In this document: piece after piece, positions 1 through 51,643 of the stretch | Layout: every line of letters starts with the position of its first letter | Numbering within the stretch: the first letter of the stretch is position 1 | Sequence record: NC_049852.1 | DNA from: Escherichia phage egaa | Strand: one strand, 5' to 3' | Length of the DNA stretch: 51,643 nt | The notes under the pieces: generated by a model | Seen by the model: the letters and a program-made list of their open reading frames with translations, nothing else | Databases searched by the model: none | Told to the model about the DNA's origin: nothing | Position numbers and translations under genes: made by a program

Positions 1-406
1 CAAGTGTTTCATATTCATCTGGCGAGTAGTTCGCTAGGTTTGGTGAGACCTTAAGCATCGACTCAGCAACCTGGCGTTTTGCTTTCGCTACAGCCTTCTC
101 AAGCGCGGCCTTGTTGTACACCCTGCGATTCGGCGCACTAACAATAGCCACATCAAAGTAATTTTCTCCGAAATATTCGCTATCAGGGCCGTAAGGTTTC
201 TTTGAGACTGAAACTCTCCCCTTCTCCGCCACTTCTGGAACGCGCCCCATAATCTGACGGATATATGATCCAGCATTGCTGGCTGACTTCTTGCCCTCCA
301 GGTGCTGCCTTACCCATCTTTCAGGTATCTGGATCGATTCGTGCAATCCAGATGCGAGCGCAATCGCAACCTTGCGAAGCTCATTTGTAAATACAGATTC
401 ACTCAT
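1..406 (-). CDS. hypothetical early protein, N-terminal part (ORF runs off window start; absent from ORF track)
   Basis: ATG at 406-404 preceded by AGGAGG (rc of 411-420); minus frame open to position 1 (about 135 codons, MSESVFTNELRKVAIALASGL...). In frame with the open reading frame at the window end if the sequence is circular. Confidence 0.55.
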   Translation of the reverse strand, partial: MSESVFTNELRKVAIALASGLHESIQIPERWVRQHLEGKKSASNAGSYIRQIMGRVPEVAEKGRVSVSKKPYGPDSEYFGENYFDVAIVSAPNRRVYNKAALEKAVAKAKRQVAESMLKVSPNLANYSPDEYETL

Positions 407-585
407 GCTTTATACCTCCTCGTGACTCAGTGACTGCATTATCATTTACCGCCACCTGGTGTGTCAACTGTTTTTTGTTGTTACTGGCGGTTTTCCGATG
501 TTATCTTTTCAGAACATAACAAGATTCGCGTTTTTTTTCTTATAAATCAATGTTGTTTTTGCGTGTTATCTAAAAAAGCGCGGAT

Positions 586-720
586 ACGCCCCCACCCCCA
601 TATACACACCAACCAATACACAACCACACACAACCACCAAAAATACATCAGACATCAATATGACCACATAACACACACAACAGATAGTAATTTATAGATA
701 CATATAAATAAATAATCCTT
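586..720. repeat. CA-rich, G-depleted low-complexity tract followed by AT-rich segment
   Basis: cccccaccccca...atacacaaccacacacaacc...; almost no G on plus strand; shares 13-mer atacacaaccaca with 22840-22852; approximate coordinates. Confidence 0.6.
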
Positions 721-729
721 ATTTTTTAG

Positions 730-820
730 TATGTTATATGGATTTCTCTTGTTATTTTTTGTTATGCGATTCCACGCCGGAATAACACGCATAACAGCGA
801 TAACAGAAGATAACAGTTGC
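730..820. promoter_or_regulatory. inverted iteron array: 3x TGTTAT then 4x (G)ATAACAG at 9-10 bp spacing
   Basis: tatgTTATatgg..cttgTTATttttttgTTATgcg ... aATAACAcgcATAACAGcgATAACAGaagATAACAGttg seen directly; helical-turn spacing typical of iterons or operators. Confidence 0.5.
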
Positions 821-1000
821 GCTCGCCAGGATTGCCGAAAAGGATGCGAGAGGATCGCGTTTCTCTATCCCCTCCACACAAAAAGTTAATCACTTGATTA
901 AAATTGATCAAACTCAAAGTCTCACAATCCAGGCGATCGCGAATGATTTATTCCTGTTATTCCTGATTAATGGAATAGGTGGAATAATAACCAGTAAGCA

Positions 1001-1045
1001 AATAGCACTTTTTGTTAAAACTGAATTGCCCTGATCGGGTACATT
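1001..1045 (+). promoter_or_regulatory. conserved 20-bp element AATAGCACTTTTTGTTAAAA + 21-nt spacer + TACATT (-10-like); putative early promoter
   Basis: exact 20-mer at 1001-1020; ATG of downstream gene at 1083; 11-bp inverted repeat ctgatcgggta/tacccatcag encloses the -10. Confidence 0.6.
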
Positions 1046-1082
1046 AGACACATCGAAACGAGATACCCATCAGGAGATAGCA

Positions 1083-1592
1083 ATGAACATCAGCAAAACC
1101 ACTTTCAACTTTGCAAAGCGTCACGGTCTGGATCTGACTGTTGAGGATTTTGGCGATGTTCTGCAACTCTGCATTTGGGAAGCGGATAACGATTGCGAGT
1201 GGCTTTGCTCTTATCGTATCAATTACGATTGCTTAACCTGGCACGACAATATCTATCTGCCGCAAGAAGTGAAAGAGGAATTGCCAGCAACCATCAACAA
1301 CGAAGTTTTTTTTGCGCAAAGTCCTGAAGTTTATTGCCGAGGAGATCAAGAAATGATTAGTGAAGTGGATTTTGAACTTGCAGAGGCCCAGGTAAGGGCC
1401 AAAAAGATGGGGTTGCGGATCTTGACGGAAACAGTCGAGTTCCCGTCGATGCCGTTCGCATCATTCCATAAAGTCACCGTATTAAGTCGCAAACGCGAGT
1501 GTAACGCTCTAATACCTGTCGGTGATGATAAACGCATGGCTAAATTCATTAACGAGTCATGTGATGTTCTGAAGGCTGTTAAACACGGTTAA
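1083..1592 (+). CDS. hypothetical early protein (169 aa)
   Basis: ORF track; RBS caGGAGatagcaATG; downstream of promoter element. Confidence 0.7.
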   Translation: MNISKTTFNFAKRHGLDLTVEDFGDVLQLCIWEADNDCEWLCSYRINYDCLTWHDNIYLPQEVKEELPATINNEVFFAQSPEVYCRGDQEMISEVDFELAEAQVRAKKMGLRILTETVEFPSMPFASFHKVTVLSRKRECNALIPVGDDKRMAKFINESCDVLKAVKHG

Positions 1593-1611
1593 CAACAAAG
1601 GGGAAATAAAG

Positions 1612-1878
1612 ATGGCGCGAATCAATGCACCTATTCCAGTTAAGCGCAAAGCACGTTTGCTCAATAACGGGTGTTACGCCCTGCGGCCTGCATTTAAGGA
1701 TCGCACCTTTCCGGTTATCGTTAACGTGTCGCACGTAAGCCGTAGCGGGAATCTGGCCTTTGTTAACGGTGAGGATCTGTCGGCGCTTGGATTCTATGGC
1801 GGTATTTACGGTGAGGCGCTTGGATTCTGGATTAAAGATCCGTTAACTGGCGAGCGCGAAATCGAATTCCTGGACTAA
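1612..1878 (+). CDS. hypothetical early protein (88 aa)
   Basis: ORF track; RBS gGGGAaataaagATG. Confidence 0.65.
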   Translation: MARINAPIPVKRKARLLNNGCYALRPAFKDRTFPVIVNVSHVSRSGNLAFVNGEDLSALGFYGGIYGEALGFWIKDPLTGEREIEFLD

Positions 1879-1922
1879 ATAGCACTTTTTGTTAAAACTC
1901 AATCCTCGCGATCCGATATATT
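1878..1922 (+). promoter_or_regulatory. conserved 20-bp element + 22-nt spacer + TATATT; putative early promoter
   Basis: aatagcactttttgttaaaa at 1878-1897, TATATT about 1917-1922; 9-bp inverted repeat aatcctcgc/gcgaggatt flanks -10 and overlaps RBS. Confidence 0.6.
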
Positions 1923-1955
1923 ACACACATCGACAACGAATGCGAGGATTTGAAA

Positions 1956-2108
1956 ATGGTTACTCTGATTACCTGGGAACACGAAAACAGCCAGCCGGAA
2001 GTGCGCGAATTTGAAACTGTAGCGGCATGTTATAACCTGGCGAAAAATGGCGGATTCTATAAGGCGCAAATTGTTAACGAATTTGGAGTTGTTGACTATG
2101 AGTTCTAA
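1956..2108 (+). CDS. small hypothetical protein (50 aa), not in ORF track
   Basis: ATG 1956 with RBS GAGGAtttgaaaATG, 58 nt after element; MVTLITWEHENSQPEVREFETVAACYNLAKNGGFYKAQIVNEFGVVDYEF; stop overlaps start of next gene. Confidence 0.5.
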   Translation: MVTLITWEHENSQPEVREFETVAACYNLAKNGGFYKAQIVNEFGVVDYEF

Positions 2109-2388
2109 GTTTTACAGCTATACCGATACAGTGGATTTTGAGGGGATACAATTGCCCCTCCCGAACATATACCGCTATATCACGCGTGACGAACGCGGAT
2201 TTATTGAAGCGTGGCGCTCAAAGCCTGTGCGTGATCTTGAGTTTGGCGGCTTCCGCTCTCTTGAGGGTGAGTTGCCGATCTGCTTCGGTCATCAAAGCGG
2301 TGAAAATCTTCCGGTTGTTGCGCGTCAGTATCGCAGACACAAGATCACAAGGGCACTTATCTCTTTAACTGGATCTGTTGTTGAATAG
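2098..2388 (+). CDS. hypothetical early protein (96 aa; internal ATG of track ORF 2047-2388)
   Basis: Track ORF start at 2047 lies inside upstream ORF; in-frame ATG at 2098 has GGAG 8 nt upstream; TAG stop lies inside next promoter element. Confidence 0.55.
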   Translation: MSSKFYSYTDTVDFEGIQLPLPNIYRYITRDERGFIEAWRSKPVRDLEFGGFRSLEGELPICFGHQSGENLPVVARQYRRHKITRALISLTGSVVE

Positions 2389-2428
2389 CACTTTTTGTTA
2401 AAAACGGTATGCGCCTGAATGGTATATT
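2384..2428 (+). promoter_or_regulatory. conserved 20-bp element + 22-nt spacer + TGgTATATT (extended -10-like)
   Basis: aatagcactttttgttaaaa 2384-2403 containing stop TAG 2386-2388; TATATT 2423-2428. Confidence 0.6.
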
Positions 2429-2459
2429 ACATCCATCGACAACGAACGAGGATTTAAAG

Positions 2460-2654
2460 ATGGAAAATCAAGTTGATGTTAAAGTTGTACAGCGTGAAAC
2501 CACTCACGAGAAAGGAATCTTTAAGAAAGGCGCTATCATCACCATTGATCTTGAGGATATGGTTGCGTATCACTCCGGCCTGACATGGAACGTTGTTAAA
2601 CATGGCAATGCTTTCAAACTGCGTGGATTCAATACTTTTATGGAGGTTGTGTAA
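2460..2654 (+). CDS. hypothetical early protein (64 aa)
   Basis: In-frame ATG (codon 18 of track ORF 2409-2654) with RBS GAGGAtttaaagATG; track start lies inside promoter element. Confidence 0.6.
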   Translation: MENQVDVKVVQRETTHEKGIFKKGAIITIDLEDMVAYHSGLTWNVVKHGNAFKLRGFNTFMEVV

Positions 2655-3037
2655 TGGCCTACACAAACAGCGATTTTAAAAACTCAACTGAAACAATCAA
2701 GGCACAACTCATTAAACAACGCGCTTATAGATTCTGGCTTGATTATCATGATCTAAGGAAAGAGATTGATAATATTATCAAGACTGGTAGCGCGTTCTGT
2801 TCTAACAGGACGGTTTGGCGCAATATGAATGCGCAGTACGGCCATGGAAAAATTCGTGTATTTGGTGAGGCTGTTGAAGCGTATGTGTTTAGCGCAACAA
2901 AAGCTGTAAGTTTTAACGTTGTTGGCATTAATCAGATGAGACTAATAATATTTCATAATTCCTGGATGATTCCCGTTTCTAATGATCATTATGGCGGAGA
3001 CGGAAAGCGAGCAAATCGCCATAGCTATTTCAACTGA
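2654..3037 (+). CDS. hypothetical early protein (127 aa)
   Basis: ORF track; start overlaps upstream stop (gtgtaATGg). Confidence 0.6.
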   Translation: MAYTNSDFKNSTETIKAQLIKQRAYRFWLDYHDLRKEIDNIIKTGSAFCSNRTVWRNMNAQYGHGKIRVFGEAVEAYVFSATKAVSFNVVGINQMRLIIFHNSWMIPVSNDHYGGDGKRANRHSYFN

Positions 3038-3079
3038 TAGCACAAATTGCTAAACAATATTTCTCAAACCTGATATAGT
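3037..3079 (+). promoter_or_regulatory. variant element ATAGCACAAATTGCTAAACA + 21-nt spacer + TATAGT
   Basis: variant of the 20-mer (GAATTG/AAATTG subfamily) directly after TGA stop 3035-3037; ATG of next gene at 3110. Confidence 0.5.
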
Positions 3080-3109
3080 TACCACACCAAATATAATGAG
3101 GATTGCATA

Positions 3110-3337
3110 ATGAAAGCCAAAATCACTAACATCATGCACACTGTTGATGCACATCACCGCGTCGCCATTAAGATGGATAAATCTTGCGGAATCAACCAGT
3201 TAACAATCACGAGCGGTAAAGGTGTGTTTGTTGTTGACTCGCATCCAGGTAGTAAAATCCGCAAATATACGCGCGAAGAATTGATTAAACTTCTTGAAGA
3301 GAACAGCATGTTCATTGAAAGTTGGAAGGCTATCTAA
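3110..3337 (+). CDS. hypothetical early protein (75 aa)
   Basis: ORF track; RBS aatGAGGAttgcataATG. Confidence 0.65.
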   Translation: MKAKITNIMHTVDAHHRVAIKMDKSCGINQLTITSGKGVFVVDSHPGSKIRKYTREELIKLLEENSMFIESWKAI

Positions 3338-3346
3338 TTAATAAAC

Positions 3347-3370
3347 GGGAGGTTTCGCCTCCCTTTAAAT
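3347..3370 (+). terminator. putative intrinsic terminator (GGGAGG-loop-CCTCCC + T/A tract)
   Basis: hairpin gggaggtttcgcctccc followed by tttaaat immediately after stop of 3110-3337. Confidence 0.45.
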
Positions 3371-3383
3371 AAAGGTGATAATA

Positions 3384-3497
3384 ATGACGAAATTTCTTGA
3401 TATTTTATTTGGTGTGATGATGAGCCTTGCTGGTCTTTTAGTTGTCACTGCTGTTATTGCTACTATTCTGATTGTTATCAAGGAGCTTATGAAATGA
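3384..3497 (+). CDS. small hydrophobic membrane peptide (37 aa), not in ORF track
   Basis: ATG 3384 after aaaGGtGAtaataATG; MTKFLDILFGVMMSLAGLLVVTAVIATILIVIKELMK; stop overlaps next start (ATGA). Confidence 0.5.
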   Translation: MTKFLDILFGVMMSLAGLLVVTAVIATILIVIKELMK

Positions 3498-3718
3498 GCC
3501 AGGACGGATTTTTTGAGCGACTGCAAAAAGCGGAAGATGCTGGGCTGAATAAAGAGGCTGCTCTTGAAGTTGCATATAAGATCAGGACACTTGATGATGC
3601 GTTGGGTGAAATGGATATGGAGCATGAATGCGGTGCTGCATTTGCAGATCCAACGATGATTGTTAATGATTGCGGCTGCAATTTTGATCCTAACTGTCCG
3701 CGATGCTTTCCGTTTTGA
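3494..3718 (+). CDS. hypothetical Cys-rich protein (74 aa)
   Basis: ORF track; RBS AGGAGcttatgaaATG; C-terminal CGCNFDPNCPRC. Confidence 0.65.
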   Translation: MSQDGFFERLQKAEDAGLNKEAALEVAYKIRTLDDALGEMDMEHECGAAFADPTMIVNDCGCNFDPNCPRCFPF

Positions 3719-3727
3719 GGTGATGAA

Positions 3728-4438
3728 ATGTATAAGGGTTTAATTTTCTCTTTGTTTGATGGATCTGGTAAAGCCGTTAAAGATTGGGCTGATGCTGGAT
3801 ATAAATGCATTTGCTTTAATTACGATGATGCTGATCACGGTGATTACCACTCAGTGCGCATAATCCATGACAATATCTTTTACGTTAACGCGTGGATTGA
3901 TGATCTATTCAAATATACCGCAAAACTTGAAAATTGGGGTAAGCCTGATTTTATTATGGCGTTCCCTCCATGCACTAACCTTGCAAATAGCGGATCTCGC
4001 CATTGGGCTAAAAAACGCATTGAGAATCCATCGTTCCAGGATGAAGCCGCCGACACTTGCAAAATAGCGGCGCAAATTGCTGATTATTTCGGTGTTCCGT
4101 ACATGATAGAGAATCCTGTAGGCAAGCTGTCAACGCTATGGCGCAAGCCTGATTATACGTTCCATCCGTGCGATTATGCTGGCTATCTGCCGGAAGATGA
4201 TAAACATCCCGACTTTCCTGATATTATTCCGGCACGGGATCGGTACTTTAAGAAAACATGCCTTTGGACTGGAAACGGATTTGTTATTCCTCCGCGCGCA
4301 ACAATCATCCCTAAAGATGGCGACAAGGATAATCCTGGTTGGGCCAAAACTGGCGGAAAATCGTCTCGCACAAAGATGATCCGCTCCCTCACACCGCGCG
4401 GTTTTGCTCGCGCCGTCTTTGAAGCAAACGCAAAATAG
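3728..4438 (+). CDS. putative DNA methyltransferase (cytosine-C5-like motifs)
   Basis: FSLFDGSG (FxGxG AdoMet motif), FPPC (Pro-Cys catalytic motif), MIENPVG (ENV-like); short for a C5-MTase, family call by motif only. Confidence 0.5.
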   Translation: MYKGLIFSLFDGSGKAVKDWADAGYKCICFNYDDADHGDYHSVRIIHDNIFYVNAWIDDLFKYTAKLENWGKPDFIMAFPPCTNLANSGSRHWAKKRIENPSFQDEAADTCKIAAQIADYFGVPYMIENPVGKLSTLWRKPDYTFHPCDYAGYLPEDDKHPDFPDIIPARDRYFKKTCLWTGNGFVIPPRATIIPKDGDKDNPGWAKTGGKSSRTKMIRSLTPRGFARAVFEANAK

Positions 4439-4478
4439 CACTTTTTGTTAAAAGCCAGGTGTAAAAGCCTGGCATAAT
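4434..4478 (+). promoter_or_regulatory. conserved 20-bp element + 22-nt spacer + CATAAT
   Basis: aatagcactttttgttaaaa 4434-4453 with TAG stop 4436-4438 inside; GC hairpin gccagg-tgtaaaa-cctggc in spacer. Confidence 0.6.
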
Positions 4479-4509
4479 CACTTCACCGAAACGAAAGGAG
4501 AAATAAACG

Positions 4510-4896
4510 ATGAAAGTTATCTGCAATAAAACCAACGTTTTGATGAGCGGTCGTTATAAAGCTGTATACGAAAAAATTGCTGGTAGCGATGATGTGATCG
4601 AGTTGGAACAATTCCAGGTAAAGAGCATTACAAAGGGTAGCAAGTGGCAAAACGCTGTTGAGTCTGACTATCGTCATATCAAGACAAAAACAATTAAATG
4701 CACATTTGTAGATCACAAGATCCCGTGCAAAAAGCATTTCAAAGAAGGAAAGCGCTACCAGATTGAGCAAGGGCGCGCGCTTGGTGCTGTTGCTGGTTAT
4801 GTTTTTGATGAAGCTGGCGACCGCTGGACGCTATACCGCGAAGAAGTAGGATTTTCCGCTGGTGGCTGTCATTTATTTGAGGCTATGTATAAGTGA
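4510..4896 (+). CDS. hypothetical early protein (128 aa)
   Basis: ORF track; RBS aaAGGAGaaataaacgATG. Confidence 0.7.
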   Translation: MKVICNKTNVLMSGRYKAVYEKIAGSDDVIELEQFQVKSITKGSKWQNAVESDYRHIKTKTIKCTFVDHKIPCKKHFKEGKRYQIEQGRALGAVAGYVFDEAGDRWTLYREEVGFSAGGCHLFEAMYK

Positions 4897-5114
4897 TCAA
4901 GGCTGAATATCGCTATAAGGTGACTCATTCAGCAACAAAAACCTTCAAGCATGGCGATATAGTCAGGCCAATAAAGAAAACGATGGTTGGATGGCTGATT
5001 GGTCTTTCTTACCACAAATCACTTTATTTTGATTTTGCTGATTCCGTAACCGCGCATTGCCATAGCGCAAGGGAACCAGAAAAAATCTTAGTTAGCATAG
5101 AGCGGATCAAATAG
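4893..5114 (+). CDS. hypothetical early protein (73 aa, GTG start overlapping upstream TGA)
   Basis: ORF track; GTGA overlap; TAG stop inside next element. Confidence 0.5.
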   Translation: MIKAEYRYKVTHSATKTFKHGDIVRPIKKTMVGWLIGLSYHKSLYFDFADSVTAHCHSAREPEKILVSIERIK

Positions 5115-5154
5115 CATTTTTTGTTAAATGCGGGTAGCATTGGTGCGGTATTAT
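5109..5154 (+). promoter_or_regulatory. element variant AATAGCATTTTTTGTTAAAT + 22-nt spacer + TATTAT
   Basis: 5109-5128; hairpin gcggtattattgccgc overlaps -10. Confidence 0.55.
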
Positions 5155-5183
5155 TGCCGCATCAAAAAAAGGAGTTATCATCA

Positions 5184-6767
5184 ATGAATTTTTCGTTTGA
5201 AACCAACAAACTAACACCAAAACAAATTATCGAATTAGCTGATGCACAAGGATTGTCTCCGGTGCGCGTGTCCATTCAGGCAAACGGATACCGTCAATCG
5301 TCCAGCTTTTGGGGTGAGGTTAATGATGTTAATAACGGAAATGATCGCTACCCTGTAATTTCTCTTGGCAATGATGTTGATGTTGTTGGTAAGTTGGCGC
5401 GCAACATTGCTCGCTCAGTTCAGTTCCCTGAATCATCGGCATATATGCATTTTATCGGCTGCGTGTCTGCTGCAATGCTTGGACGCTTCACGGTTGAGTA
5501 TCACGGAACGGATCAGCCGACCGCTCTTTATGTTGTCACAAGCCAGCCTCCTTCAACTGGTAAATCTGCCGTTAACAGCCTGGCACTTGCTCCAATGGTT
5601 GCAGAAGTGGAAAGAATTAACGATCAGCGAAAGAAGGAAAGAAAAAAGATTCAGGCAAAGTTGGCAGGTCTTGCAAAAGAGATGAAAAGCGAGCGCTCCG
5701 GCGCTGATATGGAATCTCTATACCAGGAGAAAGAAGATCTGGAAGAAAAACTGGAAAAGATGTGTGACATTGTTTTCCCTGTGTCCGACACCACGCCGGA
5801 AGGACTTGCAAGAATCAACAATCGCCAGGGTAACTTTGCTGTGATTTCAGACGAGGCAACGAGTATTAACAGCCTTTTAGGTCTGACATATGCTAATAGC
5901 GAACGTAAAACCAACAGCGAACTTGTGCTGAAAGCATGGGATCATGGTCATGTTTCTATAGCTCGTGCAAACGCTGACAACAATATGAGTTTTAAAGCTC
6001 TTGGCTGTATGGCGGTGATTGCCCAGGATGAAACAATCAATGCCATCATGGATGCAGGATCGCGCGGTATCGGTGTGAGTGAGCGTTATTTGCTTGTGCG
6101 TGAGGAATCATTTTTAGGTCGTCGAAAGTTTGTTGATGATAACGGTGATTCTACTTATGAGCCTGTTGATGGAGAACTGAAAAGTCAATATTTTAAGCTG
6201 ATCCATAACATCATGAGTGAATCAAACATCCAGCTTAAGATCAGTAAATCAGCAATGCGAGTTCTTAACATGGCTCGTCAGGAGATGGAGCCGCACCTTG
6301 CTGATGGCGGAAAGTATTCGCATACAATGCTGCGCGGTGCTCTTGGCAAAATGGATAAGCAGGTGATCAGGATTGCTTCGGTTTTGCACACTATCCGCAA
6401 CTGGTTTAATCCTGGTGGATACCCTCAGAAGTCGAAAGAGATTGAAGTTGAAACCGTTCAAGAAGCACTGCTGATGTTTAGCGAGTTGAGCAAAACATAC
6501 ATTAGCGCCGCCAACGCTTCTGGCTATGCTGGTGATGATGCTGAAATGGGTAAACTAATCGAGATTATCACTCGACACGGTAAGGCTAACAAGGGGATCT
6601 TGAATGTTCGCGCCATATATGAGGCTGCACGAAAAGTTAAGCCGTTTGTTGGCCAGGCTGGCGTAATGAAGCGTATGGAAACGCAACTGCTGCCGATGCT
6701 TGAAGAAAGAAATTATATTTGTGTGATTAATGGCGTTGTTTTTGTAAATCCAACATTGCTGGGGTAA
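5184..6767 (+). CDS. P-loop NTPase-like early protein (527 aa)
   Basis: In-frame ATG (codon 22 of track ORF) with RBS aaAGGAGttatcatcaATG; Walker-A-like QPPSTGKSA; coiled-coil KKERKKIQAKLAGLAKEMK; function unknown. Confidence 0.65.
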   Translation: MNFSFETNKLTPKQIIELADAQGLSPVRVSIQANGYRQSSSFWGEVNDVNNGNDRYPVISLGNDVDVVGKLARNIARSVQFPESSAYMHFIGCVSAAMLGRFTVEYHGTDQPTALYVVTSQPPSTGKSAVNSLALAPMVAEVERINDQRKKERKKIQAKLAGLAKEMKSERSGADMESLYQEKEDLEEKLEKMCDIVFPVSDTTPEGLARINNRQGNFAVISDEATSINSLLGLTYANSERKTNSELVLKAWDHGHVSIARANADNNMSFKALGCMAVIAQDETINAIMDAGSRGIGVSERYLLVREESFLGRRKFVDDNGDSTYEPVDGELKSQYFKLIHNIMSESNIQLKISKSAMRVLNMARQEMEPHLADGGKYSHTMLRGALGKMDKQVIRIASVLHTIRNWFNPGGYPQKSKEIEVETVQEALLMFSELSKTYISAANASGYAGDDAEMGKLIEIITRHGKANKGILNVRAIYEAARKVKPFVGQAGVMKRMETQLLPMLEERNYICVINGVVFVNPTLLG

Positions 6768-6769
6768 TT

Positions 6770-7162
6770 ATGTTTCTTCTGGATCTGTATCGCTGGTGTG
6801 AGTCATTCGAATGGTTTACGCGTCAACATATAGCAAAATTTATCTTTCAGCATAGAGAATGTGAGCGGCTCGCAAGGGCCGCAGGATTTACGCCGAGAAT
6901 GTTTGCTACTGCCGTTTCAAAAGAGTTTTGCGCAAGAATGATGACCGCTGGTTATCTTGATGGAGTTGGTGGAAAGTTCTGGTGTAAGAAAGGATCCGCA
7001 AATCGCCCTTTCTCGTTTGAACTTTACAGCCTGGAAGGTATGCAAAACGAATGGGTTAGGGATGTTTTACGGATCGGAGAAATGAGCGATGAAGAACTGT
7101 TTACGTCAAATGCTAATAGACAAAATATTGAAGTTCTGCGCCGTAAGTTCAATCTCACATGA
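6770..7162 (+). CDS. hypothetical early protein (130 aa)
   Basis: ORF track; start 3 nt after upstream stop. Confidence 0.6.
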   Translation: MFLLDLYRWCESFEWFTRQHIAKFIFQHRECERLARAAGFTPRMFATAVSKEFCARMMTAGYLDGVGGKFWCKKGSANRPFSFELYSLEGMQNEWVRDVLRIGEMSDEELFTSNANRQNIEVLRRKFNLT

Positions 7163-7283
7163 AGACTTCATGCACGCAATGTTAACGCTAATTCATTCTG
7201 ACATGCGAGCGTTTAACATATCAGAGCATAATTTGTGTGATGAGGACGGCGTTTTGTTGGTTACTGTAAAGCGTATCGAATAG
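7089..7283 (+). CDS. possible overlapping small ORF (64 aa) ending inside promoter element
   Basis: ORF track; overlaps 6770-7162 by 74 nt; GGAG 10 nt upstream; its TAG is the TAG of the next element; true start uncertain. Confidence 0.3.
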   Translation: MKNCLRQMLIDKILKFCAVSSISHEDFMHAMLTLIHSDMRAFNISEHNLCDEDGVLLVTVKRIE

Positions 7284-7323
7284 CACTTTTTGTTAAAACT
7301 CCCGATCTCGTATCGGGTATATT
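7279..7323 (+). promoter_or_regulatory. conserved 20-bp element + 22-nt spacer + TATATT
   Basis: aatagcactttttgttaaaa 7279-7298; hairpin cccgat-ctcgt-atcggg in spacer. Confidence 0.6.
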
Positions 7324-7356
7324 TGTTTCATCGGAACGAATATGAGGATTTTAAAA

Positions 7357-7578
7357 ATGGCTATCAAAGTAACAAAGAAAGAGACAAAAATCATCAATGT
7401 AACTTTTGATGTTTTCAACGACAAAGGAACTGCGACAAGAGAAGATGGCAGCACGTTTGAAATAAATCGTTACGAATACAATGAAATGTTATGGGATATA
7501 AAGAAGAAAGGTGCTTACATTCTTGTCGAGAATGATTATAGCGGAAACAGCTTTCAAGATTTGATGGATGCACTATAA
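7357..7578 (+). CDS. hypothetical early protein (73 aa)
   Basis: In-frame ATG (codon 6 of track ORF 7342-7578) with RBS GAGGAttttaaaaATG. Confidence 0.6.
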   Translation: MAIKVTKKETKIINVTFDVFNDKGTATREDGSTFEINRYEYNEMLWDIKKKGAYILVENDYSGNSFQDLMDAL

Positions 7579-7581
7579 AAC

Positions 7582-7608
7582 AAAGGAGGCGTTAAGCCTC
7601 CTTTTTGT
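7582..7608. terminator. bidirectional intrinsic terminator between convergent genes
   Basis: aaaggaggc-gttaa-gcctccttt followed by tttgttg (plus) and tttgtttt (minus); spanin stop codon lies in the loop. Confidence 0.65.
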
Positions 7609-7990
7609 TGCCTTTGCGGTAGGAAAAGTAAAGCATTGACAAAAGACCGCTAAAAATTGCAGCGCAATAGATTATGGGATCGTACCACTTCCTTTGCTCA
7701 CCCTGCACAACCTGGATTTTATCAGCCTTGATGGTATTGGCCTGAATGGTTGACGTAGTGAAATCCTTCTTGCTGGAAGTGTCCACCTTATCAACCGCAG
7801 ATTCCTTTATTGTAGTTTCCTGTTTTGTGCTGGTGTCCTGCTTTGCGGTAACGCCAACGGTCTGCTTTACGTTCTCCGCTCCTGCCTGTGCTGTGATTTC
7901 CGGCTTACTACCGATTAATCCGGTCAGTGGCGTAACGCTTGAACATCCAGACAAAATAACAGCGATAGCGATTATTGATAACTTTCGCAT
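7592..7990 (-). CDS. unimolecular spanin (u-spanin; outer-membrane lipoprotein with C-terminal transmembrane domain)
   Basis: N-terminal lipobox ...AVILSGCSS, Thr/Lys-rich periplasmic linker, C-terminal hydrophobic helix YCAAIFSGLLSMLYF; directly downstream of endolysin as in phage T1 gp11. Confidence 0.7.
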   Translation of the reverse strand: MRKLSIIAIAVILSGCSSVTPLTGLIGSKPEITAQAGAENVKQTVGVTAKQDTSTKQETTIKESAVDKVDTSSKKDFTTSTIQANTIKADKIQVVQGEQRKWYDPIIYCAAIFSGLLSMLYFSYRKGNKKEA

Positions 7991-7992
7991 AA

Positions 7993-8481
7993 TTACAGAT
8001 CCTTAATGCAATATTTAAATTCCACCGCGCGGCGGTTGCGCAGTCCTTTAGACGTTTCTTTCTTTCCTGTTTTTGGATTGGTGTATTTTGTCCATCTCCA
8101 TAACTGATCGCACGCTTCCATATAACGACCGTTATTAATCAGCTTAAGCATGGTTGAATTTCTAAAAGCTCCAGTTCCAGCATTGTATGTGAATGAATAC
8201 ATTGCTGCGCGCATTGTATCAGGAATGTCAACCTTTACACGCTTATCAACTTCATCCTTTGCGATTTTGATATGCTTCGCCAGTAGTGCATCGCACTCTC
8301 TTTGTGTGTACGTTTTGCCTTGTATTACGTCAGGGCCAGTTATTCCGGCGCAAACCGTCCATACCCCAGCAATATCTTTGTACGGCTTATGTTTTACTCC
8401 TTCTATTTCCTCCAGTAGCGGAGAAGTAAGGGCAAGAGCAACGCCAAAAGCCGCAGCGGTCACTCTTTGTTTTATACTCAT
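7993..8481 (-). CDS. endolysin, T4-lysozyme-like (GH24), probable SAR (signal-anchor-release) type
   Basis: Catalytic E-x8-D-x5-T triad ([16 protein letters not shown]); weakly hydrophobic Ala/Gly-rich N-terminus [18 protein letters not shown]. Confidence 0.8.
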
Positions 8482-8696
8482 TATTTACCTCTGATCTCAA
8501 TAGCTTTCTTAATATCACCGCATTCAAGCGCGTCACGTAGCGCCTTACTATCACGCCAGCGAAGATAAGCGCCCCACATACCAAATGCAGCCATCAAAAC
8601 GAAGCTGGCTATTGCAATAGTTGTTTGACCAGTTACCGCGCCAGTTATTGACGCGCCGCCAGTGCCGGAAGTTGCAGCGTTTAAAAAATCTTTCAT
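8481..8696 (-). CDS. holin (possibly pinholin)
   Basis: 71 aa, hydrophobic core [29 protein letters not shown], charged C-terminus; immediately upstream of endolysin; RBS cAGGAGatctaATG. Confidence 0.65.
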
Positions 8697-8769
8697 GATT
8701 AGATCTCCTGTAAATAAAAGTCAACAATTAATTGATTGTATCCTAACCATTGAACGCACAAAAAGGAAT

Positions 8770-8810
8770 AAAAAAAGGGCAAAGCAAAATGCCTCGCCCA
8801 ATTAAATTGA
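8770..8810 (-). terminator. possible terminator/attenuator upstream of lysis cassette
   Basis: minus strand gggcgaggc...gctttgccc imperfect hairpin followed by TTTTTTT; approximate. Confidence 0.35.
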
Positions 8811-8827
8811 TGATTTATATTGATATT

Positions 8828-9958
8828 TTAATAATTAAAAGTTCGATCTGCCATTTCTGGATAATGCATAAATCGCCCGACCTCGCCGTATTCTTTATCG
8901 TAAACAATAACAGCCGCACGGCGACGAGAACGCCATCCACCGCGCGCAGCATATGCATCTTTTGCCGCCATAGTGCTATGCACTTCAACAATGCCCAGGC
9001 TTGTTTCAGTTACTGTCTGATGATGCCAGTGCCCTACGTGAGCATACATCATTTTTGAATTGCCGAAATCTTCGCGCCAGTCTGCCGCGCACATCATGAG
9101 CAATGTTTCAGGTTTGCGGATAGTATGCCCGTGATGGTATGCCAGGAACGTTTTGCCATATTGTGTGTGATGAACTACTCGCGGAGACACATCAACATGC
9201 ACTCGCGGCTCATTCTCATATGCTGCCGCCATTGCTGCGCGCAACCAGATCATGCCGCTTTGGTCGTGGTTGCCTTCAATGATCTGAATCTCGACGTTTT
9301 TGTGTTTTGATAACAGCTTTGTGATTGCTCTACGCACTGACCGGATGGCAACATAAACAAGTTTTGCATATCGACTATCTTGGTCTAATACGTGACCGCT
9401 TGCAGGCGTTACCGCTTCCAGTCCGTCGCTGTGAAGCATATCACCACCAATCAGCAAAACAGCCTTCTCACTATCCGGCGCGCACTGGATGGAATAATCA
9501 ATGAAATTATTCATTACGCGCTCTGCTGTTGCTGTATCCCAATTCTCGCCGCATTCATGCTTATGCGCCATTGCGCCCAGGTGCATATCAAAGATCGGAT
9601 ACAGTGATAACGTCTCGCTATAATCCTTTTGTGATTCTGGTTGCGGATCAAGTCGCGGAACTTCTTCGCTAAATGCATCCATAGCGGCCTGCATTAATGC
9701 TTCTAACTGTTCGCGGTCCTTGCTTGTCTTAATCCATGTCATAACCACATTGCCATCTTGATCAATTAGCTTTGATTCTCCAGTAACACCAAAACCAGGT
9801 GATCCGATGGTTGTAACTTTACCTTGCTTTGCTAATCGTGCCGCGCGGCGCTCAATGCTGCGAACGTTCATACCATACTCATTAGCGATCTGCTTATATG
9901 TCTTTCCCTGCTTGCGCTCATTGATAAATTGTTCATCTGTGATTTTGATTTGATTCAT
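8828..9958 (-). CDS. HTH domain - calcineurin-like metallophosphoesterase fusion protein
   Basis: N-terminal helix-turn-helix (KTYKQIANEYGMNVRSIERRAARL); phosphoesterase motifs FDMHLG (DxH), GGDMLHSDG (GDxxH), GNHD; ATG at 9958 with AAGGAG upstream (track start is TTG at 9961). Confidence 0.6.
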   Translation of the reverse strand: MNQIKITDEQFINERKQGKTYKQIANEYGMNVRSIERRAARLAKQGKVTTIGSPGFGVTGESKLIDQDGNVVMTWIKTSKDREQLEALMQAAMDAFSEEVPRLDPQPESQKDYSETLSLYPIFDMHLGAMAHKHECGENWDTATAERVMNNFIDYSIQCAPDSEKAVLLIGGDMLHSDGLEAVTPASGHVLDQDSRYAKLVYVAIRSVRRAITKLLSKHKNVEIQIIEGNHDQSGMIWLRAAMAAAYENEPRVHVDVSPRVVHHTQYGKTFLAYHHGHTIRKPETLLMMCAADWREDFGNSKMMYAHVGHWHHQTVTETSLGIVEVHSTMAAKDAYAARGGWRSRRRAAVIVYDKEYGEVGRFMHYPEMADRTFNY

Positions 9959-10057
9959 CAAAAAATTCTCCTTATCTCATTATGACAACGTATACAATAG
10001 AGATCGCCATCATAACAGGTAATGGCAAAAGTAACAAACGCCACATGATAATAATCC

Positions 10058-10300
10058 TCATTTGTAGTATTTGCGCGGCTCGCGAATTTTCGCCATAGCC
10101 TCTTTGACATCAATTTTTGTTGGTATTGCTGGTACGCGATGCATCTTGCGCGGGCGTTCATTGAGAAATGTCATTTTGTCGCCGCTGATAATGCTTATGT
10201 CAGCAATATCAAAATATTTCGCTATCCTGGATATGTCTTCTGCGATCCCGCATTCCTTTGCGTGATCCCATACAGCCTGCCTACCTTGTTCAACCTTCAT
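10058..10300 (-). CDS. hypothetical protein (80 aa)
   Basis: In-frame ATG (codon 8 of track ORF 10058-10321, whose start is TTG); GGAGG 14 nt upstream; overlaps stop of upstream small ORF. Confidence 0.55.
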   Translation of the reverse strand: MKVEQGRQAVWDHAKECGIAEDISRIAKYFDIADISIISGDKMTFLNERPRKMHRVPAIPTKIDVKEAMAKIREPRKYYK

Positions 10301-10469
10301 GCTTATAATATGCCTCCGCAAATGCTAATGGGTAGTGACCATATGCTACGCGAAGTAGAATCATTGCAGCACCCCAATCAAGATGCATATTGTTTTTCGT
10401 TCCGCCTTTTACCGCCTCGCGTGCGGTTTGTTGTGCCTGATCAAATGCTTTTTTGCTGTATACTACCAT
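10290..10469 (-). CDS. small hypothetical protein (59 aa), not in ORF track
   Basis: ATG 10469 with RBS GAGGAaataaaaATG, 58 nt downstream of promoter element; MVVYSKKAFDQAQQTAREAVKGG... Confidence 0.5.
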   Translation of the reverse strand: MVVYSKKAFDQAQQTAREAVKGGTKNNMHLDWGAAMILLRVAYGHYPLAFAEAYYKHEG

Positions 10470-10500
10470 TTTTATTTCCTCATGTTCGTTTCGATAAAAT

Positions 10501-10546
10501 AATTATGCCCGACACAAGGCCGGGCGTTTTAACAAAAAGTGCTATT
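10501..10546 (-). promoter_or_regulatory. conserved 20-bp element (minus orientation) + 23-nt spacer + ATAATT
   Basis: rc of 10527-10546 = aatagcactttttgttaaaa; contains TAG stop of 10542-10781; hairpin gcccggc-cttgtgt-cgggc in spacer; leader CGAAACGAA...GAGGA. Confidence 0.6.
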
Positions 10547-10781
10547 TTGACGCGGATTCGTAAAACTCTTGCAAGTCTTTACCGATCTGCTCATGCCATT
10601 TTTCAAGCGGTAGTTTTCTTGTTTCCTCAAAGCTCATGTCAAGCGCGCTTGTAAACTCCCACGGATCGCAACCTAATAGCGGTTTTATGAACTCGTTTTT
10701 ATCAAGCGCCTCGCAAACCATAGCGCGAAATAACAACCACTCTCCAGTTTCATTTAAATAAACGCTTCTTTCTTTCTGCAT
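10542..10781 (-). CDS. hypothetical protein (79 aa)
   Basis: In-frame ATG (codon 117 of track ORF 10542-11129) with RBS AAGCGGAGttaatatcATG; longer track ORF overlaps dam. Confidence 0.55.
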   Translation of the reverse strand: MQKERSVYLNETGEWLLFRAMVCEALDKNEFIKPLLGCDPWEFTSALDMSFEETRKLPLEKWHEQIGKDLQEFYESASK

Positions 10782-10785
10782 GATA

Positions 10786-11487
10786 TTAACTCCGCTTTCT
10801 TGCTCGACGCTCTGCCACCGAAGGGCAAATGTCGCTGATTTTAACGTATCGCGTTTTCTGCTGCTCACCTTCTTTAAGTTCTCGCATGATGAAAATAACG
10901 CTGCCTTTGTTGTTGCCCTGCACTGGTTTACCTGTAAGCGCGGAAGTAAACGCCAGGCGTCCGGTGCGGGAATATTCTGTTCCGTCCTCCTGGTAAACTT
11001 CTCCAGTGATCCAGATGATTTCCGCTGCGCGCTGTTGCGCTTCATAAAACCATCCTGTTGATGTGTCGCAAGGTAACAGTATGTCGATCTGGTTGTTGTG
11101 CTCCATTTGCTCAATCGCCTTCTTAACAAATGGAGTAATATTGCTGTACGGTGGATTAAGCCAGATATGCTTATTACTACCCCACCAACGCTTTAAGCAA
11201 TTTGTTTCCTTGCTGTAGAATTTTTCACATACAGCATTTTCTTTGCTCGCCGCCGCGTCGATGTCATAATCACCGTATTCGCTTTCCATCCATTCGACAA
11301 GCTCAGACGGAGTAGACCACAAATCGCGCACAATGTCCGGCGTATTGCTGCCGTTATAGCGGTTGCCAGTCACTTTGAAATATTGATTTGGTTTAACAGC
11401 CTGGTAATGACCACCAGTAGCAAGAGCATTGCCAATGAATGTTTCGCGTTCTATTTGTTCAAATGTCACTTCGGTTTCTTTGCTCAT
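10786..11487 (-). CDS. dam: DNA N6-adenine methyltransferase (phage Dam-like)
   Basis: NPPY catalytic motif (WLNPPYSNITPF) of amino-MTases; position next to nuclease/helicase as in T1-like phages. Confidence 0.8.
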   Translation of the reverse strand: MSKETEVTFEQIERETFIGNALATGGHYQAVKPNQYFKVTGNRYNGSNTPDIVRDLWSTPSELVEWMESEYGDYDIDAAASKENAVCEKFYSKETNCLKRWWGSNKHIWLNPPYSNITPFVKKAIEQMEHNNQIDILLPCDTSTGWFYEAQQRAAEIIWITGEVYQEDGTEYSRTGRLAFTSALTGKPVQGNNKGSVIFIMRELKEGEQQKTRYVKISDICPSVAERRARKRS

Positions 11488-11520
11488 TTCTTAATTACCT
11501 GTTGCTTGTTGAACTGGTGT

Positions 11521-11566
11521 TATTATGGCGCAATCCTTCGCGCCTGTTTTAACAAAAAGTGCTATT
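11521..11566 (-). promoter_or_regulatory. conserved 20-bp element (minus) + 23-nt spacer + ATAATA
   Basis: rc of 11547-11566 exact 20-mer incl. TAG stop of VRR-NUC gene; hairpin ggcgc-gaaggatt-gcgcc; ATG of dam 60 nt downstream. Confidence 0.6.
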
Positions 11567-11981
11567 TCATCATGTATTCTACAGCGATCATGAATTGCTT
11601 ATATCCGTATGTTACTGCGGCGAATCCGCCAAGCTCACGCACACGGCGTAAGAAGGCTTTTTGCTCCTTGCTGACTGGTGAAGCCTTACCCTTGCCAGAC
11701 TTATTGACGCGCTTCATCTCAATAGCTGCGAAAGGGTAGCGGCCTTTTAATCCAATCAGGATGATAAAATCACTTACTCCCTTAACGAGTCCGGCTTGCT
11801 GATCCATCATTGCGGTGGCGATCCCCTTGTCGCCCTCGTTTTTCGTATGCCATGCCAGCAATTCAGGATGAGCATAAGTTAACCATTGAAACCCCCCGAT
11901 CTGGTGCGATTCCTCTTTCAGCGTATCTGTCGGATCTCTTTCGTAAAACTCCAGATAATCGCCTTTATCAGTCATTGCCAT
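11562..11981 (-). CDS. VRR-NUC domain nuclease (PD-(D/E)XK fold)
   Basis: SDFIILIG ... AAIEMKR (D ... E-x-K) motif arrangement; adjacent to helicase. Confidence 0.6.
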   Translation of the reverse strand: MAMTDKGDYLEFYERDPTDTLKEESHQIGGFQWLTYAHPELLAWHTKNEGDKGIATAMMDQQAGLVKGVSDFIILIGLKGRYPFAAIEMKRVNKSGKGKASPVSKEQKAFLRRVRELGGFAAVTYGYKQFMIAVEYMMK

Positions 11982-14007
11982 AATTAAATTCCTTCTTGTA
12001 CAAATTATCTTCTCCCTTGCTAGTCTTGCGGTGAGTCACGCGCGATGGTGGCATGATGTGATTCACATATTGCATTATTTTTCGTGCATTACGATAGCTC
12101 GCCACCATGCCAGCAACGCGGCGATCTGGTATGTGCTTAAGAGCAACGCCTCGCCATTTTGCGCGGCAAATTTGGCTTTCAGATTCAGGGAAAAATATCT
12201 CTCTCGCCCTAAAAGTGTCTGCGCCATCGTAAAGCTCATAATTAAATATTATCCCTTTCTGGTTTTTCGTCATGTCAACAGAGAAAGATTGCACCTTGAA
12301 CCAGTCGTTTTTTGTGTAGTGCTTTCCGCTCAACTTCTCGTTAGGGTCAATCAATGACATGTCGCAATGTCTGCATACCCTGGCCGCAATATCATTTTTC
12401 GTTCCACAACCGCGCTGAATAATCTTTTTAGTGCGCGGGTCAATCTGATCATCACATGTCCTGAATTTAAAGAACCACTCGCATCTGTTGCCGTTTTCGT
12501 CTACGTGCATACAACGACGAGCATAATAGCTATTAAGAGTTCCGCAAACAGGACAAGGCTTCGGATCTTTACCGTTCCTGAATCGCTTCTGATGTTGCGC
12601 CTGTTCCAGTATCGGATCAAAATAAAGCTCACCTAACTCGTCCATCGTTCCTGAAAAATCCATAACCAGGTGATCATCTTTCTTGAAGCCTTGTTCCTTA
12701 TGCCATTTCTTAAGAAGTCGCATTCCGCGTCCTAAAAGCTGAATCAGCAAAGTTAGCGATCCAATCTTACGCAGAATAACAGACGTATCCCAAAACGGCA
12801 CGTTAACGCCAGTAGTTAGCGCCTGAACCTGGAAGATGTACTTTACCTTCCCTTCGTATGCTTCCCTCAACCACTCCTTGCGCTGGTTGTCGCCAGTCTT
12901 ACCAGTAATGATCCTGTAAGTCGTTCCAGGTGGCAATGCCGCCGCTGCCTCTTTGCAATGCCTTTCTCCTGCACATGTCACAAGTACGCCGTTACGGTTT
13001 TTACAGATCTCGTGAACTTTCGCCATGATGCGCTTTGTCATGGTCGCTTCTTCATGAATTTTTTGTTCCATCCTGCGAAGCGTTTTAGCGTCAAAGTCTG
13101 CGACGCCATCCTCGCTGGATGCCTCAAACTCTGAAAGGTCATACCCTAGATCGCCAACGTCGCCAAAATTTGTTGGCACAACAGAACCGAATTTGATCAG
13201 GTAGTTGGTGTCAATATTAGTAACCTGTTCACGCCAGAATCCTTTCTGTTTTTTGTCTTCTACCAGGATCGGGACTACTCCGCGAAACTCCGAACCAGTC
13301 ATACCAAAGATGCGCAGTTCATGACCATATGCTTTCCTGCAACGTCGCATCATTTCCATGATAATAACAGTGTATTGCGTGCGGCCTGTTCCCTCCATTG
13401 GTAAGCCATCCTCACCAATCATGAACTCTTCGCATTCGTTATCGCTCGTTATGTCATAATATGGATTTGGTACTTTTTCGCCTTTCTTCGTTGTCATTTG
13501 TAAAAATGATTCGTCTTTCTCTATTGCGTCGGCAAGGTCTTCCCAATCCACCTGGTGACATTCATCAATCCCGATAACGTGAGGAACATAGTCGCCAAGC
13601 GCTTTAAACAGTCCATTAACTACAGTTCCCTCAGAACCAACAACGATCGGAAAGTATGCGCTTTTTGTCTTCAGTCCTGCACAATAGATGGAGTTCGGCA
13701 CACCAAGATTTGTTATCTCTTCAGAATCCTGATCCACAATCTCAGCCTGGCGAGCAAGGACCATCATTTTCAAGCCCATTTTACGGCACTGGTGAGCAAC
13801 CATTGCAAACATCAATGTTTTGCCAGCCGATACGGACGCTTTAACAAAGAATGGGTGCTCATAATTTTTCATACGCTTTGCGATCTCAGCGTATGCAACG
13901 CACTGGTAAGGGTAAGGCACAATCTCGCCAACAGTGAATCGCTCCTGAATGGATTTAATTACCGCTTCACCAAGTGCTGATATTTGTTTTTCAATGTTTG
14001 GAATCAT
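11968..14007 (-). CDS. SF2 DEAD/DExH-box helicase with C-terminal zinc ribbon
   Basis: Walker A SVSAGKTLM, DECH box (GIDECHQV), C-terminal CPVCG...CRHCD; start moved to in-frame ATG 14007 (codon 23; aaAGGttttagaATG) because track start is TTG inside the promoter element. Confidence 0.8.
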   Translation of the reverse strand: MIPNIEKQISALGEAVIKSIQERFTVGEIVPYPYQCVAYAEIAKRMKNYEHPFFVKASVSAGKTLMFAMVAHQCRKMGLKMMVLARQAEIVDQDSEEITNLGVPNSIYCAGLKTKSAYFPIVVGSEGTVVNGLFKALGDYVPHVIGIDECHQVDWEDLADAIEKDESFLQMTTKKGEKVPNPYYDITSDNECEEFMIGEDGLPMEGTGRTQYTVIIMEMMRRCRKAYGHELRIFGMTGSEFRGVVPILVEDKKQKGFWREQVTNIDTNYLIKFGSVVPTNFGDVGDLGYDLSEFEASSEDGVADFDAKTLRRMEQKIHEEATMTKRIMAKVHEICKNRNGVLVTCAGERHCKEAAAALPPGTTYRIITGKTGDNQRKEWLREAYEGKVKYIFQVQALTTGVNVPFWDTSVILRKIGSLTLLIQLLGRGMRLLKKWHKEQGFKKDDHLVMDFSGTMDELGELYFDPILEQAQHQKRFRNGKDPKPCPVCGTLNSYYARRCMHVDENGNRCEWFFKFRTCDDQIDPRTKKIIQRGCGTKNDIAARVCRHCDMSLIDPNEKLSGKHYTKNDWFKVQSFSVDMTKNQKGIIFNYELYDGADTFRAREIFFPESESQICRAKWRGVALKHIPDRRVAGMVASYRNARKIMQYVNHIMPPSRVTHRKTSKGEDNLYKKEFNYGND

Positions 14008-14040
14008 TCTAAAACCTTTGAGTAATGCCATTTGGCGTGT

Positions 14041-14084
14041 ATAATACACAATCATTAAATCATCGTTTAACAAAAAATGCTATT
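14041..14084 (-). promoter_or_regulatory. element variant (minus) AATAGCATTTTTTGTTAAA + 21-nt spacer + TATTAT; overlaps a plus-strand TATAAT
   Basis: rc of 14066-14084; minus -10 TATTAT = rc of 14041-14046, plus TATAAT at 14039-14044: back-to-back divergent promoters for helicase and 14097 gene. Confidence 0.5.
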
Positions 14085-14096
14085 GGAGAATGAATA

Positions 14097-14570
14097 ATGA
14101 AAGAGCAACGAATCGCAGTATCAACAGGCAAGATTGACAAGCGCACAATTAATGGCAATAACGGAACAAGACGAGGCAAGGATAAGAAGAAGCGCAAGCG
14201 ACCGACAGGTTATTATGTTCTAAAAGATGAGGTGCGTGCCGGGCTAAAAGCGCGACTTGATATCCTTATTGAGTATTACGGAAGTGTATCAGCAATGGCA
14301 AAACGTCTTAACGTTAGCCAGCAAACTGTAAATCAGTGGCGCGTTCGCGGTATGATTTCAGCCGCTGGCGCTCAAAAGGTGCATAACGATTACAAAAAAT
14401 ATGGCTGCCAAGGCTATCGCGCGTCATTCTGCCGTCCAGATCTGCGATTTGATTCCAATGGTAAACCTCTCACAAAGAGATGTGATAAGCGTGAAATGTT
14501 GCGAGTGGTAAGAATGTCAGATTATGAACCTGGCGGATTCCTGTATAAACCTGAAAGCACTAATTGCTAA
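14097..14570 (+). CDS. HTH DNA-binding protein (XRE/Cro-like helix-turn-helix)
   Basis: SVSAMAKRLNVSQQTVNQWRVRGMIS helix-turn-helix; basic N-terminus; RBS GGAGaatgaataATG. Confidence 0.6.
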   Translation: MKEQRIAVSTGKIDKRTINGNNGTRRGKDKKKRKRPTGYYVLKDEVRAGLKARLDILIEYYGSVSAMAKRLNVSQQTVNQWRVRGMISAAGAQKVHNDYKKYGCQGYRASFCRPDLRFDSNGKPLTKRCDKREMLRVVRMSDYEPGGFLYKPESTNC

Positions 14571-14624
14571 AAACAATGCCTGGCATGATGTTATCATCTG
14601 TCAGGCTTTTTGTTTGAGGTGTAT

Positions 14625-15557
14625 ATGAATAACGAAAACTTTATGGTTTATCAAAAGGAAGATGTTCTCCCATATATGCAAGGATTGTGGCGTGAGGCGC
14701 TACAAAGTATTTGCGGTCTTCCAAATGAAGTTTTTAACGGCAAGCATCAATCTTGCCCCCACTGCGGCGGAAAGGATCGCTTCAGATGGACGGATAAACT
14801 TGGCGATAAAAAAGGCGATGGCGGTGCGATCTGCAACGTGTGCGGTAATGATACCGGAATTGGTTGGATCATGAAGCTAACCGGAGAACCTTACAGCGAA
14901 GTGATCAATATTTTGGGCCGTTTTCTTGGAAAAGTTCCGCAGGACTATAGAATAAAGGCAAATAAGCGAGTATCTCGTGATTCTGGTTATTCGTTTGGGA
15001 AACAGGCAAGCCATGAATGCTGCGAGCGCGTTATGTCAAAAACACTAAAATTTGATCGCACGCCGTTAAGCACATATGAAGGAATATACCCGCCTGAAGA
15101 TGGTCATTATGATTGCGGCGTAAAAGATGGTCGATACATTCACGCGTTACCATGTTACCTTGTGCATTCAGATGATATTGATGATGAAATGTGCAATGTG
15201 CTTTTCATTGATGAAGAAGGTAAACAGTCTTTTCTAGCAAAGGACTACACGCGCGGGTCGATTGTGAGAACAGGAAGCACAGATAAGACGATCTATCTTT
15301 GCGTTGACTGGATTGATGCGCAACATATTCACCTTGCAACTGGACAAGAGGTTTGGGCCTGTTTTGATGCAACTAACATTGAGATTGTGGCTTACAGGTA
15401 TAAAGGCAACAGAAGAATGCGAGTTGTCTGTAAGAGCACAGATCGTGACGCTATCATAGCTGCCGAGGAAAGAGGTCTTGAAATTATGATTCCGATTAAT
15501 GATAATTACAGGAAAGGGATAGAGAGGAAGGTTTACAAACCTGAATCTCTTCTCTAA
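14625..15557 (+). CDS. DNA primase (T7 gp4-like zinc ribbon)
   Basis: CPHCGGKDRFRW...CNVCGND zinc ribbon typical of phage primase N-termini; in-frame ATG at codon 6 with GAGGTG upstream (track start TTG). Confidence 0.7.
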   Translation: MNNENFMVYQKEDVLPYMQGLWREALQSICGLPNEVFNGKHQSCPHCGGKDRFRWTDKLGDKKGDGGAICNVCGNDTGIGWIMKLTGEPYSEVINILGRFLGKVPQDYRIKANKRVSRDSGYSFGKQASHECCERVMSKTLKFDRTPLSTYEGIYPPEDGHYDCGVKDGRYIHALPCYLVHSDDIDDEMCNVLFIDEEGKQSFLAKDYTRGSIVRTGSTDKTIYLCVDWIDAQHIHLATGQEVWACFDATNIEIVAYRYKGNRRMRVVCKSTDRDAIIAAEERGLEIMIPINDNYRKGIERKVYKPESLL

Positions 15558-15575
15558 ATGTCACTGCTACTTTTA

Positions 15576-15599
15576 CCCCGCATTGCGGGGTTTTTTTTT
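15576..15599 (+). terminator. intrinsic terminator after primase
   Basis: ccccgc-att-gcgggg followed by T9. Confidence 0.8.
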
Positions 15600-15656
15600 G
15601 CCTTAGCAAATGCTATTATCTGCATTGACATTAACATGCAACATGGGAGAAAACGC

Positions 15657-17984
15657 ATGGCAATTTACAGAACCGGACAGGCGTCAATGGACGCTCAAGG
15701 TTATATAACTGGATACGAAACGAAATGGCGAGAGCAACTAACGCTCATTCGCCCTGGTGCAACAATCTTTTTCATTGATGCACCATTTCAAGCGGCTGTG
15801 ATCAGTGAAGTTATCAGCGATACACAAATCCGCGCCATCACAACTGGCGGCGCTGAAATTGGGCGAAGCAACTACATTATTTTGCTGCATGACTCAATCA
15901 CTGTTGACGGCTTGGCGCAAGATGTTGCTGAAACGCTGCGTTACTATCAAAGTAAGGAAACGCAGATAGAGGAAGCAATTGAATTTTTCAAGAACTTTGA
16001 TCTGCAAAAGCTGATTGATTTACGTGATGAAACAGTGAGGAATGCAGTATCAGCCGCACAAAGCGAGCAAAACGCATTGCAGCAAGCAAACCGAGCCGAA
16101 ACGGAGGCTGACAGAGCGCATCAAGCGGTTGTAGGTTATCAGGGCTGGAAATACGAAAGAACTGTAAACGCTCCAGTGGGTGCGGAAGATGCAAAGTATT
16201 ACCCTGTGATCTTCCAAGAAAAAAACGTGGGTGATATGTCTCATTTAGGCGTTTTCTTCCAGATCTCAACTAGAAATATAACTGGTAATCATCCTTATAA
16301 TTCAGCGTCATTTGCTGGCTATGCTCGTACTTCTGGATGGAGTGACGGCGTTGATAGCGTTTATGGTAATTTCACTATCTATCAGAAAGATGAAAGAACT
16401 ATTGATTCTATTTTGATGCCAGCGAAAGCAACAGAAAAGGCGTTTGCAGTTTACATTCGCGGCGGCGCATTTCCTGTGAGAATTCACTGTGAAAGCAATA
16501 TTGATGTTGTTGTTCCAACATCAGATTATGCTCCAGATGGTTTTGTTGAAAACGCAACAGTGTTTAAGTTTGGCGCGACAGATCCGGGCGCTGAATGTAC
16601 AGAAGTAAGGGCAATGGTTTTAACTAACACAGGATTCTATGCGATTAATGATTATGTTATCCGCGATATTCTTTTGTTTAGGGATGGTCTTGGATTGGGT
16701 GAGAGACAAATACCAAGATTTTCCGATCTAGATCTTGTTCATCAATATTCTGGAGCTGATGAGCTTAGTGGGATCTTGAATTTACACGCAAAGGGTGATG
16801 ATGGTGTTTCTCGCGGTTATTCTCGCGTGTATGCTGAAAAGCAAACTGGATTATGGAAAACAACAATACATACAGCAAACAATGAAGGAGATAAACACGC
16901 ATACCTGCAATTTGATGAAGACTCAAATTTATCAGGTCTAAATTATGTTGAAATCAATGGGGCTGGTGGGCTTTACTCTAACGGGTGGATTACTGCAAAA
17001 CAGGCAATGCGAGTTGGCTGCGGAACTGCCGACGGAGGTAATAAAGATATTTACCTGACAAACGCAGCAGGAGATGGAGGCGCTTGGGGTTGGGTTAACC
17101 TCCTACAAGGTAACTGGCACAGTGGTTACTGGCAATTAGGTGCTGTAAGTGGTGATGCTGCAAATATAGCCCATACAAAACTACTGATTAATAATCAAGG
17201 GACTGACGCTAAAGAGTTTAGATTCCACAATGATTACGGCGGCTACGTGACGGCGCAACGTGGCTTTAATGGTCAGTGCATACAAGGCTCATGGGGGCTT
17301 GAATGGGATTTTATGGGTTCTCCTTTTCATGCCAACTCAGTACAAAACAATGATGGTGGTTGGAGTCCTATTGTTTCTGGTGGCTCTGTATCAACTGGCG
17401 GTTATTCTATGCGAGCTGGTTTTGGTGTGATATCAAACGGTAATGCCGCGTGGCCTGATGTAACGATAAAGTTAAATGGTGATGGTCGTTATCATCGCGC
17501 ATATAATTTTAGTTATTCTGGTAGCATTTATTCTTGGGGTAATGATCCGTGGGGTGGAAATTATGACTTCGCAAGAAATCCAACATCCGATCGTGATTTG
17601 AAACACGACATTAAGTATACAGACGGAAAGGAAAGCTACGATCGCGTAATGCAATGGTTGCCTGCCATGTTTAAATATAACGGATCTGATGTTCAACGTT
17701 TTGGCCTGATAGCTCAAGATCTGTTAAAAATCGATCCACAATATGTGAAACTCGTTCCAGGCTCACCGGTATTTGAGGATGTGATTGGAGTTGACGAAAA
17801 TGGTGAGGAATACATTGATCGTCAGATTGAAACTGACAGAAATGATGATACATTGGCGCTTGATAGCAACGTTATGCTAACTGATATGGCTTGCGCTATG
17901 GTTTACATGGGAGGAATGATCGAAAAACAGCAAAAGGAGATAGACGAATTAAAGGCGGCTGTTGCTGCACTGCTCAATAAATAA
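15657..17984 (+). CDS. side tail fiber protein with C-terminal intramolecular chaperone (peptidase S74-like) domain
   Basis: 775 aa from ATG with RBS GGGAGaaaacgcATG (track start lies within terminator); Gly-rich beta-rich body; C-terminal NPTSDRDLKHDIKYT...FGLIAQDLLKIDPQYVKL matches the S-D-x-x-L-K autoproteolytic chaperone signature. Confidence 0.7.
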   Translation: MAIYRTGQASMDAQGYITGYETKWREQLTLIRPGATIFFIDAPFQAAVISEVISDTQIRAITTGGAEIGRSNYIILLHDSITVDGLAQDVAETLRYYQSKETQIEEAIEFFKNFDLQKLIDLRDETVRNAVSAAQSEQNALQQANRAETEADRAHQAVVGYQGWKYERTVNAPVGAEDAKYYPVIFQEKNVGDMSHLGVFFQISTRNITGNHPYNSASFAGYARTSGWSDGVDSVYGNFTIYQKDERTIDSILMPAKATEKAFAVYIRGGAFPVRIHCESNIDVVVPTSDYAPDGFVENATVFKFGATDPGAECTEVRAMVLTNTGFYAINDYVIRDILLFRDGLGLGERQIPRFSDLDLVHQYSGADELSGILNLHAKGDDGVSRGYSRVYAEKQTGLWKTTIHTANNEGDKHAYLQFDEDSNLSGLNYVEINGAGGLYSNGWITAKQAMRVGCGTADGGNKDIYLTNAAGDGGAWGWVNLLQGNWHSGYWQLGAVSGDAANIAHTKLLINNQGTDAKEFRFHNDYGGYVTAQRGFNGQCIQGSWGLEWDFMGSPFHANSVQNNDGGWSPIVSGGSVSTGGYSMRAGFGVISNGNAAWPDVTIKLNGDGRYHRAYNFSYSGSIYSWGNDPWGGNYDFARNPTSDRDLKHDIKYTDGKESYDRVMQWLPAMFKYNGSDVQRFGLIAQDLLKIDPQYVKLVPGSPVFEDVIGVDENGEEYIDRQIETDRNDDTLALDSNVMLTDMACAMVYMGGMIEKQQKEIDELKAAVAALLNK

Positions 17985-18000
17985 CAATCTTTTTAACTCA

Positions 18001-18027
18001 AGCGCGGCTCCGGCTGCGCTTTTTTTC
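18001..18027 (+). terminator. intrinsic terminator after tail fiber gene
   Basis: agcgcggc-tccg-gctgcgct hairpin followed by T7. Confidence 0.65.
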
Positions 18028-18161
18028 GTCTTTATGCCAGTTGCTTACATATCGTTGACAAATGTTTTATATCTATTCCTGACAGTTAGGCGCATACTCT
18101 TTGTCGTAACATAAATGTTGCAAACTTTTTTTGTTTTTTTAACGTCAAAGAGGAATTTACT

Positions 18162-18863
18162 ATGTCAGATATGACTTTACTCCCTACTGGTGGTGGTTTT
18201 GGTGGCGAAGCTGGCGCGGCTGGTCTTGGTGGTGCTGTTGGCGGCCTGATTGGGTCATGGTTTGGTAACGGCTTTAATGGTCGTGGTGGTTATGGTGGTG
18301 ATGGTGCTGCTGTTGCTGTCGGTGCTAACGCTGTTCTTGATGGTATTAATAACATCCAGACAGGAGTAAACAACCTGGGGCTGCAAACTCTGCAAGGTCA
18401 AAACTCCACAAACCTTGCCGTTGAGCGCTCATCCGCATCAACCTTTAACGGAATTACCAGCCAGAATACGCAAAACCTGCTTGCATCGGTGCAAGGTTTC
18501 GCCGGACTGAATACCGCGATTGTTAGCGGTACTAACCAGACAGTTGCTGCGATTAATGCTGCTGATGTTAATGCTCTTGAGCGTTCCTATCAGGCACAGA
18601 TTGCAGCGGAGAGATGTTGCTGTGAGACTAACCTGAACATTGAGCGACAAGGTAACGCAACGCGAGATCTGATTCGTCAACAGTTCGCTGACTCTCAGGC
18701 TGTTCTGATTTGCGATATGAAAGCTCAGTTGCAGGAAGCGCGCTTTGCTCTTTCTCAGGCAAACCAGACCGCCGCACTGAATTGCAAAATCAACCAGGTG
18801 GAGCAATTGGTAAACTTCAAGTTGCCTACTCCTCAGACTCCGCCTACTGGCTGTTGCGGATGA
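18162..18863 (+). CDS. glycine-rich protein with Cys cluster (function unknown)
   Basis: N-terminus GGGFGGEAGAAGLGGAVGGLIGSWFGNGFNGRGGYGGDG; central CCCE and C-terminal PTGCCG; RBS aAGAGGAatttactATG. Confidence 0.65.
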   Translation: MSDMTLLPTGGGFGGEAGAAGLGGAVGGLIGSWFGNGFNGRGGYGGDGAAVAVGANAVLDGINNIQTGVNNLGLQTLQGQNSTNLAVERSSASTFNGITSQNTQNLLASVQGFAGLNTAIVSGTNQTVAAINAADVNALERSYQAQIAAERCCCETNLNIERQGNATRDLIRQQFADSQAVLICDMKAQLQEARFALSQANQTAALNCKINQVEQLVNFKLPTPQTPPTGCCG

Positions 18864-18912
18864 TAATAAATCAAGCGCCTTTCGGGGCGCTTTTCATCAA
18901 GAGGGCGAGACA

Positions 18913-19236
18913 ATGAAGATCCGTTATGCTGGCTATAAAATACCGCGCATTCATTTGCCGCGAGTTTCAATCGGGAGTGATGATCATGATGATGATTATG
19001 AGCGAGATAGCAAACATGATTCAGTTATGGGAAGTGTTATGGAAAGAACTAAGCACTATTCTAAGACCTGGGACGCGCACATTGACAAGCCAGGCGGCTT
19101 AATGTCGATTGTAGAAATGGAATACAAAGAGCTAATAACCGAAAAGGCAGACGGCTCGCATCATGGCATAGAGAAAGAATTAACCGATCTTGCCGCCGCT
19201 TGTATCTGCGCATTGCGTAAAATGAAATCAATGTAA
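18913..19236 (+). CDS. hypothetical protein (107 aa); C-terminal part weakly MazG-like
   Basis: ORF track; EMEYKELITEK...IEKELTDLAAACICAL resembles NTP-pyrophosphohydrolase helix pair (weak); start uncertain. Confidence 0.45.
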   Translation: MKIRYAGYKIPRIHLPRVSIGSDDHDDDYERDSKHDSVMGSVMERTKHYSKTWDAHIDKPGGLMSIVEMEYKELITEKADGSHHGIEKELTDLAAACICALRKMKSM

Positions 19237-19250
19237 AAAGGTTAACCGAT

Positions 19251-19742
19251 ATGCAAAACATTAATCAAAATGGCGCTGGCGTGACTCAATTCAACGGGAT
19301 GAGGCCGAAACAAATCATTGAGATTGGCGGCGTTAAATGGTCGTTACGGCGTGATGCTACTGATTCATCAATGGCGTTTCCTCACCAGAAAGTAAACTGG
19401 CTTAACGCTGGATGTGATCCGCTTGATGGCAACATTCATTATTGTTGGATAATGGGCGTAATTGCGCCAAATATGGGAACTCTTGAGCGTCCTGCTAATG
19501 TGATGTATATCGGTTTTCACCAACAGAGGATCATGATCGCACCAAATAGCGTTACTGTTGCAGATCTAGACAGGATGCATGTTTATGTAAGCGATAGTTC
19601 AAATTTTGTTGGTGAGTTTGTAGGAAAGTTTTTAGGAATTGAACCTGAAAAGCCAGTAGCAGAAAGGGAATCAATTAGCCCGTGGCCTGTAATGCCAGAA
19701 CAGCAATCAACTCCTGAAGGAAAAGCAAATGACGAAAAGTGA
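19251..19742 (+). CDS. hypothetical protein (163 aa)
   Basis: ORF track. Confidence 0.6.
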   Translation: MQNINQNGAGVTQFNGMRPKQIIEIGGVKWSLRRDATDSSMAFPHQKVNWLNAGCDPLDGNIHYCWIMGVIAPNMGTLERPANVMYIGFHQQRIMIAPNSVTVADLDRMHVYVSDSSNFVGEFVGKFLGIEPEKPVAERESISPWPVMPEQQSTPEGKANDEK

Positions 19743-19986
19743 AGGAATTGATCGGGTAGTTAAAGACCTGTCAGAGAGAGCGCACACAATAGCTGATGAA
19801 GGTCACTCACCAATATCAATCATGAAATCGGCAATGTCAGATTTTAACGGGCTTGGAAGTATGAGCGGAATGTTGTCAATAATGACCACTGGAAAACTTA
19901 ACACTCATCAAACTGAACTTGCAAAGAGAATTGCTGTTAAGGTGATTGCCGTGCTTGGGATGGCTGAAAGTGAAAAAGGGGCGTAA
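19729..19986 (+). CDS. hypothetical protein (85 aa)
   Basis: ORF track; overlaps upstream gene end. Confidence 0.55.
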   Translation: MTKSEGIDRVVKDLSERAHTIADEGHSPISIMKSAMSDFNGLGSMSGMLSIMTTGKLNTHQTELAKRIAVKVIAVLGMAESEKGA

Positions 19987-19996
19987 TGCCCCTTTG
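19975..19996. terminator. bidirectional intrinsic terminator between convergent genes
   Basis: aaggggc-gtaat-gcccctt; T-run on minus side (tttttc); stop of 19729-19986 lies in the loop. Confidence 0.65.
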
Positions 19997-20000
19997 TTGA

Positions 20001-20453
20001 TCAGAAAGGAATGTCGTCGTCAAAGTCCATAGGAGGTTGATTGCTTTGTCTTGGCTGTTGCGGTTGTTGCGGTTGATTCTGTTGTTGTGGTTGGCCCCAT
20101 CCTCCTTGCGTTCGCTGCTGATATTGTTGCTGGCTTTCCCCGCGCTGACTGAAGATAAGATTTGCAAATCCTCCTGGCATTAAACTTGAATACATCTTTC
20201 CGTTATATTCGCGCGTTTCAATGCGCAGCGTGTCGCAAGATACAGAAATAACCTTGCCAACCTGGAATGCCTCATCATACCAAACCTTAAGACCTTCTGT
20301 TTTAGCATTAAAAAAGAAACTGTAGTTTGTATATTGCCAGTTTCCATCTTTATCTTTGTATCTCTCTGAAAGTTCAACTACATAAAGTGTGCTGCCGTTA
20401 GGCATTTGCTTTACTCGCGGCTCTTTTCGGATCTCACCAGTAATAATATGCAT
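20001..20453 (-). CDS. ssb: single-stranded DNA-binding protein
   Basis: OB-fold-like N-terminus, Gly/Gln-rich linker, acidic C-terminal tail DFDDDIPF identical to the E. coli SSB tip. Confidence 0.9.
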   Translation of the reverse strand: MHIITGEIRKEPRVKQMPNGSTLYVVELSERYKDKDGNWQYTNYSFFFNAKTEGLKVWYDEAFQVGKVISVSCDTLRIETREYNGKMYSSLMPGGFANLIFSQRGESQQQYQQRTQGGWGQPQQQNQPQQPQQPRQSNQPPMDFDDDIPF

Positions 20454-20469
20454 TATTTATTCTCCTGTA

Positions 20470-20494
20470 AGAAAGGGGCGCAAGCGCCCCATGT
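20470..20494 (-). terminator. hairpin (possible attenuator/terminator) between erf and ssb
   Basis: ggggcgc-aa-gcgcccc; weak T tract (tttctta) on minus strand directly before ssb RBS. Confidence 0.4.
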
Positions 20495-20497
20495 CAA

Positions 20498-21154
20498 TTA
20501 TTCAAAATCAGTGATACTTTGCGATTTTACTTGCTCGTCGTTTTTTGTGTCAACTTCTGGCGAGGCAAGATTTTGCTTTGGTTGCGCTGGATTAAATCCT
20601 CGTGCTTTGCCGATCTCAAGCTCTGCCTTGCGCTTCTCGTAATGCTCTTTAATTACCTGCTTGCTTGCCGGATCGCTTGCCTTCCATGCTGATTTAAGCA
20701 CTTCTTGCAATTCGTTTACGCTTTCGCATTTCTCAATGTCACGCTTCCAGTCGTTTGCAGATTTAACGGCAATCTGTGCGTCATCGTCTGCCTGGCTTAA
20801 GCCAAATGCTGCGGCGGCTGCATAACGACGCGCGTATGTGAATGCAGATCCGACACCTTGAGGATCGTTTTTAACGATTGGTAGCTCTGCGTAAAATTTC
20901 ACCCACTGACCGGAAACATGAAGAACGGTTGTCTCAACCTTGATGCGGTTAGGTTGTTCGCTTTCAATCATGTCCTGCATCAACATTAGCTCGTTATCAT
21001 TCAATGCCGGAGTGATTGCATCAAGAACTGCATCAAGCGTTGCGTAACGATTTTTAAGGTGAGTGTTTTGCTTGTCCTTTTTGACCTTCACAAACAAGCT
21101 GCGAGCCTTATGCAGCGCTGGTAAAACCTTGTCGAATTGCTCTGATAGTTTCAT
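20498..21154 (-). CDS. Erf-like single-strand annealing protein
   Basis: [13 protein letters not shown] ... [18 protein letters not shown] pattern as recalled for the ERF family; sits next to an exonuclease (recombination module). Confidence 0.7.
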
Positions 21155-21199
21155 GATTAATTCCCATAATTCATGGCGGCTTTCGCCGCCTTATTGCTG

Positions 21200-21481
21200 T
21201 TAATGCTTTGTTTCTTCTTTAGTGTGTAATTTAATCAGATTTTCCATCATGCGATCAGAAATTTCTTTTACCGCCTTGATTGCTTCCTCGTTGTCTTCGC
21301 TCATTGTTGCAACAAGTACGACGTTATCGACTGCATCCATTACCTTTCTGATGTACTGCATTTCTTCTTCGCCTGCTGTTGGGTCAAGCGGCGCTACAAA
21401 GTCACGAAGCAACGTAGCCATTCCAGTTGCAAAATTATTGATGTGAACTGCTACCGCTGATACTTGTTTATTGTTTTCCAT
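21200..21481 (-). CDS. hypothetical protein (93 aa)
   Basis: ORF track. Confidence 0.55.
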   Translation of the reverse strand: MENNKQVSAVAVHINNFATGMATLLRDFVAPLDPTAGEEEMQYIRKVMDAVDNVVLVATMSEDNEEAIKAVKEISDRMMENLIKLHTKEETKH

Positions 21482-21562
21482 ATTTATTTCCTCACGTTTA
21501 CTGTTAACTTGTGCGGTGAATTATAACACCGCATTTTTCATTTGTTTAGCTATTTGTGCTGT

Positions 21563-22624
21563 TTAAATAAGATATTGCTTAAACTGGCGGCGCACCCAAT
21601 CAGGAGTATCAAGACAAACCTCCGGCTCACCGTTTGAATACGAAGGCCAAACGTCATGTTGCTGGCACATGGCAAACTGGTTAATTACGCTCATGTACTG
21701 AATGCGCCCGATCTTCAATTGCTCGCTGTTCATGCGGAAAGCCAACGGCAAATAAGGCTCTTTCTTCTCTTGCGCTAACAGTCGCACAACTATAGGTCGC
21801 TTTTCTTCTGGATACGCTTTTCTGAATAAATCACATTGCAACGCCATTTTCAAATAATAGCCGTGATTGTAAGCCAGGCGCATAAACTCAGCCGGATTCG
21901 CGCTCATTGTAGTTTTGTAGTCTGTGATCACAATGGCCTCTGTATAAATAATATCGCGGCAAATCGGCTGGCCTTTTTCATCGTAACCATCAATCAGCGT
22001 TGCGGTGACGTTCTTTGTTACGTCAACGTGATCGCATCGCACTTTGACTTTTACGCCGTTAATTTCACCGAACAACGATAATTCACGCTGTGCCGTCTTG
22101 CTATTCATGCATGCGTTATGTTCCGGTATTGATTCCAGAACCTGGCGCATTGCCACGCACGAATCGTAATCTTTAGCCTCGATTAACTGAACCCCATCGG
22201 CCCTGGCCTGACTTTCTGCGATCATGTCGATTAACCACATGACGTTAAGGTCTTCTCCGCAGTCAACCATCATTTTTATAAGTTCGGGGTAAGTCTTTCC
22301 GGTTGTACCTTTCAGGCCAAATGATTTCAGCTTTGCAGCAAGCGCCGTTTGGCTGGTTATCAGATCCTTAAAGTCTTCTGGCGCTGGCGCACGGCGATAA
22401 GTTTTTTCGAAAAGCTCCTTGCTTTCAAAGTTGGTATGCGACTGCGTACCAAAAACTAGCGCCTTGCTCTTGTCGTCACGCGGCTTGAACTTCCACGCTG
22501 CCGGGCATGTGCTGTAAATCTCTGCCAGGCTTGAACCGCTAACATAATCAGCCGTCCACGCTTCTGGATCGTGATAAAGCTCGTTGCTCATTTCTTCGCT
22601 GGTGTACGCCATAAACTTATTCAT
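21563..22624 (-). CDS. RecE/YqaJ-like PD-(D/E)XK exonuclease
   Basis: YHDPEAWTADYVSGSSL N-terminal motif and E...VITDYKT (D-x-K) core; upstream of erf-like gene. Confidence 0.65.
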   Translation of the reverse strand: MNKFMAYTSEEMSNELYHDPEAWTADYVSGSSLAEIYSTCPAAWKFKPRDDKSKALVFGTQSHTNFESKELFEKTYRRAPAPEDFKDLITSQTALAAKLKSFGLKGTTGKTYPELIKMMVDCGEDLNVMWLIDMIAESQARADGVQLIEAKDYDSCVAMRQVLESIPEHNACMNSKTAQRELSLFGEINGVKVKVRCDHVDVTKNVTATLIDGYDEKGQPICRDIIYTEAIVITDYKTTMSANPAEFMRLAYNHGYYLKMALQCDLFRKAYPEEKRPIVVRLLAQEKKEPYLPLAFRMNSEQLKIGRIQYMSVINQFAMCQQHDVWPSYSNGEPEVCLDTPDWVRRQFKQYLI

Positions 22625-22779
22625 GATTTGCCCTCGTTTGTTGGTATGCCTGCATTTTAGCTATTTAATGCGTTTAGTCAACAGTTATTTTGTTTTTTCT
22701 GTTCTAACAACGTTCCAGACGAATCGGATAACAAAATTTACATGTAAGTGATTGATAAATATCTTTGTTGTCTTTTTGT

Positions 22780-22980
22780 TCTCTTGTTCCTCCATTTGCG
22801 CCGGATATAGATATATAGACACACACAAGCACTGACACATACACAACCACATAAAAATTACCAGACACACAAAATCACACAAAACATAGATAACAAGAAA
22901 AAACAAATATAAATATATATACTGCTAACTTATTGATTTATATATATGTATATATATTTATCTGTATTTATTACGCTCTA
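22780..22980. repeat. CA-rich G-depleted tract plus (TA)n-rich segment (second copy of element at 586-720)
   Basis: acacacaagcactgacacatacacaaccacataaaaa...tatatatatgtatatatattta; shares atacacaaccaca with 616-628. Confidence 0.6.
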
Positions 22981-23049
22981 TTGTTGCTCACTTTTTGCGC
23001 TAAATTTACGCCTCCGCAGATTTGAGAACGCAGGAAAACAAAAAGAACA

Positions 23050-23093
23050 GAATAGCACTTTTTGCTAAACGACCGCCGCAAGATCGTGTATAG
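23050..23093 (+). promoter_or_regulatory. element variant AATAGCACTTTTTGCTAAAC + 22-nt spacer + TATAGT
   Basis: 57 nt upstream of lipoprotein gene ATG. Confidence 0.55.
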
Positions 23094-23125
23094 TTGCAAC
23101 CAACAACAACTAAGGAGATACCAAG

Positions 23126-23353
23126 ATGAAAAAATTAATCGCCGTTTTGATTGCAGCCGCAACCCTGACTGGTTGCGCAAATATGCCTAAGCGTGAATGC
23201 ACGGCTATTTATGAAAATAGCGGTATGCAGTATTCAGTTGCTATTTTTGGAGTAAAACGAGTTGGCGACCGCACTCTTGTTAAGGCTGGCTATCCGTTTA
23301 ATTTTCAGTGGGTAAGTATTGATAACTTTAAAAACGCTGATTGCAGTATGTAA
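23126..23353 (+). CDS. Llp/Cor-like superinfection-exclusion lipoprotein (putative receptor blocker)
   Basis: Lipoprotein signal MKKLIAVLIAAATLTGC; mature part PKRECTAIYE...VKRVGDRTLV...C resembles, from memory, T5 Llp (FhuA-blocking); single plus gene with own promoter and terminator next to tail tip genes. Confidence 0.6.
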   Translation: MKKLIAVLIAAATLTGCANMPKRECTAIYENSGMQYSVAIFGVKRVGDRTLVKAGYPFNFQWVSIDNFKNADCSM

Positions 23354-23361
23354 ATAAAAAT

Positions 23362-23386
23362 AAAGGGGCGAAAGCCCCTTTTTCAT
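23362..23386. terminator. bidirectional intrinsic terminator
   Basis: aggggc-gaaa-gcccct followed by TTTT (plus) and preceded by A-run (minus). Confidence 0.65.
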
Positions 23387-24024
23387 TGGTCGTAAATATC
23401 AGTCCTTATTGCAATTATTGAATTTCCGTTATTTGTTATAGATCCTGTTCCTGGCGTTGTCCTTGCTGCACCTATCCTTGTGCTTGAACCATCATACCTG
23501 CATGATGTATATATGTCAGAAGCACCCATGCCTACAACCGCACCAAGCCTTGAAGGGCAAACGGCATAAGAACCAGATAACGTTTGATCTATATTCGTTC
23601 CACCTGAAGAACCAGGAGTACCAATTGTAACAAGATCTGTTAGTACCCTGCTTTCATTAGTTAAAACCAACTTGCCGCTTGCATCCCATATAGCCATACC
23701 ATATTTCGGTAGATTTTGAGGGAAGATGGCAAATATATAAACAGTCATTGTAAATGATTGCCCGTATGGATTGCCTCCGTTTACATAAATGTTGCCACCA
23801 TTCCTGTAAGCTATTAATGCAGTTGGCTGCTGTGTGTTTGTTGTTTTTATAAATGCCATACATGGATAAGATTGATTTAATGGTATATTTGCGCTTGCGC
23901 TATGATAGGCAGAAGTGCCAGAAGATGAATAAGTGTACTTGCCATATAAGCAAAATGGCGTTGATTTTGGTGTGATAAATGGATTACCATTTGATAAAGA
24001 TAACATTGCTCCATATTCAGCCAT
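23383..24024 (-). CDS. tail-distal protein encoded downstream of J (candidate receptor-binding module), paralog of 24026-24331
   Basis: In-frame ATG (codon 9 of track ORF) MAEYGAMLSLSNGNPF; internal repeat MAIWDASGK; Gly/Ser/Thr-rich. Confidence 0.5.
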   Translation of the reverse strand: MAEYGAMLSLSNGNPFITPKSTPFCLYGKYTYSSSGTSAYHSASANIPLNQSYPCMAFIKTTNTQQPTALIAYRNGGNIYVNGGNPYGQSFTMTVYIFAIFPQNLPKYGMAIWDASGKLVLTNESRVLTDLVTIGTPGSSGGTNIDQTLSGSYAVCPSRLGAVVGMGASDIYTSCRYDGSSTRIGAARTTPGTGSITNNGNSIIAIRTDIYDQ

Positions 24025-24025
24025 T

Positions 24026-24331
24026 TTAAGCCCTCTCAAGAAAAACAACTAACTCGCACTTTGAAGAAGAATACCTATTTGGACCAACTGACGATGTAGG
24101 ACTAATTCTTATTGTATTTCCAGATGCTACTATTTCCCTTCCAACCCCTCTAGCACCCTCATCAAGCGAAACAACATACCCAACCTTAAAACCACTTGGA
24201 ATGCTAAAGCTCCACGATCCGCTTGTCTGACCAGCCGCAAGGCTAATGACACCAACAACGGAAACTGGCTTGATTCCGTAGTTGTTATACTTCCCGTTAG
24301 CATCCCACGTTGAAACACCATATTCAGCCAT
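24026..24331 (-). CDS. small tail-distal protein (101 aa), paralogous N-terminus MAEYGVSTWDANGK
   Basis: In-frame ATG (codon 33 of track ORF 24026-24427) with RBS GGAGGtttaataATG; track ORF start overlaps J. Confidence 0.5.
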   Translation of the reverse strand: MAEYGVSTWDANGKYNNYGIKPVSVVGVISLAAGQTSGSWSFSIPSGFKVGYVVSLDEGARGVGREIVASGNTIRISPTSSVGPNRYSSSKCELVVFLERA

Positions 24332-24374
24332 TATTAAACCTCCATAAATGCGGGGCAAATGCCCCGCTTTGATT

Positions 24375-27300
24375 TTACCACGTACCAGTAAGCCTACCGA
24401 TCTGAACACGCAAAACGCCGTTTGCATCCCTAACGCTGATCGTTTCGTTTGTCATTTTCATGGCCCCCTCTCCAGGAGTAGAACCATAATTTTCAAACGT
24501 TCCGTTTTTATCCAGCCTCCATCCTGTTTGATTCCAAACGTAATTATTTGATTGGATGAAGTTACCGATCATGGCGTTTGTGATTGATCCGTTTTTCACT
24601 AACAGGCTGTTAATGAAAACTTGGTTATTTTCAACCACAAAAGGCAATGTATACGACCCTCCGGTCGAACTTGTCATGATAGCGAACCTGTTCGCATCAA
24701 ACAAAATCTGCGAAATAAGGCCGGATGAACCCTGCGAAAGCTGCATCACCATACCAGCACTGTACTTCTGACCGTTGTATGTCAATCCAAGTTTCATTGC
24801 GTACTGTGCGCCAACTCCATTAACGCCAGCCCATGAATCAAGTTTTTCCGTCAGCGCTGATTCAACATCTCCAAACTTCGCTGTTAATGCTGTGTCAGCA
24901 GAAACGCGCGCCTCTGTTTCGCTTGCAATCGCCTCCTCAACTCTCGTTAACTGCCCCTGAATATCATCTCCAATCTGTGATTTCAATTCCTCAATGGCTG
25001 TTGCTCTCGTTTCCGATTCTGTTGCAATTGCCTGATCAAGCCTCGTTACTTCGCTAGTTATTTCCTCGTCAAATTCAGCCTTGAGTTGCGTCATTGCGGT
25101 AACGCGCGCCTCAGTTTCATCTGCGATCAACTGTATTGATTGCCTGAATTCGGCTTTGCGTTTTCCGTTTTCCTTCCTCATAATCCTAACGTCTGCATCA
25201 TTCGCCAATGCGTTTTGAATGATGCTTTGCGCCTGATCCTTGATTTTGTTTGCGCTATCAATGGCATTCTCTTTCAGATCCTTCCCTGCTTCGGTATCAA
25301 AAATCTTATCAAGAATATTGCCTAAAACAGCCTCCACATCATCTGAAGCCATGCCTCTAACAAAATCAGTCCATCCGGAAACGTTGCCGATTCTGTCAAC
25401 ACTGCGGATTCTATACCATACAACATGACCAGCCGGAAGCGTACCGTGCCAGTATTCATATTGTGGATATGGGATCAGAGTTAACAGGCTTGAGTTTTCA
25501 GCCGTTCCATCCGGCGACTGATGAAGCTCAATGTATGCCGTGTCTCCGCTGCCTTCTGGCATCCCCCACTTAACACGAATGCCAAACACCTCATTGTCGG
25601 ATGCAGTTAAGTTAACTGGCGCGCCTGGCTCTCCTACCTTACCAGTCAGTGAAGCTGTTACAATTCTGGACCACGGCGACGTCGAACCTGAAGCAGAAAC
25701 AGATCTAACCCTTACCTGGTAGTTTCCTGAATAAATACCTTCAACCTCAATTTCTTTGTTTGCAGTCTGTGGTGTATTCAGCCAGTTGCCATCACCTTTT
25801 CGCCACTGCATTTCATACAGCGATGCGTAAGGTACTTTATCCCACGACACAACCATTGTTTCAACGCTTGCACCCTGGACAATTCGCGAGTAGGAGGATA
25901 TTTGCACATTTTCAGGCGCTGCCATTGTGTCAGGCTGGACAATTGAAGTTGGCCTGTCGTCAATGTTTACTCCATAATCAATCTCGTCGTATTTGTTCGG
26001 GTCATATTCAACAGCCGTGATGGAGTATGTAAATTCATCATCATCATCACCTTTGCCGATACTCGTTACAACGTATTGCTGCAATGCAATATCAGTGCGG
26101 TCGATTGCAAAAACCGTGTCAGGTTTAACCTCAAATCCAAACCCAATATTTAGCTCAATGGTTTTTCCGTCACCGCTTACTTTTGAGATTGTGCGCTTAA
26201 CTGGCTTCCCGTCTGGCTTGTTGATGATAATGAAATCACCTGGTCGCGCGTCAATCTTAAACGGAGCGAACACCTGCAAGCCTGAAACTTCCATCACGCG
26301 CCCTGATAGGTTTAACTTAAGGTTGCTGCTGTGAAAGTTGTCAGCAATAGCAATCACATCACCTATTGATGGGATCATGCCTTCCAGTCCAGTAGCAAAG
26401 TTTACCGTAGTGCTGCGCAAGTTAGTTTTTAGTATCCATCGACCGCGCCGATTAGCCTCACTCCTGCGTGTACATCCAATCGCTGTTATGCTTGTAGGAT
26501 TGTATCCAAATCGCAATGCTGCCTCGGTGTCGAATACGCCCTCTACGTCCTGTTGGTACATGTTTTGTTCGTCGTCGAACGTCACGTTGCACTGCGTGTA
26601 CATGCTCTTTTCGCTTGCTGTTGTGTACTGAAAATCACCATCAACAACGTTGTCATTGGTGAAGATGTACGACGGATCGCGCGGCTTATCAATGACGATT
26701 GACAAGCTCTCGCCATTCCAAAAGCTCATGCCTCGGAAGATTGAGCAAATATCACGAATAAGCTGATAAGCCTCAATCTGGCTTTGAATCACAACGTCGC
26801 ATAGATAACGCGGCTCTGTACCGCCTTTTCCATCCGGCACTTTCTGATCGCAGTATTGCGCCGCTTCGTAAAGACTCCATTTGTCAACCTGCACGCCAAG
26901 TTCTCGCTGATCTAATCCGTATCGCTGGTTTGTGATAATGTCATAAAGAACCCACGCCGGATTGTTCGACCACGCTTTCTTGAAAGTACCATCCCATGAA
27001 CCGTGATACTCTCGCATTACCGGATCGTAATTGCTCGGAACATTAATTAACTTCCATTTCTTCTTGATTGAAATGTTAGGGATCTGGTTAGGGAACAACT
27101 CACTGTCAAATTCAACGTATACAAGACCAGTCAGAGGATAACGGAATTTTGCATCAATAACCTCAGCGTAACTTTGTAGCTTAATCAGATCAGTAACGCG
27201 AGAGGATGCGCTGTCTGCCGTAACCCTTCTAACCCTAAGCAATACGCGATCATTAAATGCCGGAAGGTCAATCCTTCGGCTTCTGTCGTAACCGGAACGC

Positions 27301-27800
27301 GTTTTACCTTCGATGGTGTCTAGCAATACTTCTTTGTAAGAGTCTCCGTCAACAGCCATATCAACAGCATAAGTAACCTTAACGCCGACAAGATCGCCGT
27401 TATCCTCTTGCTTAATGCCTGTTGGCATTAGCATTTTGATTCTGATAGCCGATAATGTTTTGTTTGTTACAGAAATTACATAAGGATTTGATGTAGTAAT
27501 GTCACGCGCCAGCGTCACTTCGCTTGATGTGTCAGTAAATCCCTGGATGTAATCTTGCGTCTGCGTTCCAGGGCGAAATTCAGCTTTCACACCCTGGTAG
27601 TTAACAGTTCCGTCGTCTGCAATTACCGGAACATCATCAAGATACAGATCGCGAAGTGTAAAACTTGGATCGCACTCACCATCGGAAACGGCAAGAAGTA
27701 TTTTGATTTTGTTGATTGAGATCAGGTTATCTTCCATCTCTTTCGGAACATAAGGTTTTGATGATCCACCCTTACTGCCCGTTATCATATTTTCAGCCAT
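24375..27800 (-). CDS. central tail fiber / tail tip protein (lambda J-like host specificity protein)
   Basis: 1141 aa; position after I/K/L/M homologs; size and conserved gene order of lambda-like tail tip. Confidence 0.85.
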   Translation of the reverse strand: MAENMITGSKGGSSKPYVPKEMEDNLISINKIKILLAVSDGECDPSFTLRDLYLDDVPVIADDGTVNYQGVKAEFRPGTQTQDYIQGFTDTSSEVTLARDITTSNPYVISVTNKTLSAIRIKMLMPTGIKQEDNGDLVGVKVTYAVDMAVDGDSYKEVLLDTIEGKTRSGYDRSRRIDLPAFNDRVLLRVRRVTADSASSRVTDLIKLQSYAEVIDAKFRYPLTGLVYVEFDSELFPNQIPNISIKKKWKLINVPSNYDPVMREYHGSWDGTFKKAWSNNPAWVLYDIITNQRYGLDQRELGVQVDKWSLYEAAQYCDQKVPDGKGGTEPRYLCDVVIQSQIEAYQLIRDICSIFRGMSFWNGESLSIVIDKPRDPSYIFTNDNVVDGDFQYTTASEKSMYTQCNVTFDDEQNMYQQDVEGVFDTEAALRFGYNPTSITAIGCTRRSEANRRGRWILKTNLRSTTVNFATGLEGMIPSIGDVIAIADNFHSSNLKLNLSGRVMEVSGLQVFAPFKIDARPGDFIIINKPDGKPVKRTISKVSGDGKTIELNIGFGFEVKPDTVFAIDRTDIALQQYVVTSIGKGDDDDEFTYSITAVEYDPNKYDEIDYGVNIDDRPTSIVQPDTMAAPENVQISSYSRIVQGASVETMVVSWDKVPYASLYEMQWRKGDGNWLNTPQTANKEIEVEGIYSGNYQVRVRSVSASGSTSPWSRIVTASLTGKVGEPGAPVNLTASDNEVFGIRVKWGMPEGSGDTAYIELHQSPDGTAENSSLLTLIPYPQYEYWHGTLPAGHVVWYRIRSVDRIGNVSGWTDFVRGMASDDVEAVLGNILDKIFDTEAGKDLKENAIDSANKIKDQAQSIIQNALANDADVRIMRKENGKRKAEFRQSIQLIADETEARVTAMTQLKAEFDEEITSEVTRLDQAIATESETRATAIEELKSQIGDDIQGQLTRVEEAIASETEARVSADTALTAKFGDVESALTEKLDSWAGVNGVGAQYAMKLGLTYNGQKYSAGMVMQLSQGSSGLISQILFDANRFAIMTSSTGGSYTLPFVVENNQVFINSLLVKNGSITNAMIGNFIQSNNYVWNQTGWRLDKNGTFENYGSTPGEGAMKMTNETISVRDANGVLRVQIGRLTGTW

Positions 27801-27834
27801 GCTTTTTCACCTTTTGTGCTATTTGATTTGTTGA

Positions 27835-27868
27835 ATTATACGGGCAAAAAAAAAGCCGCGCAACGCGC
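27835..27868 (-). promoter_or_regulatory. terminator hairpin with T8 followed by TATAAT (putative promoter for J)
   Basis: minus strand cgcgcg-ttg-cgcggc + TTTTTTTT then TATAAT (rc of 27835-27840); approximate. Confidence 0.4.
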
Positions 27869-27880
27869 GACTCTTTTATA

Positions 27881-28477
27881 TTAAGCCTTATCTTCTGCAT
27901 AACTACCAGCCGACCAGATAGCTCCGCCGACGGTCCTTTGACCGTATGGCAATGGTATTGGGTATCCTGCCGCCGTTGTGTTAACTGCACCGCCAAAAGC
28001 GTAAGACGGCTTATTCTCTGCTGATTGGGATGATAACCGCGACCCGCCTTGCTGTGGTGAAATCATTTGCATTACGCCGCCAAGCACCATAGCACCACCC
28101 ATCATGAAAGCAGACGATGCAAAAGCACCCATCAACGCAAGTGAAGCGCCGCCAGTGAAAAATGCAGTCGCCATAATAACCGCCCCAAGAACAACCTGAA
28201 ACAACCCACCAGACTTTGAACCTGTTGGGATTGGAATAATCCTCACTTCCTTTGCGCATTGCCACGCTTTTTCATCGTGCTGTCCTACATTCTTACCGTC
28301 AACAAATACAGCGTAACGCATACGCGATCCTACTTCGCTTTGCATGTAGTCCTTGAATCCTTCCACCTGCGAAGATAGTGCGCGTATTGCTTCTGGGTAT
28401 GAATCAACAGCCAGCTTATGAAATACTCCAAATCTTCGGCCTAAAGATCCAGATAATTTAATTACCTTCAAAGTCAT
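27881..28477 (-). CDS. tail assembly protein (lambda gpI-like)
   Basis: 198 aa, hydrophobic Gly/Ala-rich C-terminal half; gene order M-L-K-I-J. Confidence 0.7.
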   Translation of the reverse strand: MTLKVIKLSGSLGRRFGVFHKLAVDSYPEAIRALSSQVEGFKDYMQSEVGSRMRYAVFVDGKNVGQHDEKAWQCAKEVRIIPIPTGSKSGGLFQVVLGAVIMATAFFTGGASLALMGAFASSAFMMGGAMVLGGVMQMISPQQGGSRLSSQSAENKPSYAFGGAVNTTAAGYPIPLPYGQRTVGGAIWSAGSYAEDKA

Positions 28478-29189
28478 ATTTTAGATCCTTATGTCTACAA
28501 ACCATTTTTGCATGTTCCTGATACCATCCAGAATACAAATCAACCCTTGACAACTTGCCAAAGGCATGATGGAGCAATTGGTTGTTGCCAAGATAAATAC
28601 CTGCATGATTCCACACTGGCGCGGAAAGCTGAAAGATAACCATATCACCAGGTTTTGGCGGCTCTCCTGTTTCAATAAATCCCTCTTTCAGATAATTTTC
28701 TTGATAAAGATTTTCACCGTGCTCAGGCTTCCACCATTCATATGGTTTCCTGAAGTCATTCAGGATAACGCCATGTTGCTTATGCCATGCCATAATAAGC
28801 CCCCAGCAATCATACGCCCCAAGCGACCACGGGCGACCAATCAGAGGACGAGATTCAGGCTCAATGATTCTCATATCACCTTCGGGCCATGACACAATAA
28901 CCCATGAAACACCCATTTCATCACACATGCATGTATCATGGGCGCTTGGAATTGTACTTGCCCCGTCTCCAGTGTGGCTATGCACAACAGCAATAAGCTC
29001 GCCACTTTCACACGCCTCAACGTATTCAATTGCGTCCATCTCAAAATGGTTTTCAGGATCATCATGCACGTTGGTTATGCGGTGGTATTTTTGCACGCGT
29101 GATTTTTGAGTGATAACACCGCACGCCTCGCGCGGGTATTCATCTTTTACGTGCTGCATTATTTCAAGTTTTATTTTTGCACTAATCAT
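28458..29189 (-). CDS. tail assembly protein (lambda gpK-like; JAMM/MPN + NlpC/P60 domains)
   Basis: JAMM motif HSHTGDGASTIPSAHD (HxHx7Sx2D); C-terminal DCWGLI...H of NlpC/P60; ATG 29189 overlaps L stop (ATGA); track start is GTG at 29192. Confidence 0.85.
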   Translation of the reverse strand: MISAKIKLEIMQHVKDEYPREACGVITQKSRVQKYHRITNVHDDPENHFEMDAIEYVEACESGELIAVVHSHTGDGASTIPSAHDTCMCDEMGVSWVIVSWPEGDMRIIEPESRPLIGRPWSLGAYDCWGLIMAWHKQHGVILNDFRKPYEWWKPEHGENLYQENYLKEGFIETGEPPKPGDMVIFQLSAPVWNHAGIYLGNNQLLHHAFGKLSRVDLYSGWYQEHAKMVCRHKDLKYDFEGN

Positions 29190-29950
29190 CACTGATTTCT
29201 CCTTAACAGGCTTGCTACTGGTGCACCGCCAAAATCAAGCTGCTGATCTGCACCAAAACGAAGTTTGCACGCTGTTACAGTTCCTGCGCAAAAGTCTTGA
29301 GATGGATCTGTCACAGGATTATTGTCTTTGTCAAACATTCGCGATCCATTGTATCCGCAACCTTTTCCGCTGCGATACCATCCACGCTGCGCCCAATAAC
29401 AAACGCTTTGAGTTATTCGCGGAGGAATCATTATTCCATCCATATCATAAGGCGATGTCAGGTCAAATTTCGCCATCATTCTATTGTAATGGCTTGGGCG
29501 CTCAATGTAGTAAACCAGCTTTCTTGAGGCTCCATCTTTAATGCTGCCATCTTTCCCCATTAATTCCGCTGGCGTGATCCAGATTGTAACCTTAGCTTGC
29601 ATCATGCCGTTAAAGTTGCGAATCATCGCGCTCACCTGGCTGTCAAGGTTTGATAGTATCAATTGTGGCTTATCAGCCTTTCCGTTGCTTGTGAAGTTGA
29701 TTCCAGATATTCCGAATGGTCGCGCGCCGTAAACCTCACCACGGAATGTAATCTCTTTCGGCGGAAGAACTCCAGTTTCCCGCGCCTGCAATAATTCTTC
29801 CGCAGTGTATGAGATGTTCTCATTGTGTATGCGGTAAATGTTTGCGCCAAACTTTGTGCCGTCAATCTCAATTAGCGTGATAATCTCGCCAGGGTAAAGG
29901 CTTTGCAGACAATTTTCAAGATCCGCGCGACCTGTTGTTTCATTAGCCAT
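29189..29950 (-). CDS. minor tail protein (lambda gpL-like)
   Basis: In-frame ATG at codon 12 with RBS aAAGGAGGtgcaattATG; gene order. Confidence 0.75.
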   Translation of the reverse strand: MANETTGRADLENCLQSLYPGEIITLIEIDGTKFGANIYRIHNENISYTAEELLQARETGVLPPKEITFRGEVYGARPFGISGINFTSNGKADKPQLILSNLDSQVSAMIRNFNGMMQAKVTIWITPAELMGKDGSIKDGASRKLVYYIERPSHYNRMMAKFDLTSPYDMDGIMIPPRITQSVCYWAQRGWYRSGKGCGYNGSRMFDKDNNPVTDPSQDFCAGTVTACKLRFGADQQLDFGGAPVASLLRRNQ

Positions 29951-29986
29951 AATTGCACCTCCTTTCGTGCATTGTATCATCAATAA

Positions 29987-30008
29987 AAAAGCCGCACAAA
30001 GGCGGCTT
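29987..30008 (-). terminator. hairpin + T-run between M and L (attenuator-like)
   Basis: minus strand agccgc-ctttgt-gcggct followed by TTTTTTATT. Confidence 0.45.
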
Positions 30009-30011
30009 GAA

Positions 30012-30368
30012 TTATTGCATTGATGTAAATTGCTCAGTAAATGTTGCTTTCACTTCCTGAACGGTTGCTGATATTGGAGTTAATCCAACGCTACCAGATT
30101 TTACCCTGAATAGACCAGGTTGACCGTCAGGCATAAACCATAAAAACGGCTTCAGCCTGTGTCCATTCAGGAAGTCAACAACGTCTCTGTAATCCTTGCC
30201 AACATAGACAATGGAAAACTCCCTGCGTACCGTGTTAAACCCTCCTGAAGCAACCTGCGTGTAACCATTACCAAATGAGATTTCCCTGTCGTTATTTGAT
30301 GTGGTCATAGTGCCGCCGCCTCCTTGCGTTTGCGTGCACCATTTGAATTGCTCAAGTTTCACTATCAC
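30012..30368 (-). CDS. minor tail protein (lambda gpM-like)
   Basis: 118 aa; GTG start overlapping tape-measure stop (GTGA); gene order. Confidence 0.65.
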
Positions 30369-33037
30369 CCCCGCTTAGACATAACAAATTCGTAAACTTC
30401 CCCACCCTGCGTACAGGAACGCTTAATCATATCAGTGAAAATCATTTTTACGCCAGTCTCTAACCCCTTCGGATCGTTTCCGTTATTAATATCAACGCTA
30501 ATCCCACCAATATTAAGGTTTGTTGCTCCTGATGAAACGCCGCCGCCAGTGTATGAAGTGCCGCCAACAACGCCGCCATTTGCATAACCGCGCATCATTT
30601 TGTAAAGGTTTCCAACTCCGATCCGCTTCGTGGCCTCCTTCGTCATGACAAACTCGCCTTTATGAACAACACCTGCTGGCTCATACTTCCCGCCGTCGCC
30701 AGTGTATCCACCAGTTGCAAATCCAACATTTTTAAGAAGGCTTCCAATCGTCCAAGTGTCACCGCCAATCGCACCGGATATGGCATTAAAGATAACCATC
30801 TTTGTGATCATCTGGATAATCATTTGGATGATTGACGTTGCGAAGCTCTTAAAGTTTGCCTTGCCTGTTGCAAGGAATGTAGCCATTTGGTTGGTTAGAC
30901 CGTTGAGCGCCTCGCTTGCAATATCTTGCACGTTGCCGTACATATCCATTGCATCTTGTCCGTAAACCTCCCATGCGTTTTTCGCTCCTGCAATCCAGTT
31001 ACTTCTAAGCTGATCTTCAGTGTCGTAATACTCCTTCAGCTTTGCTTCCATCTGCTGATAAATTTCATCGTCGATACTACCGCCGCCAGCAACATAATCA
31101 GTTCGCAACTTCTTCAACTCAAGCTCTCGCTGGATTTGCAGATCTGTAGCTCCAGACTGTCGCAAGTTCATAGCGTCAATAGCATCTGATGTTTGCTGAA
31201 TGAATTTAAGCCCTTCCTGGTATTGCTTGTTCTTTCTTTGTTGTAAAACAATCTGATCGCCTATCTCGGCCTTTTCTTTTGCCATAGCAATAACTGCTTT
31301 TTGCTCGTTTAGTAACGCCTGTTCAGCCTTTGTCAGCTTGCGTTTGCTTTGCGCTTCCTCCAGGATCTGGATCTGCTTTTCAATGCTCCACAAAGATTGC
31401 CTCTGGCGTGAAATAACATCATTTACAGTTCGGTGCTCTTTCAGCGTTTCAAGTTGCGCCTTGAGAACATATAGCTCCTTATCAAGCTGCTCTGTTGGTG
31501 CTTTTACAACTCCACCAACTTTTTCCTTTTGCTGCTGCGCCTTCTTCGCCTCTTCAAGCTCTTTTCGCCTGAACTCCACGTTCTCAGCCGCTCGCTTTTT
31601 CAACTCTTCGTCTGCTGTCCTTGCTACGTTCTTCTGATCCTCTATGGCTTTGTTTAAAGCCTCTTGCGCCGCTCGAACTCTGTTTAAGGAAAGGTTTTCT
31701 CTGTCGATGCGTGCTGCTCGTTCCGCCATATCCTTATTCGCATCTTTTACAATCTTTCCTATATCCTCATAGGTGTTCTTCGCAAATTGCAGCATTGGAT
31801 TCACATAACCAAGCTCTTTCCCCAGCAGCCCGCCGGACGGTGAAGCATAATCACGTTTTGCTTTTAAGACCGCATACCATGAATCGCCAAGCTCAAGAAC
31901 TTTGTTTTTGTGATCAGCAATTTCATTGTTAAGACTTACAAAACTTGATGCGTTTTTGTATTCGTTTACTTTTGCCTTTGCTTCGTCATAGGTAAATCCA
32001 ACATCGACGAGTTTTTGTATAGCCTCGCTTGCTCCATCCTTAGTGCTTATGTAAGCCTTTGCGATATTGTCTGCGCTCTCTCCTGTCTTGTCAGATAGCG
32101 CCTGGATTCCAGTTGCGATCCGCTCTGCAAACTCACCGGAAAGACCTGTTGCATCCTGAACGGTTTTTGTGATCTCCTTCAGTTGTGCGTTGGCTTTGTA
32201 AGCGTTATATGCTGCATACCCAAGAGCACCAGTCAGCGCCGTCATTCCAACACTTAGCGGCGTGACAAATGTCATTAGCGCTTTAAAAGTATTAGCAACA
32301 CCGCCGAATGAGTCCTTGATTTGCCCACCCTGCTGGATTGCGATCATCCATACTGGCATACCTGAAGCAAGAGAAGTAACAACGTCAGTGATCTGCATTG
32401 GCAATTGCGCCATTGCTTGCTTGTACTGCCCCATAGAAACGCCAAGTTTTGAGGCTTGTTTTTCCTGCTCCTTCATTTTTGCAATAAATGGCGCTGCCTC
32501 TGCACTAACTCCAAGTTGTGCGGCTCTCATTTCGACAAGCTCTGATTTTGTTTTTTCCGCTGCGTCAGCTTGCGCCTGCAATGCCGCAATAAACTTTCTT
32601 GCCTCAGACTCTGCCCTTGCCTTGTTTTTTGCTTCCTCAAGCGCCGCGCGGCCTTCTTCAGTTAGCGCCTTTTTAGTTGCGATCAGTTTGTTTTGCTGCG
32701 TCTCAAGAATTGATCCTAACTCAAAGAATGTATCATCCGGCACAATTCCTTTTTTCCAAAGCGCATCAAGCTGTGTTGCTGCCTGGCGCAACTTATCCAT
32801 TTTGCTTGCTGTCGGATCTATTGCCGACTGAATTGCTTTAAATTCTTGCTTCTGCTTTGCCAATTCCTCAGCCAGTTGTTTGGCTCTTTGTCTTGCAACA
32901 ACCTCTGAATCAACAAAACTCTCAACGCTTCCCTTTGCGTCGTCGTTTGCCTTCTTGAATTGCTGCAAAGACTTTACAGCATTGTTGAGTTGAGAAACAT
33001 CAACCCCAAGCGTCAAGCCTGCGTATTGTTCTGACAT
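30365..33037 (-). CDS. tail tape measure protein
   Basis: 890 aa, long Ala/Gln/Lys-rich coiled coils, Gly-rich C-terminus; between G/GT chaperone and M; RBS tGGAGGattaataATG. Confidence 0.9.
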
Positions 33038-33076
33038 TATTAATCCTCCAGGTAATAAAAAAGCGCCCGTAGGCGC

Positions 33077-33397
33077 TTATTTTGAATGCATCATTTCAAG
33101 TGCTTTTTGCTCCATGATTCGCAAGTCGTTTAGCGCCATCTCGCGATCCTCAACCTTGTAAATCTCAAAAAGCATAGGCAAGACATTATAATCAAATCCG
33201 TAAGCGCCACCGCCAGAACATCTCCATTGCGTTTGCATTGCGCAAAATATATCCCATGATTGCATCATGCTTTCATCAAATATAACCTCTGGCGGATCTT
33301 CTCCTTCATAGTCTGCCCTTGTAAGGCCAACGGCCTCAAGCTCTGCATCTGTCGGCGGTTTCTGATAAAACAGGTAAACCGCCCTTTTTAGTTTTTT
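33077..33397 (-). CDS. T-extension of tail assembly chaperone, expressed as G-T fusion by programmed -1 ribosomal frameshift
   Basis: -1 frame is open from slippery heptamer A_AAA_AAC (33391-33397) to stop at 33077 and contains track ORF 33077-33268; G frame stops 1 codon after the heptamer. Confidence 0.75.
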   Translation of the reverse strand, partial: KKLKRAVYLFYQKPPTDAELEAVGLTRADYEGEDPPEVIFDESMMQSWDIFCAMQTQWRCSGGGAYGFDYNVLPMLFEIYKVEDREMALNDLRIMEQKALEMMHSK

Positions 33398-33705
33398 ACT
33401 CGCTGCCCCGCAAGCGCTTTCATGTATGCGCTAGTTAATCCGATTGCTGTTGCTGGGTAGTAATCAAGAAGCTGTTTAATATTTTCTTCGTTAAATTCAT
33501 CATCAAGATTCCAACCGGAAGCAAGGAAGGTGATCATTTCAACATCGCTCATTGGGGTATCTGACGTGTATCGCTCGTGAATCTCACTTGTTTTGCGGTG
33601 GCGAACTGTGAAGATAATTGTTTGATCTTCTCCGTTAGGCATTGCAAATTTTACTGGTAATTTAAAGTCAGGAAGCGGCCCAATCGTCAATTTCATTTTT
33701 GACAT
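33388..33705 (-). CDS. tail assembly chaperone (lambda gpG-like)
   Basis: 105 aa between major tail protein and tape measure; ends ...GQRVKN with slippery site at its last codons; RBS cAAGGAGaaagaaATG. Confidence 0.8.
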   Translation of the reverse strand: MSKMKLTIGPLPDFKLPVKFAMPNGEDQTIIFTVRHRKTSEIHERYTSDTPMSDVEMITFLASGWNLDDEFNEENIKQLLDYYPATAIGLTSAYMKALAGQRVKN

Positions 33706-33718
33706 TTCTTTCTCCTTG

Positions 33719-33737
33719 ATAGCACTTTTTGTTAAAA
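33719..33737 (+). promoter_or_regulatory. copy of conserved element (ATAGCACTTTTTGTTAAAA) in inverted orientation relative to surrounding late genes
   Basis: plus-strand copy inside minus-strand late operon, 14-32 nt upstream of the G gene start on the opposite strand. Confidence 0.4.
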
Positions 33738-33775
33738 GAATTGATTATGAATCGTGTAGCATGATTGTACAGTAA

Positions 33776-33800
33776 CAAAAAAAGGGGCGCAACGCCCCTT
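33776..33800 (-). terminator. intrinsic terminator after major tail protein gene
   Basis: minus strand ggggcg-ttg-cgcccc followed by TTTTTTTG. Confidence 0.75.
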
Positions 33801-33804
33801 GTGA

Positions 33805-34467
33805 TTATGCTACTTGAGAAGGTAGGAAGGTGAATCGACCTTTCAGTGATACAGACAGGGAAACAGTTTCCATTTCGTTAACTGTGGTCTGTGGGATTTC
33901 GTTAAACGAAAGGACACCAGCCCAGCAACGCATCTCTTTCGCTTTCGGTACATACATGCGAAGCGCTGTCACTTCACCGGATTCGTCTGCTGCACGAAGT
34001 AACGGATAGATCGCGTTATCGTATTCGTGCGCAAAAGTGTATGTCAGAGAAACGGCGCTCTTATAGGTAGGTAACTGCTGTTCCTGGTCGTCTGCCAAAC
34101 ACTGATAAGTATAGTACTGCTGTTCGCCGCCGTCCTGCGACAAATCTTGAACGCAAGGGATCTCAGTCCATGCATCAATTTTGGCAAAAGATGCAGTACC
34201 GCCAGACGGGAAAACGTTCTGATCAGTAGTATCTACACCTTCAAGAGTCACGCTTGTTTCTTCACCGTTAGCCTTTACACGCATAACACGATCAATCAGC
34301 TTGCCCCAAGAAGACGCAGTGATGATCACATAATCACCTTTCTTATACGCAGTGCCGCCAGATGCAACAGTGAAAACAGGATCTTTGGCGTTTGACACTG
34401 CTGTTGCTTGGATTTCGCCGCCTCGATTGCTCTCAACGAAAATTTGAGATCCATTTGGTAAATGCAT
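33805..34467 (-). CDS. major tail (tube) protein
   Basis: 220 aa directly upstream of G/GT chaperone pair; strong terminator downstream; RBS cAAAGGAGtaaaaattATG. Confidence 0.75.
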   Translation of the reverse strand: MHLPNGSQIFVESNRGGEIQATAVSNAKDPVFTVASGGTAYKKGDYVIITASSWGKLIDRVMRVKANGEETSVTLEGVDTTDQNVFPSGGTASFAKIDAWTEIPCVQDLSQDGGEQQYYTYQCLADDQEQQLPTYKSAVSLTYTFAHEYDNAIYPLLRAADESGEVTALRMYVPKAKEMRCWAGVLSFNEIPQTTVNEMETVSLSVSLKGRFTFLPSQVA

Positions 34468-34472
34468 AATTT

Positions 34473-34871
34473 TTACTCCTTTGTTTCAATTCGAACATAA
34501 AATCTTATTGGGAGAAGCCAGCCACTTTCACTCTTGAGCGGCTTGTGAACTCTTGCACCCTCATATATATAACCATTCTCCAGCATTTTACCATCGTAAA
34601 AGAATTGCGCAATCTCTTTAGCTAGAACGCGCGGCCTGTCAGTTCCGCAACCTGGTGGAAACACAATGCCAACCTGAATCATTCCGATATAAGAAACGCA
34701 TTTGCGATCCAATGACAAGTATTCTGTGTCAACTTCGGTATAGTCAAACTTCAACCACGGCGATCCGTCACCAGGTGGCGTAAACTCTACGTTTTCATAA
34801 GCGATCATGAATCTGCTCTCGTATTCAGTCGCCAGCGCCTTACGCGCCGATAGCATTAATTCATAGTGCAT
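34473..34871 (-). CDS. tail terminator-like protein (gpU-like position)
   Basis: 132 aa immediately upstream of major tail gene; positional inference. Confidence 0.5.
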   Translation of the reverse strand: MHYELMLSARKALATEYESRFMIAYENVEFTPPGDGSPWLKFDYTEVDTEYLSLDRKCVSYIGMIQVGIVFPPGCGTDRPRVLAKEIAQFFYDGKMLENGYIYEGARVHKPLKSESGWLLPIRFYVRIETKE

Positions 34872-35304
34872 TTTTAGCCCTCGACTCTTTTATTGCTTCA
34901 GCCATATATGAACGCAACTTAACGGCAACAATCCCAAGTACACCCGCTGGCGCTTGTTTTGAATGACCGTACTCAAGCGCGTTAGCATAAATAAGCATGT
35001 TAGAAAAATAAATGGCTCTTACTGCGCCACCACCTCGTAAAATCGCGTATATGGCGCGCTTTCCTTCCGCGATCGTTTTGTCTCCGTGCTTATCGTACTG
35101 GTTAAGCGCATACAATGGCGGCTTGTTTGCTGTTACCTGCCAGTTCGCACGGTAACGCCCAGTATCAACCGGAGAACGCTTAACAAGATCTGTATGCACT
35201 TTTTCGGCGAACAACTCAACGCAATCTTTCAGGCCATTATCAACGGCGTTTATCCACGCATCAATGTTGCCGTGAAATTCCCTTATCGTGTAGTTTTTAG
35301 CCAT
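34861..35304 (-). CDS. HK97 gp10-like neck/tail completion protein
   Basis: DTGRYRANWQV resembles the recalled HK97 gp10-family signature (D-T-G-x-L/Y-R-x-S/N-W); position in head-tail joining module. Confidence 0.55.
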   Translation of the reverse strand: MAKNYTIREFHGNIDAWINAVDNGLKDCVELFAEKVHTDLVKRSPVDTGRYRANWQVTANKPPLYALNQYDKHGDKTIAEGKRAIYAILRGGGAVRAIYFSNMLIYANALEYGHSKQAPAGVLGIVAVKLRSYMAEAIKESRAKNAL

Positions 35305-35668
35305 GTACAGAAATCCTTCTCAAAATAGGCCGATAAGCAACAGTGACATTGGTTTGTTTGATTGGTCTTGCTTCAACTACAACATATAATTCACCATCAA
35401 CATCAATATGATACCCGTTCTTAATTTCAACTTTATTGTTAAAAACTCCCAACTTATCGGTTACTCGTATTGTCTCGCCGTCAACCTCTCGAACTTTTGG
35501 GGATCGAATTAAACCCTTAATCATTACACTAATCTCTGGCTTTTCTACTTCTTCGCCTCCGATGATTTCAACGCTTCCACGCTGCGTTATGCACTTAAAC
35601 TCACCGTTGCCATCACTAAAGAAGTTAATTCCTTCGGTTGCCATTCTTGCGATCTCGTTATAGTTCAT
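35297..35668 (-). CDS. head-tail joining / head closure protein
   Basis: 123 aa; position; RBS tcGGAGGcgctgcaaATG; ATGA overlap with upstream gene. Confidence 0.5.
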
Positions 35669-36081
35669 TTGCAGCGCCTCCGAAATCCAGTCACAAGGCC
35701 AAATCCACCGCCTTTTTTTCTATTTAAAGTCTCATACATTTTGCCCCACGGAGTTTGTCTAATCTCTTTTCCGCTTGAATCTCCGGACACGCGATCAAAT
35801 GTCTGGCTAAATTCACCAGTCAGGGAAAATGACGCCACGCGCCGTGAGTAACTCTCTACGCTTTCCCCTTCTTGCTTCATAGCTCCATCAAGCGTCATAA
35901 GGTGCAAAGTATAAAGGGCAACCGCTTTTGGATATGATTCTTTAAACCGCTTCTTGCAAACAAACTCCTTTGCAAGCTCAATCCATGCCACCATTAAATC
36001 TGGATCAATCTGCTTCATCGGTGGCGCTAATTTCACGATTTGCTGCGTGATTTCTGCGTCAGTGAAAAATTCATCAACCAT
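35665..36081 (-). CDS. head-tail connector (adaptor) protein
   Basis: 138 aa; first gene of neck module; RBS tGGAGGaaacacaATG. Confidence 0.5.
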
Positions 36082-36128
36082 TGTGTTTCCTCCAGATATG
36101 ACAAAGGGCGCTTATAGCGCCCTCTTTA

Positions 36129-36401
36129 TTAATAGATGCCGCCGTCTTCAAGTTCGGCTTTGCTCTTGCCCTCTCGTGGGTCTTTTTTACGTTTGCTTGC
36201 TGCGCTCTGTTTGATTTCTTCGTTCAATGCGGAGTTATCTTTAACCTCCAGATCGCCTTTTGCAATTAGATATTCAAACGCGCTTGTTTTCAATTTTGAT
36301 TCTTCTACGTCAAACTCTTTGCCTGGATGATAATGCTCACCATCAACAATAATAAGGCATACGCCGGAAACCTTTAGCGTTACAGTTTTTTCTTTAGCCA
36401 T
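36129..36401 (-). CDS. hypothetical protein downstream of major capsid gene (90 aa)
   Basis: ORF track; RBS tGGAGGttatgaaATG right after capsid-gene terminator. Confidence 0.6.
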   Translation of the reverse strand: MAKEKTVTLKVSGVCLIIVDGEHYHPGKEFDVEESKLKTSAFEYLIAKGDLEVKDNSALNEEIKQSAASKRKKDPREGKSKAELEDGGIY

Positions 36402-36408
36402 TTCATAA

Positions 36409-36437
36409 CCTCCAATAAAAAAGGGAATCCAGTTAAG
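36409..36437 (-). terminator. intrinsic terminator after major capsid protein gene
   Basis: minus strand gggaatcc-ttaact-ggattccc followed by TTTTTTATT. Confidence 0.8.
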
Positions 36438-36457
36438 GATTCCCCAATGTTATACGA

Positions 36458-37432
36458 TTAACTTGATTTTTTCAAGCCAGTAATAAGCACTAGCGTAAAC
36501 GGACGGTAAATCGTCAGGCCAGTACATTTTGAAGTGCACGGAACTTTGAAATGCAGATCTTTTGGTTGCGCCGGAAGCATGTTAAATGCTTCTGGAATTT
36601 CGATCGACATATTCATTGGGTCTTTCTCATATACCAGGCAACCTTTAGTTCCAGTGCCATCAATATCCTCAAGCTCTGCGATTGAGTCGATGGTGATTCC
36701 GCTGTTTTGTTTCTGGAAGTATTCCAGATAACTTTCAGTGGTGTTTTCCATTCGAACGGAAAGAACCTTGCGCATAGACGGCGGAATCAAGATATTTGTT
36801 GCGCGGTGCTGACCATTGGTGATGGTCTGAATGGTTTCAATAGCCTTTTCCAGTTCATCAGATGCAGCCTGCGGGAACTTAGTGTTTTCATCATTACTTA
36901 ACCAGCCAGAAGACACGATCTTTGTCAGGTTAGGATGTTCGAACACCGAAAGAATCTTATGCGGCTTTGAACCCTTAAACACCAGGCGGTTAACTTCCTG
37001 ATCGTGAGCGTTTTGCGCTGCGTTTGCCTTGCGAGTGGAAAGGCTCTTACCAGTGCGCTGACCAGCCTTGATTTCGTCGATGGAGATCAAGAACGCGTTA
37101 CCCAAGCGGAACACTTTACCAAATTCGCTGGACATCAGTGCGTCAACGGTCGGCAGGTCGTCGGTATAATCAGCGATAATTTTTGCGTAACCAACCTTGT
37201 CAAACATCTGATATTCAAAAGTCTTATCAGTATCAGAAAGCTCATTAGTTACAGGGAATACACGAAGCGCTGAACCTGCCGGATATTCTTTCTCGTAAGC
37301 AGTTGAGCGGATCTTGTGAAGCTCTTGCGCCGTCCAGATACCCATATCGGACGCATCACCTTTAACGCCGCTAGTAGCCAGATAGCTAGAAACAATATCC
37401 GCATCTAGCTGATCAAATTTTTCTTTTTCCAT
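36458..37432 (-). CDS. major capsid protein (HK97-fold expected)
   Basis: 324 aa from ATG with RBS atatGGAGGaagaaaATG (track start is GTG 42 nt upstream); downstream of scaffold, followed by strong terminator. Confidence 0.75.
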   Translation of the reverse strand: MEKEKFDQLDADIVSSYLATSGVKGDASDMGIWTAQELHKIRSTAYEKEYPAGSALRVFPVTNELSDTDKTFEYQMFDKVGYAKIIADYTDDLPTVDALMSSEFGKVFRLGNAFLISIDEIKAGQRTGKSLSTRKANAAQNAHDQEVNRLVFKGSKPHKILSVFEHPNLTKIVSSGWLSNDENTKFPQAASDELEKAIETIQTITNGQHRATNILIPPSMRKVLSVRMENTTESYLEYFQKQNSGITIDSIAELEDIDGTGTKGCLVYEKDPMNMSIEIPEAFNMLPAQPKDLHFKVPCTSKCTGLTIYRPFTLVLITGLKKSS

Positions 37433-37477
37433 TTTCTTCCTCCATATATAAAGGCTGTTAGTATGTAACGCCACAAT

Positions 37478-37496
37478 GATAGCATTTTTTGTTAAA
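37478..37496 (+). promoter_or_regulatory. copy of conserved element (ATAGCATTTTTTGTTAAA) in inverted orientation, in leader region of major capsid gene
   Basis: plus-strand copy about 50 nt upstream (opposite strand) of capsid ATG. Confidence 0.4.
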
Positions 37497-37515
37497 CGTG
37501 CAACATAATTTTGTG

Positions 37516-37950
37516 TTATGCGCTAATGCTCACCCCGACAATATATGAATCATGATCAACCTTTACATGTTCGCCAGTAAAGATCCAACCGCTCAGTAAA
37601 TCGCCTTCACTGTATGCCGCATCTCCATCTTGCGTTACAAATACTTTATCTCCATATTCTGGCGCTTCGCTCTCAGAAGTTAAGCACCACACACTACCTA
37701 TACTAACCACATTAACGGGATCACCCTCCTCATATATGCACGAGTCCGGCGGCCTTACTGCCACGCCAATAACAAGACCCCCATTAACACTGGCTATTTT
37801 GTATCCATTTGTTGTATGTGATAGTCGCACAATCTTACCTGGCGCAATAAATTCATCTCCGCACACGAAAGATCCGTTAATCACCATTATTGAAGAATCG
37901 ACCATGCACCCTGGCGACTCAACGCCAACAATGACTGAATAATCACTCAT
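37516..37950 (-). CDS. putative capsid-associated/decoration protein (paralog of 37997-38509)
   Basis: 144 aa from ATG with GGAG upstream (track start TTG); Gly/Val-rich beta protein between scaffold and capsid genes. Confidence 0.45.
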   Translation of the reverse strand: MSDYSVIVGVESPGCMVDSSIMVINGSFVCGDEFIAPGKIVRLSHTTNGYKIASVNGGLVIGVAVRPPDSCIYEEGDPVNVVSIGSVWCLTSESEAPEYGDKVFVTQDGDAAYSEGDLLSGWIFTGEHVKVDHDSYIVGVSISA

Positions 37951-37977
37951 GAGAAACTCCAAATATAAAAAAGGCGC

Positions 37978-38000
37978 TCAGTGAGCGCCATATTTATTAA
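37978..38000 (-). terminator. intrinsic terminator
   Basis: minus strand ggcgctc-act-gagcgcc followed by TTTTTTATATTT. Confidence 0.7.
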
Positions 38001-38509
38001 ACTGATGAAACTGCAGGAACTTTTTGCACCTGAACCTCTACCAGATTCAAGTCTTGAAACTTGGTGAAATCACCAGTCGCGATCCAGTTTGTTTCGATAG
38101 TGCCAGGCCCGGTATCAACCTGACCATCCTCAGACAGTTTGATTGTAGCGCCGAACTCTGGCGCGGTGGCGTCTTTAGCCAACATCCAAACACGCCCTTC
38201 AGTCATTACGTTGATTCCGCCGCCAGATTCATAAATCATTCGACCGTCAGCCGAAGTTGTCTGGAAGTGAGATCGAATTGCAACGCCGTAAGCCTTGCCG
38301 CTTGCCGCCATCGGCTTAATTAGCTTATTGCCCATAGCATCAACGCCGCCATGCTGGACAGCCACACCAACAAAAACAGACTTATTCTGATTTCCTGCTG
38401 CATTCTCAAGAACACAAGCGCCATCAATATTATAAGCTGAAGTGTCAGAAACCTGACCAGGTAACGCACGAGACATTACAGCAAAATAACTTGCTCCAAT
38501 TGTAGCCAT
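37997..38509 (-). CDS. putative capsid-associated/decoration protein
   Basis: 170 aa; RBS GGAGaaataaacATG; followed by terminator; position between scaffold and capsid. Confidence 0.45.
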   Translation of the reverse strand: MATIGASYFAVMSRALPGQVSDTSAYNIDGACVLENAAGNQNKSVFVGVAVQHGGVDAMGNKLIKPMAASGKAYGVAIRSHFQTTSADGRMIYESGGGINVMTEGRVWMLAKDATAPEFGATIKLSEDGQVDTGPGTIETNWIATGDFTKFQDLNLVEVQVQKVPAVSSV

Positions 38510-38521
38510 GTTTATTTCTCC

Positions 38522-39634
38522 TTATTTAAGTTTTTTCAAACGCGCAGTCGGATCAAGGGAGTCGGTTTTTTCACTCTTGCCAGATTCGAAAGAATCGCCC
38601 TTAACAGATTTACGCTGCGCCGCCATTTTATCAGACTGCTTCGCAAGGTCAAAAGCTGTTTCAATATATGCATCGGCTTTTTCTGAAATATCAGCGCCAG
38701 TGACTTCTTTGACGTAAGCAACTTTGATCGCTTTAGCGTCCAGGCCGTCACACTTGATGCCAATTTCAGTTGCATCTGCAACCAGCTTGGCGTGTTCTTC
38801 TGCGTCAGTCTTTGCCTTCTTAACAGCTTCTGCAATCTGCGTCGGAATGCCATCGACTTTAGTTTTCAGGGCGTCGCGCTCGGCCTCAAGGCCATCAGCT
38901 TTTTCGGTTGCAGCTTTTGCATCTGCCTTTAACGCCTCAATATGATCAGCAACGGCCTTTGGAACATCAAATTCTACCGCGCCATCAAGTTTAATTTTTA
39001 CTGTCATTTCCTCATCTCCTTTGTCATTTAGAACCTCGTCACTATACGGAAAATCCTGTTCACTATCAAGATTTAATTTGGCAATTCCAGCACGACCACG
39101 AAAGACGAGCGCAATGTGATTAACACGGATATTCGTCTGAATGGCGTCAAATTTAACCCAATCAGGGGAATCAGGCTTCCAGTCTTCCTTTAGGTCTTCC
39201 TCAAACAAGTAATCACCTGTTTTATTATTACCCCAACCTGGCTTGTCAATATCAACCGATGTGTAACCAACTGAAATTTCCGCCGTGTCTTTCTTTTTTG
39301 CGCTCTCAATTGCTCGCTTTGAATAAATGCTTAACGGAACTTCAACGCCAATCCCATTTGGAACACCAGCGCCAGCGCATGAGCCAACAACAACCTGATC
39401 CGCATTATCTGGCGTCACTGTGACGTGACCGATAGTGATCGGCTTGCCTGCGAACGTAGCAAGCGAATCAGCCTTAAACACCTCTGACGCTGGTCGGAAC
39501 TCTCGTCTGATTCCATACGGTGTGCGGTACTCCTGCAAACCAATTCGCGCCACAATTGGGCGATCCACTAAAAAGCCATTATCATCAAAATGCGCCTTAA
39601 CCTGGACGCTATCAAATCTTTGTTTTGCCTTCAT
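38522..39634 (-). CDS. head scaffolding protein, possibly with N-terminal prohead-protease-like domain
   Basis: 370 aa; C-terminal half is Ala/Lys/Asp/Glu-rich coiled coil (KADAKAATEKADGLEAERDALKTKVDG...); position between head-morphogenesis and capsid genes. Confidence 0.6.
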   Translation of the reverse strand: MKAKQRFDSVQVKAHFDDNGFLVDRPIVARIGLQEYRTPYGIRREFRPASEVFKADSLATFAGKPITIGHVTVTPDNADQVVVGSCAGAGVPNGIGVEVPLSIYSKRAIESAKKKDTAEISVGYTSVDIDKPGWGNNKTGDYLFEEDLKEDWKPDSPDWVKFDAIQTNIRVNHIALVFRGRAGIAKLNLDSEQDFPYSDEVLNDKGDEEMTVKIKLDGAVEFDVPKAVADHIEALKADAKAATEKADGLEAERDALKTKVDGIPTQIAEAVKKAKTDAEEHAKLVADATEIGIKCDGLDAKAIKVAYVKEVTGADISEKADAYIETAFDLAKQSDKMAAQRKSVKGDSFESGKSEKTDSLDPTARLKKLK

Positions 39635-39637
39635 TAA

Positions 39638-40402
39638 TTATTCTCCTTTACTATTCCAATCTGGAATCGCCCAGCAACGGCAACCCCACGGCTCACCAGG
39701 GAAATCATGAATTGCATCAAGCGCTATTCTTTTTCCTTCCCATAATACATGCTGCAAACGCTCTCTATCATCTAACATTCCATGCCAGAAATAATGAGTC
39801 ACCTTAGCATCATAAAGGCGCTGGCGCATCAGGCGACTATTCCACGCGCCGATAATGTTTTCTGATCTAGTTTTACCCCAGGAGCTATAAACAGCAAATC
39901 TCTTTTCTGCAAGATCATTAACCTGTTTATCATTGCTTCCGCGAAAGTTTGCATTGCGAATGTTTGTTGACCAGTCAGACACAATATTTGTGAATAACTT
40001 CCTTAGCGATGATTCTGTAAGGCCGTGCCATTGACCGTAAAGCGTCTGATACCAATCCTCGTTAGCGTTAGCGCCGACCGCAATCAAAACAATTACCGCC
40101 GTATTATCCTTTCCGCCAGTTGACTTGGCAACATTGATAAACTGCTTCGCATTGAATTTATAAATTGTCAACGCGATTGCGGGAAGAGTTGAAACAATGC
40201 CAGCTATAAGGTCAGTTGCCAGGCTGTTAATTTCATCTTCTGCGCTGTTGATCTCATTATCTGTTGCGTCAAACTTCATCGCTTTTGTTCGCTTGCGCAT
40301 GAGAACTACAAGATCTCTAATTGCCTCCTGAATTGAGCGGCTAAATTGCCGCTCGCTTGCTTCAGGAAAGCGCCATTGTTTAACGACGCCCTTCACTTTC
40401 AT
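39638..40402 (-). CDS. head morphogenesis protein (SPP1 gp7 / Mu F-like)
   Basis: C-terminal GEPWGCRCWAIP matches the conserved x-N/G-C-R-C motif of the Mu F/SPP1 gp7 family; directly after portal. Confidence 0.8.
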   Translation of the reverse strand: MKVKGVVKQWRFPEASERQFSRSIQEAIRDLVVLMRKRTKAMKFDATDNEINSAEDEINSLATDLIAGIVSTLPAIALTIYKFNAKQFINVAKSTGGKDNTAVIVLIAVGANANEDWYQTLYGQWHGLTESSLRKLFTNIVSDWSTNIRNANFRGSNDKQVNDLAEKRFAVYSSWGKTRSENIIGAWNSRLMRQRLYDAKVTHYFWHGMLDDRERLQHVLWEGKRIALDAIHDFPGEPWGCRCWAIPDWNSKGE

Positions 40403-41682
40403 TACTCATTCCCCTGTGTGCCTGGCTCCGGCTCAGTTGGCTCCGGCAGCTTGATTTTATTGGTGTCCTTTAGTTTAACGCTTGGTGCGATTGCTCGCAA
40501 CGTGTCGCGCGCTTCTTCAACATCAAGGAACTGACCATCAATAGCCTTGCTGATTGAGTCGATATTCTTATTCAGAATTTCAGCCTGATCTTTATCGCTA
40601 GGTACGCTCAAAGGTGAAAACTCAATGCTCCATTCCTGCTCACTAATGATGAACGGTAATAGAAATTCAAGGATAGGCTTGTAATCCTCAATGCGCTTTC
40701 GTTCAATCAGTTTATAGAATGTTTCAAGCGCCGTGTTTTGGCTTGCGCTAACGCCGCCAACGTTTTTATTTTTCAGGATGATTTCATGAATACCTGAAAG
40801 GGAAACGATGCGATCCATTTTCTTTTCCAGAAAAGAATCAACGCCGCTAATATCAGAGTTAAGAACATCATATTCCTCATCCTCAGCATCAATACCAATG
40901 GCCTTGCCTACTCCACCCTCATCGTCAACCTGCGCAAGTCTCAGGCGTGCCGCGCTAACTCCCTCCTCATCATCGCACAAGTCAGCGAGTCCTTTAGCTT
41001 TCCATACTGCCTGTTGCTTCCGCCGCAATAATTGCGTTGCCAATGTTTCACAATAGTTATAATCAACAATGGCCTCAACAAGTCTCTTGTTAAGAACTGA
41101 CTCACCCCATCCATCATTGCTGCGTCGCTTTGCGTTAGGTATCCGCTCACCGTCGATAATGCAAACACGCGTGTAGTGTACCTGGTATTCCGGCAAATCT
41201 CCGCCTGGCGTTACAGTGTAAAGCACTGGCTCACCATAGCGAACCTTGCGGGGATTAGTTTCGCGCGCTTCAACGCGAATCTGATAACGATCATAAACGC
41301 GCACATCTTCCAGAATAGCTCCAGGCTTTACAGGTGATTTGAGCGCTCGCCCATCCTGAACAAGAGCAATGATTGCAGATCCGCCAAACAAACGCGACCA
41401 GCAAAGCGCATCAATGATTTTTGCATTCAATCGCTTCTCATCCCACAAAGAACGGAATGCCGCCTCGTCTGCCACGCCGTCAACAGTAAAGCCAGGGGAA
41501 ACCATTTCCTCTGGTACTACGTCAATAATCCTTTTTGCCAAGCCATCTTTTTCGTAAAAGTCAGCAAGTGTCTTGTATGGCATTGATTGCATGTAGAATG
41601 GTTGCTCTACTCGCGATTTGCAATTCTCGCCTTTAAAGATCTCGTTATAGCCGTCAGCCTTAACGATTCGTGATTTACTCAT
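40402..41682 (-). CDS. portal protein
   Basis: 426 aa directly downstream of terL and upstream of Mu F-like gene; RBS tGGAGGaaagataATG. Confidence 0.8.
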   Translation of the reverse strand: MSKSRIVKADGYNEIFKGENCKSRVEQPFYMQSMPYKTLADFYEKDGLAKRIIDVVPEEMVSPGFTVDGVADEAAFRSLWDEKRLNAKIIDALCWSRLFGGSAIIALVQDGRALKSPVKPGAILEDVRVYDRYQIRVEARETNPRKVRYGEPVLYTVTPGGDLPEYQVHYTRVCIIDGERIPNAKRRSNDGWGESVLNKRLVEAIVDYNYCETLATQLLRRKQQAVWKAKGLADLCDDEEGVSAARLRLAQVDDEGGVGKAIGIDAEDEEYDVLNSDISGVDSFLEKKMDRIVSLSGIHEIILKNKNVGGVSASQNTALETFYKLIERKRIEDYKPILEFLLPFIISEQEWSIEFSPLSVPSDKDQAEILNKNIDSISKAIDGQFLDVEEARDTLRAIAPSVKLKDTNKIKLPEPTEPEPGTQGNE

Positions 41683-41698
41683 TATCTTTCCTCCAATA

Positions 41699-41723
41699 AA
41701 AAAGGCTGGATTTACCAGCCTTT
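41699..41723 (-). terminator. hairpin + T-run between terL and portal
   Basis: minus strand aggctgg-taaat-ccagcct followed by TTTTTTATT. Confidence 0.6.
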
Positions 41724-41750
41724 GATTATATATTGGTTTGTCGATTCGTG

Positions 41751-43319
41751 CTATTTGTTCCGCAAACCTGCCAATTTTTTCATTCTTCCTACCGGATCAT
41801 CTGCCATGTTCATTTCAATGTTAACAGCATCAATGATGTTATCAACAATATCATCATGAGGATGCGAATCATCGAATGTAAACGCCGCAACTTCAGCCAG
41901 TATCTCAGCCAGCATAGGGTGGGATTCTGGAAGTGCTACGCGTCCGGCGCGCATTACTGGCGCTGCGTCCATTGCACGAGTAACCTTGTCTTTATCGCGC
42001 TGAACAGGATTGATCTTGATCATGATTTTTTTCGCTGCGCTCTGAATCAAGCCAGTGCCAGACGATTTATCTTCAACATGAATCCTTCTCAACGTTCCGC
42101 ATTCTTTATTGCGCTTCCAGCACTGATTAACGAACGCAACAAAATTAGTCTCAAGGTCTGGCGCTTCCCATTTTCCGCGAACACCATCAATGAAGTAAAC
42201 GCGATCTTTATACATCCCCCAATAACAGATCACGGAGTAGTCGTTAAGCTCCCCTGTTTTCTGCGCGGTATCAACCGTGATAAATGTATATTCAAAGCGA
42301 TCCGGTTTTGGTAGCGTGCATTTCTCGCTGCTTCCGTAATACTGAAACCACTCTGTTTTAAACACGTTGCCGCCAAGCGCAACAGGCTGTTGCTGATACT
42401 GACTAGCAAACGTGTACGGATCAGCATTTCGAAGTGCAAGTAATTCCTCCGCGCTTTCCTTAGCAGGCCAGAATGAATAATGAGCAACACCATCAATCAT
42501 TACTGGCTTACTGGACAAAACATCGCGATCAAACTCAGGCTTTAACCAATCAGGAAGCGTTTCGCGATATTCCTTAGTAACGAGCGCCGGAATACTGACC
42601 ACCTTAAACTGGATGCCGCCCATGCCGCCGTTTGTCATGAACCATGTTGAATCATTGACGTGTAGCCGTTGCTGGACCATTACGATTGGCGTGGTGTCCT
42701 TCATTCGACGTGATCGCACCGTGTTCTTTAGGCGCATGTGTCCGGCTTCGCGCTTCACCTTAGAAAGCATATCATCCGGCTTGTCTGGATCGTCAAGAAC
42801 CAGCATACCAGTAAATCCATCATCCATGTAGCCGCCACGCAGACCAGTAACCTGACCACCGATAGAACGCGAGTTGACTTGTAATTTAACCTTGCCGCCA
42901 TCTGTTACAATCAAATCCTTTGCACTAGCCTTTGCCAGCTTTCCAGGCCATAGCTCCTGCCATTCTGGAGAACCAATAATCTCTTTGATGCGGTTGCTAT
43001 TCTGCTGGACAAGGCCATCACTAAACGAAAGATTAAGATTTCGCACCTTCTTACTTTTCAATGACGCATAAGGTGACATGTGGATCGAGAATATCTCTGT
43101 TTTACCACTACCTGGCGTTATGTTGAAAATTACATTCTGTGACTCGCCTTTGATGATTTTTTCAACTTCGCTGCATAGGTAACTGAAATGCCAGTTTCCC
43201 AAGAACCTTTGCCCCTGGAGAAGTTGAAACCAAATGCGGATCATCTTTTCGAATGAATATTCGCTCATTTCCTTAACGGCGCGTTTTTGCGCCGCTGTTA
43301 AGTCTTCCCAAATCAGCAT
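41751..43319 (-). CDS. terL: terminase large subunit
   Basis: 522 aa; Walker A ITPGSGKTE; C-terminal nuclease-like region; start overlaps terS stop (TAATG). Confidence 0.85.
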   Translation of the reverse strand: MLIWEDLTAAQKRAVKEMSEYSFEKMIRIWFQLLQGQRFLGNWHFSYLCSEVEKIIKGESQNVIFNITPGSGKTEIFSIHMSPYASLKSKKVRNLNLSFSDGLVQQNSNRIKEIIGSPEWQELWPGKLAKASAKDLIVTDGGKVKLQVNSRSIGGQVTGLRGGYMDDGFTGMLVLDDPDKPDDMLSKVKREAGHMRLKNTVRSRRMKDTTPIVMVQQRLHVNDSTWFMTNGGMGGIQFKVVSIPALVTKEYRETLPDWLKPEFDRDVLSSKPVMIDGVAHYSFWPAKESAEELLALRNADPYTFASQYQQQPVALGGNVFKTEWFQYYGSSEKCTLPKPDRFEYTFITVDTAQKTGELNDYSVICYWGMYKDRVYFIDGVRGKWEAPDLETNFVAFVNQCWKRNKECGTLRRIHVEDKSSGTGLIQSAAKKIMIKINPVQRDKDKVTRAMDAAPVMRAGRVALPESHPMLAEILAEVAAFTFDDSHPHDDIVDNIIDAVNIEMNMADDPVGRMKKLAGLRNK

Positions 43320-43840
43320 TATATCTTCTCCAGAATGTCAATTACCGCCTCTTTGACTTCCTCCGCCGTTACAGCGTCAACGCTGGCGCTTGTGTTATTC
43401 TCAATGGTAACGGTGGCTGGCTTTTCAATGCCGATCTCCTTACCGATGAATCCGGCGTTAACAATATTGTTTGCGGCAAGCTGGAATTTTTGCTCGTAAA
43501 CAACGCCGTCGATAAAGTCCATAACCTCGCTGAATCCTGGCTCACGTCGCCATTTTTCAAGTACGGAAGCAGAAAGGCCAGCGAATAATCGGAATCCGTT
43601 TAAGGTGAACACTCGCGGCTTGTGAATCTTGCTTTCGTATACGTCACCCTGAAAGGATGCCGTTTCCGCAGCCTGTATATGGTTTTCCTCCGCCCACGTA
43701 AAGTAACGTACAGCCAGATCAAATACCTGTTCCGGCGTGTACTTGTGCGCCTTTGTCATTTTTGCAATATCGCCATATTGCTTATTATATAGTTTTTTAA
43801 AGTTGCAAGCCTTTACTGCTGGCTCAACGTTTTTAGCCAT
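43319..43840 (-). CDS. terS: terminase small subunit
   Basis: 173 aa from ATG with RBS aAAGGAGGgcgcattATG (codon 58 of track ORF); immediately upstream of terL. Confidence 0.6.
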   Translation of the reverse strand: MAKNVEPAVKACNFKKLYNKQYGDIAKMTKAHKYTPEQVFDLAVRYFTWAEENHIQAAETASFQGDVYESKIHKPRVFTLNGFRLFAGLSASVLEKWRREPGFSEVMDFIDGVVYEQKFQLAANNIVNAGFIGKEIGIEKPATVTIENNTSASVDAVTAEEVKEAVIDILEKI

Positions 43841-43859
43841 AATGCGCCCTCCTTTATAA

Positions 43860-43913
43860 CAAAGACTCATTATAGACAAATTGCAGGCAATAAAAAACCC
43901 GCCATTTGGCGGG
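43860..43913 (-). promoter_or_regulatory. terminator hairpin (cccgcc/ggcggg + T-run) followed by TATAAT: putative packaging-operon promoter
   Basis: minus strand cccgcc-aaat-ggcggg + TTTTTATT then tgtcTATAAT about 25 nt before terS RBS. Confidence 0.45.
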
Positions 43914-43920
43914 TAGTTGT

Positions 43921-44160
43921 TCAATACTTGTATTTTACTTTTTCTGGATTTGTCTTCATAGTGCTGTGAATCCTGCCACCGATTGATAAGTAGTGACCGC
44001 GAACCTGCCAAACTTTCTGATCTTCATCCCAAAACGCTAAAGCAAACTCACCCTTTTTTGACTTATAGCGAACACCAACAGCCACCACGAAAGATACAGC
44101 AACAAAGCCGATTAGAACACCAATGATTAAAGCAACAAAACCAATAATTACAGAACTCAT
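43921..44160 (-). CDS. small membrane protein (79 aa)
   Basis: N-terminal transmembrane helix IIGFVALIIGVLIGFVAVSFVVAV; ATGA overlap with upstream gene. Confidence 0.6.
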   Translation of the reverse strand: MSSVIIGFVALIIGVLIGFVAVSFVVAVGVRYKSKKGEFALAFWDEDQKVWQVRGHYLSIGGRIHSTMKTNPEKVKYKY

Positions 44161-44342
44161 GATATTTTCCTTACAAGATCTATTGAAAACTGGTGAGTGT
44201 CTTGATTAGCGCCGGACAACTCTTTTGCTCTTGCTGCTGCCTCAAGCTCTCCGCGCGCTTCAACCTCACATTCAAAACTTTGTTTGCATGACGAGCAATT
44301 ACGCCCCATCCGTCTGATCGTCAACCTTACCTTGTACATCAT
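44157..44342 (-). CDS. hypothetical Cys-containing protein (61 aa)
   Basis: ORF track; weak RBS. Confidence 0.45.
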   Translation of the reverse strand: MMYKVRLTIRRMGRNCSSCKQSFECEVEARGELEAAARAKELSGANQDTHQFSIDLVRKIS

Positions 44343-44532
44343 CTTTTACGATCTCGCGCTTGATGCAATTGATATTGTGCACTGGGTAAAAGCATTCACC
44401 AATTCGAATGAATTTGCCATCATCACCAATGTCGTCCTCGGATACAGTTACGGTAAAACTGTTGCAGTGGCAGCCATTGAAAGGATGAAAAACAAGACCG
44501 CCAAAAAGAATTGTTAATTTGTACTTTTCCAT
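44299..44532 (-). CDS. hypothetical protein (77 aa)
   Basis: In-frame ATG (codon 27 of track ORF 44299-44610) with RBS tAGGTGAatatATG. Confidence 0.5.
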   Translation of the reverse strand: MEKYKLTILFGGLVFHPFNGCHCNSFTVTVSEDDIGDDGKFIRIGECFYPVHNINCIKREIVKDDVQGKVDDQTDGA

Positions 44533-44678
44533 ATATTCACCTATAAAAAAGGCGATACGTCTTACGGTAAAAACCTGCATATCGCCGTTGTTGCGTGGCA
44601 ACCGCGCCACCCGTTCGGCACTAATGCCGCTCTTATGTAAACGCTGAATATGCTAACCAATCAGGAAATCGTTGTCAA
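44533..44678 (-). promoter_or_regulatory. non-coding region with sigma70-like promoter (TTGACA-17-TAGCAT) followed by hairpin + T6
   Basis: minus strand gaTTGACAacgatttcctgattggtTAGCATattc ... ggcgata-(22 nt)-tatcgcc TTTTTT just before RBS of 44299-44532. Confidence 0.4.
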
Positions 44679-44909
44679 TCATTCGCGGTCAAATGCGTTT
44701 CCCCATCTACCACGAAGATAACCACACAACCAGATGAATTTGGTAATTGTCAGCATTGGCGCAACTGGCTGATAATGTTCGGCAATAATGCCCTTCATGA
44801 CTTCATCAACATACTTCCCGCGCTTTTCAACATCCGCCTTCATTGCCTCGCCGCACTTCTTAGCCTGGCGTTTTGCAGCGTTGAATTGCGCCTCATTCAT
44901 TCCAAACAT
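44679..44909 (-). CDS. hypothetical protein (76 aa)
   Basis: ORF track. Confidence 0.55.
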   Translation of the reverse strand: MFGMNEAQFNAAKRQAKKCGEAMKADVEKRGKYVDEVMKGIIAEHYQPVAPMLTITKFIWLCGYLRGRWGNAFDRE

Positions 44910-45037
44910 TACAGACCTCTACCCTTCCACAAGTTGTACATTTCGAAATAGTGAATTGCTGTTTCAGTATCGCCGCGCTCTAATGCTTCCTCTTGCTTCT
45001 GTGCGCACCACTGCGACGGTTTTATGTAGCTATCCAT
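44909..45037 (-). CDS. small hypothetical protein (42 aa), not in ORF track
   Basis: ATG 45037 with RBS tAAGGTGAttcaATG; stop overlaps next start (TAATG); MDSYIKPSQWCAQKQEEALERGDTETAIHYFEMYNLWKGRGL. Confidence 0.35.
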   Translation of the reverse strand: MDSYIKPSQWCAQKQEEALERGDTETAIHYFEMYNLWKGRGL

Positions 45038-45049
45038 TGAATCACCTTA

Positions 45050-45092
45050 CCTAAAAAAAATGCCTCGTCAAAATGCGTCCTATTCGCTGTAT
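45050..45092 (-). terminator. intrinsic terminator closing the leftward early operon
   Basis: minus strand atgcctca-(22 nt)-gacgaggcat followed by TTTTTTTT. Confidence 0.55.
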
Positions 45093-45109
45093 GAGGCATT
45101 CAATTTTAA

Positions 45110-45424
45110 TTAAAAATCGTCGAGCAACTCACGAAAGTTGTTAAGCGTTGCAACCTTAGCGCAATCCCACTCCGTCGATCCAGCTTCTTCCCACGGAGAA
45201 CCAGGCCCGTGATTTGTCATGTCGTCGATTAGTGATGAAATTTCATCAACAACAATCTCTTTCAAATGCTCTCTGTGCTCTATGTCTTCCACTGGCTCAA
45301 AAGCCTGAATAACACCGCCTAAAACCTGTTGCTGGGCTTTTGCCTTGTCAAAATCATCATGAATGAAACGATGCTCTTTCTTGTTCTCGTTTGTCCCTAT
45401 CTGGTAGTAGTGAATGTAAATCAT
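45110..45424 (-). CDS. hypothetical acidic protein (104 aa)
   Basis: ORF track; ATGA overlap with upstream gene. Confidence 0.6.
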   Translation of the reverse strand: MIYIHYYQIGTNENKKEHRFIHDDFDKAKAQQQVLGGVIQAFEPVEDIEHREHLKEIVVDEISSLIDDMTNHGPGSPWEEAGSTEWDCAKVATLNNFRELLDDF

Positions 45425-45654
45425 AATCCTGCATCCTCCGCAGTCTCGTTTTTGCGCTTCCAGTCTTCAATAGCTTTCTGAATGTATCCTGCCTCGTTAC
45501 GCCAGGCGGCAGTTTCTGCCGCTCGCGTTGGTGCTGGTGTGAGTTGACGACAAATCTGATCCGCAACCTCACCCATAGCGCCTTCCATACCAAAGCCAGA
45601 AATGTAGCACATAACTTGATATGCTTGCTTCTCTGAAAGGTTAATCGTGATCAT
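45421..45654 (-). CDS. hypothetical protein (77 aa)
   Basis: In-frame ATG (codon 7 of track ORF 45421-45672) overlapping upstream stop (ATGA). Confidence 0.55.
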   Translation of the reverse strand: MITINLSEKQAYQVMCYISGFGMEGAMGEVADQICRQLTPAPTRAAETAAWRNEAGYIQKAIEDWKRKNETAEDAGL

Positions 45655-45863
45655 TCTTCTACTACCTCGCATTCGTCATGGTTTACGCCGATGTTATCAC
45701 CGATTCGAATTTCTTCTGTGTTGCGGATTGCTAACACGCAGTAAGAACCATCGCGAAAGAATCCGTCAACCTCTACAATGTCACCAACTTTGAACCCGCA
45801 TTGTTCAAGGGTAATGCTTCCGTCGTTGCGGTCAATGTCAACCCTGGTAATTCGAATTTTCAC
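45651..45863 (-). CDS. hypothetical protein (70 aa, GTG start)
   Basis: ORF track; RBS aGAGGAaataaaaGTG; 58 nt downstream of promoter element. Confidence 0.55.
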   Translation of the reverse strand: MKIRITRVDIDRNDGSITLEQCGFKVGDIVEVDGFFRDGSYCVLAIRNTEEIRIGDNIGVNHDECEVVEE

Positions 45864-45894
45864 TTTTATTTCCTCTGTTTCGCTTCAATGAGGA

Positions 45895-45940
45895 CACTTT
45901 AACAAATGCCCTCGCGGAAGTTTTAACAAAAAGTGCTATT
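45895..45940 (-). promoter_or_regulatory. conserved 20-bp element (minus orientation); -10 not clearly assignable
   Basis: rc of 45921-45940 = aatagcactttttgttaaaa overlapping the stop of 45939-46226. Confidence 0.5.
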
Positions 45941-46226
45941 AGCTCATGTAATAGATTTCATCGCGCACAAAATCGTCAAAATCAGATTGCGTTAATGGTC
46001 GATCCTCTAATGCTGCCTGCTCAATCATTTCAACCAGGGCGCAATCCATATCAAGGTAATGCGCATCAAGATCATACCATGAAGCCATTTCACGCGCCCA
46101 GGAGCGGCAATTCTTGAATCCGTAACGGCGGATACAGTTTGCTGTGTGAAATGAGTCATTCCAGCCACGCTCAAGCGCTGCCTTTTCGAATGCGTTAATC
46201 AACATTTTACGATTGCTTTTAGCCAT
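45939..46226 (-). CDS. hypothetical protein (95 aa)
   Basis: In-frame ATG (codon 9 of track ORF) with RBS aAAGGAGGaaacaaaATG. Confidence 0.6.
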   Translation of the reverse strand: MAKSNRKMLINAFEKAALERGWNDSFHTANCIRRYGFKNCRSWAREMASWYDLDAHYLDMDCALVEMIEQAALEDRPLTQSDFDDFVRDEIYYMS

Positions 46227-46269
46227 TTTGTTTCCTCCTTTTAGCGCCACCTGAGCGGCGCGGTTAACA

Positions 46270-46449
46270 TTACTTCTTTTTTCCGGTCAGCATGTAACGC
46301 TTTCCGTTTTCGAATCCATCACAATAGCCAGCATACCCGCCAGCCATGAAGATAATCAACCCGCCGATTGACTCAACAATGCCGCTATAATTATATGCCA
46401 GGTAGCAACCAGCGATAAGGGCAATAAAAATGATAATTACTCTTTTCAT
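46270..46449 (-). CDS. small membrane protein (59 aa)
   Basis: In-frame ATG (codon 8) overlapping upstream stop (ATGA); hydrophobic VIIIFIALIAGCYLAY and GGLIIFMAGGYAGY segments. Confidence 0.55.
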   Translation of the reverse strand: MKRVIIIFIALIAGCYLAYNYSGIVESIGGLIIFMAGGYAGYCDGFENGKRYMLTGKKK

Positions 46450-46709
46450 TCGTGATCCCACACATCGCATTTTTTGACAACCAGCAAACGCAGCTTGTAA
46501 GGTCTGAACTTGTGCAACTTTTTAGCGTACTCACGCGCTTCGCTGTAGCTATTGAACTCCATAGCCCAAAAGCCGAAAGCATCATCCGTCAGATATTCCC
46601 AATCCCCACTAATAACGCGGCGGCGTTGCAGGTAATAAATCTTACATTCTGTGCAAGCAACGATCCGGTATTCAGGTTTAAAGATTCGTTTTAGTGCATT
46701 AAAAACCAT
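46446..46709 (-). CDS. hypothetical protein (87 aa)
   Basis: ORF track; RBS GTGAGGGccgcaatATG. Confidence 0.55.
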   Translation of the reverse strand: MVFNALKRIFKPEYRIVACTECKIYYLQRRRVISGDWEYLTDDAFGFWAMEFNSYSEAREYAKKLHKFRPYKLRLLVVKKCDVWDHE

Positions 46710-46822
46710 ATTGCGGCCCTCACTGAATAAACAACTAAGAGAATCAAGAATAACACAATCATTATTTCATGAAAATCAAATGGCGGCTTTGGATTGGTTG
46801 CGTTGTTGTTATTTCCCAGCAT
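46691..46822 (-). CDS. possible small membrane protein (43 aa)
   Basis: In-frame ATG (codon 32) of track ORF 46691-46915, chosen to avoid overlap with 46809-47210; hydrophobic C-terminus IMIVLFLILLVVYSV; weak RBS. Confidence 0.3.
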   Translation of the reverse strand: MLGNNNNATNPKPPFDFHEIMIVLFLILLVVYSVRAAIWFLMH

Positions 46823-47210
46823 TTCGCGCAATCCCTTTGTACATTCTGTAAAAATTACTGCCAGGCTTTTTGAACTTGATCGCATTTCGAGCAAGTCGGC
46901 GCATACGTCGCGCATCGTATCGCGCTCGCTGAAATGGTGTTTTCATTGTCTTAACATGACAGCCGCGATGATCGCTGATTCGCTCAAGCTCAATCAAAAC
47001 TCCTTGAGTTGCCACTACGCAATAATAATCAAATCCAAGACGGCGAGTTATTATATAGCCATTCTTGATGCGTGGGCGGCGAAAGTCTTTGCTGTACCCG
47101 CGATAAATACTATCCACCGTAACAACCTGACCCTTGCTAACTCCGCAATATTTATCTGCCCAGGTTACGCGAAATTTTGTTCCAACGCGAATGTCGTTAA
47201 GTTCTAACAT
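46809..47210 (-). CDS. hypothetical basic protein (133 aa), possibly nucleic-acid binding
   Basis: ORF track; RBS GAGAGGActtgaaacATG; Arg/Lys-rich C-terminus RRMRRLARNAIKFKK. Confidence 0.6.
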   Translation of the reverse strand: MLELNDIRVGTKFRVTWADKYCGVSKGQVVTVDSIYRGYSKDFRRPRIKNGYIITRRLGFDYYCVVATQGVLIELERISDHRGCHVKTMKTPFQRARYDARRMRRLARNAIKFKKPGSNFYRMYKGIARNAGK

Positions 47211-47241
47211 GTTTCAAGTCCTCTCGTTGATTGGTGTTTGC

Positions 47242-47286
47242 ATTATAGCGAGGCATTGCGCCCCGCTTTTAGCAATTCGTGCTATT
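47242..47286 (-). promoter_or_regulatory. variant element AATAGCACGAATTGCTAAAA + hairpin + TATAAT
   Basis: rc of 47267-47286 incl. TAG stop of kinase gene; TATAAT = rc of 47242-47247; ATG of 46809-47210 57 nt downstream. Confidence 0.55.
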
Positions 47287-47872
47287 CAATCTTTGTGTGT
47301 TTCCACTGCACCGATTTGATGATCTCGTCAACAGTCTTTTCTGGCTCGCCATCAATCATTGTGAAGTCGTAATGCTTGACTCGTTGATGGTATCCGCTCA
47401 GGTCAATATAGTTTCGCGAATCTCCATCAAACGTGAATCCCTCGCGATGCAGTCGGCAAATGTGAACTTCATGGCCTGCCTTAACGAGCGGCTTGATTTC
47501 TTCAGGGAATCCGCCATCACTAATTACAACAGCCAAATCTCTGTACATCTCGTGTACTTGCTCAACCATGCGATTCCCAAAATATTGATCGCCAAAAGCT
47601 GGCTTCATAACTTCTTCGCTAATCCAGATCATGAATTGTCGCGGAGACTTGCCTTGCAAGATTGCTTGAGGCTTTTCTTTCTGCTCGCGGTCGTTATACA
47701 GATCAATGAACTCGTCATATCTGTAAACGCCAAGCATGGAGAATGCAATATCAAACATCGGCTGTTTAAACGACGCTTCAACCGCTGCGTAACGATGGCC
47801 CGTTAAGTATGCGGCAAGCGTATCTTTGCCAACTCCTGGCGGTCCGTTAAGGATGATAATGTCTCGTTTCAT
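47282..47872 (-). CDS. deoxynucleoside monophosphate kinase-like P-loop kinase
   Basis: Walker A ILNGPPGVGKDT; overall resemblance (recalled) to T4 gp1 dNMP kinase; in-frame ATG at codon 6 with GGAG upstream. Confidence 0.6.
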   Translation of the reverse strand: MKRDIIILNGPPGVGKDTLAAYLTGHRYAAVEASFKQPMFDIAFSMLGVYRYDEFIDLYNDREQKEKPQAILQGKSPRQFMIWISEEVMKPAFGDQYFGNRMVEQVHEMYRDLAVVISDGGFPEEIKPLVKAGHEVHICRLHREGFTFDGDSRNYIDLSGYHQRVKHYDFTMIDGEPEKTVDEIIKSVQWKHTKIE

Positions 47873-47873
47873 A

Positions 47874-48011
47874 TTAGTTGTCTCCATATCGGCTTGAATG
47901 TTTACCTGGGCGCTGTCGCTTTTTGCGATAGCGTTGATTCATCTCTTGGCGCTCGTGGTAGCTGTATCGCTTCTTTTTGGATACGATTTTTTCGAAGTTT
48001 CGCATCTTCAT
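47874..48011 (-). CDS. small highly basic protein (45 aa), not in ORF track
   Basis: Translated directly: MKMRNFEKIVSKKKRYSYHERQEMNQRYRKKRQRPGKHSSRYGDN; stop TAA abuts kinase ATG; weak RBS. Confidence 0.3.
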   Translation of the reverse strand: MKMRNFEKIVSKKKRYSYHERQEMNQRYRKKRQRPGKHSSRYGDN

Positions 48012-48066
48012 GATCTCATGTTGTTATCTCAACATAGCGCACTGCATGAATGCGCTATAGTAAGAG

Positions 48067-48252
48067 TCACCACTTAAAGCCGCTTTCATCCCGTACAATC
48101 TGGTAAAGCGCCACCCAAAACCACACAAACCAGAACATCAGAACAAGAGGCTGATCTTTATCAGTGCAATCACACTCTTTAACCAATGCGCGGAAGATGA
48201 ATAAACCTGAAATATAAAAGAAAACCACTAAAAATACAAGTAACCAAATCAT
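48067..48252 (-). CDS. small membrane protein (61 aa)
   Basis: Two hydrophobic helices (IWLLVFLVVFFYISGLFIF; LVLMFWFVWFWVALY); RBS AAGGAGtcaacaaATG; ATGA overlap. Confidence 0.6.
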   Translation of the reverse strand: MIWLLVFLVVFFYISGLFIFRALVKECDCTDKDQPLVLMFWFVWFWVALYQIVRDESGFKW

Positions 48253-48512
48253 TTGTTGACTCCTTCAATTACCAGCGTGTAAAGCAGAACTGGATTTTGC
48301 ATGTCGCTTCGGCGCGGCTCTCGTGGCGAATCTGGCCATGCGCATTTCCCGTTTGCCACAATATAACCCACCAGATCACTAAGTTTTGATATACCGTCTC
48401 GACTAATCACGTTGTATGCAACGTCTTCGCCGTCAATGGAATGGATAGCAAAGAAACTTGGCGCGCCGTCAATCTTGCCTACCGCTTTGAAAAACTCAAC
48501 TTTATTAACCAT
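48249..48512 (-). CDS. hypothetical protein (87 aa)
   Basis: ORF track; RBS aacGAGGAttaaatcATG, 57 nt downstream of element variant. Confidence 0.6.
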   Translation of the reverse strand: MVNKVEFFKAVGKIDGAPSFFAIHSIDGEDVAYNVISRDGISKLSDLVGYIVANGKCAWPDSPREPRRSDMQNPVLLYTLVIEGVNK

Positions 48513-48543
48513 GATTTAATCCTCGTTTGTTGTCGATGGGCTT

Positions 48544-48588
48544 ACTATACCGCAAGCCCGATAATCTGTTTTTGCAAAAAGTGCTACT
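48544..48588 (-). promoter_or_regulatory. variant element AGTAGCACTTTTTGCAAAAA + 22-nt spacer + TATAGT
   Basis: rc of 48569-48588 incl. TAG stop of small ORF; leader CATCGACAACAAACGAGGA conserved. Confidence 0.55.
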
Positions 48589-48745
48589 TACGAACGCAGA
48601 ATACTTCAACTTCTTTATCGTTATCTGACATATGCAAAATTACTTGCTCTCTCGCGGCCTGACATCTTGATTCACCGTGGAACTCGCGAGACTCAATTGC
48701 GGCTGAATTGTAGCTTGTGATAATCACAAATAGAATCCAGGTCAT
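48584..48745 (-). CDS. small protein (53 aa) with hydrophobic N-terminus, not in ORF track
   Basis: ATG 48745 overlapping upstream stop (ATGA) with RBS GGAGGAattgaaATG; MTWILFVIITSYNSAAIESREFHGESRCQAAREQVILHMSDNDKEVEVFCVRK. Confidence 0.5.
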   Translation of the reverse strand: MTWILFVIITSYNSAAIESREFHGESRCQAAREQVILHMSDNDKEVEVFCVRK

Positions 48746-49281
48746 TTCAATTCCTCCACGCCATGCGATTGGATATGATTATGTGGCTTGTCGTATTCCG
48801 TGACCTGATAGGTTGTGATTCCCAGGCTGCGGAAGTGATTAACCACGTTCGGCGAATCATCAAAAGCGCACACGATGTTTTCTAGGCCGATAGCGCGCAA
48901 GACTTCTTCTTTGATGATCGTGTCTTTTCGGTTGTCTTCCTTGCGTCGCATGATTAACGCGTCGTACTTGATGCCGTTTTCGTTAAGCCATTTGCAGGTG
49001 TCCTCAATCACTTCATCGCTACGTCCGGTCAGGATAACGATGGCAAATCCTGACATCCACAATCCGTTAACCACTGCAACCGTGCTCTTAATCGGCGAAT
49101 CTCCAACAGCCGCTTTGTTGAACTCAGACCAGCTTTCTGTAAGGTGTAAATCTTCTGTCGGCAGCAGATGCAAGCGATGAGTCCCATCGGATAACGTGCC
49201 GTCAAGGTCAACGACAACAATCGGCTTGCTCGTGGAAAAATGGTATTTGCTTCCCCAAAGTTCAAATTCGTATTTTTTCAT
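48742..49281 (-). CDS. HAD-family phosphatase resembling the 3'-phosphatase domain of T4 polynucleotide kinase
   Basis: VVVDLDGTL (DxDGT), ILTGRSDEV, MRRKEDNRKDTIIKEEVL, AFDDSPNVVNHF align to recalled T4 Pnk phosphatase motifs; in-frame ATG at codon 6 (track start TTG). Confidence 0.7.
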   Translation of the reverse strand: MKKYEFELWGSKYHFSTSKPIVVVDLDGTLSDGTHRLHLLPTEDLHLTESWSEFNKAAVGDSPIKSTVAVVNGLWMSGFAIVILTGRSDEVIEDTCKWLNENGIKYDALIMRRKEDNRKDTIIKEEVLRAIGLENIVCAFDDSPNVVNHFRSLGITTYQVTEYDKPHNHIQSHGVEELK

Positions 49282-49292
49282 TATCAAACCTA

Positions 49293-49514
49293 TCAATTAA
49301 AATGGATTTGCTTGTATTCGATTTCATCTGCCAGATCATTTAACTTATCCGCCAGCTTGCGCACCTGGTCAGCGGTGAGTATCGACCTAAAATCCGGTCT
49401 GCGACCACCTTCAAACGTGCCATCAATAAACACTCTATCGCCGAACTTATATACTTCAAGTGCATCGCCATGATTATCAATAAACTTGTGCTTAACGCGC
49501 TTATTTGTTTCCAT
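49293..49514 (-). CDS. hypothetical protein (73 aa)
   Basis: ORF track; RBS aaGAGGTGAaagATG. Confidence 0.6.
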   Translation of the reverse strand: METNKRVKHKFIDNHGDALEVYKFGDRVFIDGTFEGGRRPDFRSILTADQVRKLADKLNDLADEIEYKQIHFN

Positions 49515-49731
49515 CTTTCACCTCTTCAAATTCAGCAATTACCATAGCGTGCGCCATAACCTTAGTGCCTTCGCCACCGTTCAGGAACATGCGATGCCCT
49601 TTACTATTGCTCACGTAAAAAGATCCGGTTGATGATTTCAACTTTTGCGCCATATAGATTTCGCCAGGCTTGAACATGCCAGAGCAACCATAGTTAACGG
49701 AAATGCATTTCATCTTCTTGTTAATGTACAT
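49501..49731 (-). CDS. hypothetical Cys-containing protein (76 aa)
   Basis: In-frame ATG (codon 22 of track ORF 49501-49794) with RBS cgAAGGAGataaaacgATG; track start lies inside promoter element. Confidence 0.55.
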   Translation of the reverse strand: MYINKKMKCISVNYGCSGMFKPGEIYMAQKLKSSTGSFYVSNSKGHRMFLNGGEGTKVMAHAMVIAEFEEVKDGNK

Positions 49732-49760
49732 CGTTTTATCTCCTTCGTTGAAAGTGAGGC

Positions 49761-49804
49761 CATTATACTTGGCCCCACATTTGAGTTTTAACAATTCGTG
49801 CTAT
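49761..49804 (-). promoter_or_regulatory. variant element AATAGCACGAATTGTTAAAA + spacer + TATAAT
   Basis: rc of 49785-49804; TATAAT = rc of 49761-49766. Confidence 0.55.
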
Positions 49805-49872
49805 TTAATAATGCATTAGGATGTATAAAAACAGTCCTATCCAGCCTGCAATGTGCATCAACGTGTAAATGC

Positions 49873-50760
49873 TCATGCTCTAACCTTCCACTTAACCATC
49901 GTTCCGCGCTTGATGCTAATCTCACCAGCAACTGTACGGTTTTTTGCGCTACCGTAATGAAGCAGAAGAATAACAACATCATCATGAATCTCGATCGTCT
50001 TTGGTTTTGCCGTTACTTCAAACCACATACCATCATCAAGCTGAACTCCTTTTAGCGTGGCGGCAACTGGCATGTCTTCAATTGCGCCCTGCGTTACGAT
50101 TTCTTGATTTGCAAAGGCGCTCTTATCAATACGCCAGCCTCCAGGCGCTTTCATTTCAACGGCTGCCTTGTGGATCTCCTCGCCAATGATTTTTTGAATT
50201 GACGTCTTTCCGCCGCCGAATGGTGTTTCTCCAAACAAGTGTTTTGTAATGTCTTCCACGTAGTACACCTTATCTTTTTCATTGTGCGGATTGAATTTGT
50301 TGTGACCATTAACAAAGAAATCAACTTTCAACTCTGATTTCTGACCATCGCTATAAACGCCATTGTCGCGCGATGTGAACCTGATTGTTGAACCGCCACA
50401 ATGAAAAACAATCGGATACTTGATATTGTCCACACTTAAGCACCACAATTTTTTGTAGTCGCAGGTTTTCATATCTACCGTATGAATCTCTGCGCGTTCA
50501 GGCGAGCGCGCTGGTAACACCTGGCCTTTATATGGCTTGTAGTGAAAACATGTGTATCCTGGCATTGCGTAACCGTAGTCTCTGAGTGAGTTGTAGTGTT
50601 TATTGTGCGCTTCAATGAAGTGTTCAATCTCCATTGTTGAAGCGTTTGGACTTCCGTATTCGTTAAACTTAGTGCATGTCTTCTCGTCGGTAAACATGAA
50701 ATGACCAACGCCGCGAGATTCGAAGGTGATCGGGAATTTAATGTTAGCAAGTTTTAACAT
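49873..50760 (-). CDS. hypothetical early protein (295 aa)
   Basis: ORF track; RBS AAGGAGaaagtaccATG; contains FGGGKTS (not a canonical Walker A); no confident family assignment. Confidence 0.7.
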   Translation of the reverse strand: MLKLANIKFPITFESRGVGHFMFTDEKTCTKFNEYGSPNASTMEIEHFIEAHNKHYNSLRDYGYAMPGYTCFHYKPYKGQVLPARSPERAEIHTVDMKTCDYKKLWCLSVDNIKYPIVFHCGGSTIRFTSRDNGVYSDGQKSELKVDFFVNGHNKFNPHNEKDKVYYVEDITKHLFGETPFGGGKTSIQKIIGEEIHKAAVEMKAPGGWRIDKSAFANQEIVTQGAIEDMPVAATLKGVQLDDGMWFEVTAKPKTIEIHDDVVILLLHYGSAKNRTVAGEISIKRGTMVKWKVRA

Positions 50761-50814
50761 GGTACTTTCTCCTTATTGGTTTAACTGGGCGACGCCGTGC
50801 CGCCCTATGTGATT

Positions 50815-50860
50815 TATTATGCCTGGTTATCGTTTTTGAGTTTTAACAAAAAGTGCTATT
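50815..50860 (-). promoter_or_regulatory. conserved 20-bp element (minus) + 23-nt spacer + ATAATA
   Basis: rc of 50841-50860 overlapping TAA stop of 50860-51045; hairpin gggcggc-acggcgt-cgccc in leader. Confidence 0.55.
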
Positions 50861-51045
50861 TAGAATTTTACCTCTTCCACAAGCTCGACCATTTTATAAC
50901 CAAGACGATAAGAGTCACCGAACAACAAGATCCCCATAAATTCATCGTGGCTTATTGACTCTTTGCCAACCGTTCTAAGCTCGCCGTTGTGAATCACAGT
51001 ATCGCCGATCTTGATTTCTGATTTATGGACTAATTTCGTTTTCAT
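50860..51045 (-). CDS. hypothetical protein (61 aa)
   Basis: ORF track; RBS gcAGGTGAataaATG. Confidence 0.55.
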   Translation of the reverse strand: MKTKLVHKSEIKIGDTVIHNGELRTVGKESISHDEFMGILLFGDSYRLGYKMVELVEEVKF

Positions 51046-51060
51046 TTATTCACCTGCTAA

Positions 51061-51246
51061 TTAAAAGAAAGCCACATAGTTTGCAATGCCTTTTGCGTCG
51101 TCGTTTGGCATTGCTTTTACAGCCATGTCATAACCTGCCTCTACCTTCTGCTTTGCTGCTTCTTCGTTGTATCCCCAGATAACCAGGATTTTAACTACGT
51201 TTTCTTTGTTCAGGACTTTAAGGTCTTTGGTGATGCGACGTGCCAT
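51061..51246 (-). CDS. hypothetical protein (61 aa)
   Basis: ORF track; RBS ttGAGGAaacaaaaATG; 58 nt downstream of element. Confidence 0.6.
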   Translation of the reverse strand: MARRITKDLKVLNKENVVKILVIWGYNEEAAKQKVEAGYDMAVKAMPNDDAKGIANYVAFF

Positions 51247-51277
51247 TTTTGTTTCCTCAATCTCGTTTCGATGAGGC

Positions 51278-51323
51278 TATTATGCCAGGTTTTGCGCCTG
51301 GCGTTTTAACAAAAAGTGCTATT
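51278..51323 (-). promoter_or_regulatory. conserved 20-bp element (minus) + hairpin spacer + ATAATA
   Basis: rc of 51304-51323 exact 20-mer; hairpin gccagg-cgcaaaa-cctggc; leader CATCGAAACGAGA...GAGGA. Confidence 0.6.
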
Positions 51324-51328
51324 TCCGC

Positions 51329-51577
51329 TCAGAGTCCGACATTCTCCTCATCGAATGCAGCCACAAGCCTTGCAAATACCGGATCTCTAGGCATTTCAAT
51401 TTCAATGACTTTGATTTCTCTTCCGCATAGGCTTGTGTAAATCTCGCTCGCATCAGATAGCATGTCGCTAAACTCCTGCGCGGTGATTTCACATGCGGTC
51501 AAGTGGAAATCAACCAGTTTGTTAAAGCCAATTTCATCAATTTTTTCCATCAGTTCATCAAGAGTAAGTTTGCTCAT
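51329..51577 (-). CDS. hypothetical acidic protein (82 aa)
   Basis: In-frame ATG (codon 6 of track ORF) with RBS atGAGGAGtaataaaATG. Confidence 0.55.
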   Translation of the reverse strand: MSKLTLDELMEKIDEIGFNKLVDFHLTACEITAQEFSDMLSDASEIYTSLCGREIKVIEIEMPRDPVFARLVAAFDEENVGL

Positions 51578-51581
51578 TTTA

Positions 51582-51643
51582 TTACTCCTCATCGGTAAGA
51601 TATGTTTCTTTAATGATCGCGTGAAAGTCTGCGATCGCCTTAG
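51582..51643 (-). CDS. C-terminal fragment of a gene entering from beyond the window end (probable continuation of the 1-406 ORF across a circular junction)
   Basis: Frame starting at 51641 reads KAIADFHAIIKETYLTDEE-stop, TAA at 51582-51584 overlapping the RBS of the next gene; this frame joins in phase with the 1-406 ORF. Confidence 0.4.
   Translation of the reverse strand, partial: KAIADFHAIIKETYLTDEE

Follow-up and report, generated by a model that had tools for sequence, protein, structure and literature searches.

The non-coding gap between the divergent early genes is a probable modular control hub

The gap at 407–1082 of the window (the whole 51,643-nt stretch of DNA that was analysed, which is the sequence of a Hanrivervirus, T1-like, Drexlerviridae) is best explained as the central non-coding control region of a T1-like phage, made of separable modules. 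The gap, hereafter the hub, is 675–676 bp long and separates two divergent genes, and its proposed layout reads promoter, origin, pac, promoter. The origin part is proposed with moderate confidence: ~470–815 would be an iteron-type replication origin for the MCM-like helicase of the phage. The anatomy of the hub, its conservation, the modelled fold of the helicase, the parallels in other phages and the published pac ends of relatives that fall in the hub make up the observed part of this picture.

T1 belongs to the classical set of seven T phages, and the Drexlerviridae are among the commonest coliphages. A T1-like origin is reported as not found in the literature searched; here we describe a ~350-bp candidate and a candidate initiator, a DUF3987 protein, the latter proposed from its structural model. 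The TLS and SU57 papers report that no origin and no iterons were found in T1-like phages (PMC11447400; PMC7718038), and the 2024 TLS paper, which found iterons nowhere in the genome, left the role of the intergenic repeats as a question (PMC11447400). Our search of the literature found no experiment that bears on how replication initiates in any T1-like phage. The origin question is now directly testable, because candidate region, initiator and layout are defined here. If the proposal is true, the origin logic of SaPI and P4, a self-loading helicase plus hexamer iterons, extends to a large family of virulent enterobacterial phages, and the analysis offers a reading for the DUF3987 family.

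The hub lies between a leftward DUF7174 gene (minus strand, ATG at 406) and a rightward gene (plus strand, ATG at 1083). An earlier note on this DNA had found no credible ORF here, and we agree: the ORFs of the gap (26–78 aa) match no PHROG family, the frame of the longest is disrupted by 2-nt indels when genera are compared, and no conserved ORF exists within the gap. The Rfam 15 covariance models give no match at E ≤ 1 on either strand of 300–1200. Hub length and block order are kept across genera at 68% overall identity (Hanrivervirus versus Warwickvirus), so the poor conservation among relatives that the earlier note had named beforehand as counting against a functional region is not seen. 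The comparison with T1 that it had suggested reveals a T1 hub with a related AT block, paired direct repeats, a G-poor tract and the TATTCC/GGAATA motif. The repeats, the CA tract and the AT block of the window all lie where it had placed them, small corrections aside.

Both edges of the hub carry promoters. The leftward sigma-70 promoter PL (TTGACA-18-GATAAT, 438–467, minus strand) sits ~30 nt upstream of the leftward gene, matches the consensus at 11/12 positions, is conserved in the hub alignment and, in a PWM scan, is the sole sigma-70-type promoter at a constant place in 9/9 hubs. The rightward operon is headed by a DR-type promoter cassette (1000–1076, plus strand), which consists of the direct repeat DR AAATAGCACTTTTTGTTAAAAC, the −10-like hexamer TACATT (1040–1045) and a leader whose stem CCTGATCGGGTA/TACCCATCAGG covers the Shine–Dalgarno sequence. 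The DR copy (1000–1021) matches the T1/TLS 21-nt repeat aaATAGCACnnnTTGnTAAAA, with 0 mismatches over 1002–1020, 63–83 nt before the ATG at 1083. It is intergenic, runs along transcription and lies ahead of a start codon, as does the published DR, located ~76 nt before the start codon (PMC11447400). In the window there are 23 DR copies versus 3.1 expected, and every copy is followed by a −10-like hexamer at a fixed distance and a conserved leader. The copy at 1000–1020 had been missed by the earlier note. Since both promoters sit at the gap edges, the central ~500 bp, conserved non-coding DNA that is superfluous for edge promoters, must serve another purpose.

The hub does not have the features of a DnaA-dependent, oriC-type origin: it contains 0 exact DnaA boxes (TTWTNCACA) and only two with one mismatch, and GATC sites are not enriched (4 of 282 in the hub). 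Cumulative GC skew says nothing about the origin, because it follows transcription, changing with gene orientation at each of the four strand switches.

Phased iterons flank a conserved AT-rich block

TGTTAT/ATAACA hexamers are concentrated in the gap, which holds 12 of the 57 copies of the whole 51.6 kb (499+, 516−, 564+, 668−, 732+, 750+, 760+, 782−, 791−, 800−, 810− and 955+). Judging by the rest of the window, the gap would be expected to hold 0.6 copies; hub composition predicts 0.75, and 5000 first-order Markov resamples give 0.87 (maximum 6). This corresponds to ~15-fold enrichment (Poisson P ~2e-12). Eleven of the copies fall in 499–815, where ~0.7 are expected, four to the left and seven to the right of an AT-rich block, with both orientations on either side. 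The copy at 955 is left out of this count; the earlier note had described further repeats at 951–990, which are present, but the TGTTAT there is only a by-product of the TTATTCCTG repeat.

The AT-rich block itself, a putative DNA-unwinding element with −10-like hexamers embedded, was already recognized in the earlier note and spans 685–731 (41/47 A+T, 87%). Its ~35 consecutive invariant bases stand out between genera of 68% overall identity, and related AT blocks occur in the same place in TLS, T1, MSK and the genomes L018 and L020.

Immediately to the right of the block, three direct TGTTAT copies start at 732, 750 and 760 (732–765, plus strand), as previously noted, the last two being 10 bp apart. 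The segment TTGTTATTTTTTGTTAT (749–765) is invariant across genera save for a 1-nt deletion in 2019SD1, and two direct copies 10 bp apart occupy the equivalent place in T1 (GGCGTAATTT, twice) and in PGN590 (TTGTTC/TTGTTG). Facing them are four inverted copies of ATAACA(G/C) at 782, 791, 800 and 810 (782–815, minus strand), with spacings of 9, 9 and 10 bp. Their positions and 9–10-bp phasing are as previously described, but the copy at 782 is AATAACAC and not ATAACAG. This right inverted array is conserved in position in all lineages and degenerate in sequence, with 3–7 copies of RAACA(G) phased at 9–13 bp. A recurrent recombination breakpoint falls inside it, at ~789–802.

The repeats extend further left than the range of 586–990 first assigned to them: to the left of the AT block there are four further copies, at 499(+), 516(−), 564(+) and 668(−) (499–673), three of them outside that range. 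The copy at 564 is invariant in two genera, and those at 499, 516 and 668 are reduced to the TGTT/AACA core in some Hanriverviruses. An alignment of genera defines a conserved block, CTTATAAATCAATGTT...TGTTATC (539–571), in which CTTATAAATCAATGTT (539–555) and the TGTTATC core (564–570) are invariant between Hanrivervirus and Warwickvirus while the ~8 nt between them vary; CCTTATAAATCAATGT also occurs in L018.

The strict TGTTAT motif of the earlier note describes the window, but across the family the motif is a degenerate TGTT core. A lineage-specific iteron (TGTTAT, TGTTCAC or GTTAATC) co-evolving with its protein was considered and dropped as a clean rule: one array of tonnikala mixes all three variants, as CTGTTAT, CTGTTCAC and CTGTTAAC, and PGN590 mixes TTGTTC, TTGTTG and TGTTATC. 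Such a short degenerate motif is compatible with phased, low-specificity contacts of any ring-shaped oligomer, the small terminase included.

On the left, the AT block adjoins a CA-rich, G-poor tract (586–690, plus strand; GT-rich on the minus strand). The near absence of G that the earlier note had remarked on is real: 590–684 contains 45 A, 38 C, 3 G and 9 T in 95 nt (C 40%, G 3%), and no other 100-nt window on either strand of the 51.6 kb is as poor in G. Although the sequence drifts, atuna, PGN590 and T1 are likewise depleted in G on this strand and on this side of the AT block. Genome L030 carries (AAC)13 in the corresponding position; TLS and L020 have their most G-poor stretch on the opposite side of the hub.

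A predicted MCM-like helicase is the candidate initiator

The P-loop protein singled out in the earlier note (5184–6767 there; 5184–6764, plus strand, here) is a DUF3987 protein that models as an MCM-like AAA+ helicase with a C-terminal winged helix, and we propose it as an origin-binding, self-loading helicase. Pfam matches identify two further genes, encoding a Cro/YdaS-like HTH protein (14097–14567, plus strand) followed by a P4-alpha-type Zn-ribbon primase (14610–15554, plus strand). The distant phage L031 has its HTH, primase and DUF3987 helicase genes in a single operon.

In the model, which follows the way SaPI Rep and P4 alpha work, the helicase would use its C-terminal winged helix to bind the eleven iterons, one hexamer per side; these iterons, with their family-wide degenerate TGTT[A/C] core, flank the AT block in both orientations. 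The AT block (685–731) would melt next, the helicase would then load itself, and the primase would prime afterwards. The CA tract left of the AT block may provide an unstructured strand for helicase threading, or for priming on the GT-rich strand; an unstructured single strand beside the melting site is the most likely role of the tract and, at the same time, the least supported step of the model. We infer both the identity of the iteron binder and a replication start in the hub, and the binding of the winged helix to the TGTT repeats is pure inference. In sequence, the winged helix resembles neither the P4 alpha origin-binding domain (Pox_D5) nor any solved structure, and BLASTP, Pfam (threshold E ≤ 10) and PDB phmmer searches for Pox_D5 in the helicase, primase and HTH proteins were negative.

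Comparison of about a dozen genomes of DUF3987 phages indicates that the association is not confined to the T1 group. L030 has CTTACA ten times in 558 bp (P 1e-12), together with its (AAC)13 and an AT block; L034 has GGGGT twelve times in 566 bp (P 2e-17); and in L031/L032 a non-coding stretch of 535 bp directly after the helicase gene contains an AT block surrounded by CCCCAG/CTGGGG. The diverged helicases of L030, L031 and L034 are thus paired with differing hexamers. In such distant phages, hexamer arrays around AT blocks, located beside the replication genes, accompany the DUF3987 helicase. The origin suggested by the earlier note therefore has real but circumstantial support of three kinds: an anatomy that agrees with the SaPI-type definition, the MCM-like helicase model, and the analogous arrays in distant phages.

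The hub resembles the origins of SaPIs and P4

SaPI-type origins, those of Staphylococcus pathogenicity islands, are defined by 6–12 short (5–6 bp) iterons, to which Rep winged helices bind, and by a central AT-rich region, each side of which has two or more iterons in opposite orientation (PMC9371898). The hub has 11 short iterons, an AT block at 685–731 with iterons on both sides and in opposite orientations and, as judged from the structural model, an MCM-type helicase with a C-terminal winged helix. SaPI Rep and the related SCCmec Cch likewise combine penta- or hexanucleotide iterons and a central AT region with a C-terminal winged-helix SF3/MCM helicase and a separate or fused primase (PMC9371898). 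In contrast to the SaPI arrangement, the region is not directly downstream of the helicase gene but 4.1 kb upstream of it, at the head of the helicase operon; L031/L032 do have it directly downstream. The host here is Gram-negative, the phage is virulent, and the iterons are more degenerate.

In its annotated record, the P4 origin has three copies of GGTGAACAG at 10–11 bp and one inverted copy, besides an AT-rich stretch and a further two copies; P4 ori/crr has the type-I iterons GGTGAACA/TGTTCACC at the same spacing, surrounding an AT-rich stretch in both orientations. The core of the P4 type-I iteron recurs in TLS as the hub motif TGTTCAC, and the window sequence GATAACAG is two positions away from GGTGAACAG; the window has the motif TGTTAT rather than TGTTCACC, and Pox_D5 gives no match at E ≤ 10. 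The primases of T1-like phages are, like that of P4, of the P4-alpha Zn-ribbon type. Whereas P4 alpha combines an SF3 helicase and Pox_D5 in a single polypeptide, the primase and the MCM-like DUF3987 helicase are encoded here by separate genes and give no Pox_D5 signal. No second cis site corresponding to crr was seen in the hub.

Packaging ends of relatives map to the right of the iteron arrays

The pac ends of T1, TLS, SU57 and MSK map to the hub, an observation missed by the earlier note. By homology, the pac-end zone of the window is placed at 842–945, where a GC-rich, hairpin-capable segment, GAGAGGAT...ATCCCCTC (842–875), is followed by an A/C-rich AATCA segment; the zone contains TGATCA (905–910) and CGATCG (933–938). 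The T1 and TLS records open in the hub at their mapped pac, with starts that fall at window ~888–945. The MSK PhageTerm terminus (position 36,862) and the start of the SU57 coverage step coincide within ~3 nt, 120–135 nt before the AT block, with packaging directed towards the block. The records of two close relatives open within ~8 bp of each other: that of haarsle begins at window 874, and that of G29-2, whose last base corresponds to 867, was opened at 866|867. Headful packaging in the window would thus start, as placed by homology, at ~850–945 and run leftward through the origin module.

The T1/TLS 'pac-containing UTR' occupies the same genomic place, between divergent small-gene operons (PMC11447400; PMC7718038), but those papers do not describe its TGTT arrays, AT block or CA tract. 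The TLS pac was placed by restriction mapping and a 6-base similarity to the P22 pac (PMC11447400). When the 22-bp P22 pac as quoted there, GAAGATTTATCTGAAGTCGTTA, is compared with the hub, the best match is the 7-mer GATTTAT on the minus strand of 539–555 (10/22), which is at chance level. The T1 genome paper, Roberts et al. 2004, is reportedly a further source for the pac-containing UTR and the 21-nt repeats. An attempt to locate the T1 pac through similarity of the T1 hub to phage lambda, for which Drexler reportedly described an 'esp' site, gave only chance-level 11–13-mers.

The closest competitor of the origin reading, though unlikely, is that the TGTTAT arrays, perhaps with an IHF-bent AT block, are the pac recognition site, with a small terminase (TerS) ring wrapping the phased repeats just within the first-packaged end, as at the lambda cosB R-sites or the P1 and SPP1 pac repeats, and the large terminase cutting ~50–130 bp to the right. 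The candidate binder is TerS of the P22 gp3 family (43322–43840, minus strand; Pfam GP3_package), whose gene lies ~8 kb from the hub and whose identity is 73% in Warwickvirus and 49–54% in TLS, T1 and L018. Consistent with this alternative, all the mapped ends and record openings listed above fall beside the arrays, and the packaging end is only ~50–130 bp from the right array, on the first-packaged side, where lambda cosB-type terminase sites are expected. In addition, an exact IHF core consensus, AATCAAGTGATTA, occurs at 887–899 on the minus strand, for which we estimate ~0.02 exact matches in the hub; it is retained as WATCAR in other Hanriverviruses, though not in Warwickvirus. The degenerate phased motif suits multi-subunit wrapping. 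The three copies facing four around a 16-bp centre resemble the layout of the P1 pac, which has 4+3 hexamers, and an LL5-like record starts exactly at this centre.

P1 pac, SPP1 pac and lambda cosB are terminase sites of short repeats around a centre or by the cut, with IHF nearby, and the hub likewise has repeats grouped near the cut and a nearby IHF site; Dam-site hexamers TGATC(A/G) occur close to the cut in TLS and L020 and, more sparsely, in the window. The hub differs from these sites in that its TerS is P22 gp3-like, the terminase genes are 8 kb off, and half of the repeats, 200–370 bp from the cut, lie past the AT block and exceed the span of known pac sites. The P22 pac, for its part, is one asymmetric 22-bp site (PMC11447400). 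The TGATC(A/G) elements right of the cut offer alternative pac elements.

Two comparisons bear on whether the arrays belong to the helicase or to TerS. In L031/L032, the iteron and AT-block regions go with the DUF3987 helicase, and the small terminase is of a different family (Terminase_2) and encoded 5 kb away; only these genomes separate the two candidates, because the L030 hub is also near a GP3-type TerS. The second comparison concerns Hanriverviruses with 99% identical TerS and helicase that carry a TLS/L018-like left module, which thus functions with a TerS only ~49% identical to that of TLS. The helicase winged helix is 68–70% identical to its TLS/L018 counterparts, with 13/15 identities in the recognition helix, and TerS is 49–50% identical. 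Left-module exchange is easier to reconcile with the better conserved winged helix than with TerS, but the mosaic is no clean separator of the candidates, since both proteins are ~99% identical among the Hanriverviruses.

Transcriptional readings of the arrays and the CA tract

Less probable again is a regulatory role, in which a phage regulator, such as the Cro/YdaS-like HTH protein (14097–14567), would use the repeats as operators or activator sites to act on early promoters in the AT block and turn early transcription off or on. The block has good −10 hexamers in both directions in most lineages, including a perfect leftward TATAAT in T1, TLS, L018, Warwickvirus and MSK, and two direct repeats lie just downstream; however, no −35 element is conserved, and the leftward hexamer of Hanrivervirus is TATAAC. 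Each operon already has its own gene-adjacent promoter, and a promoter in the block would imply an untranslated leader of ~340 nt rightward or ~285 nt leftward. The recognition helix of the HTH protein is the same in the window and in Warwickvirus, which share TGTTAT, and different in TLS and T1, but phylogeny explains this pattern equally well. Furthermore, 4–7 direct repeats at 9–10 bp are unlike the dimer dyads of Cro-type proteins. The multi-site operator proposed in the earlier note is therefore less likely for the TGTTAT arrays, the promoters being at the gap edges beside the genes, but plausible for the dyad at 948–987.

It is slightly more doubtful still that the CA tract acts as RNA, either as a rightward, Rho-loading (rut) site insulating the operons or, if transcribed leftward from the AT block, as a GU-rich R-loop primer of replication or a small RNA ending at a weak terminator at 595–580. 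A rut site takes at least ~80 nt of unstructured RNA, rich in C and poor in G, that is transcribed but not translated. The tract has the composition of a rut site (C 40%, G 3% over 95 nt), and this composition is conserved rather than the sequence. Rightward transcription rests on one modest candidate, the possibly weak promoter TTGTTA-18-TGtTATCTT (478–507, plus strand; PWM 10.0), which has the best rightward PWM score in the hub, has similar but non-aligned counterparts in other hubs and, on sequence grounds, could transcribe the tract. For the leftward alternative, there are promoter candidates in the AT block of several hubs and a terminator-like site on the minus strand at 595–580, but the hairpin has 5 pairs including a G-T and is not conserved in Warwickvirus. 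Against both versions stand the lack of an Rfam match, promoters that are weak or not conserved in position, and the location of the most G-poor stretch of TLS and L020 on the other side of the hub.

A long shot is that origin and pac form one machine, the same phased TGTT array being read first by the helicase and later by the small terminase; equally speculative is its further element, the G-free CA strand as a strand-specific landing pad that directs helicase loading. If true, this would imply a direct physical hand-over from replication to headful packaging at a single locus.

A dyad upstream of the rightward promoter is a possible operator

Two copies of TTATTCCTG (948–965) face two copies of GGAATA (972–986) in an inverted repeat with 81% complementarity (948–987) just upstream of the DR promoter. 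The position of this TATTCC/GGAATA dyad beside a promoter resembles that of a classical operator. We sought a protein common to the window and T1 but absent from Warwickvirus and TLS that might explain the motif, and found no convincing DNA-binding candidate. The dyad is lineage-specific and invariant in Hanrivervirus; its counterparts are the same motif in T1, four copies of GATTAC at 10-bp spacing in Warwickvirus, and two copies of AGACCAATCGGTCT in TLS.

The gap between the divergent operons is conserved in T1-like phages

The gap at 407–1082 divides two operons, a leftward one whose first gene (DUF7174, − strand) has its ATG at 406, and a rightward one (+ strand) that begins at 1083 and includes the DUF3987 protein (5184–6764). 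The Hanrivervirus genomes vojen, damhaus, 2019SD1 and pSf-1 are 89–93% identical to window 400–1100, and Warwickvirus genomes are ~68% identical over its full length; the phage and these relatives are T1-like, family Drexlerviridae, subfamily Tempevirinae. An earlier note, which proposed a replication origin or multi-site operator here, would have counted poor conservation among close relatives against it, and the region is indeed kept: despite 68% identity, the gap is ~675 bp long in both genera, and the −35 element of the leftward promoter, 539–571, ~690–726 within the AT block, 749–765 (TTGTTATTTTTTGTTAT), and 1000–1021 with the leader after it are invariant or nearly so.

The order of parts is common to the window, T1, TLS, the IMG/VR set (L014–L022) and MSK, a phage of the Braunvirinae. 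Read from the left, a leftward σ70 promoter comes first and short repeats second; an A/C-rich tract then leads to an AT block whose core is TATTATATAG-like, followed by a pair of direct repeats at 10-bp spacing, inverted repeats numbering three to seven (9–13 bp), a segment rich in AATCA, repeats particular to each lineage, a 21-nt repeat and the first gene. We read this hub as promoter, origin, pac (the headful packaging start), operator and promoter, in that order; these putative roles can coexist and are not mutually exclusive.

The first rightward ORF (1083–1592, 169 aa) corresponds to an in-frame fusion of two vojen genes (273 and 240 nt). When the full-length hub is aligned to pSf-1 and to the Campylobacter phage E6-type records, it splits into two pieces over ~1.4–1.5 kb, which implies that its right edge holds either ~0.8 kb of additional DNA or a duplicate of the 21-nt repeat with its leader and gene start. 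About twenty 'Campylobacter phage' records (GenBank MG065636–MG065687), with C. jejuni given as host, carry this hub in what are T1-like coliphage genomes, and are probably mislabelled or contaminants. The helicase and small terminase of a 34.6-kb metagenomic contig (L016, IMGVR_UViG_3300045988_040344) show 100% identity to those of the window, and this contig is, judged by sequence, probably the same phage.

Repeat arrays flank an AT block

All gap features described in the earlier note are present in the sequence. Of the 57 TGTTAT/ATAACA hexamers in the window, 12 lie inside the gap; the background rate would give 0.6, the composition of the hub 0.75, and 5000 Markov resamples 0.87, with a maximum of 6 (Poisson P ~2e-12). 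Three direct copies (732, 750 and 760) face four inverted copies (782, 791, 800 and 810; spacing 9, 9 and 10 bp), and four more are found to the left of the AT block (499, 516, 564 and 668), while the hexamer at 955 is part of a different repeat, two TTATTCCTG opposite two GGAATA. TGTT/AACA is the repeat core in every lineage compared, with differing bases after it; in tonnikala a single array mixes CTGTTAT, CTGTTCAC and CTGTTAAC.

The AT block (685–731) is 87% A+T. The adjoining CA tract (590–684) has only three G in 95 nt, lies in the most G-poor 100-nt stretch of the sequence, both strands considered, and is real and conserved between genera in composition but not in sequence. It may provide an unstructured strand by a melting site or a rut site, or be a zone of R-loop formation or priming. 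ORFs inside the gap (≤78 aa) have no family match, the longest being frame-broken between genera, and an Rfam search of the hub gave no match.

The arrangement resembles known origins. Origins of Staphylococcus pathogenicity islands (SaPIs) contain 6–12 penta- or hexanucleotide iterons, at least two per side in opposite directions, with an AT-rich region near the centre; a self-loading Rep helicase, of which one type is MCM-like, reads the iterons through its winged helix (PMC9371898). Window 470–815 agrees with this anatomy in every sequence criterion. The annotated P4 origin likewise has three GGTGAACAG at 10–11 bp and one in inverted orientation, followed by an AT stretch and another two copies, and the core TGTTCAC is common to P4 and TLS. 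A P4-type origin-binding domain was not detectable by sequence in the candidate replication proteins of the phage.

The DUF3987 protein is a predicted MCM-like helicase

The protein called a P-loop protein in the earlier note belongs to Pfam DUF3987. In a Foldseek search with its AlphaFold2 model (pLDDT 88.7, pTM 0.86; 33-sequence alignment), the top 50 matches were MCM subunits. The Walker A motif, PPSTGKS, is invariant, and the C-terminus (451–521) is predicted to fold in the order H-b-H-H-b-b, that of a winged helix. The leading reading, held with roughly even confidence, is that the TGTTAT arrays and the AT block are the origin for this MCM-like helicase.

A P4-α-type Zn-ribbon primase (14610–15554) lies behind a Cro/YdaS-like HTH gene. 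In the distant contig L031 (8344–11075), a YdaS/Cro-like HTH protein, a Zn-ribbon primase and a DUF3987 helicase form a single operon, which suggests a place in the replication module for the T1-like HTH protein, whose annotation is 'transcriptional regulator'.

The probable packaging start adjoins the arrays

The pac of TLS was located by restriction mapping and then pinned through a 6-base similarity to P22 pac (PMC11447400), and the SU57 paper assigns pac to this untranslated region in T1 as well as in other T1-like phages, its record start having been set at an abrupt step in read coverage. The forward terminus of MSK is 36,862 by PhageTerm (PMC8421802). By sequence comparison, this position is homologous to SU57 position 1 within ~3 nt, with CCA...ATTCTTG at the start of each; the distance to the first gene on the helicase-operon side (the T1 gene 1 counterpart) is 222 nt in MSK and 239 nt in SU57, and the AT block lies 120–135 nt further on, with packaging directed towards it. 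Transferred by homology, the end falls at window ~850–875. Among the records of relatives, haarsle begins at window 874, G29-2 ends at 867 (opened at 866/867), and T1 and TLS open in the equivalent gap at ~888–945, the linear T1 record having 1–2800 annotated as terminal repeat. Most likely, the first cut would fall 50–130 bp right of the ATAACAG array, and packaging would run leftward across the arrays, AT block and CA tract.

The LL5-like record (L023 1–60) opens exactly between direct and inverted TGTT repeats, equivalent to window ~778, a position different from that in MSK, SU57, haarsle and G29-2; we found no reason for this choice in the LL5 paper. The pac of P1 has Dam-regulated hexamers, which are resembled by TGATC(A/G)-type Dam-site hexamers near the mapped pac end, three within ~35 bp in the TLS and L020 hubs and more dispersed in the window (851–856, 905–910 and 933–938). 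The phage encodes a Dam methylase.

Distant contigs argue for the helicase as array partner

The main rival reading, which we consider unlikely, is that the arrays are small-terminase sites of the adjoining pac. Contigs whose helicases are 38–41% identical to that of the window bear on this choice. In L030, a 558-bp divergent gap ahead of the helicase operon carries CTTACA ×10 (0.29 expected), an AT block and, at the spot equivalent to the CA tract, an (AAC)13 run. L034 has GGGGT ×12 in 566 bp (0.22 expected) around AT blocks, with one side G-rich and the other C-rich. In L031/L032, a 535-bp non-coding stretch immediately past the helicase gene has an AT block with ATATAGATATAAATAG flanked by CCCCAG/CTGGGG, and the small terminase, of a different family (Terminase_2), is 5 kb off.

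Evidence from inside the T1 group is less strong than that from these contigs. Hanriverviruses with a second hub type (PGN590, BEC3, slyngel and herni) have a small terminase and a helicase each 99% identical to those of the window, yet their hub similarity is confined to 791–1082, the left module being TLS/L018-like. The winged helix is 68–70% identical to those of TLS and L018 (13/15 residues in the putative recognition helix), versus 49–50% for the small terminase; since it is better conserved, a left-module exchange would be easier for the helicase, which favours it as partner, as an argument rather than a proof. A recurrent recombination breakpoint lies at ~789–802, within the ATAACAG array; herni, PGN590, slyngel, the BEK/BEC phages, aalborv and others, over 25 records in all, have only 791–1082 in common with the window (87–95%) and a left module of the TLS/L018 type, despite ~99% identity in small terminase and helicase.

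The pac in this untranslated region and the existence of the 21-nt repeat are already published (PMC11447400, SU57 paper); both papers state that neither an origin nor iterons had been found. New relative to the literature found are the iteron arrays, the AT block as candidate unwinding element, the predicted MCM-like fold and winged helix of DUF3987, and the proposed array–helicase link.

Promoters lie at the edges of the hub

Only one σ70-type promoter, TTGAC(A/G/T)-16/18-nATAAT, is conserved in 9/9 hubs, namely the leftward one (438–467, − strand), ~30 nt before the leftward gene. At the other edge, 1000–1020 is a perfect copy of a 21-nt direct repeat, aaATAGCACnnnTTGnTAAAA, reported in TLS, T1 and Rtp by a paper that leaves its function open (PMC11447400). 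Across the window there are 23 copies (3.1 expected), with ATAGCACnnnTTGnTAAAA starting at 1002, 1879, 2385, 3037, 4435, 5111, 7280, 10527, 11547, 14065, 14554, 21544, 23052, 27804, 33719, 37479, 41736, 45921, 47267, 48569, 49786, 50841 and 51304. With all copies lined up, each is followed after 17–20 nt, frequently across a GC hairpin, by a −10-like hexamer (CATAAT, TATAAT, TATAGT or TACATT), and then by a conserved leader, ATCGAAACGA, and a GAGGA Shine-Dalgarno sequence. Because these elements trail the copies at a set distance, the repeat resembles the upstream half of a class of promoters without a −35 element, which appears to require a repeat-bound factor. From the hub copy, transcription of the rightward operon would start at ~1052.

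Both promoters thus adjoin their genes, so the central ~500 bp must serve a purpose other than starting the two operons, and these positions weaken the reading, less likely still than the terminase one, that the arrays are regulatory operators. The original origin-or-operator proposal therefore holds up better in its origin part, with the SaPI-like anatomy and helicase fold in its favour, than in its operator part as applied to the arrays. An operator is plausible instead for the lineage-specific TATTCC/GGAATA dyad by the 21-nt repeat, which is common to the window and T1 and has its place taken by GATTAC ×4 in Warwickvirus and two AGACCAATCGGTCT in TLS.

Copies 23052, 33719 and 37479 are oriented opposite to the surrounding late genes. 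A leader stem formed by CCTGATCGGGTA (1029–1040) and TACCCATCAGG (1066–1076) would cover the Shine-Dalgarno sequence of the first rightward gene, and Shine-Dalgarno-occluding pairings also occur past copies 1879 and 51304.

Follow-up and report, generated by a model that had tools for sequence, protein, structure and literature searches.

A repeated promoter cassette of Escherichia phage egaa probably carries a near-perfect copy of the host marbox

The marbox is an asymmetric site to which MarA, SoxS and Rob, activators of the AraC family, bind as single monomers; Rob is the constitutive member, and RamA is the counterpart in Klebsiella and Salmonella. It is defined as gcannwwntgnnaaa (PMC12052159). 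In class II promoters, which show no recognizable –35, it points forward and overlaps with the –35 position (PMC12052159, PMC10268841). The structure of the micF promoter bound by Rob and RNA polymerase is known (PMC9178005), and RamA on micF has been placed at about –41 (PMC8811837). Among phages, TLS was described in 2024 to contain 21-nt direct repeats, aaATAGCACnnnTTGnTAAAA (German, Misra, Kropinski et al., PMC11447400). These are intergenic and oriented with transcription, T1, Rtp and Rogue1 contain them as well, and stoperators, enhancer-binding sites or UP elements were suggested as their roles (PMC11447400). The repeat itself is already known from this publication, in which its function was left open.

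The original prediction had described seven copies of a 20-bp element between positions 1001 and 7323 of the window, the whole 51.6-kb stretch of DNA analyzed here. All seven are present: the exact 20-mer starts at 1001, 1878, 2384, 4434 and 7279, a variant (GATAGCACAAATTGCTAAAC) at 3036, and a copy with two mismatches at 5110 instead of 5109, the other six positions being as given or nearly so. Allowing up to three mismatches, we found 17 matches in the window (0.02 expected from shuffles) on both strands and spread over the entire Hanrivervirus genome, in every case oriented toward the downstream gene. Since about 20 copies on both strands show the full cassette geometry described below, the feature is not limited to 1001–7323. 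The element has the form ATAGCAC-NNN-TTG-(C/T)-TAAAA-N, with GCAC, TG and AAA most strongly conserved and a variable central triplet (TTT, GAA, AAA or TAA).

This element fits the definition gcannwwntgnnaaa perfectly. The motif is found 21 times in the window, 20 times in T1, 19 times in TLS, 14 times in Rtp and 12 times in Vc1, compared with once in lambda and about one to two times in shuffles. The 20-bp marbox form AYnGCACnnWnnRYYAAAYn, reportedly from Martin et al. 1999, gave 21 matches with at most one mismatch, against 1.7 expected. The optimum of a matrix derived from 73 MarA/SoxS/Rob/RamA ChIP-seq sites of Salmonella (PMC10268841), GCACAAATTGCTAAA, is identical to the phage variant at 3037; the scores of the remaining phage variants are 16.0–18.1 of a maximum of 18.1 and exceed those of 86–100% of the ChIP sites, while micF reaches 13.9. 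The position of the box also agrees with the host promoter. The 15-mer of E. coli micF ends 20 nt upstream of the –10 TAGAAT, with the G of GCAC located 35 nt upstream of this hexamer. Exactly this spacing is repeated in 60 of 84 copies from the window, T1, TLS and Rtp, and 70 of the 84 deviate by at most 1 nt, in line with the fixed geometry on which a promoter-type cassette had been postulated. The phage GCAC is thereby located at –47 to –44, which is the numbering of the Rob–RNA polymerase–micF complex (PMC9178005), and all class II rules mentioned above hold for the phage cassettes. Judging from these matches in sequence and placement, we consider it probable that the repeat is a near-perfect E. 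coli marbox, positioned as in class II MarA/SoxS/Rob (RamA) promoters, and the phage appears to start about 20 genes through a host antibiotic-/stress-response activator. The box is unchanged across Tunavirinae, Tempevirinae, Braunvirinae and Jhansiroadvirus, whose phage proteins have diverged to 45–64% identity, as expected for a conserved host factor. The hosts on record for phages with the linked regulator gene (see below) are almost all Enterobacteriaceae, where marA, soxS and rob homologues are common (PMC10268841).

Each cassette consists, in this order, of the box, a –10-like hexamer, a conserved C-A(+1)-TCGAAACGA region, a Shine-Dalgarno site and the start codon. The seven hexamers of the first copies were confirmed, but not their distance: instead of 21–23 bp, they begin 19 nt past the end of the 20-mer (18 nt in the 3037 variant), and 22 bp is obtained only when counting from TTGTTA. 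Relative to the marbox, this σ70-type –10 hexamer is separated from its end by 18 bp. Across 70 cassettes from five phages, a G two bases 5′ of the hexamer, corresponding to –14, is conserved, as is the leader recognized previously (consensus c.cA(+1)tcgaaa..aaa). We predict the conserved A of this region, 7 nt past the hexamer, to be the transcriptional start site. The start codon follows 53–62 nt past the 20-mer, or 23–32 nt past the predicted +1. As noted before, the stop codon of the upstream gene often coincides with the element: in 14 of 20 cassettes it lies within or adjoins the box, nine times as the amber TAG of ATAGCAC. The cassettes of the first region are:

1002..1085, plus strand: cassette 1; marbox 1002-1021 (ATAGCACTTTTTGTTAAAAC), –10 TACATT 1040-1045, predicted +1 A 1052 (CATCGAAACGA), Shine-Dalgarno AGGAG 1072-1076, ATG 1083; weak spacer stem-loop (–8.7 kcal/mol, z –2.0)
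1879..1958, plus strand: cassette 2; marbox 1879-1898, –10 TATATT 1917-1922, predicted +1 1929, GAGGA, ATG 1956; TAA stop of the upstream gene 1876-1878; no stem-loop
2385..2462, plus strand: cassette 3; marbox 2385-2404, –10 TATATT 2423-2428, predicted +1 2435, ATG 2460; amber TAG of the upstream gene 2386-2388, inside the box
3037..3112, plus strand: cassette 4 (variant); marbox 3037-3056 (ATAGCACAAATTGCTAAACA) with the matrix-optimal 15-mer, –10 TATAGT 3074-3079, spacing one base shorter, predicted +1 3086, ATG 3110
4435..4512, plus strand: cassette 5; marbox 4435-4454, –10 CATAAT 4473-4478, predicted +1 4485, ATG 4510; spacer filled by stem-loop 4454-4473 (GCCAGGT/GCCTGGC; –13.7 kcal/mol, z –4.8); amber stop of the Dcm-like methylase gene 4436-4438
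5111..5186, plus strand: cassette 6, serving a helicase-like gene; marbox 5111-5130 (GCAT variant), –10 TATTAT 5149-5154, predicted +1 5161, ATG 5184; stem-loop 5142-5163 around the –10 (–15.4 kcal/mol, z –3.9)
7280..7359, plus strand: cassette 7; marbox 7280-7299, –10 TATATT 7318-7323, predicted +1 7330, GAGGA, ATG 7357; terminator-like stem-loop 7301-7317 (CCCGAT/ATCGGG), then T-rich TATATTTGTT

A cassette directly precedes seven of about 16 plus-strand genes in 1001–7600, the others being located downstream in short operons; its presence before nearly every rightward early gene had thus been overstated. Elsewhere in the window, we identified:

10469..10545, minus strand: cassette; marbox 10545-10526, –10 CATAAT 10507-10502, predicted +1 10495, ATG 10469; spacer stem-loop 10525-10507
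11487..11565, minus strand: Dam methylase gene cassette; marbox 11565-11546, stem-loop, –10 CATAAT 11527-11522
14007..14083, minus strand: SF2 helicase gene cassette; marbox 14083-14064 (GCAT variant), –10 TATTAT 14046-14041, in back-to-back overlap with the –10 of the σ70 promoter of the regulator gene
14554..14627, plus strand: primase gene cassette; box 14554-14573 (AAAGCACTAATTGCTAAAAA) within the 3′ end of the regulator gene, –10 TATCAT 14592-14597 in the loop of a stem-loop with T-tract (GCCTGGCA...TGTCAGGC TTTTTGTTT; –16.9 kcal/mol, z –6.2)
21481..21562, minus strand: recombination-module cassette; box with two mismatches (ACAGCACAAATAGCTAAAC), –10 TATAAT 21525-21520 within a stem-loop
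23052..23128, plus strand: cor-like gene cassette; marbox 23052-23071, –10 TATAGT 23089-23094, ATG 23126
45863..51322, minus strand: other early arm, six cassettes; boxes starting at 45939, 47285, 48587, 49804, 50859 and 51322, with –10s at 45901-45896, 47247-47242, 48549-48544, 49767-49762, 50821-50816 and 51284-51279
33719..33762, plus strand: box with class II geometry, –10 TAGCAT, between the major tail gene and the tail-chaperone gene

The box at 33719 is directed against late genes and is found at the same place in T1.

The spacing argument against a canonical σ70 promoter holds: the TTG, 22 bp from the –10, is beyond the range of a σ70 –35, none of the cassettes has a –35 hexamer at 16–18 bp from the –10, and a standard σ70 scan called no more sites than in shuffles and did not call the cassettes. 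As a contrast outside the cassette set, the first gene of the minus-strand arm has the only near-consensus σ70 promoter in 1–8000:

438..467, minus strand: σ70 promoter TTGACA-18-GATAAT of the DUF7174 gene, which starts at 406 and runs off the left end of the window

The original prediction had considered an UP-like A/T tract, and an UP element is also one option in the TLS paper (PMC11447400). Such a tract, or an UP element combined with a displaced –35, would be read directly by the α subunits of RNA polymerase and σ70 without any activator. T5 and A4 tracts do flank the TG, the –10 hexamers are good, the G at –14 is conserved, and T1-like phages grow well without stress inducers. Nevertheless, we regard this reading as improbable: GCAC, TG and AAA are better conserved than the A/T tracts, the triplet between them varies, and the TTG lies outside the σ70 range. 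UP elements are located at –60 to –40, whereas this element extends from about –50 to –31, over the –35 position.

The rigid –10 register, the uniformly forward orientation and the position upstream of the predicted +1 are required for activation and not needed for a roadblock. It is therefore quite improbable that the repeats are repressor or roadblock sites, for which the stoperator analogy was raised in TLS (PMC11447400), or decoys titrating host MarA/SoxS/Rob, even if twenty optimal boxes per genome, multiplied by genome copy number, would form a strong sink and a few boxes are located 3′ of candidate promoters or against late genes (regulator 5′UTR, 33719, 37479).

Many cassettes contain, between box and +1, a stem-loop of variable sequence that is often interleaved with the –10. 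About two-thirds (48 of 74) have a stem-loop with z < –2, and the sense strand forms the more stable fold in 46 cassettes, the antisense strand in 11 (p = 5e-7). Where a hairpin is interleaved with the –10, only RNA reading through from upstream contains it, and it could act as a terminator or 3′ hairpin of the preceding gene, leaving transcripts that start inside the cassette unaffected. The hairpin of phage G29-2 homologous to that of cassette 5 is annotated as a terminator. Indels between the window and the close relatives damhaus, EC147 and JakobBernoulli have their end-points inside cassettes, and the repeat of about 80 bp could serve as a substrate for homologous recombination, by which gene modules would be added or removed. 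Together with the stem-loop statistics, these end-points bear out the suggested likeness to the PeSL (promoter-early-stem-loop) units of T4-type phages. They would also fit cassettes kept mainly as recombination modules for gene shuffling, with a sequence of no specific regulatory meaning. We give this explanation hardly any credence, since homology would suffice for such a role, which would explain neither the constant distance to the –10 nor the agreement with a host activator site nor the conservation across subfamilies with differing flanking genes. Shuffling is better viewed as a consequence of the repeats.

According to the marbox reading, each copy would be the compact head of a transcription unit built around a class II MarA/SoxS/Rob-type promoter. 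GCAC would represent recognition element 1 and (C/T)TAAA recognition element 2. As in the structures solved for Rob and SoxS on micF, the activator, once bound, would replace the –35/σ region 4 contact and hold RNA polymerase via σ70 region 4 and an α C-terminal domain. We found no phage AraC/MarA homologue by tblastn (best E-value 0.38), no AraC/MarA-type protein by Pfam among 21 unassigned ORFs, and no MarA/Rob-like fold match for the DUF7174 model. Given the lack of a detectable phage homologue, and since even the outermost early genes have a box in front of them, the most likely activator is a protein that the host already contains at infection. In a Keio-collection screen with the T1-like phage LL5, LPS-core genes, tolC, ppiB and secB were recovered, and rob, marA and soxS were not (PMC7229145), indicating that none of these three is singly indispensable. 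They may be redundant, or the basal promoter activity provided by a good –10 and the G at –14 may be sufficient. T1-like phages grow fast in plain broth without stress inducers. This counts against the marbox reading, because unstressed cells contain little MarA and SoxS and most of their Rob is sequestered (PMC10268841, PMC9178005).

The Keio screen also speaks for a phage-encoded factor, as proposed originally, that would read the box at about –41 in a class II-type activation, its marbox likeness reflecting convergence or mimicry. Candidates could be an unrecognized early protein, which may lack detectable similarity to AraC proteins, or the Cro-like regulator conserved throughout the family:

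14018-14045, plus strand: near-consensus σ70 promoter TTGAGT-16-TATAAT of the regulator gene
14097-14570, plus strand: gene for the Cro-like HTH regulator (T1 gp23 homologue), 157 aa

Its 5′UTR traverses the box at 14064-14083, so that autoregulation would be possible. Moreover, the C-variant of the box holds a dyad that could be read by a dimeric phage protein, TAGCA-N5-TGCTA, whose half-sites are separated by one helical turn. This dyad is broken in the T-variant (TGTTA), the most frequent form in the window, and GCA...TGC is already part of the host consensus (PMC12052159). The predicted recognition helix of the regulator varies (SQQTVNQW, SNQTVQGW, NLKTVWGW, TPQAVEEW) while the box is invariant; the matches to the host-matrix optimum and the micF register would remain coincidence, and no AraC-type protein is encoded as far as the above searches tell. 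A phage activator is therefore not the best candidate, and we rate it as unlikely, if less so than the other alternatives. Taken together, the promoter cassette, the spacing argument and the PeSL likeness of the original interpretation stand, whereas the UP-like tract and the phage factor give way to the marbox reading.

Compared with known systems, the cassettes are closest to E. coli micF and other class II promoters (lpxC P2, lpxL P1, rfaY P1), with which they share an asymmetric 20-bp box with GCAC and YYAAA, placed forward over the –35 position, the absence of a –35 hexamer and a σ70 –10. The micF box ACAGCACTGAATGTCAAAAC agrees with the phage box ATAGCACTTTTTGTTAAAAC at 15 of 20 positions, and both are located 18 bp from the –10. 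By matrix score, almost no host site comes as near to the consensus optimum as the phage boxes; in contrast to the host promoters, about 20 of these boxes are present per 50 kb, in a virulent phage, and they are fused to the stop of the previous gene, a stem-loop and a conserved leader. The 21-nt repeats of TLS are the same element in a sister genus; the link to the marbox, the fixed –10 register and the stem-loops is drawn here and not in that paper (PMC11447400). The PeSL units of T4-type phages are likewise small promoter–terminator composites before many early genes of unknown function, and there, too, indels of close relatives end in the units (PMC2839356, PMC4122927). This likeness is one of layout: the promoter of the egaa cassettes consists of an activator box and a –10, and the stem-loop is located inside it, in the spacer or around the –10, whereas that of PeSL lies beside the promoter. 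T4 middle promoters, a phage-wide promoter class, share the design of a –10 and an upstream box replacing the –35. Their MotA box, centered at –30, is recognized by a phage-encoded protein and depends on AsiA-remodeled σ70, while the egaa box is centered at about –41 and matches a host factor site, and no MotA/AsiA homologue was seen. Similar in position is lambda PRM, where the activator site OR2, centered near –42, borders on or overlaps the –35 region and the bound cI contacts σ70 region 4. There, however, a dimer binds a symmetric operator and the –35 hexamer is retained, whereas the egaa box is asymmetric, oriented and combined with a –10 without a –35.

The first 8000 nt of the window share 93–99% identity with phages of Hanrivervirus (Drexlerviridae, T1-like), namely Shigella phage pSf-1 and Escherichia phages herni, G29-2 and damhaus. 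The small early genes form two divergent arms, and positions 1001–7323 lie in one of them. A 20-mer, AATAGCACTTTTTGTTAAAA, recurs across the window, with 17 matches at up to three mismatches against 0.02 expected. All seven copies listed in the original prediction are present, one of them at 5110 instead of 5109 and the one at 3037 as the variant GATAGCACAAATTGCTAAAC. About 20 copies carry the full downstream architecture of –10 hexamer, leader, ribosome-binding site and start codon, which together with the box we refer to as a cassette. They occur on both strands and extend beyond 1001–7323. All 20 window cassettes face a downstream start codon, as do those of phages T1, TLS, Rtp and Vibrio phage Vc1, and boxes precede even the outermost early genes. 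The idea that nearly every early gene has such a cassette is too strong, because only 7 of the ∼16 genes of this arm carry their own.

In the window, T1, TLS and Rtp taken together, 60 of 84 copies have exactly the same distance between the box and the –10 hexamer. It had been given as 21–23 bp, which holds only if counted from TTGTTA; measured from the 20-mer, the hexamer starts 19 nt after it. An alignment of the 70 cassettes with exact spacing from five phages yielded the consensus aAATAGCACtttTTG.TAAAAc-N13-t..G.TATaaT...c.cAtcgaaa..aaa, in which a G at –14 and a C(–1)A(+1) pair at the predicted start are conserved. The conserved leader was likewise recovered as a C/A-rich stretch of 23–32 nt between the predicted start site and the start codon. 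In 14 of 20 cassettes, the stop codon of the preceding gene, expected within the element, falls inside the box or directly next to it, nine times as the TAG of ATAGCAC. An Rfam search of the entire window returned no family match.

A repeat of this kind has been described before. The 2024 re-annotation of TLS reported 21 copies of a 21-nt direct repeat, aaATAGCACnnnTTGnTAAAA, oriented with transcription, which is also found in T1, Rtp and Rogue1; that study detected only three σ70-like promoters and suggested that the repeat acts as a stoperator, as an UP element or as an enhancer-binding site (PMC11447400). Since the TLS repeat is published, the observation as such is already known. Our literature search found no paper connecting the marbox, SoxS or Rob with Drexlerviridae phages. 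A motif search in related T1-like phages recovered the element together with the same downstream –10 region in four genomes: T1 (Tunavirinae), TLS (Tempevirinae), Rtp (Braunvirinae) and Vc1 (Jhansiroadvirus). We also scanned the 2.9 million contigs of IMG/VR with the strict pattern ATAGCAC-N3-TTG-N-TAAAA-N19-TATAAT and obtained 53 matching stretches, all of them Drexlerviridae-related by tblastx. As a separate observation, twenty GenBank records named “Campylobacter phage” with Campylobacter jejuni as host (including MG065673, MG065687, MG065640 and MG065641) are ∼89% identical to the present genome over 8 kb; these are probably coliphage contaminants or carry mislabelled hosts.

Judged from its sequence, the element is a marbox, the predicted binding site of the monomeric AraC-family activators MarA, SoxS and Rob, and of RamA in other enterics. 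A 20-bp form of this site, AYnGCACnnWnnRYYAAAYn, is said to go back to Martin et al. in 1999. The Grainger laboratory defines the marbox as the non-palindromic, oriented sequence 5′-gcannwwntgnnaaa-3′ (PMC12052159). The phage boxes GCACTTTTTGTTAAA, GCACGAATTGCTAAA, GCACTTTTTGCTAAA and GCACAAATTGCTAAA fit this definition perfectly. The window contains 21 perfect 15-mers, T1 contains 20, TLS 19, Rtp 14 and Vc1 12, compared with one in phage lambda and ∼1–2 in shuffled genomes, the figure for the shuffled window being 1.6. We then scored the boxes with a matrix built from 73 Salmonella MarA/SoxS/Rob/RamA ChIP-seq sites (PMC10268841). The phage variant at 3037 has precisely the sequence that is optimal for this matrix, GCACAAATTGCTAAA. 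The remaining variants score 16.0–18.1 of a maximum of 18.1 and exceed 86–100% of the experimental sites, with the E. coli reference promoter micF at 13.9. Sites nearly identical to the phage boxes are found among the ChIP sites themselves, for example GCACTTTTTGCAAAA, GCATTTTTTGCTAAA and GCACTGATTGTTAAA (PMC10268841).

In class II marbox promoters, a forward box overlaps the –35 hexamer and no recognizable –35 sequence is present (PMC12052159; PMC10268841). The box center of such promoters falls between about –36 and –55, and the phage box overlaps the –35 position. On micF, RamA is positioned at about –41 (PMC8811837). In the cryo-EM structure of Rob and RNA polymerase on this promoter, a 20-bp box is bound with its A site GCAC at –47 to –44 and its B site CAAA overlapping the –35 position; Rob blocks σ70 region 4 from the –35 element and contacts both region 4 and an α C-terminal domain (PMC9178005). 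In E. coli MG1655, the micF 15-mer GCACTGAATGTCAAA ends 20 nt ahead of the –10 hexamer TAGAAT, with the G of GCAC 35 nt upstream of this hexamer. The same 20-nt distance is found in 60 of 84 phage copies, with the register read from the –10 hexamer, and the G of GCAC again lies 35 nt upstream of it. Counted in this way and with a predicted start site, the phage GCAC occupies the positions that it has in the Rob complex (–47 to –44), and the 20-bp boxes of phage and micF are alike at 15 of 20 positions (ACAGCACTGAATGTCAAAAC vs. ATAGCACTTTTTGTTAAAAC).

No conserved bases other than the AAAA of the box were found 16–18 bp upstream of the –10 region in the 70-cassette consensus. A standard σ70 scan of positions 1–8000 gave 15 promoter-like sites against 17.2 in shuffled sequences and did not call the cassettes. 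The only near-consensus σ70 promoter in this region, TTGACA-18-GATAAT, is found on the minus strand (467–438) and serves the gene with which the other arm begins. With no –35 hexamer in either analysis, the earlier judgment that 22 bp is too long for a σ70 –35/–10 pair stands: this gap would not be a –35/–10 spacer, because at the cassette promoters a bound activator would take over the –35 contact. The repeat is known already; the identity newly assigned to it here, predicted from sequence, is that of a class II marbox promoter with an optimal box, to which a stem-loop and a conserved leader are joined. As such, the cassette promoter would be a further case of a promoter class that is known, but not one expected in virulent T1-like phages.

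Several other readings of the box were considered. UP elements are rich in A/T, have no conserved G/C positions and lie upstream of a –35 hexamer, at about –60 to –40. The suggested UP-like A/T tract does not agree with the cassettes: these lack a –35 hexamer, conservation within the element is strongest at GCAC and TG, and the element extends from about –50 to –31. A σ54 promoter has GG and GC exactly 10 bp apart (TGGCAC-N5-TTGC) and a start site ∼12 bp downstream. GCAC and TTGC resemble its –24 and –12 elements, but on inspection AGCAC-N3-TTGC is 2 bp too short, the first G is replaced by A so that the GG is missing, and the conserved –10 hexamer sits 20 nt further on. None of the consensus sequences for IHF, Fis, CRP, DnaA, OxyR, Lrp or ArcA fits in a by-eye comparison, which can serve for leads only.

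Apart from the early cassettes, the following features of the window and its relatives were noted:

33719–33762, plus strand: predicted marbox against the late genes, between the major tail gene and the tail-chaperone gene, with class II geometry and a –10 region TAGCAT
37479–37498, plus strand: predicted marbox against the late genes, just upstream of the major capsid gene
T1 18850 and 15086, TLS 15042 and Vc1 5727, all minus strand: counterpart boxes at two conserved late-gene places
499–955: within the non-coding 580-bp region between the divergent early arms, ∼11 clustered ATAACA/TGTTAT hexamers
14007–14100: divergent promoters of the Cro-like regulator and helicase genes, with –10 hexamers (TATAAT/TATTAT) overlapping on opposite strands at 14040–14046
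1–406, minus strand, continuing at the right end of the window: DUF7174 gene, first of the minus-strand arm, 155 aa if the ends are joined
41754–41737, minus strand: degenerate box ATAGCACGAATCGACAAAC at the 3′ end of the large-terminase gene, with no –10 region at class II distance and followed by a strong terminator

The box at 33719 adjoins, on the late-gene strand, the ribosome-binding site of the chaperone gene and, from its sequence, would yield an antisense RNA; the late-region boxes may serve as antisense promoters or as roadblocks, or they may be class I-like sites in reverse orientation. The hexamer cluster at 499–955 includes four direct repeats 9–10 bp apart (782, 791, 800 and 810), and a C/A-rich stretch with almost no G lies at ∼590–700. 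This region could be iteron-like or regulator-binding, an origin, or related to packaging. The box at 41754–41737 is probably a decayed or non-functional copy.

Which protein would read the box? The only annotated regulator is a 157-aa Cro/YdaS-like helix-turn-helix protein (14097–14570), a homologue of T1 gp23. Its gene has its own σ70 promoter (TTGAGT-16-TATAAT) and a 5′ untranslated region that crosses the helicase marbox; with the overlapping divergent promoters, this layout would allow a switch between the regulator and helicase genes. A dyad, TAGCA-N5-TGCTA centered at –42, initially led us to regard the box as a dimeric operator of this regulator. We later downgraded this reading, since its recognition helix varies, the dyad is present in boxes with TTGC before TAAAA but broken in those with TTGT, and GCA...TG belongs to the host marbox. 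More generally, a phage-encoded factor could read the same box, which we regard as unlikely. The window, T1, TLS and Rtp share an identical box but not the predicted recognition helix of the Cro-like regulator. A tblastn search of five Drexlerviridae genomes with MarA and SoxS queries found no phage MarA-like protein, the best hit being the DUF7174 gene at E = 0.38. This gene is the only one in 1–8000 with a near-consensus σ70 promoter, and the N-terminal 90 residues of its modeled product (pLDDT 83–90) are arranged as helix-strand-helix-helix-strand-strand, which looks winged-helix-like. The AlphaFold model (mean pLDDT 76) gave no confident structural match, including none to MarA or Rob, and Pfam detected no AraC-type helix-turn-helix domain among 21 unassigned open reading frames of at least 83 aa, the DUF7174 protein included.

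A conserved host protein that is already there at infection is favored because the box is invariant across subfamilies and precedes the outermost early genes, and because the recorded hosts are almost exclusively enterobacterial. We therefore infer a host-factor step in cassette activation and consider it probable that the cassettes are class II promoters served by a host activator of the MarA/SoxS/Rob type. Rob is the constitutively expressed member of this group (PMC10268841; PMC9178005). A Keio screen with the T1-like phage LL5 recovered LPS core genes, tolC, ppiB and secB but not rob, marA or soxS as single deletions (PMC7229145). This opposes strict dependence on a host factor; redundancy among the three activators or appreciable basal activity would then be needed.

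The repeat has puzzled annotators of T1-like phages. Its reading as a class II marbox would explain how early genes are transcribed, why a –35 hexamer is missing and why the element is invariant between subfamilies. We tentatively extend it to the family as a whole: in Drexlerviridae, essentially the entire early and middle program (∼20 promoters per genome) may be wired to host MarA/SoxS/Rob(/RamA) via optimal class II marboxes. If so, early phage expression should rise with bile salts, salicylate, redox stress and antibiotics, and replicating DNA, with 20 optimal boxes on each of hundreds of genome copies, should titrate the regulators off the efflux and porin genes of the host. Phage susceptibility would then be tied directly, at the molecular level, to the antibiotic-resistance regulon. 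T1-like phages, which are frequent in sewage and in the gut, also serve as components of therapy cocktails. Use of host activators would couple their early expression to the regulon that raises efflux-mediated antibiotic resistance, with relevance to phage–antibiotic synergy and to behavior in bile, and would offer synthetic biology, in the boxes, a ready-made set of very strong promoters that respond to MarA/SoxS/Rob.

The region between the box and the predicted start folds with z < –2 relative to shuffled sequences in 48 of 74 cassettes (mean z –2.7), and the stem sequences vary between cassettes. Some stems occupy the spacer and reach as far as the first base of the –10 region (for example, 4454–4473 and 7301–7317); others bracket the –10 region, with the hexamer in the loop and the discriminator as 3′ arm (for example, 5142–5163 and a large number of T1 and TLS stems). 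The sense strand gives the more stable fold in 46 cassettes and the antisense strand in 11 (p = 5e-7), and G·U pairs account for 66 of 568 pairs, which suggests selection at the RNA level. This systematic bias and the G·U pairs also argue against a DNA cruciform or pre-melted –10 region for the bracketing hairpins. The idea of an antisense terminator, in which TTTTAAC follows the hairpin on the opposite strand, agrees with a terminator-like call at two cassettes only and fails where the stem lies far from the box. Because a cassette's own transcripts are predicted to start within or after the 3′ arm, the stem-loop RNA would be limited to read-through from upstream. Where a T-rich tract follows, a simple scan or earlier annotators called terminators (7301–7317; 10525–10507; and 14580–14612, before the primase gene). 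The stem-loop may thus act as terminator or 3′ hairpin of the previous gene, from which the next promoter would “escape” by initiating inside it.

We also compared the end-points of insertions and deletions between the window and four close relatives. One box of damhaus aligns to both window boxes 1878 and 2384, one box of EC147 aligns to boxes 1001 and 2384 with three modules missing, and a deletion in JakobBernoulli starts inside box 7279. Both damhaus and EC147 have another gene after cassette 7279, the replacement beginning at position 7340, just ahead of the start codon. Away from the cassettes, pSf-1 carries an HNH endonuclease gene (7065–7577) between the helicase gene and the next gene that is absent at window position 6767–6769 and resembles a homing-endonuclease insertion.

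The promoter-early-stem-loop elements (PeSLs) of T4-type phages are composite terminator/promoter elements for which indel end-points have been described (PMC2839356; PMC4122927). The analogy drawn to them in the original prediction is apt, because the indel pattern of the cassettes matches this description and stem-loops are present in 48 of 74 cassettes. If host activators are used, the interleaved terminator–promoter design and its role in gene shuffling would widen the PeSL idea past T4-type phages. Both systems combine a promoter with a stem-loop, are repeated before many early open reading frames (∼20 per genome here) and contain the end-points of indels between close relatives, the likeness being one of layout and end-points.

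Follow-up and report, generated by a model that had tools for sequence, protein, structure and literature searches.

Putative RNA signals for the upstream transcript within the direct-repeat promoters of a T1-like phage

The sequence evidence says that the hairpins in the promoter elements of Escherichia phage egaa act in read-through RNA arriving from the upstream gene, and not as DNA cruciforms that tune the promoter. On balance they are probably promoter-embedded (promoter-coupled) terminators or 3'-end stabiliser stem-loops. Folding in the sense strand of read-through RNA, they would be signals for the upstream transcript, and their most likely function would be to end, attenuate or 3'-protect it. 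The window (the whole stretch of DNA analysed, 51,643 nucleotides of record NC_049852.1) is almost the whole genome of this T1-like phage (Hanrivervirus; 98.6% identity to vB_EcoS_G29-2).

The promoter element and the position of its stems

The promoter element is built on a repeat that we identified as the known Drexlerviridae direct repeat (DR) aaATAGCACnnnTTGnTAAAA. Its consensus is identical to that of phage TLS, where the re-annotation gives it as a 21-nt direct repeat that is said to occur also in T1, Rtp and Rogue1 (PMC11447400). The window holds 17 strict copies (three mismatches or fewer) against 0.03 expected, and a looser pattern yields 23 matches, one of which is spurious and lies inside a gene. 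The copies are oriented with transcription, and the start codon follows 62-99 nt after the start of the DR, mostly at 73-77 nt. The distance from the DR to the -10 hexamer is exactly 19 nt, with a G at -14, and a CA start follows. In the element profile G-14 is present in 84%, the hexamer reads T.67 A.87 T.76 A.63 A.56 T.88, and the start predicted from this profile, C49/A50, 7 nt after the hexamer, has C49 in 70% and A50 in 80%. The features of a sigma70 extended -10 promoter (TGn, a TATAAT-like hexamer, a fixed position and a purine start 7 nt downstream) were all found in the sequence. Offsets 19-35 and 44-48 are almost information-free, in contrast to the conserved DR, G-14, hexamer and CA start. 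Judged by this profile, the element is a promoter-type repeat of the Drexlerviridae, with the DR at -50 to -32, a free 19-nt spacer, an extended -10 (G-14, TAnnnT) and a predicted CA start. The alternative that TGnTAAAAC of the DR is itself an extended -10, with a start inside the spacer, was set aside: the -7 T is missing, the start would fall in the spacer hairpins, and the conserved hexamer, G-14 and CA would be left unexplained. The stop codon of the upstream gene usually lies within the DR, so that there is no intergenic space, and RNA signals for the upstream transcript must occupy the spacer and the discriminator.

The initial annotation reported a GC-rich spacer hairpin in most copies, citing those at 4454, 10508 and 51284, and two longer inverted repeats. 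These sequences and coordinates are right to within 1 nt. The word "most" applies if every stem that starts in the spacer is counted, including those that wrap the -10 (13 copies), but not to hairpins wholly in the spacer, which are found in 6-7 of ~20 copies. The latter are copies 4435, 7280, 10545, 11565, 47285 and 51322; in copy 1002 the spacer hairpin is weak (-6.0, not significant). At 4435-4473 (+ strand), the DR (4435-4453), whose TAG ends the upstream gene of 239 codons, is followed by GCCAGGT-GTAAAA-GCCTGGC (4454-4473; -13.7 kcal/mol, z -4.5). The final C of this stem is the first base of the -10 CATAAT, and the G29-2 record lists the same hairpin as an ARNold terminator. The element at 7280-7317 (+) has CCCGAT-CTCGT-ATCGGG (7301-7317) after its DR (7280-7298), followed by TATATTTGTTT, and one orthologue carries CCCGAC/GTCGGG. 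At 10507-10545 (-), the DR (10545-10527) is followed by GCCCGGC-CTTGT-GTCGGGC (10525-10507; -13.0 kcal/mol, z -3.1) and then by ATAATTATTT; both of these were terminator-like only in the lenient scan. Folding revealed GGCGCGA-AGGA-TTGCGCC (11544-11527) after the DR at 11565-11547 (element 11527-11565, -). A hairpin is present at this site in 25/25 elements that follow the orthologous upstream gene, with at least five different stem sequences. The remaining two lie on the - strand: AGCGGGGCG / TGCCTCGCT (47267-47247; -14.2 kcal/mol) in the element at 47247-47285, which has a DR of the GAA subtype, and GCCAGG-CGCAAAA-CCTGGC (51302-51284; -10.8 kcal/mol, z -3.2) after the DR at 51322-51304 (element 51284-51322).

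In copies 5111, 14554, 21562, 41754, 45939, 48587 and 49804 the stem begins within the spacer and either surrounds the -10 or overlaps it. After the DR at 5111-5129 (element 5111-5165, +), an 11-bp stem, TTGGTGCGGTA / TGCCGCATCAA (5140-5165; -16.5 kcal/mol, z -4.7), encloses TTAT of the -10 TATTAT, its 3' arm being the discriminator as far as +5; the stem persists in orthologues with altered sequences (GTTGCCG/CGGCAAC, GGTTGACC/GGTCAACC and GGTTCCGG/CCGGAACC). The element at 14554-14616 (+) has a variant DR, AAAGCACTAATTGCTAAAA (14554-14572), and a stem, GCCTGGCA / TGTCAGGC (14578-14606), that encloses the -10 TATCAT and is followed by TTTTTGTTTG; it therefore has the form of a canonical terminator wrapped around the -10. 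The d score is +22 to +37 for this site and its orthologues, and the homologous site of T1 is annotated as a rho-independent terminator. The other five are on the - strand. At 21512-21562 a variant DR precedes TGCGGTG / CACCGCA (21533-21512; -11.7 kcal/mol, reached in 0/200 shuffles), with the -10 in the loop. At 41701-41754 a degenerate DR precedes AAAGGCTGG / CCAGCCTTT (41723-41701) and then TTTTATT, a canonical terminator at the would-be -10 position. The stem GAGGGCATTT / AAGTGTCCTC (45913-45890; -14.2 kcal/mol, z -5.2; element 45890-45939) overlaps the -10 TAAAGT, GGGCTTGC / GTAAGCCC (48559-48538; -14.9 kcal/mol, z -5.0; element 48538-48587) encloses part of the -10 TATAGT, and GTGGGGCCA / TGGCCTCAC (49778-49754; -15.5 kcal/mol, z -5.3; element 49754-49804) encloses the -10. 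By folding, no stem was found in copies 2385, 3037, 14083, 23052, 33719, 37479 and 50859; these include copies that head transcription units, namely 14065-14083 (-; helicase), 23052-23070, 33719-33737 and 37479-37497 (+).

Strand asymmetry and dependence on the upstream gene

A family set of 348 non-redundant elements from 120 related contigs was analyzed, with a stem defined as a structure starting in the spacer with dG <= -5. Stems were found in 76% of the elements and in 41% of shuffles. Among the 17 strict copies of the window, five had a spacer MFE <= -7.5 when 0.57 were expected, and 0/1000 shuffles reached five. Controls with shuffled spacers, block shuffles and genomic 23-mers matched for GC ruled out chance and base composition as the source of the hairpins. 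Structure persists where sequence changes: across 18 orthologous elements, pairing extends to 88.9% of cells, with compensatory changes at 5/7 pairs, giving a covariation score of 0.505 against 0.207 +/- 0.039 for shuffles (0/500 reach it) and at most 0.098 for slid registers. For the group of stems enclosing the -10, RNAalifold gave compensatory changes in 3/8 pairs, in an alignment weakened by register shifts. A search of the whole window against Rfam returned no match at the gathering score. Regulation by Dam was rejected: although 18% of spacers contain GATC, the enrichment of CCGG, ATCG and CGAT is just as high, and the spacer GATC is probably a by-product of GATCGGG-type arms.

The stems are strand-asymmetric. 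G.T mismatches outnumber A.C mismatches 115 to 29 overall (spacer stems, 26 to 10; -10-enclosing stems, 89 to 19), with a scoring that treats the two equally and a base composition that predicts the opposite excess. Of 31 four-base loops, 21 are GNRA or UNCG when read in sense and none when read in antisense. Folding is more favourable for the sense RNA in 235 elements and for the antisense RNA in 105 (p = 2e-16; this and the other p-values for the family are optimistic, because related elements are phylogenetically linked).

This asymmetry bears on the proposal of the initial annotation that the inverted repeats extrude as cruciforms under supercoiling and thereby alter the effective spacing or the accessibility of the -10. 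Two observations speak for it: the stems occupy precisely the stretch from the DR to the -10, and the hexamer most like a -35, TTGTTA, sits at an abnormal 22 bp from the -10. However, pairing in a cruciform must be equal on both strands, and the complementary strand would here carry A.C mismatches; the loops are optimised on the sense strand only; stems are missing from promoters that head transcription units; and the position of the stem relative to the -10 shifts among orthologous promoters, anywhere between the DR and the Shine-Dalgarno (SD) sequence. Full extrusion would also shorten the spacing by far too much, and stems of 5-9 bp with loops of 4-8 nt are poor cruciform formers. We consider this explanation very improbable.

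Hairpins accompany an upstream gene. They were found in 197 of the 258 elements abutted by an upstream ORF of at least 60 codons (76%) and in 8 of the 31 without one (26%; odds ratio 9.3, p = 4e-8). Within the window, 13/17 tandem copies and 0/6 non-tandem copies have a hairpin (Fisher p = 0.002). The 26% in elements without an upstream ORF compares with 12% in shuffles, which counts against a signal for the upstream gene. Because the predicted start of the promoter itself always falls downstream of one arm, RNA started at the promoter lacks the hairpin and only read-through RNA can fold it.

The same data speak to two further roles for the palindromes: binding a dimeric regulator of phage or host origin as operators, or ending antisense transcription, for which the opposite strand offers a hairpin and then TTTTAAC. 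A preprint (bioRxiv 10.64898/2026.08.19.745784) notes that a terminator palindrome may also serve as a site for transcription factors, and the scan flags 11527-11544 (+) as terminator-like on the antisense strand. However, the 121 distinct hairpin spacers have 121 different stem sequences, and thus no common binding site; the d'Aubenton-Carafa score d is positive in only 5/348 antisense sequences against 19 sense ones; and the asymmetry of G.U pairs and loops favours the sense strand, the opposite of what antisense terminators call for. Either role appears hardly credible.

Two inverted repeats that reach the ribosome binding site

The two repeats singled out by the initial annotation belong to copies 1002 and 1879. 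The DR ATAGCACTTTTTGTTAAAA (1002-1020, +) opens the rightward early cluster as its first promoter element, with the -10 TACATT at 1040-1045 and a predicted start at A1052. An interrupted inverted repeat, CCTGAT(C)GGGTA (1030-1041) / TACCCATCAGG (1064-1074), with a one-base bulge, spans 1030-1074 (+) and covers the SD AGGAG; the segment 1019-1088 folds with -16.9 kcal/mol (z -3.4). The DR copy at 1879-1897 (+) has the -10 TATATT at 1917-1922, a predicted start at A1929 and an ATG at 1955. Its inverted repeat, AATCCTCGCG (1901-1910) / TGCGAGGATT (1941-1950), spans 1901-1950 (+) with nine perfect pairs and one G.U, has the -10 and the start site between its arms and involves the SD GAGGA in its pairing; here the segment 1896-1960 folds with -16.7 kcal/mol (z -3.1). 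Both repeats thus bracket the -10 and extend into the ribosome binding site (RBS), as had been noted.

The suggestion that such structures hide the RBS within the promoter's own transcript did not hold. In every case the 5' arm (1030-1041 and 1901-1910) lies upstream of the -10 hexamer and of the predicted start, and the predicted own transcripts lack structure (1052-1088, -1.1 kcal/mol; 1929-1960, -1.9 kcal/mol; z ~ +0.5). Occlusion survives for the read-through RNA of these two copies, and not for the family as a whole. The repeats may be a less common variant whose 3' arm is formed by the SD region, such that the RBS would be hidden in read-through RNA and exposed in promoter-initiated RNA.

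Extended to all elements, this variant becomes a switch in which a gene is translated only from the transcript of its own promoter. The folds of the two copies agree with such a switch. In copy 1879 the SD has an unpaired probability of 0.0, against 0.38 with a shuffled spacer, and in the orthologues of copy 1002 SD accessibility is below that of shuffles in 9/9 unique elements (~six distinct spacers), with differing arms. Across the family, however, SD accessibility in read-through RNA is not lowered by the spacer and discriminator (0.417 native, 0.392 shuffled), and long-range helices from spacer to SD are not enriched (20/348 elements; 49 in shuffles). Ahead of copy 1002 there is no gene to supply read-through (the ORF there has 22 codons); upstream of copy 1879, a 101-codon ORF stops 3 nt before the DR. 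The 1901-1950 repeat is kept only in two to three close relatives, and distant orthologues have other hairpin types there. General occlusion of the RBS was rejected on the family-wide results, and a translation switch as the main role of the stems is improbable.

Terminators, stabilisers and known systems

The two roles combined in our preferred reading, termination and 3'-end stabilisation, differ in what they ask of the sequence after the stem. The stems grade into true terminators: a positive d was obtained for 19/348 elements on the sense strand (~5%) and for no shuffle; in the window these are copies 14554 and 41754. About 95% of the stems are without a canonical U-tract, and with 5% of elements qualifying, canonical terminators were rejected as a general explanation. 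A T-tract between stem and -10 (hairpin plus TTTT) is present in 8/99 hairpin spacers, and T content after spacer hairpins is slightly raised (3.5 against 2.9 T at offsets 39-48). In most copies the U/A-rich -10 and discriminator might act as a poor U-tract, with a real T-run in a minority. Downstream of the -10-enclosing stems comes AUCGAAAC, a sequence that is not rich in U; termination suits this group poorly, and a role as a barrier to 3' exonucleases or in processing suits it equally well. Hairpins of this kind have been called terminators by other annotators, in G29-2, TLS and T1; in TLS, T62 abuts DR12 and T57 follows DR10 (PMC11447400). The literature searched contained no mapping of RNA 5' or 3' ends or of transcripts for T1-like phages.

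It is possible, although we think it rather unlikely, that the stems serve RNA stability or processing only, blocking 3' exonucleases after cleavage or distal termination while RNA polymerase is unaffected. This explanation draws on the same RNA-level evidence (loops, G.U excess, dependence on the upstream gene, covariation and sense-strand folds) and cannot be separated from termination by sequence alone. The missing U-tract of most stems speaks for it, and a stem found anywhere between DR and SD among orthologues suits a barrier better than a terminator. Against it, canonical terminators fill the same slot in ~5% of elements, and T is slightly enriched after spacer hairpins. Two processing roles were rejected by reasoning: RNase III sites need a helix of ~20 bp and the element stems have 5-11 bp, and if RNase E cleaved in the AU-rich repeat, a 5' protective hairpin would lie ~13 nt from the new 5' end. 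Intercistronic stem-loops that stabilise mRNA include the REP sequences of malEFG, the hairpins of the puf operon and the 3' hairpins left by RNase III in T7 early RNA. Like the element stems, these are GC-rich, have no U-tract, lie between co-transcribed genes and act on the upstream segment; unlike them, they are not built into a promoter.

A broader model is more tentative and, in our view, less than probable: throughout the Drexlerviridae, terminator-like hairpins would be wrapped around or threaded through promoters whose own start lies inside or after the 3' arm, giving two RNA isoforms per gene and an insulation gated by the start site. If so, the read-through isoform, with the hairpin, would be stopped, trimmed or, in the type of copies 1002 and 1879, translationally masked, and the promoter-initiated isoform would be free of it. 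Such insulation would let ~20 back-to-back promoters work with zero intergenic space, and could drive the temporal hand-over of expression in a phage without its own RNA polymerase or sigma factor. The T1-family repeat gains a concrete anatomy (upstream stop codon in the repeat, free 19-nt spacer, extended -10 and predicted start site), in which the free positions appear to be used for RNA stem-loops acting on upstream read-through transcripts. The ~350 natural variants of coupled elements, including terminators around the -10, are potential compact insulator parts.

Several known systems share parts of this design. In T4 middle promoters, a MotA box at -30 is combined with a sigma70 -10. By analogy, the phage elements have a phage-specific upstream box instead of a normal -35, plus a good -10, but the DR differs from the MotA box in position (-50 to -32) and sequence. 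In their GC-rich sense-strand stem-loops with GNRA or UUCG loops, the elements resemble intrinsic terminators in the style of the late regions of these phages; they differ in that most stems have the -10 hexamer and discriminator in place of a U-tract. The repeats of TLS and T1 share the consensus, the orientation with transcription, the position ~75 nt before start codons and the number of ~20 copies per genome. The 2024 TLS paper offers three candidate functions for the DR (stoperator, enhancer site and UP element); its account includes neither the constant 19-nt spacing between the DR and an extended -10, nor the hairpins, nor the location of a stop codon within the repeat, and it gives terminators T62 and T57 beside DR12 and DR10 without linking them (PMC11447400). 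In layout, the elements resemble the promoter-coupled terminators between tandem bacterial genes described in a preprint (Fletcher et al., bioRxiv 10.64898/2026.08.19.745784), which reports that weak terminators gain strength from promoter occupancy; in that class the RNA 3' end lies ~10 bp, at most 35 bp, before the next start site. The phage elements likewise have tandem genes, compact intergenic space and putative weak-terminator stems whose DNA overlaps the upstream part of the next promoter. In the system of Fletcher et al. the stem also serves as the -35 and is separated from the -10 by a T-tract; in the phage elements, by contrast, the stem fills the spacer or wraps the -10, most lack the T-tract, and a phage-specific repeat acts as the upstream determinant of the promoter.

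A putative promoter element built on a known direct repeat

Over positions 900-4500 the window shows collinearity and 98.6% identity with Escherichia phage vB_EcoS_G29-2 (Drexlerviridae, Tempevirinae, Hanrivervirus); at 51.6 kb, it is essentially a complete T1-like genome. The 19-mer ATAGCACTTTTTGTTAAAA was found 17 times at ≤3 mismatches (expected 0.03), and 23 matches were obtained when the known variable positions were left free; the intragenic match at 27822 is probably spurious. This is the direct repeat already known from the 2024 re-annotation of phage TLS, where a 21-nt form, aaATAGCACnnnTTGnTAAAA (n = 21), lies in the orientation of transcription ∼76 nt 5′ of start codons, and T1, Rtp and Rogue1 are also said to contain it; its function was left undecided between a stoperator, an enhancer-binding site and an UP element, and hairpins are not mentioned (PMC11447400).

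Related contigs (120) were gathered from IMG/VR by exact 19-mer, and together with the window they gave 514-533 unique elements (repeat, 19-nt spacer, -10 hexamer and CA start), reduced to 348 non-redundant ones. In their profile, with offsets counted from the repeat start, the repeat is almost invariant, and offsets 19-35 are nearly information-free. T occupies offset 35 in 43% and G offset 36 (position -14) in 84% of elements, with the full TG in 41% (e.g., 4470-4471 and 2420-2421). At offsets 38-43 the hexamer has the profile T.67 A.87 T.76 A.63 A.56 T.88, and C49 (70%) and A50 (80%) come after it. Such a pattern is typical of an extended -10 promoter whose predicted start lies 7 nt past the hexamer, and it puts the repeat at -50 to -32. 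The best -35-like hexamer, TTGTTA or TTGCTA, lies 22 bp from the -10, and therefore the repeat is probably not an ordinary -35; its action probably bypasses sigma region 4 and may involve a phage factor.

In 144 of 258 gene-following elements the upstream gene takes its stop codon from the TAG at bases 2-4 of the repeat (for window copies, see 2385-2388, 4435-4438, 5111-5114 and 7280-7283). In 28 more the stop is the TAA at +14, and in 58 it lies 2-3 nt 5′ of the repeat; thus, there is no intergenic space besides the promoter itself. The predicted transcripts of most early copies open with a conserved ATCGAAACGA (or ATCGACAACGA) at offsets 50-59, 5′ of the Shine-Dalgarno (SD) sequence (e.g., 1052-1061, 1929-1938 and 7330-7339).

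Other features were observed nearby and elsewhere in the window. A 570-bp non-coding stretch (430-1000), conserved in part among relatives, separates the divergent early clusters and carries over ten GTTAT/ATAAC motifs, pointing either way, as well as the inverted repeat TTATTCCTGTTATTCC/GGAATAGGTGGAATAA (948-963/972-987); it might act as an origin or as an array of regulator-binding sites. A near-consensus sigma70 promoter at 467-438 (-) (TTGACA-18-GATAAT, 11/12), plausibly a host-RNAP immediate-early promoter, points leftward into a gene starting near 405 and lies 5′ of the series of repeat-type promoters, which resumes at the opposite end of the window. Orphan repeat copies lie inside the minus-strand late region at 33719-33813 (+) and 37479-37497 (+). 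The former faces directly into the hairpin GGGGCGCAACGCCCC (33784-33798), a minus-strand terminator flanked by a 14-nt inverted repeat (33756-33769/33800-33813); the arrangement is kept in relatives, and this copy may yield a short antisense RNA.

Stems in the spacer and around the -10 hexamer

The initial annotation had reported spacer hairpins in most copies and, in two copies, inverted repeats bracketing the -10. The quoted hairpins are present at 4454-4473 (-13.7 kcal/mol, z -4.5), 10525-10507 (-) (-13.0 kcal/mol, z -3.1) and 51302-51284 (-) (-10.8 kcal/mol, z -3.2). So are the inverted repeats CCTGAT(C)GGGTA (1030-1041)/TACCCATCAGG (1064-1074) and AATCCTCGCG (1901-1910)/TGCGAGGATT (1941-1950), with surrounding RNA at -16.9 (z -3.4) and -16.7 (z -3.1), respectively; both span -10 hexamers (1040-1045 and 1917-1922) and cover the SD. 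Enrichment was borne out, with a spacer MFE ≤-7.5 in 5 of the 17 strict copies (expected 0.57; none of 1000 shuffles reached 5), but "most" overstates how many copies have a hairpin wholly inside the spacer, namely 4435, 7280, 10545, 11565, 47285 and 51322, with a weak one in 1002 (copies are named by their start coordinate). Seven copies (5111, 14554, 21562, 41754, 45939, 48587 and 49804) carry a stem enclosing or overlapping the -10 that begins in the 3′ half of the spacer, its 3′ arm being the discriminator to about +5 (-11.7 to -16.5 kcal/mol, z -3.9 to -5.3). This class had not been named, yet it fits the original heading of structures enclosing the -10 region. The observation is real and non-random, although somewhat overstated and incompletely described. 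Copy 50859-50786 (-) is without a spacer hairpin and has a strong hairpin, GGGCGGCACGGCGTCGCCC, inside an unusually long predicted leader, with the start codon 99 nt past the repeat.

The 348 elements were classified by their best single helix (dG ≤-5), with block shuffles as control. No helix was found in 85 (206 in shuffles), a helix within the spacer in 97 (44), a 3′ arm overlapping the -10 in 65 (10), and a helix enclosing it in 81 (40). The long-range type first flagged, with a 3′ arm past offset 57, was seen in 20 versus 49 shuffled, and is therefore no general feature.

There are 121 distinct hairpin spacers, with unrelated arm sequences. Among orthologous promoters, assigned solely by flanking-gene homology, the stem is kept and its sequence changed. 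All 25 elements after the VRR-NUC gene carry a stem (GGCGC/GCGCC, GCCGG/CCGGC, GCCGG/CTGGC, CCCGC/GCGGG or CCCGGC/GCCGGG), and the -10 stem at the 5111 site is TGCGG/CCGCA, GTTGCCG/CGGCAAC, GGTTGACC/GGTCAACC or GGTTCCGG/CCGGAACC. Across 18 orthologous spacer hairpins, the paired fraction of cells is 88.9%, compensatory changes occur in 5 of 7 pairs, and covariation is 0.505, against 0.207 ± 0.039 in shuffles (0/500 reach 0.505) and ≤0.098 in slid registers. The hairpin structure is under selection.

Of the 348 spacers, 64 contain a GATC (Dam) site, where about 6% would be expected. The sites are concentrated at spacer positions 3 and 12 (e.g., 1033-1036, 1911-1914, 7304-7307 and 23083-23086), and the phage has a Dam methylase gene (10786-11487, -). 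Given a comparable excess of CCGG, ATCG and CGAT, the GATC sites may simply reflect stem arms of the GATCGGG type.

The strand and the transcript that form the stems

The stems had been proposed to extrude as cruciforms and shorten the promoter spacing. A cruciform requires pairing of both strands. With G.T and A.C mismatches scored at equal weight, G.T outnumbered A.C in spacer-class stems (26 vs 10, p = 0.011) and in -10-enclosing stems (89 vs 19, p = 5e-12), although base composition predicts more A.C. Among 31 four-base loops, the sense strand has 17 GNRA and 4 UNCG, and the antisense strand none of either. Sense RNA folded better in 235 elements and antisense in 105 (p = 2e-16). The stems are tuned for a single strand, the sense RNA.

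The predicted start (offset 50) falls 3′ of hairpins in the spacer; in -10-enclosing stems it coincides with the 3′ arm or follows it. RNA initiated at the element therefore cannot form either kind of stem, and only RNA from upstream can. Of 258 elements abutting a co-directional upstream ORF of ≥60 codons, 197 carry a stem of dG ≤-7, compared with 8 of the 31 elements lacking such an ORF (12% in shuffles; odds ratio 9.3, p = 4e-8 on related, non-independent genomes). Within the window a stem is present in 13 of the 17 tandem copies, at which a co-directional gene ends, and in none of the six non-tandem matches (p = 0.002), namely the unit-heading or orphan copies 1002, 14083, 23052, 33719 and 37479, and 27822. 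Upstream context ought not to matter to a DNA device intrinsic to the promoter. Both this dependence and the one-strand tuning leave the cruciform mechanism unsupported, and we consider it likely that the stems are sense-RNA structures acting on read-through transcripts.

Occlusion of the RBS, also suggested initially, holds up only for the atypical copies 1002 and 1879, whose 3′ arm is the SD region, but in read-through RNA only. There, folding hides the SD, and the RNA made from each copy's own predicted start (1052-1088 for the former, 1929-1960 for the latter) remains unstructured (-1.1 and -1.9 kcal/mol, respectively, z about +0.5). At 1879 the SD has an unpaired probability of 0.0, versus 0.38 with a shuffled spacer; the inverted repeat is conserved in two close relatives only, and more distant orthologues have spacer hairpins or -10-enclosing stems at the site. 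At 1002, SD accessibility falls below that of the matching shuffles in each of the nine unique orthologous elements (about six distinct spacers), an effect weak in any single element (p = 0.13-0.30), and the arms differ (CCTGA-TGG/CCA-TCAGG, TCTGATT/AATCAGG, TCCGGTT/AACCGGA and TCCTC/GAGGA). Copy 1002 has no upstream gene that could supply read-through RNA. Family-wide, spacer plus discriminator did not lower SD accessibility (0.417 vs 0.392 shuffled).

Possible roles at the end of the upstream transcript

The stems would occupy the sole free positions of a promoter directly abutting the upstream stop codon, and might serve the upstream transcript as promoter-embedded terminators, attenuators or 3′-end-protecting loops. 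In a minority of elements the hairpin slot is taken by unmistakable terminator sequences. Eight spacers have a hairpin plus TTTT (e.g., TTAAAA-CCCGC-TTCG-GCGGG-TTTTG-TATTAT), the d'Aubenton-Carafa score d exceeds 0 in 19/348 sense and 5/348 antisense sequences and in no shuffle, copies 14554 and 41754 are canonical terminators wrapping the -10 position, and a terminator scan flagged 7301-7317 and 10525-10507. Independent annotators marked the 4454-4473 hairpin as a terminator in G29-2 and terminators at 41978-42000 and 35930-35969 in the T1 record; in the TLS annotation, terminators T62 and T57 adjoin DR12 and DR10. The two T1 terminators, annotated as rho-independent, lie within repeat-type promoter elements (AY216660, 41956-42000 and 35995-35930), one filling the spacer and one wrapping the -10, and the early-region copies of T1 have mostly -10-enclosing stems.

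Against pure termination count the absence of a U-tract in about 95% of stems, the slight rise in T content past the stem (3.5 vs 2.9), and the AUCGAAAC that follows -10-enclosing stems. The main alternative, a pure stability-barrier role, is indistinguishable from termination by sequence alone. We lean slightly towards the termination or 3′-end reading, inferring function from sequence statistics on related, non-independent genomes.

In the searched literature we found no description of the hairpin layer, its RNA signature or its link to the upstream gene; the repeat itself is known, and the general principle was already proposed for bacteria in 2026. The preprint in question places "promoter-coupled terminators" between tandem genes of bacteria, with RNA 3′ ends ∼10 bp 5′ of the next start and weak terminators strengthened by promoter occupancy (10.64898/2026.08.19.745784). 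They offer the closest framework for the phage stems.

Follow-up and report, generated by a model that had tools for sequence, protein, structure and literature searches.

Stop codons of upstream genes fall within the direct repeat of T1-like phage egaa, which is probably the upstream part of a compact regulatory cassette

In Escherichia phage egaa, a number of genes end at an amber codon that lies inside a short repeated element, which raises the question of whether the element is a signal for ending genes, a DNA site into which coding sequences happen to run, or a product of gene calling. The window analyzed here was the whole record NC_049852.1 (51,643 nt), a complete genome of a T1-like coliphage (Drexlerviridae, Hanrivervirus) with 93–99% identity to the Hanrivervirus genomes pSf-1, herni and G29-2. 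The element is a box of 21 nt, (R)AATAGCACnnnTTGyTAAAA, present in 20–21 copies. AATAGCAC occurred 15 times against 1.97 expected, and the 18-mer TAGCACTTTTTGTTAAAA, with up to three mismatches, 17 times against 0.11 expected. A relaxed pattern search found 20 full copies, all of which fit the consensus aaATAGCACnnnTTGnTAAAA, and the same consensus was obtained from a position table of 78 copies in four genomes. Weaker matches were also present: degenerate copies at 21561(-) and 15615(-), a vestigial one at 41753(-), and one reduced to half at 27821(-).

Judged by its sequence, this box is the direct repeat shared across the T1-like family and described for phage TLS. The TLS repeat is 21 nt long with the consensus aaATAGCACnnnTTGnTAAAA, has about 18–21 copies per genome, is oriented with transcription, and lies about 76 nt before start codons (PMC11447400). 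That 2024 paper, the only one describing the repeat that we found in the literature searched, considered a stoperator, an enhancer site or an UP-like element as its possible role. Consensus, copy number, orientation and start-codon distance are alike in egaa and TLS, as are the T, G and A variants of the spacer, and in Klebsiella phage NJR15 the box is unchanged, with gaps of ~72 nt. The TLS paper places the repeats between genes but does not mention that stops of upstream genes fall within the box, whichever of the three frames they are in, nor does it report the fixed -10 spacing, the stem-loops or the breakpoint association seen in our egaa analysis (PMC11447400). Rfam and ARAGORN searches both gave 0 hits, and a known RNA family or tRNA was rejected on this basis.

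As gene set we used the annotated herni and G29-2 genes mapped to egaa, which replaced a simple gene finder (66 genes), and stop offsets were measured from the T of the TAG. An earlier note on this DNA had listed eight genes whose stop is the TAG within aaTAGcac, and all eight codons were found to end genuine genes. On the plus strand they are TAG 2386–2388 in copy 2383..2403 (gene 2098–2388, phrog_1972), 4436–4438 in copy 4433..4453 (a Dcm-type DNA methyltransferase, 3728–4438), 5112–5114 in the TAGCAT variant 5109..5129 (gene 4893–5114), and 7281–7283 in copy 7278..7298 (a conserved 64-aa ORF, 7089–7283, phrog_9539). On the minus strand they are TAG 10544–10542 in copy 10527..10547 (gene 10542–10781), 11564–11562 in copy 11547..11567 (a VRR-NUC gene, 11562–11981, at a junction that also exists in T1 and TLS), 47284–47282 in copy 47267..47287 (a dNMP-kinase-like gene, 47282–47872), and 48586–48584 in copy 48569..48589 (gene 48584–48745). 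A ninth case is the gene of the terminase large subunit (TerL), whose stop, TAG 41753–41751, lies in the vestigial minus-strand copy 41736..41756 (AAATAGCACGAATCGACAAAC), followed by a terminator.

Other genes end against the box or further inside it. The four TAA or TGA codons said to sit directly 5' of the element were real as well. Two abut the TAG at offset -3, namely TGA 3035–3037 of gene 2654–3037 (AAA-spacer variant 3035..3055, plus strand) and TAA 45941–45939 of gene 45939–46226 (copy 45921..45941, minus strand). The other two stand at offset -4, TAA 1876–1878 of gene 1612–1878 (copy 1877..1897, plus strand), which is built from the 5' AA of the box, and TAA 50862–50860 of gene 50860–51045 (copy 50841..50861, minus strand). 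Beyond the note's list, a recE-like gene (21563–22624, minus strand) ends at TAAACAGCAC with TAA 21565–21563, also at -4, at the degenerate minus-strand copy 21544..21564 (CAGCACAAATAGCTAAAC), which is followed by TATAAT. Likewise not listed in the note, in the degenerate plus-strand copy 14552..14572 (AAGCAC) the stop of a regulator gene, TAA 14568–14570, lies within TTGCTAAAA at offset +13, and the copy encodes the tail of this gene, ESTNC. Upstream co-oriented stops in egaa stood at 0 in seven cases (eight with ORF 7089–7283), at -3 in two, at -4 in two and at +13 in one. Each of the three frames meets a stop at the box (TAG at 0, TAA at +13 and tAA at -4), so that an upstream ORF of any frame can run up to or into it and terminate. 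Gaps that contain a repeat cluster at 69–77 nt, and the cassette therefore occupies the entire gap, which bears out the view that genes end fused with the element.

A genome-wide tabulation of stop codons gave the same result. The 84 genes mapped from relatives used TAA 49 times, TGA 27 times and TAG 8 times; with ORF 7089–7283 added, making about 85 genes, all 9 of the 9 TAG stops lay within AATAGCAC, and none of the other 76 genes ended in TAG. Such a pattern would also arise if spurious ORFs were simply called up to the first stop in a repeat, since any frame-0 ORF entering the box must stop at TAG; ORF 7089–7283 is unannotated in the RefSeq relatives herni and G29-2, and the ORF before the copy at 1003 is broken. 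However, each of the nine TAG-ended ORFs matched a PHROG family over essentially its full length, the methyltransferase, VRR-NUC, dNMP-kinase-like and TerL genes included, and seven of the eight listed ORFs are annotated in herni or G29-2. For ORF 7089–7283 itself, tblastn showed conservation across 692 phage records, with relatives of 35–75% amino-acid identity in hundreds of phages. The stop-in-box pattern also recurs in T1, TLS, pSf-1 and NJR15, and across 58 loci. Chance or an ORF-calling artefact is refuted by the PHROG matches, the conservation of ORF 7089–7283 and the family tally, and we give it virtually no credence.

There are also copies whose TAG ends no gene. In plus-strand copy 1000..1020 (the copy at 1003) the TAG does not serve as a stop; the preceding ORF, a homologue of herni gp31, has three in-frame stops, and its final fragment, which is in the third frame, passes through the box and ends at TGA 1032–1034. 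Third-frame read-through at this copy was dropped, since the ORF carries these in-frame stops. Some copies lie in divergent regions without an upstream gene. Copy 14065..14085 (minus strand), in the divergent region upstream of the helicase gene 11968–14007, has no co-oriented upstream gene and keeps its TAG. Copy 23050..23070 (plus strand), upstream of the cor-like gene 23126–23353, likewise has no co-oriented upstream gene. Three copies are antisense to late genes, including plus-strand copies 33717..33737, flanked by the major tail and chaperone genes, and 37477..37497, upstream of the major head gene; antisense copies are also found in T1 and TLS. On the minus strand, the stop upstream of copy 49786..49806 (the copy at 49803) is 72 nt away, and ORF 51329–51577 ends 10 nt before the TAG of copy 51304..51324 (the copy at 51321).

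The count was extended to the family by an annotation-free tally of 255 unique repeats in 58 T1-like loci, with ORFs of at least 45 codons. These loci came from a pattern scan of viral contigs, in which single matches were mostly chance and several copies occurred only in contigs of ~50 kb. An ORF reached the box in 189 of the 255 repeats, and its stop lay at 0 (107), +13 (26), -4 (22), -3 (16), +6 (8) or -1 (6). In individual phages, upstream stops stood at 0 (five), -3 (two), -4 (two), -1, +6 and +13 in T1; at 0 (six), +13 (four), -4 (three) and -5 in TLS; and at 0 (eight), -3, -4 (two) and +13 in pSf-1. The box leaves its mark on the proteins, as the earlier note had supposed when it spoke of constrained C-terminal sequences: the residue preceding TAG was K or E in 91/107 cases, and genes ending at +13 carry box-encoded xSTxC tails. 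The 189 box-reaching ORFs showed a strong frame-0 bias (131/27/31, uncorrected for shared ancestry), and this bias could mean that the TAG itself is selected as a terminator.

Selection of the TAG as a stop would be the core of an RNA-level explanation, in which an amber codon in a fixed context and a stem-loop together form a gene 3'-end module that sets termination, 3' ends or processing. The 107 of 189 abutting ORFs that stop at TAG and the lack of amber stops outside the box in egaa fit this explanation, and so does a stem-loop within 19 nt. Folding of the 40 nt that follow the box gave an MFE of at most -8 kcal/mol in 13/20 copies, compared with 20% of random 40-mers, and z was below -2 for the spacer stem in 11/20. 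The stems lie directly beside the -10 or surround it; examples are GCCAGG..CCTGGC in the spacer of copy 4433..4453, which adjoins the -10, and a stem-loop around the -10 at copy 5109..5129. Terminator-like calls were made for some of them in either orientation, but most hairpins have no proper U-tract in the sense direction. Moreover, the stem-loop is missing from 7/20 copies and varies in position, whereas the fixed spacing runs from the box to the -10. Amber stops also occur outside boxes in T1 (1/6), TLS (5/12) and pSf-1 (5/14). The T at position 0 was kept in 55/56 repeats that no ORF reaches, where TAG is not a stop, and the divergent and antisense copies retain the TAG as well; a T at -4 was present in 25/31 frame-2 cases. 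We therefore consider an RNA-level module very unlikely. The conservation pattern indicates that the TAG is kept for DNA-level reasons and not for its stop function, and that its use as a stop is opportunistic, because the T persists where TAG stops nothing.

The DNA 3' of the box has a promoter-like layout. A TATAAT-like hexamer stands 18–19 nt after the box; at this 18/19-nt distance the -10 scored 4 bits or more in 18/20 copies, compared with 2.5% of random sites. G at -14 was found in 15/20 copies and TG in 6/20, with T at -15 weakly conserved. A leader motif lay at exactly +48 in seven copies. TAG-to-ATG distances were 70–80 nt, and the downstream co-oriented start codon was 70–98 nt from the TAG in 16 copies, mostly 72–77 nt. 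For instance, copy 1877..1897 is followed by TATATT (1917–1922), the leader CATCGACAACGA (1928–1939), the Shine–Dalgarno sequence GAGGA (1944–1948) and ATG at 1956, and copy 2383..2403 by TGgTATATT (2420–2428), a leader (2434–2445), a Shine–Dalgarno sequence (2448–2452) and ATG at 2460. From this order we infer that the cassette acts as a promoter with a start about 49 nt past the T of TAG, so that the box would span about -52 to -32 and belong to the upstream portion of the promoter, outside the core.

This layout was compared with known promoter types. No -35 was present at 16–18 nt from the -10 in the egaa copies, TTGyTA being 22 nt away, and a consensus promoter scan made no calls at box sites and showed no excess of canonical promoters (24 versus 31 expected), on which grounds a canonical sigma70 promoter was rejected. 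A sigma54 promoter has TGGCAC-N5-TTGC, with GG and GC 12 nt apart; it was rejected because the box, TAGCAC-N3-TTGC, falls 2 nt short of this spacing and carries AG in place of GG. An UP element has an A/T-only consensus at -57 to -38, and the box, at about -52 to -32 with an invariant AGCAC core, departs from it. The core of the box is a near-dyad, TAGCA-N5-TGyTA, which is perfect (TAGCA-N5-TGCTA) in the GAA-spacer copy 47267..47287. It is centered about -42 from the predicted start, a position resembling that of the site in class II activator-dependent sigma70 promoters, which is centered near -41.5. The absence of a usable -35 and the frequent G at -14 (15/20) also recall extended -10 and class II promoters of E. 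coli, but in egaa the start is a predicted one and the T at -15 is weakly conserved. The literature searched held no usable transcription start, transcriptome or reporter data for T1-like phages.

Taken together, these results suggest that the box is probably the upstream part of a regulatory cassette of ~75 bp, and that stop codons fall there through genome economy. Such a cassette would run from the box through a spacer of 18–19 nt, often with a GC-rich stem-loop, to G(-14)-n-TATAAT-like -10, then to a start about 49 nt past the T of TAG, the short conserved leader CAUCGAnACGA, GAGGA and ATG. The sequence of the box would be held by a DNA-level need and would happen to contain TAG in frame 0 and TAA in frame +1, with its conserved 5' AA giving TAA in frame +2 when a T precedes. 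Selection for a compact genome may have stripped nearly all private 3' spacer from upstream genes. The TAG in frame 0 would be favored, as it adds no residues and fixes the last codon alone to RAA (K or E). The box would thereby close one gene and open the following expression unit, in common at ~20 sites, and might be bound by host RNA polymerase alone or by a Cro-like regulator at the dyad near -42.

The gene for this regulator (14097–14570, plus strand; phrog_2856, a conserved Cro-like HTH 'transcriptional regulator') is flanked by a box on either side and preceded by a canonical sigma70-like promoter of its own, and its product is a candidate box-binding protein. Co-variation of regulator and box gave no handle, as the box is unchanged in NJR15. 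A forward-promoter role alone does not explain the three conserved antisense copies in late genes, which would fit a binding site. One may ask whether the main role of the box is that of an operator, bound by a phage repressor or roadblock protein that halts or silences incoming transcription, with the stop in the box as the box marks a gene end. The model for this is the L5 stoperator, a site bound by the lysogeny repressor gp71 in prophage silencing (Brown et al. 1997, cited in PMC11447400). As far as L5 stoperators are described there, they share with egaa boxes the many copies, one short asymmetric site, short intergenic gaps and orientation with transcription, and a fixed spacing to a -10 hexamer is a feature of the egaa boxes but not of the stoperators. 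The co-orientation of copies with transcription in short gaps, the near-dyad core and the HTH protein encoded between two boxes all favor an operator, a possibility raised by the TLS authors (PMC11447400). Yet the fixed 18–19 nt to the -10 and the constant start-codon distance would be needless for a pure roadblock. In addition, T1-like phages are virulent and are not known to have a lysogeny repressor. An operator overlapping the -35 can also regulate a promoter, so the operator is compatible with the promoter cassette. As the main function of the box, we regard it as unlikely.

A joint reading is also conceivable, although we think it rather unlikely: the box might be the operator of the Cro-like regulator, at about -42, and switch a T1-family promoter class, while serving as a three-frame terminator and a 21-bp recombination joint. 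If this were true, each early gene would be a portable expression cassette, and the whole would be a siphovirus counterpart of the promoter-early stem-loop (PeSL) cassettes, with a protein-recognized junction invariant across the family.

PeSLs, found in T4-like myoviruses (Arbiol 2010, PMC2839356; Comeau 2014, PMC4122927), are the nearest analogue of the probable egaa regulatory cassette, the resemblance being one of analogy only. Their anatomy includes the stop codon of the upstream gene (PMC2839356), and experiments have demonstrated that they act as terminators and promoters and form mini-circles (PMC2839356, PMC4122927). In both systems the upstream gene's stop lies within the AT-rich part before the promoter, a stem-loop covers the -10 or the stretch from -35 to -10, a Shine–Dalgarno sequence and ATG form the 3' end, and many repeats stand among small early genes. 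In contrast, PeSLs have consensus -35 and -10 sequences, while egaa has a -10-like hexamer in 18/20 copies and no -35; the stems of PeSLs consist of G(n)/C(n) tracts next to consensus promoters, while egaa has a strictly conserved, GC-containing 21-bp box. Comparison of the box with T4-type PeSL motifs revealed no sequence relatedness, and egaa is a siphovirus of ~50 kb.

In PeSLs, indel and replacement endpoints fall at the cassettes; in egaa, the excess of endpoints at boxes over other gene ends was only about 2-fold. Homology of egaa with its relatives breaks at 999, 1878, 45938–43, 48586, 49807 (five relatives), 50842 and 51324 (51324/5, six relatives). Homology to herni and SECphi27 stops exactly at copy 48569..48589. 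Copy 45921..45941 is a recurrent breakpoint, and its cassette is 98.5% identical to a TLS cassette over 68 bp. Copy 50841..50861 is the 3' boundary of a two-gene module common to egaa and JMPW1, which is flanked by two repeats and has another genome context in JMPW1 (one clear transposed module). Alignments ended at boxes in 17/149 cases versus 1.1% expected, but counted as unique breakpoint sites the rate was 5 at 21 boxes versus 9 at 70 other stops (~2-fold, small n). Thus, of the tight module boundaries proposed earlier, it stands that homology often breaks at box edges, but the excess is only about 2-fold. Orthologous cassettes are 88–100% identical and paralogous ones 35–75%, with little in common beyond the box. 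Concerted evolution among the copies was rejected, there being no sign of conversion beyond the box, and any recombination would have to rest on ~21 bp. Recombination may occur within the box, and since the box would serve at ~20 gene junctions, its edges may act as joints for module exchange, as in PeSL cassettes.

In summary, most early genes of egaa end within the box or abut it, and this arrangement is a family-wide saving of space on an already described repeat, and not a new mechanism. The overlap of a stop with the next promoter is ordinary economy in small phages, already drawn for PeSLs, and overturns nothing. For the annotation of T1-like phages, an amber stop within AATAGCAC can be taken as a genuine gene end and a gap of ~72 nt as the mark of an expression cassette, and small genes such as 7089–7283 get missed. 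For phage engineering, the box edges would be natural junctions for gene swaps. Our analysis gives the repeat a testable anatomy, with a -10 partner at fixed spacing, a predicted start, a near-dyad centered about -42, and a protein that is a candidate for binding it.

Escherichia phage egaa is a T1-like siphophage with a complete genome of 51.6 kb, sharing 93-99% identity over long stretches with Hanrivervirus pSf-1, herni and G29-2 (Drexlerviridae, Tempevirinae). Phage records named Campylobacter, Streptococcus and Pseudomonas also match 1-8000 and 43850-51643 at ~85-92% identity, and probably reflect T1-like contamination or misassigned hosts. The repeated element of the window is the 21-nt direct repeat aaATAGCACnnnTTGnTAAAA of phage TLS, published in 2024 (PMC11447400). 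TLS carries 21 transcription-oriented copies ~76 nt 5' of start codons, T1, Rtp and Rogue1 have the repeat too, and a stoperator, an enhancer site or an UP-like element were named as candidate functions (PMC11447400). In the window, AATAGCAC occurred 15 times against 1.97 expected, the 18-mer TAGCACTTTTTGTTAAAA with at most three mismatches 17 times against 0.11 expected, and a relaxed pattern gave 20 full copies of this box. Degenerate copies lie at 21561(-) and 15615(-), and a half repeat, AAATAGCACAAAAGGTG, at 27804-27824 (-) (listed at 27821) directly precedes the tail protein J gene at its start and is the counterpart of TLS DR8. Antisense copies were found in gaps around late/structural genes at 33717-33737 (+), 37477-37497 (+) and ~15600-15620 (-); T1 has them at the same three positions (-18849, -15085, +34903) and TLS at one (DR7). 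The copy at 33720 carries TAGCAT, spaced at the usual 19 nt, and leads into the major-tail terminator; it may yield a short antisense RNA or be a regulator site.

Using herni and G29-2 as annotated in RefSeq, we mapped 84 genes onto the window. They end in TAA (49), TGA (27) or TAG (8), and every one of these TAG stops lies inside AATAGCAC. Seven are in full copies (2386, 4436, 5112, 10544, 11564, 47284, 48586), and the eighth ends the TerL gene in a vestigial copy, AAATAGCACGAATCGACAAAC, at 41736-41756 (-) with its TAG at 41753, before TATAAT and a terminator. A further ORF of 64 aa, 7089-7283 (+), ends at TAG 7281-7283; it is unannotated in both RefSeq records and hits phrog_9539 (E = 3e-23). 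By tblastn, 692 phage records contain conserved versions of it, with amino-acid identity falling to 35-50%. It overlaps its upstream neighbour's 3' end by 74 nt, in a different frame. With this ORF included, nine of ~85 genes have amber stops, 9/9 in the motif. The earlier note had claimed that TAGs within the element are gene stops: all eight that it listed are real, TerL is a ninth, all nine ORFs have end-to-end PHROG matches, and TAG stops are, among these ~85 genes, exclusive to the element. Equally real are the four stops it had placed immediately 5' of the element, at offsets (counted from the T of TAG) of -4 (TAA 1876-8, TAA 50860-2) and -3 (TGA 3035-7, TAA 45939-41). The regulator gene 14097-14570 stops at +13, at a TAA inside TTGCTAAAA. 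The homologue of herni gp31 (726-1034 (+)) has three in-frame stop codons in the window: it is a pseudogene, or its annotation in herni is doubtful.

Offsets 0, +13 and -4 represent the three reading frames, so that the box supplies a stop for each: frame 0 meets TAG, frame +1 meets TAA, and frame +2 uses the conserved 5' AA, which requires a preceding T. Gene ends coincide with boxes in related phages as well. Upstream co-oriented genes stop in T1 at 0 (five), -3 (two), -4 (two), -1, +6 and +13; in TLS at 0 (six), +13 (four), -4 (three) and -5; and in pSf-1 at 0 (eight), -3, -4 (two) and +13. Klebsiella phage NJR15 has an identical box and gaps of ~72 nt. An annotation-free tally covered 255 unique contexts of the repeat in 58 T1-like loci; in 189 of them the box was reached by an upstream frame that stays open for >=45 codons, and these frames end at 0 (107), +13 (26), -4 (22), -3 (16), +6 (8) or -1 (6). 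These 189 ORFs split 131/27/31 by frame, shared ancestry not being corrected for, and the base at -4 was T in 25/31 frame-2 cases. C-termini are constrained, as proposed: the residue preceding TAG is K or E in 91/107, and genes ending at +13 have tails encoded by the box, such as NSTNC and NSTFC. The T of TAG was retained in 55/56 repeats reached by no ORF, and also in divergent-region and antisense copies. Its retention where TAG is not a stop places TAG under DNA-level constraint; genes therefore use it as a stop opportunistically.

Several features bear on a promoter role for the box. A -10-like hexamer (>=4 bits) follows the 18-mer at a distance of 18 or 19 nt in 18/20 copies, compared with 2.5% of random sites, and G at -14 (15/20) or TG (6/20) would constitute a partial extended -10. 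The leader motif CATCGAnACGA stands at exactly +48 in seven copies, and TAG and ATG are 70-80 nt apart. Gaps containing the repeat cluster at 69-77 nt, so the whole gap is filled by this cassette of box, spacer, -10, leader, SD and ATG, in line with the proposed fusion of coding ends to the element. No -35 was present 16-18 nt from the -10 of box cassettes, and a consensus promoter scan did not call the box sites. Given an inferred start ~49 nt past the T of TAG, the box would lie at about -52 to -32, with its core TAGCA-N5-TGyTA forming a near-dyad centred near -42. Three other readings were considered: a stoperator, a UP element and a sigma54 promoter, the last two of which were rejected on position or spacing. 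The conserved 'transcriptional regulator' phrog_2856 (14097-14570) has a Cro-like helix-turn-helix (Pfam sub-threshold; PDB Cro proteins, E = 2e-5 and 3e-4), and we infer that it is a candidate box-binding protein. The literature searched held no transcription start data for T1-like phages. The best canonical sigma70-like matches, among few in the scanned 1-14700 region, are 438-467 (-), TTGACA-18-GATAAT, heading the long early operon, and 14018-14045 (+), TTGAGT-16-TATAAT, preceding the gene for the Cro-like regulator; TLS P01 and P57 appear to be their counterparts. The 40 nt past the box fold at <= -8 kcal/mol in 13/20 copies against 20% of random 40-mers, with z < -2 in 11/20; the stems adjoin or enclose the -10, and a few were called terminator-like, on either strand. 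At 14552-14610 (+), a degenerate repeat 3' of the regulator gene runs into a long hairpin and T-run (GCCTGGCATGAT..ATCATCTGTCAGGCTTTTT) with a -10-like TATCAT inside, and resembles a terminator and promoter in one, ahead of the primase gene.

The flagged region, 1878-2403, forms a single small module of expression, opened by the copy at 1877-1897, with two small genes (1956-2108 and 2098-2388) before the next copy at 2383-2403. In line with the tight module boundaries that the earlier note had supposed, 17/149 ends of alignments with nine relatives fell in the box zone (-8 to +20 of TAG) against 1.1% expected, with the caveat that for unique sites from close relatives (boxes 5/21, other stops 9/70, starts 8/85) the excess is ~2-fold and not significant. 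The box-associated sites are 999, 1878, 48586, 49807, 50842 and 51324. Database-wide, most right-hand ends of matches likewise lie at box edges (45937-43, 47286, 48586, 49806, 50860/1, 51324-30). A two-gene module, 50842-51330, has a box on either side and recurs in Tunavirus JMPW1 (4001-4490) in a different genome context, again flanked by two boxes; there it adjoins a DNA methyltransferase gene that itself stops at +13, in the TAA which the flanking repeat supplies, while the window's module sits in the other early arm. Over 68 bp, 45876-45943 shares 98.5% identity with a TLS cassette, against ~70% in the flanks, and paralogous cassettes share little sequence outside the box.

By analogy, the functionally closest counterpart would be the PeSL, the promoter-early stem-loop cassette of T4-like phages, in which an upstream stop codon in an AT-rich region is followed by promoter, stem-loop, SD and ATG, with the stem-loop either overlying the -10 or set between it and the -35 (PMC2839356). 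Unlike the PeSL, the T1-family cassette lacks a -35 and has an invariant GC-containing 21-bp box. PeSLs were shown to mediate gene shuffling (PMC2839356, PMC4122927), whereas the T1-family cassette is predicted from sequence. In the literature searched we found no report of three-frame stop provision by the box, its near-exclusive amber use, box-imposed C-termini or the fixed promoter geometry of the cassette. In summary, the stop within the box is real, occurs far more often than chance predicts and extends across the family, and the earlier note's interpretation stands; the mechanism is one of genome economy around a previously described repeat, with PeSL-like modularity.
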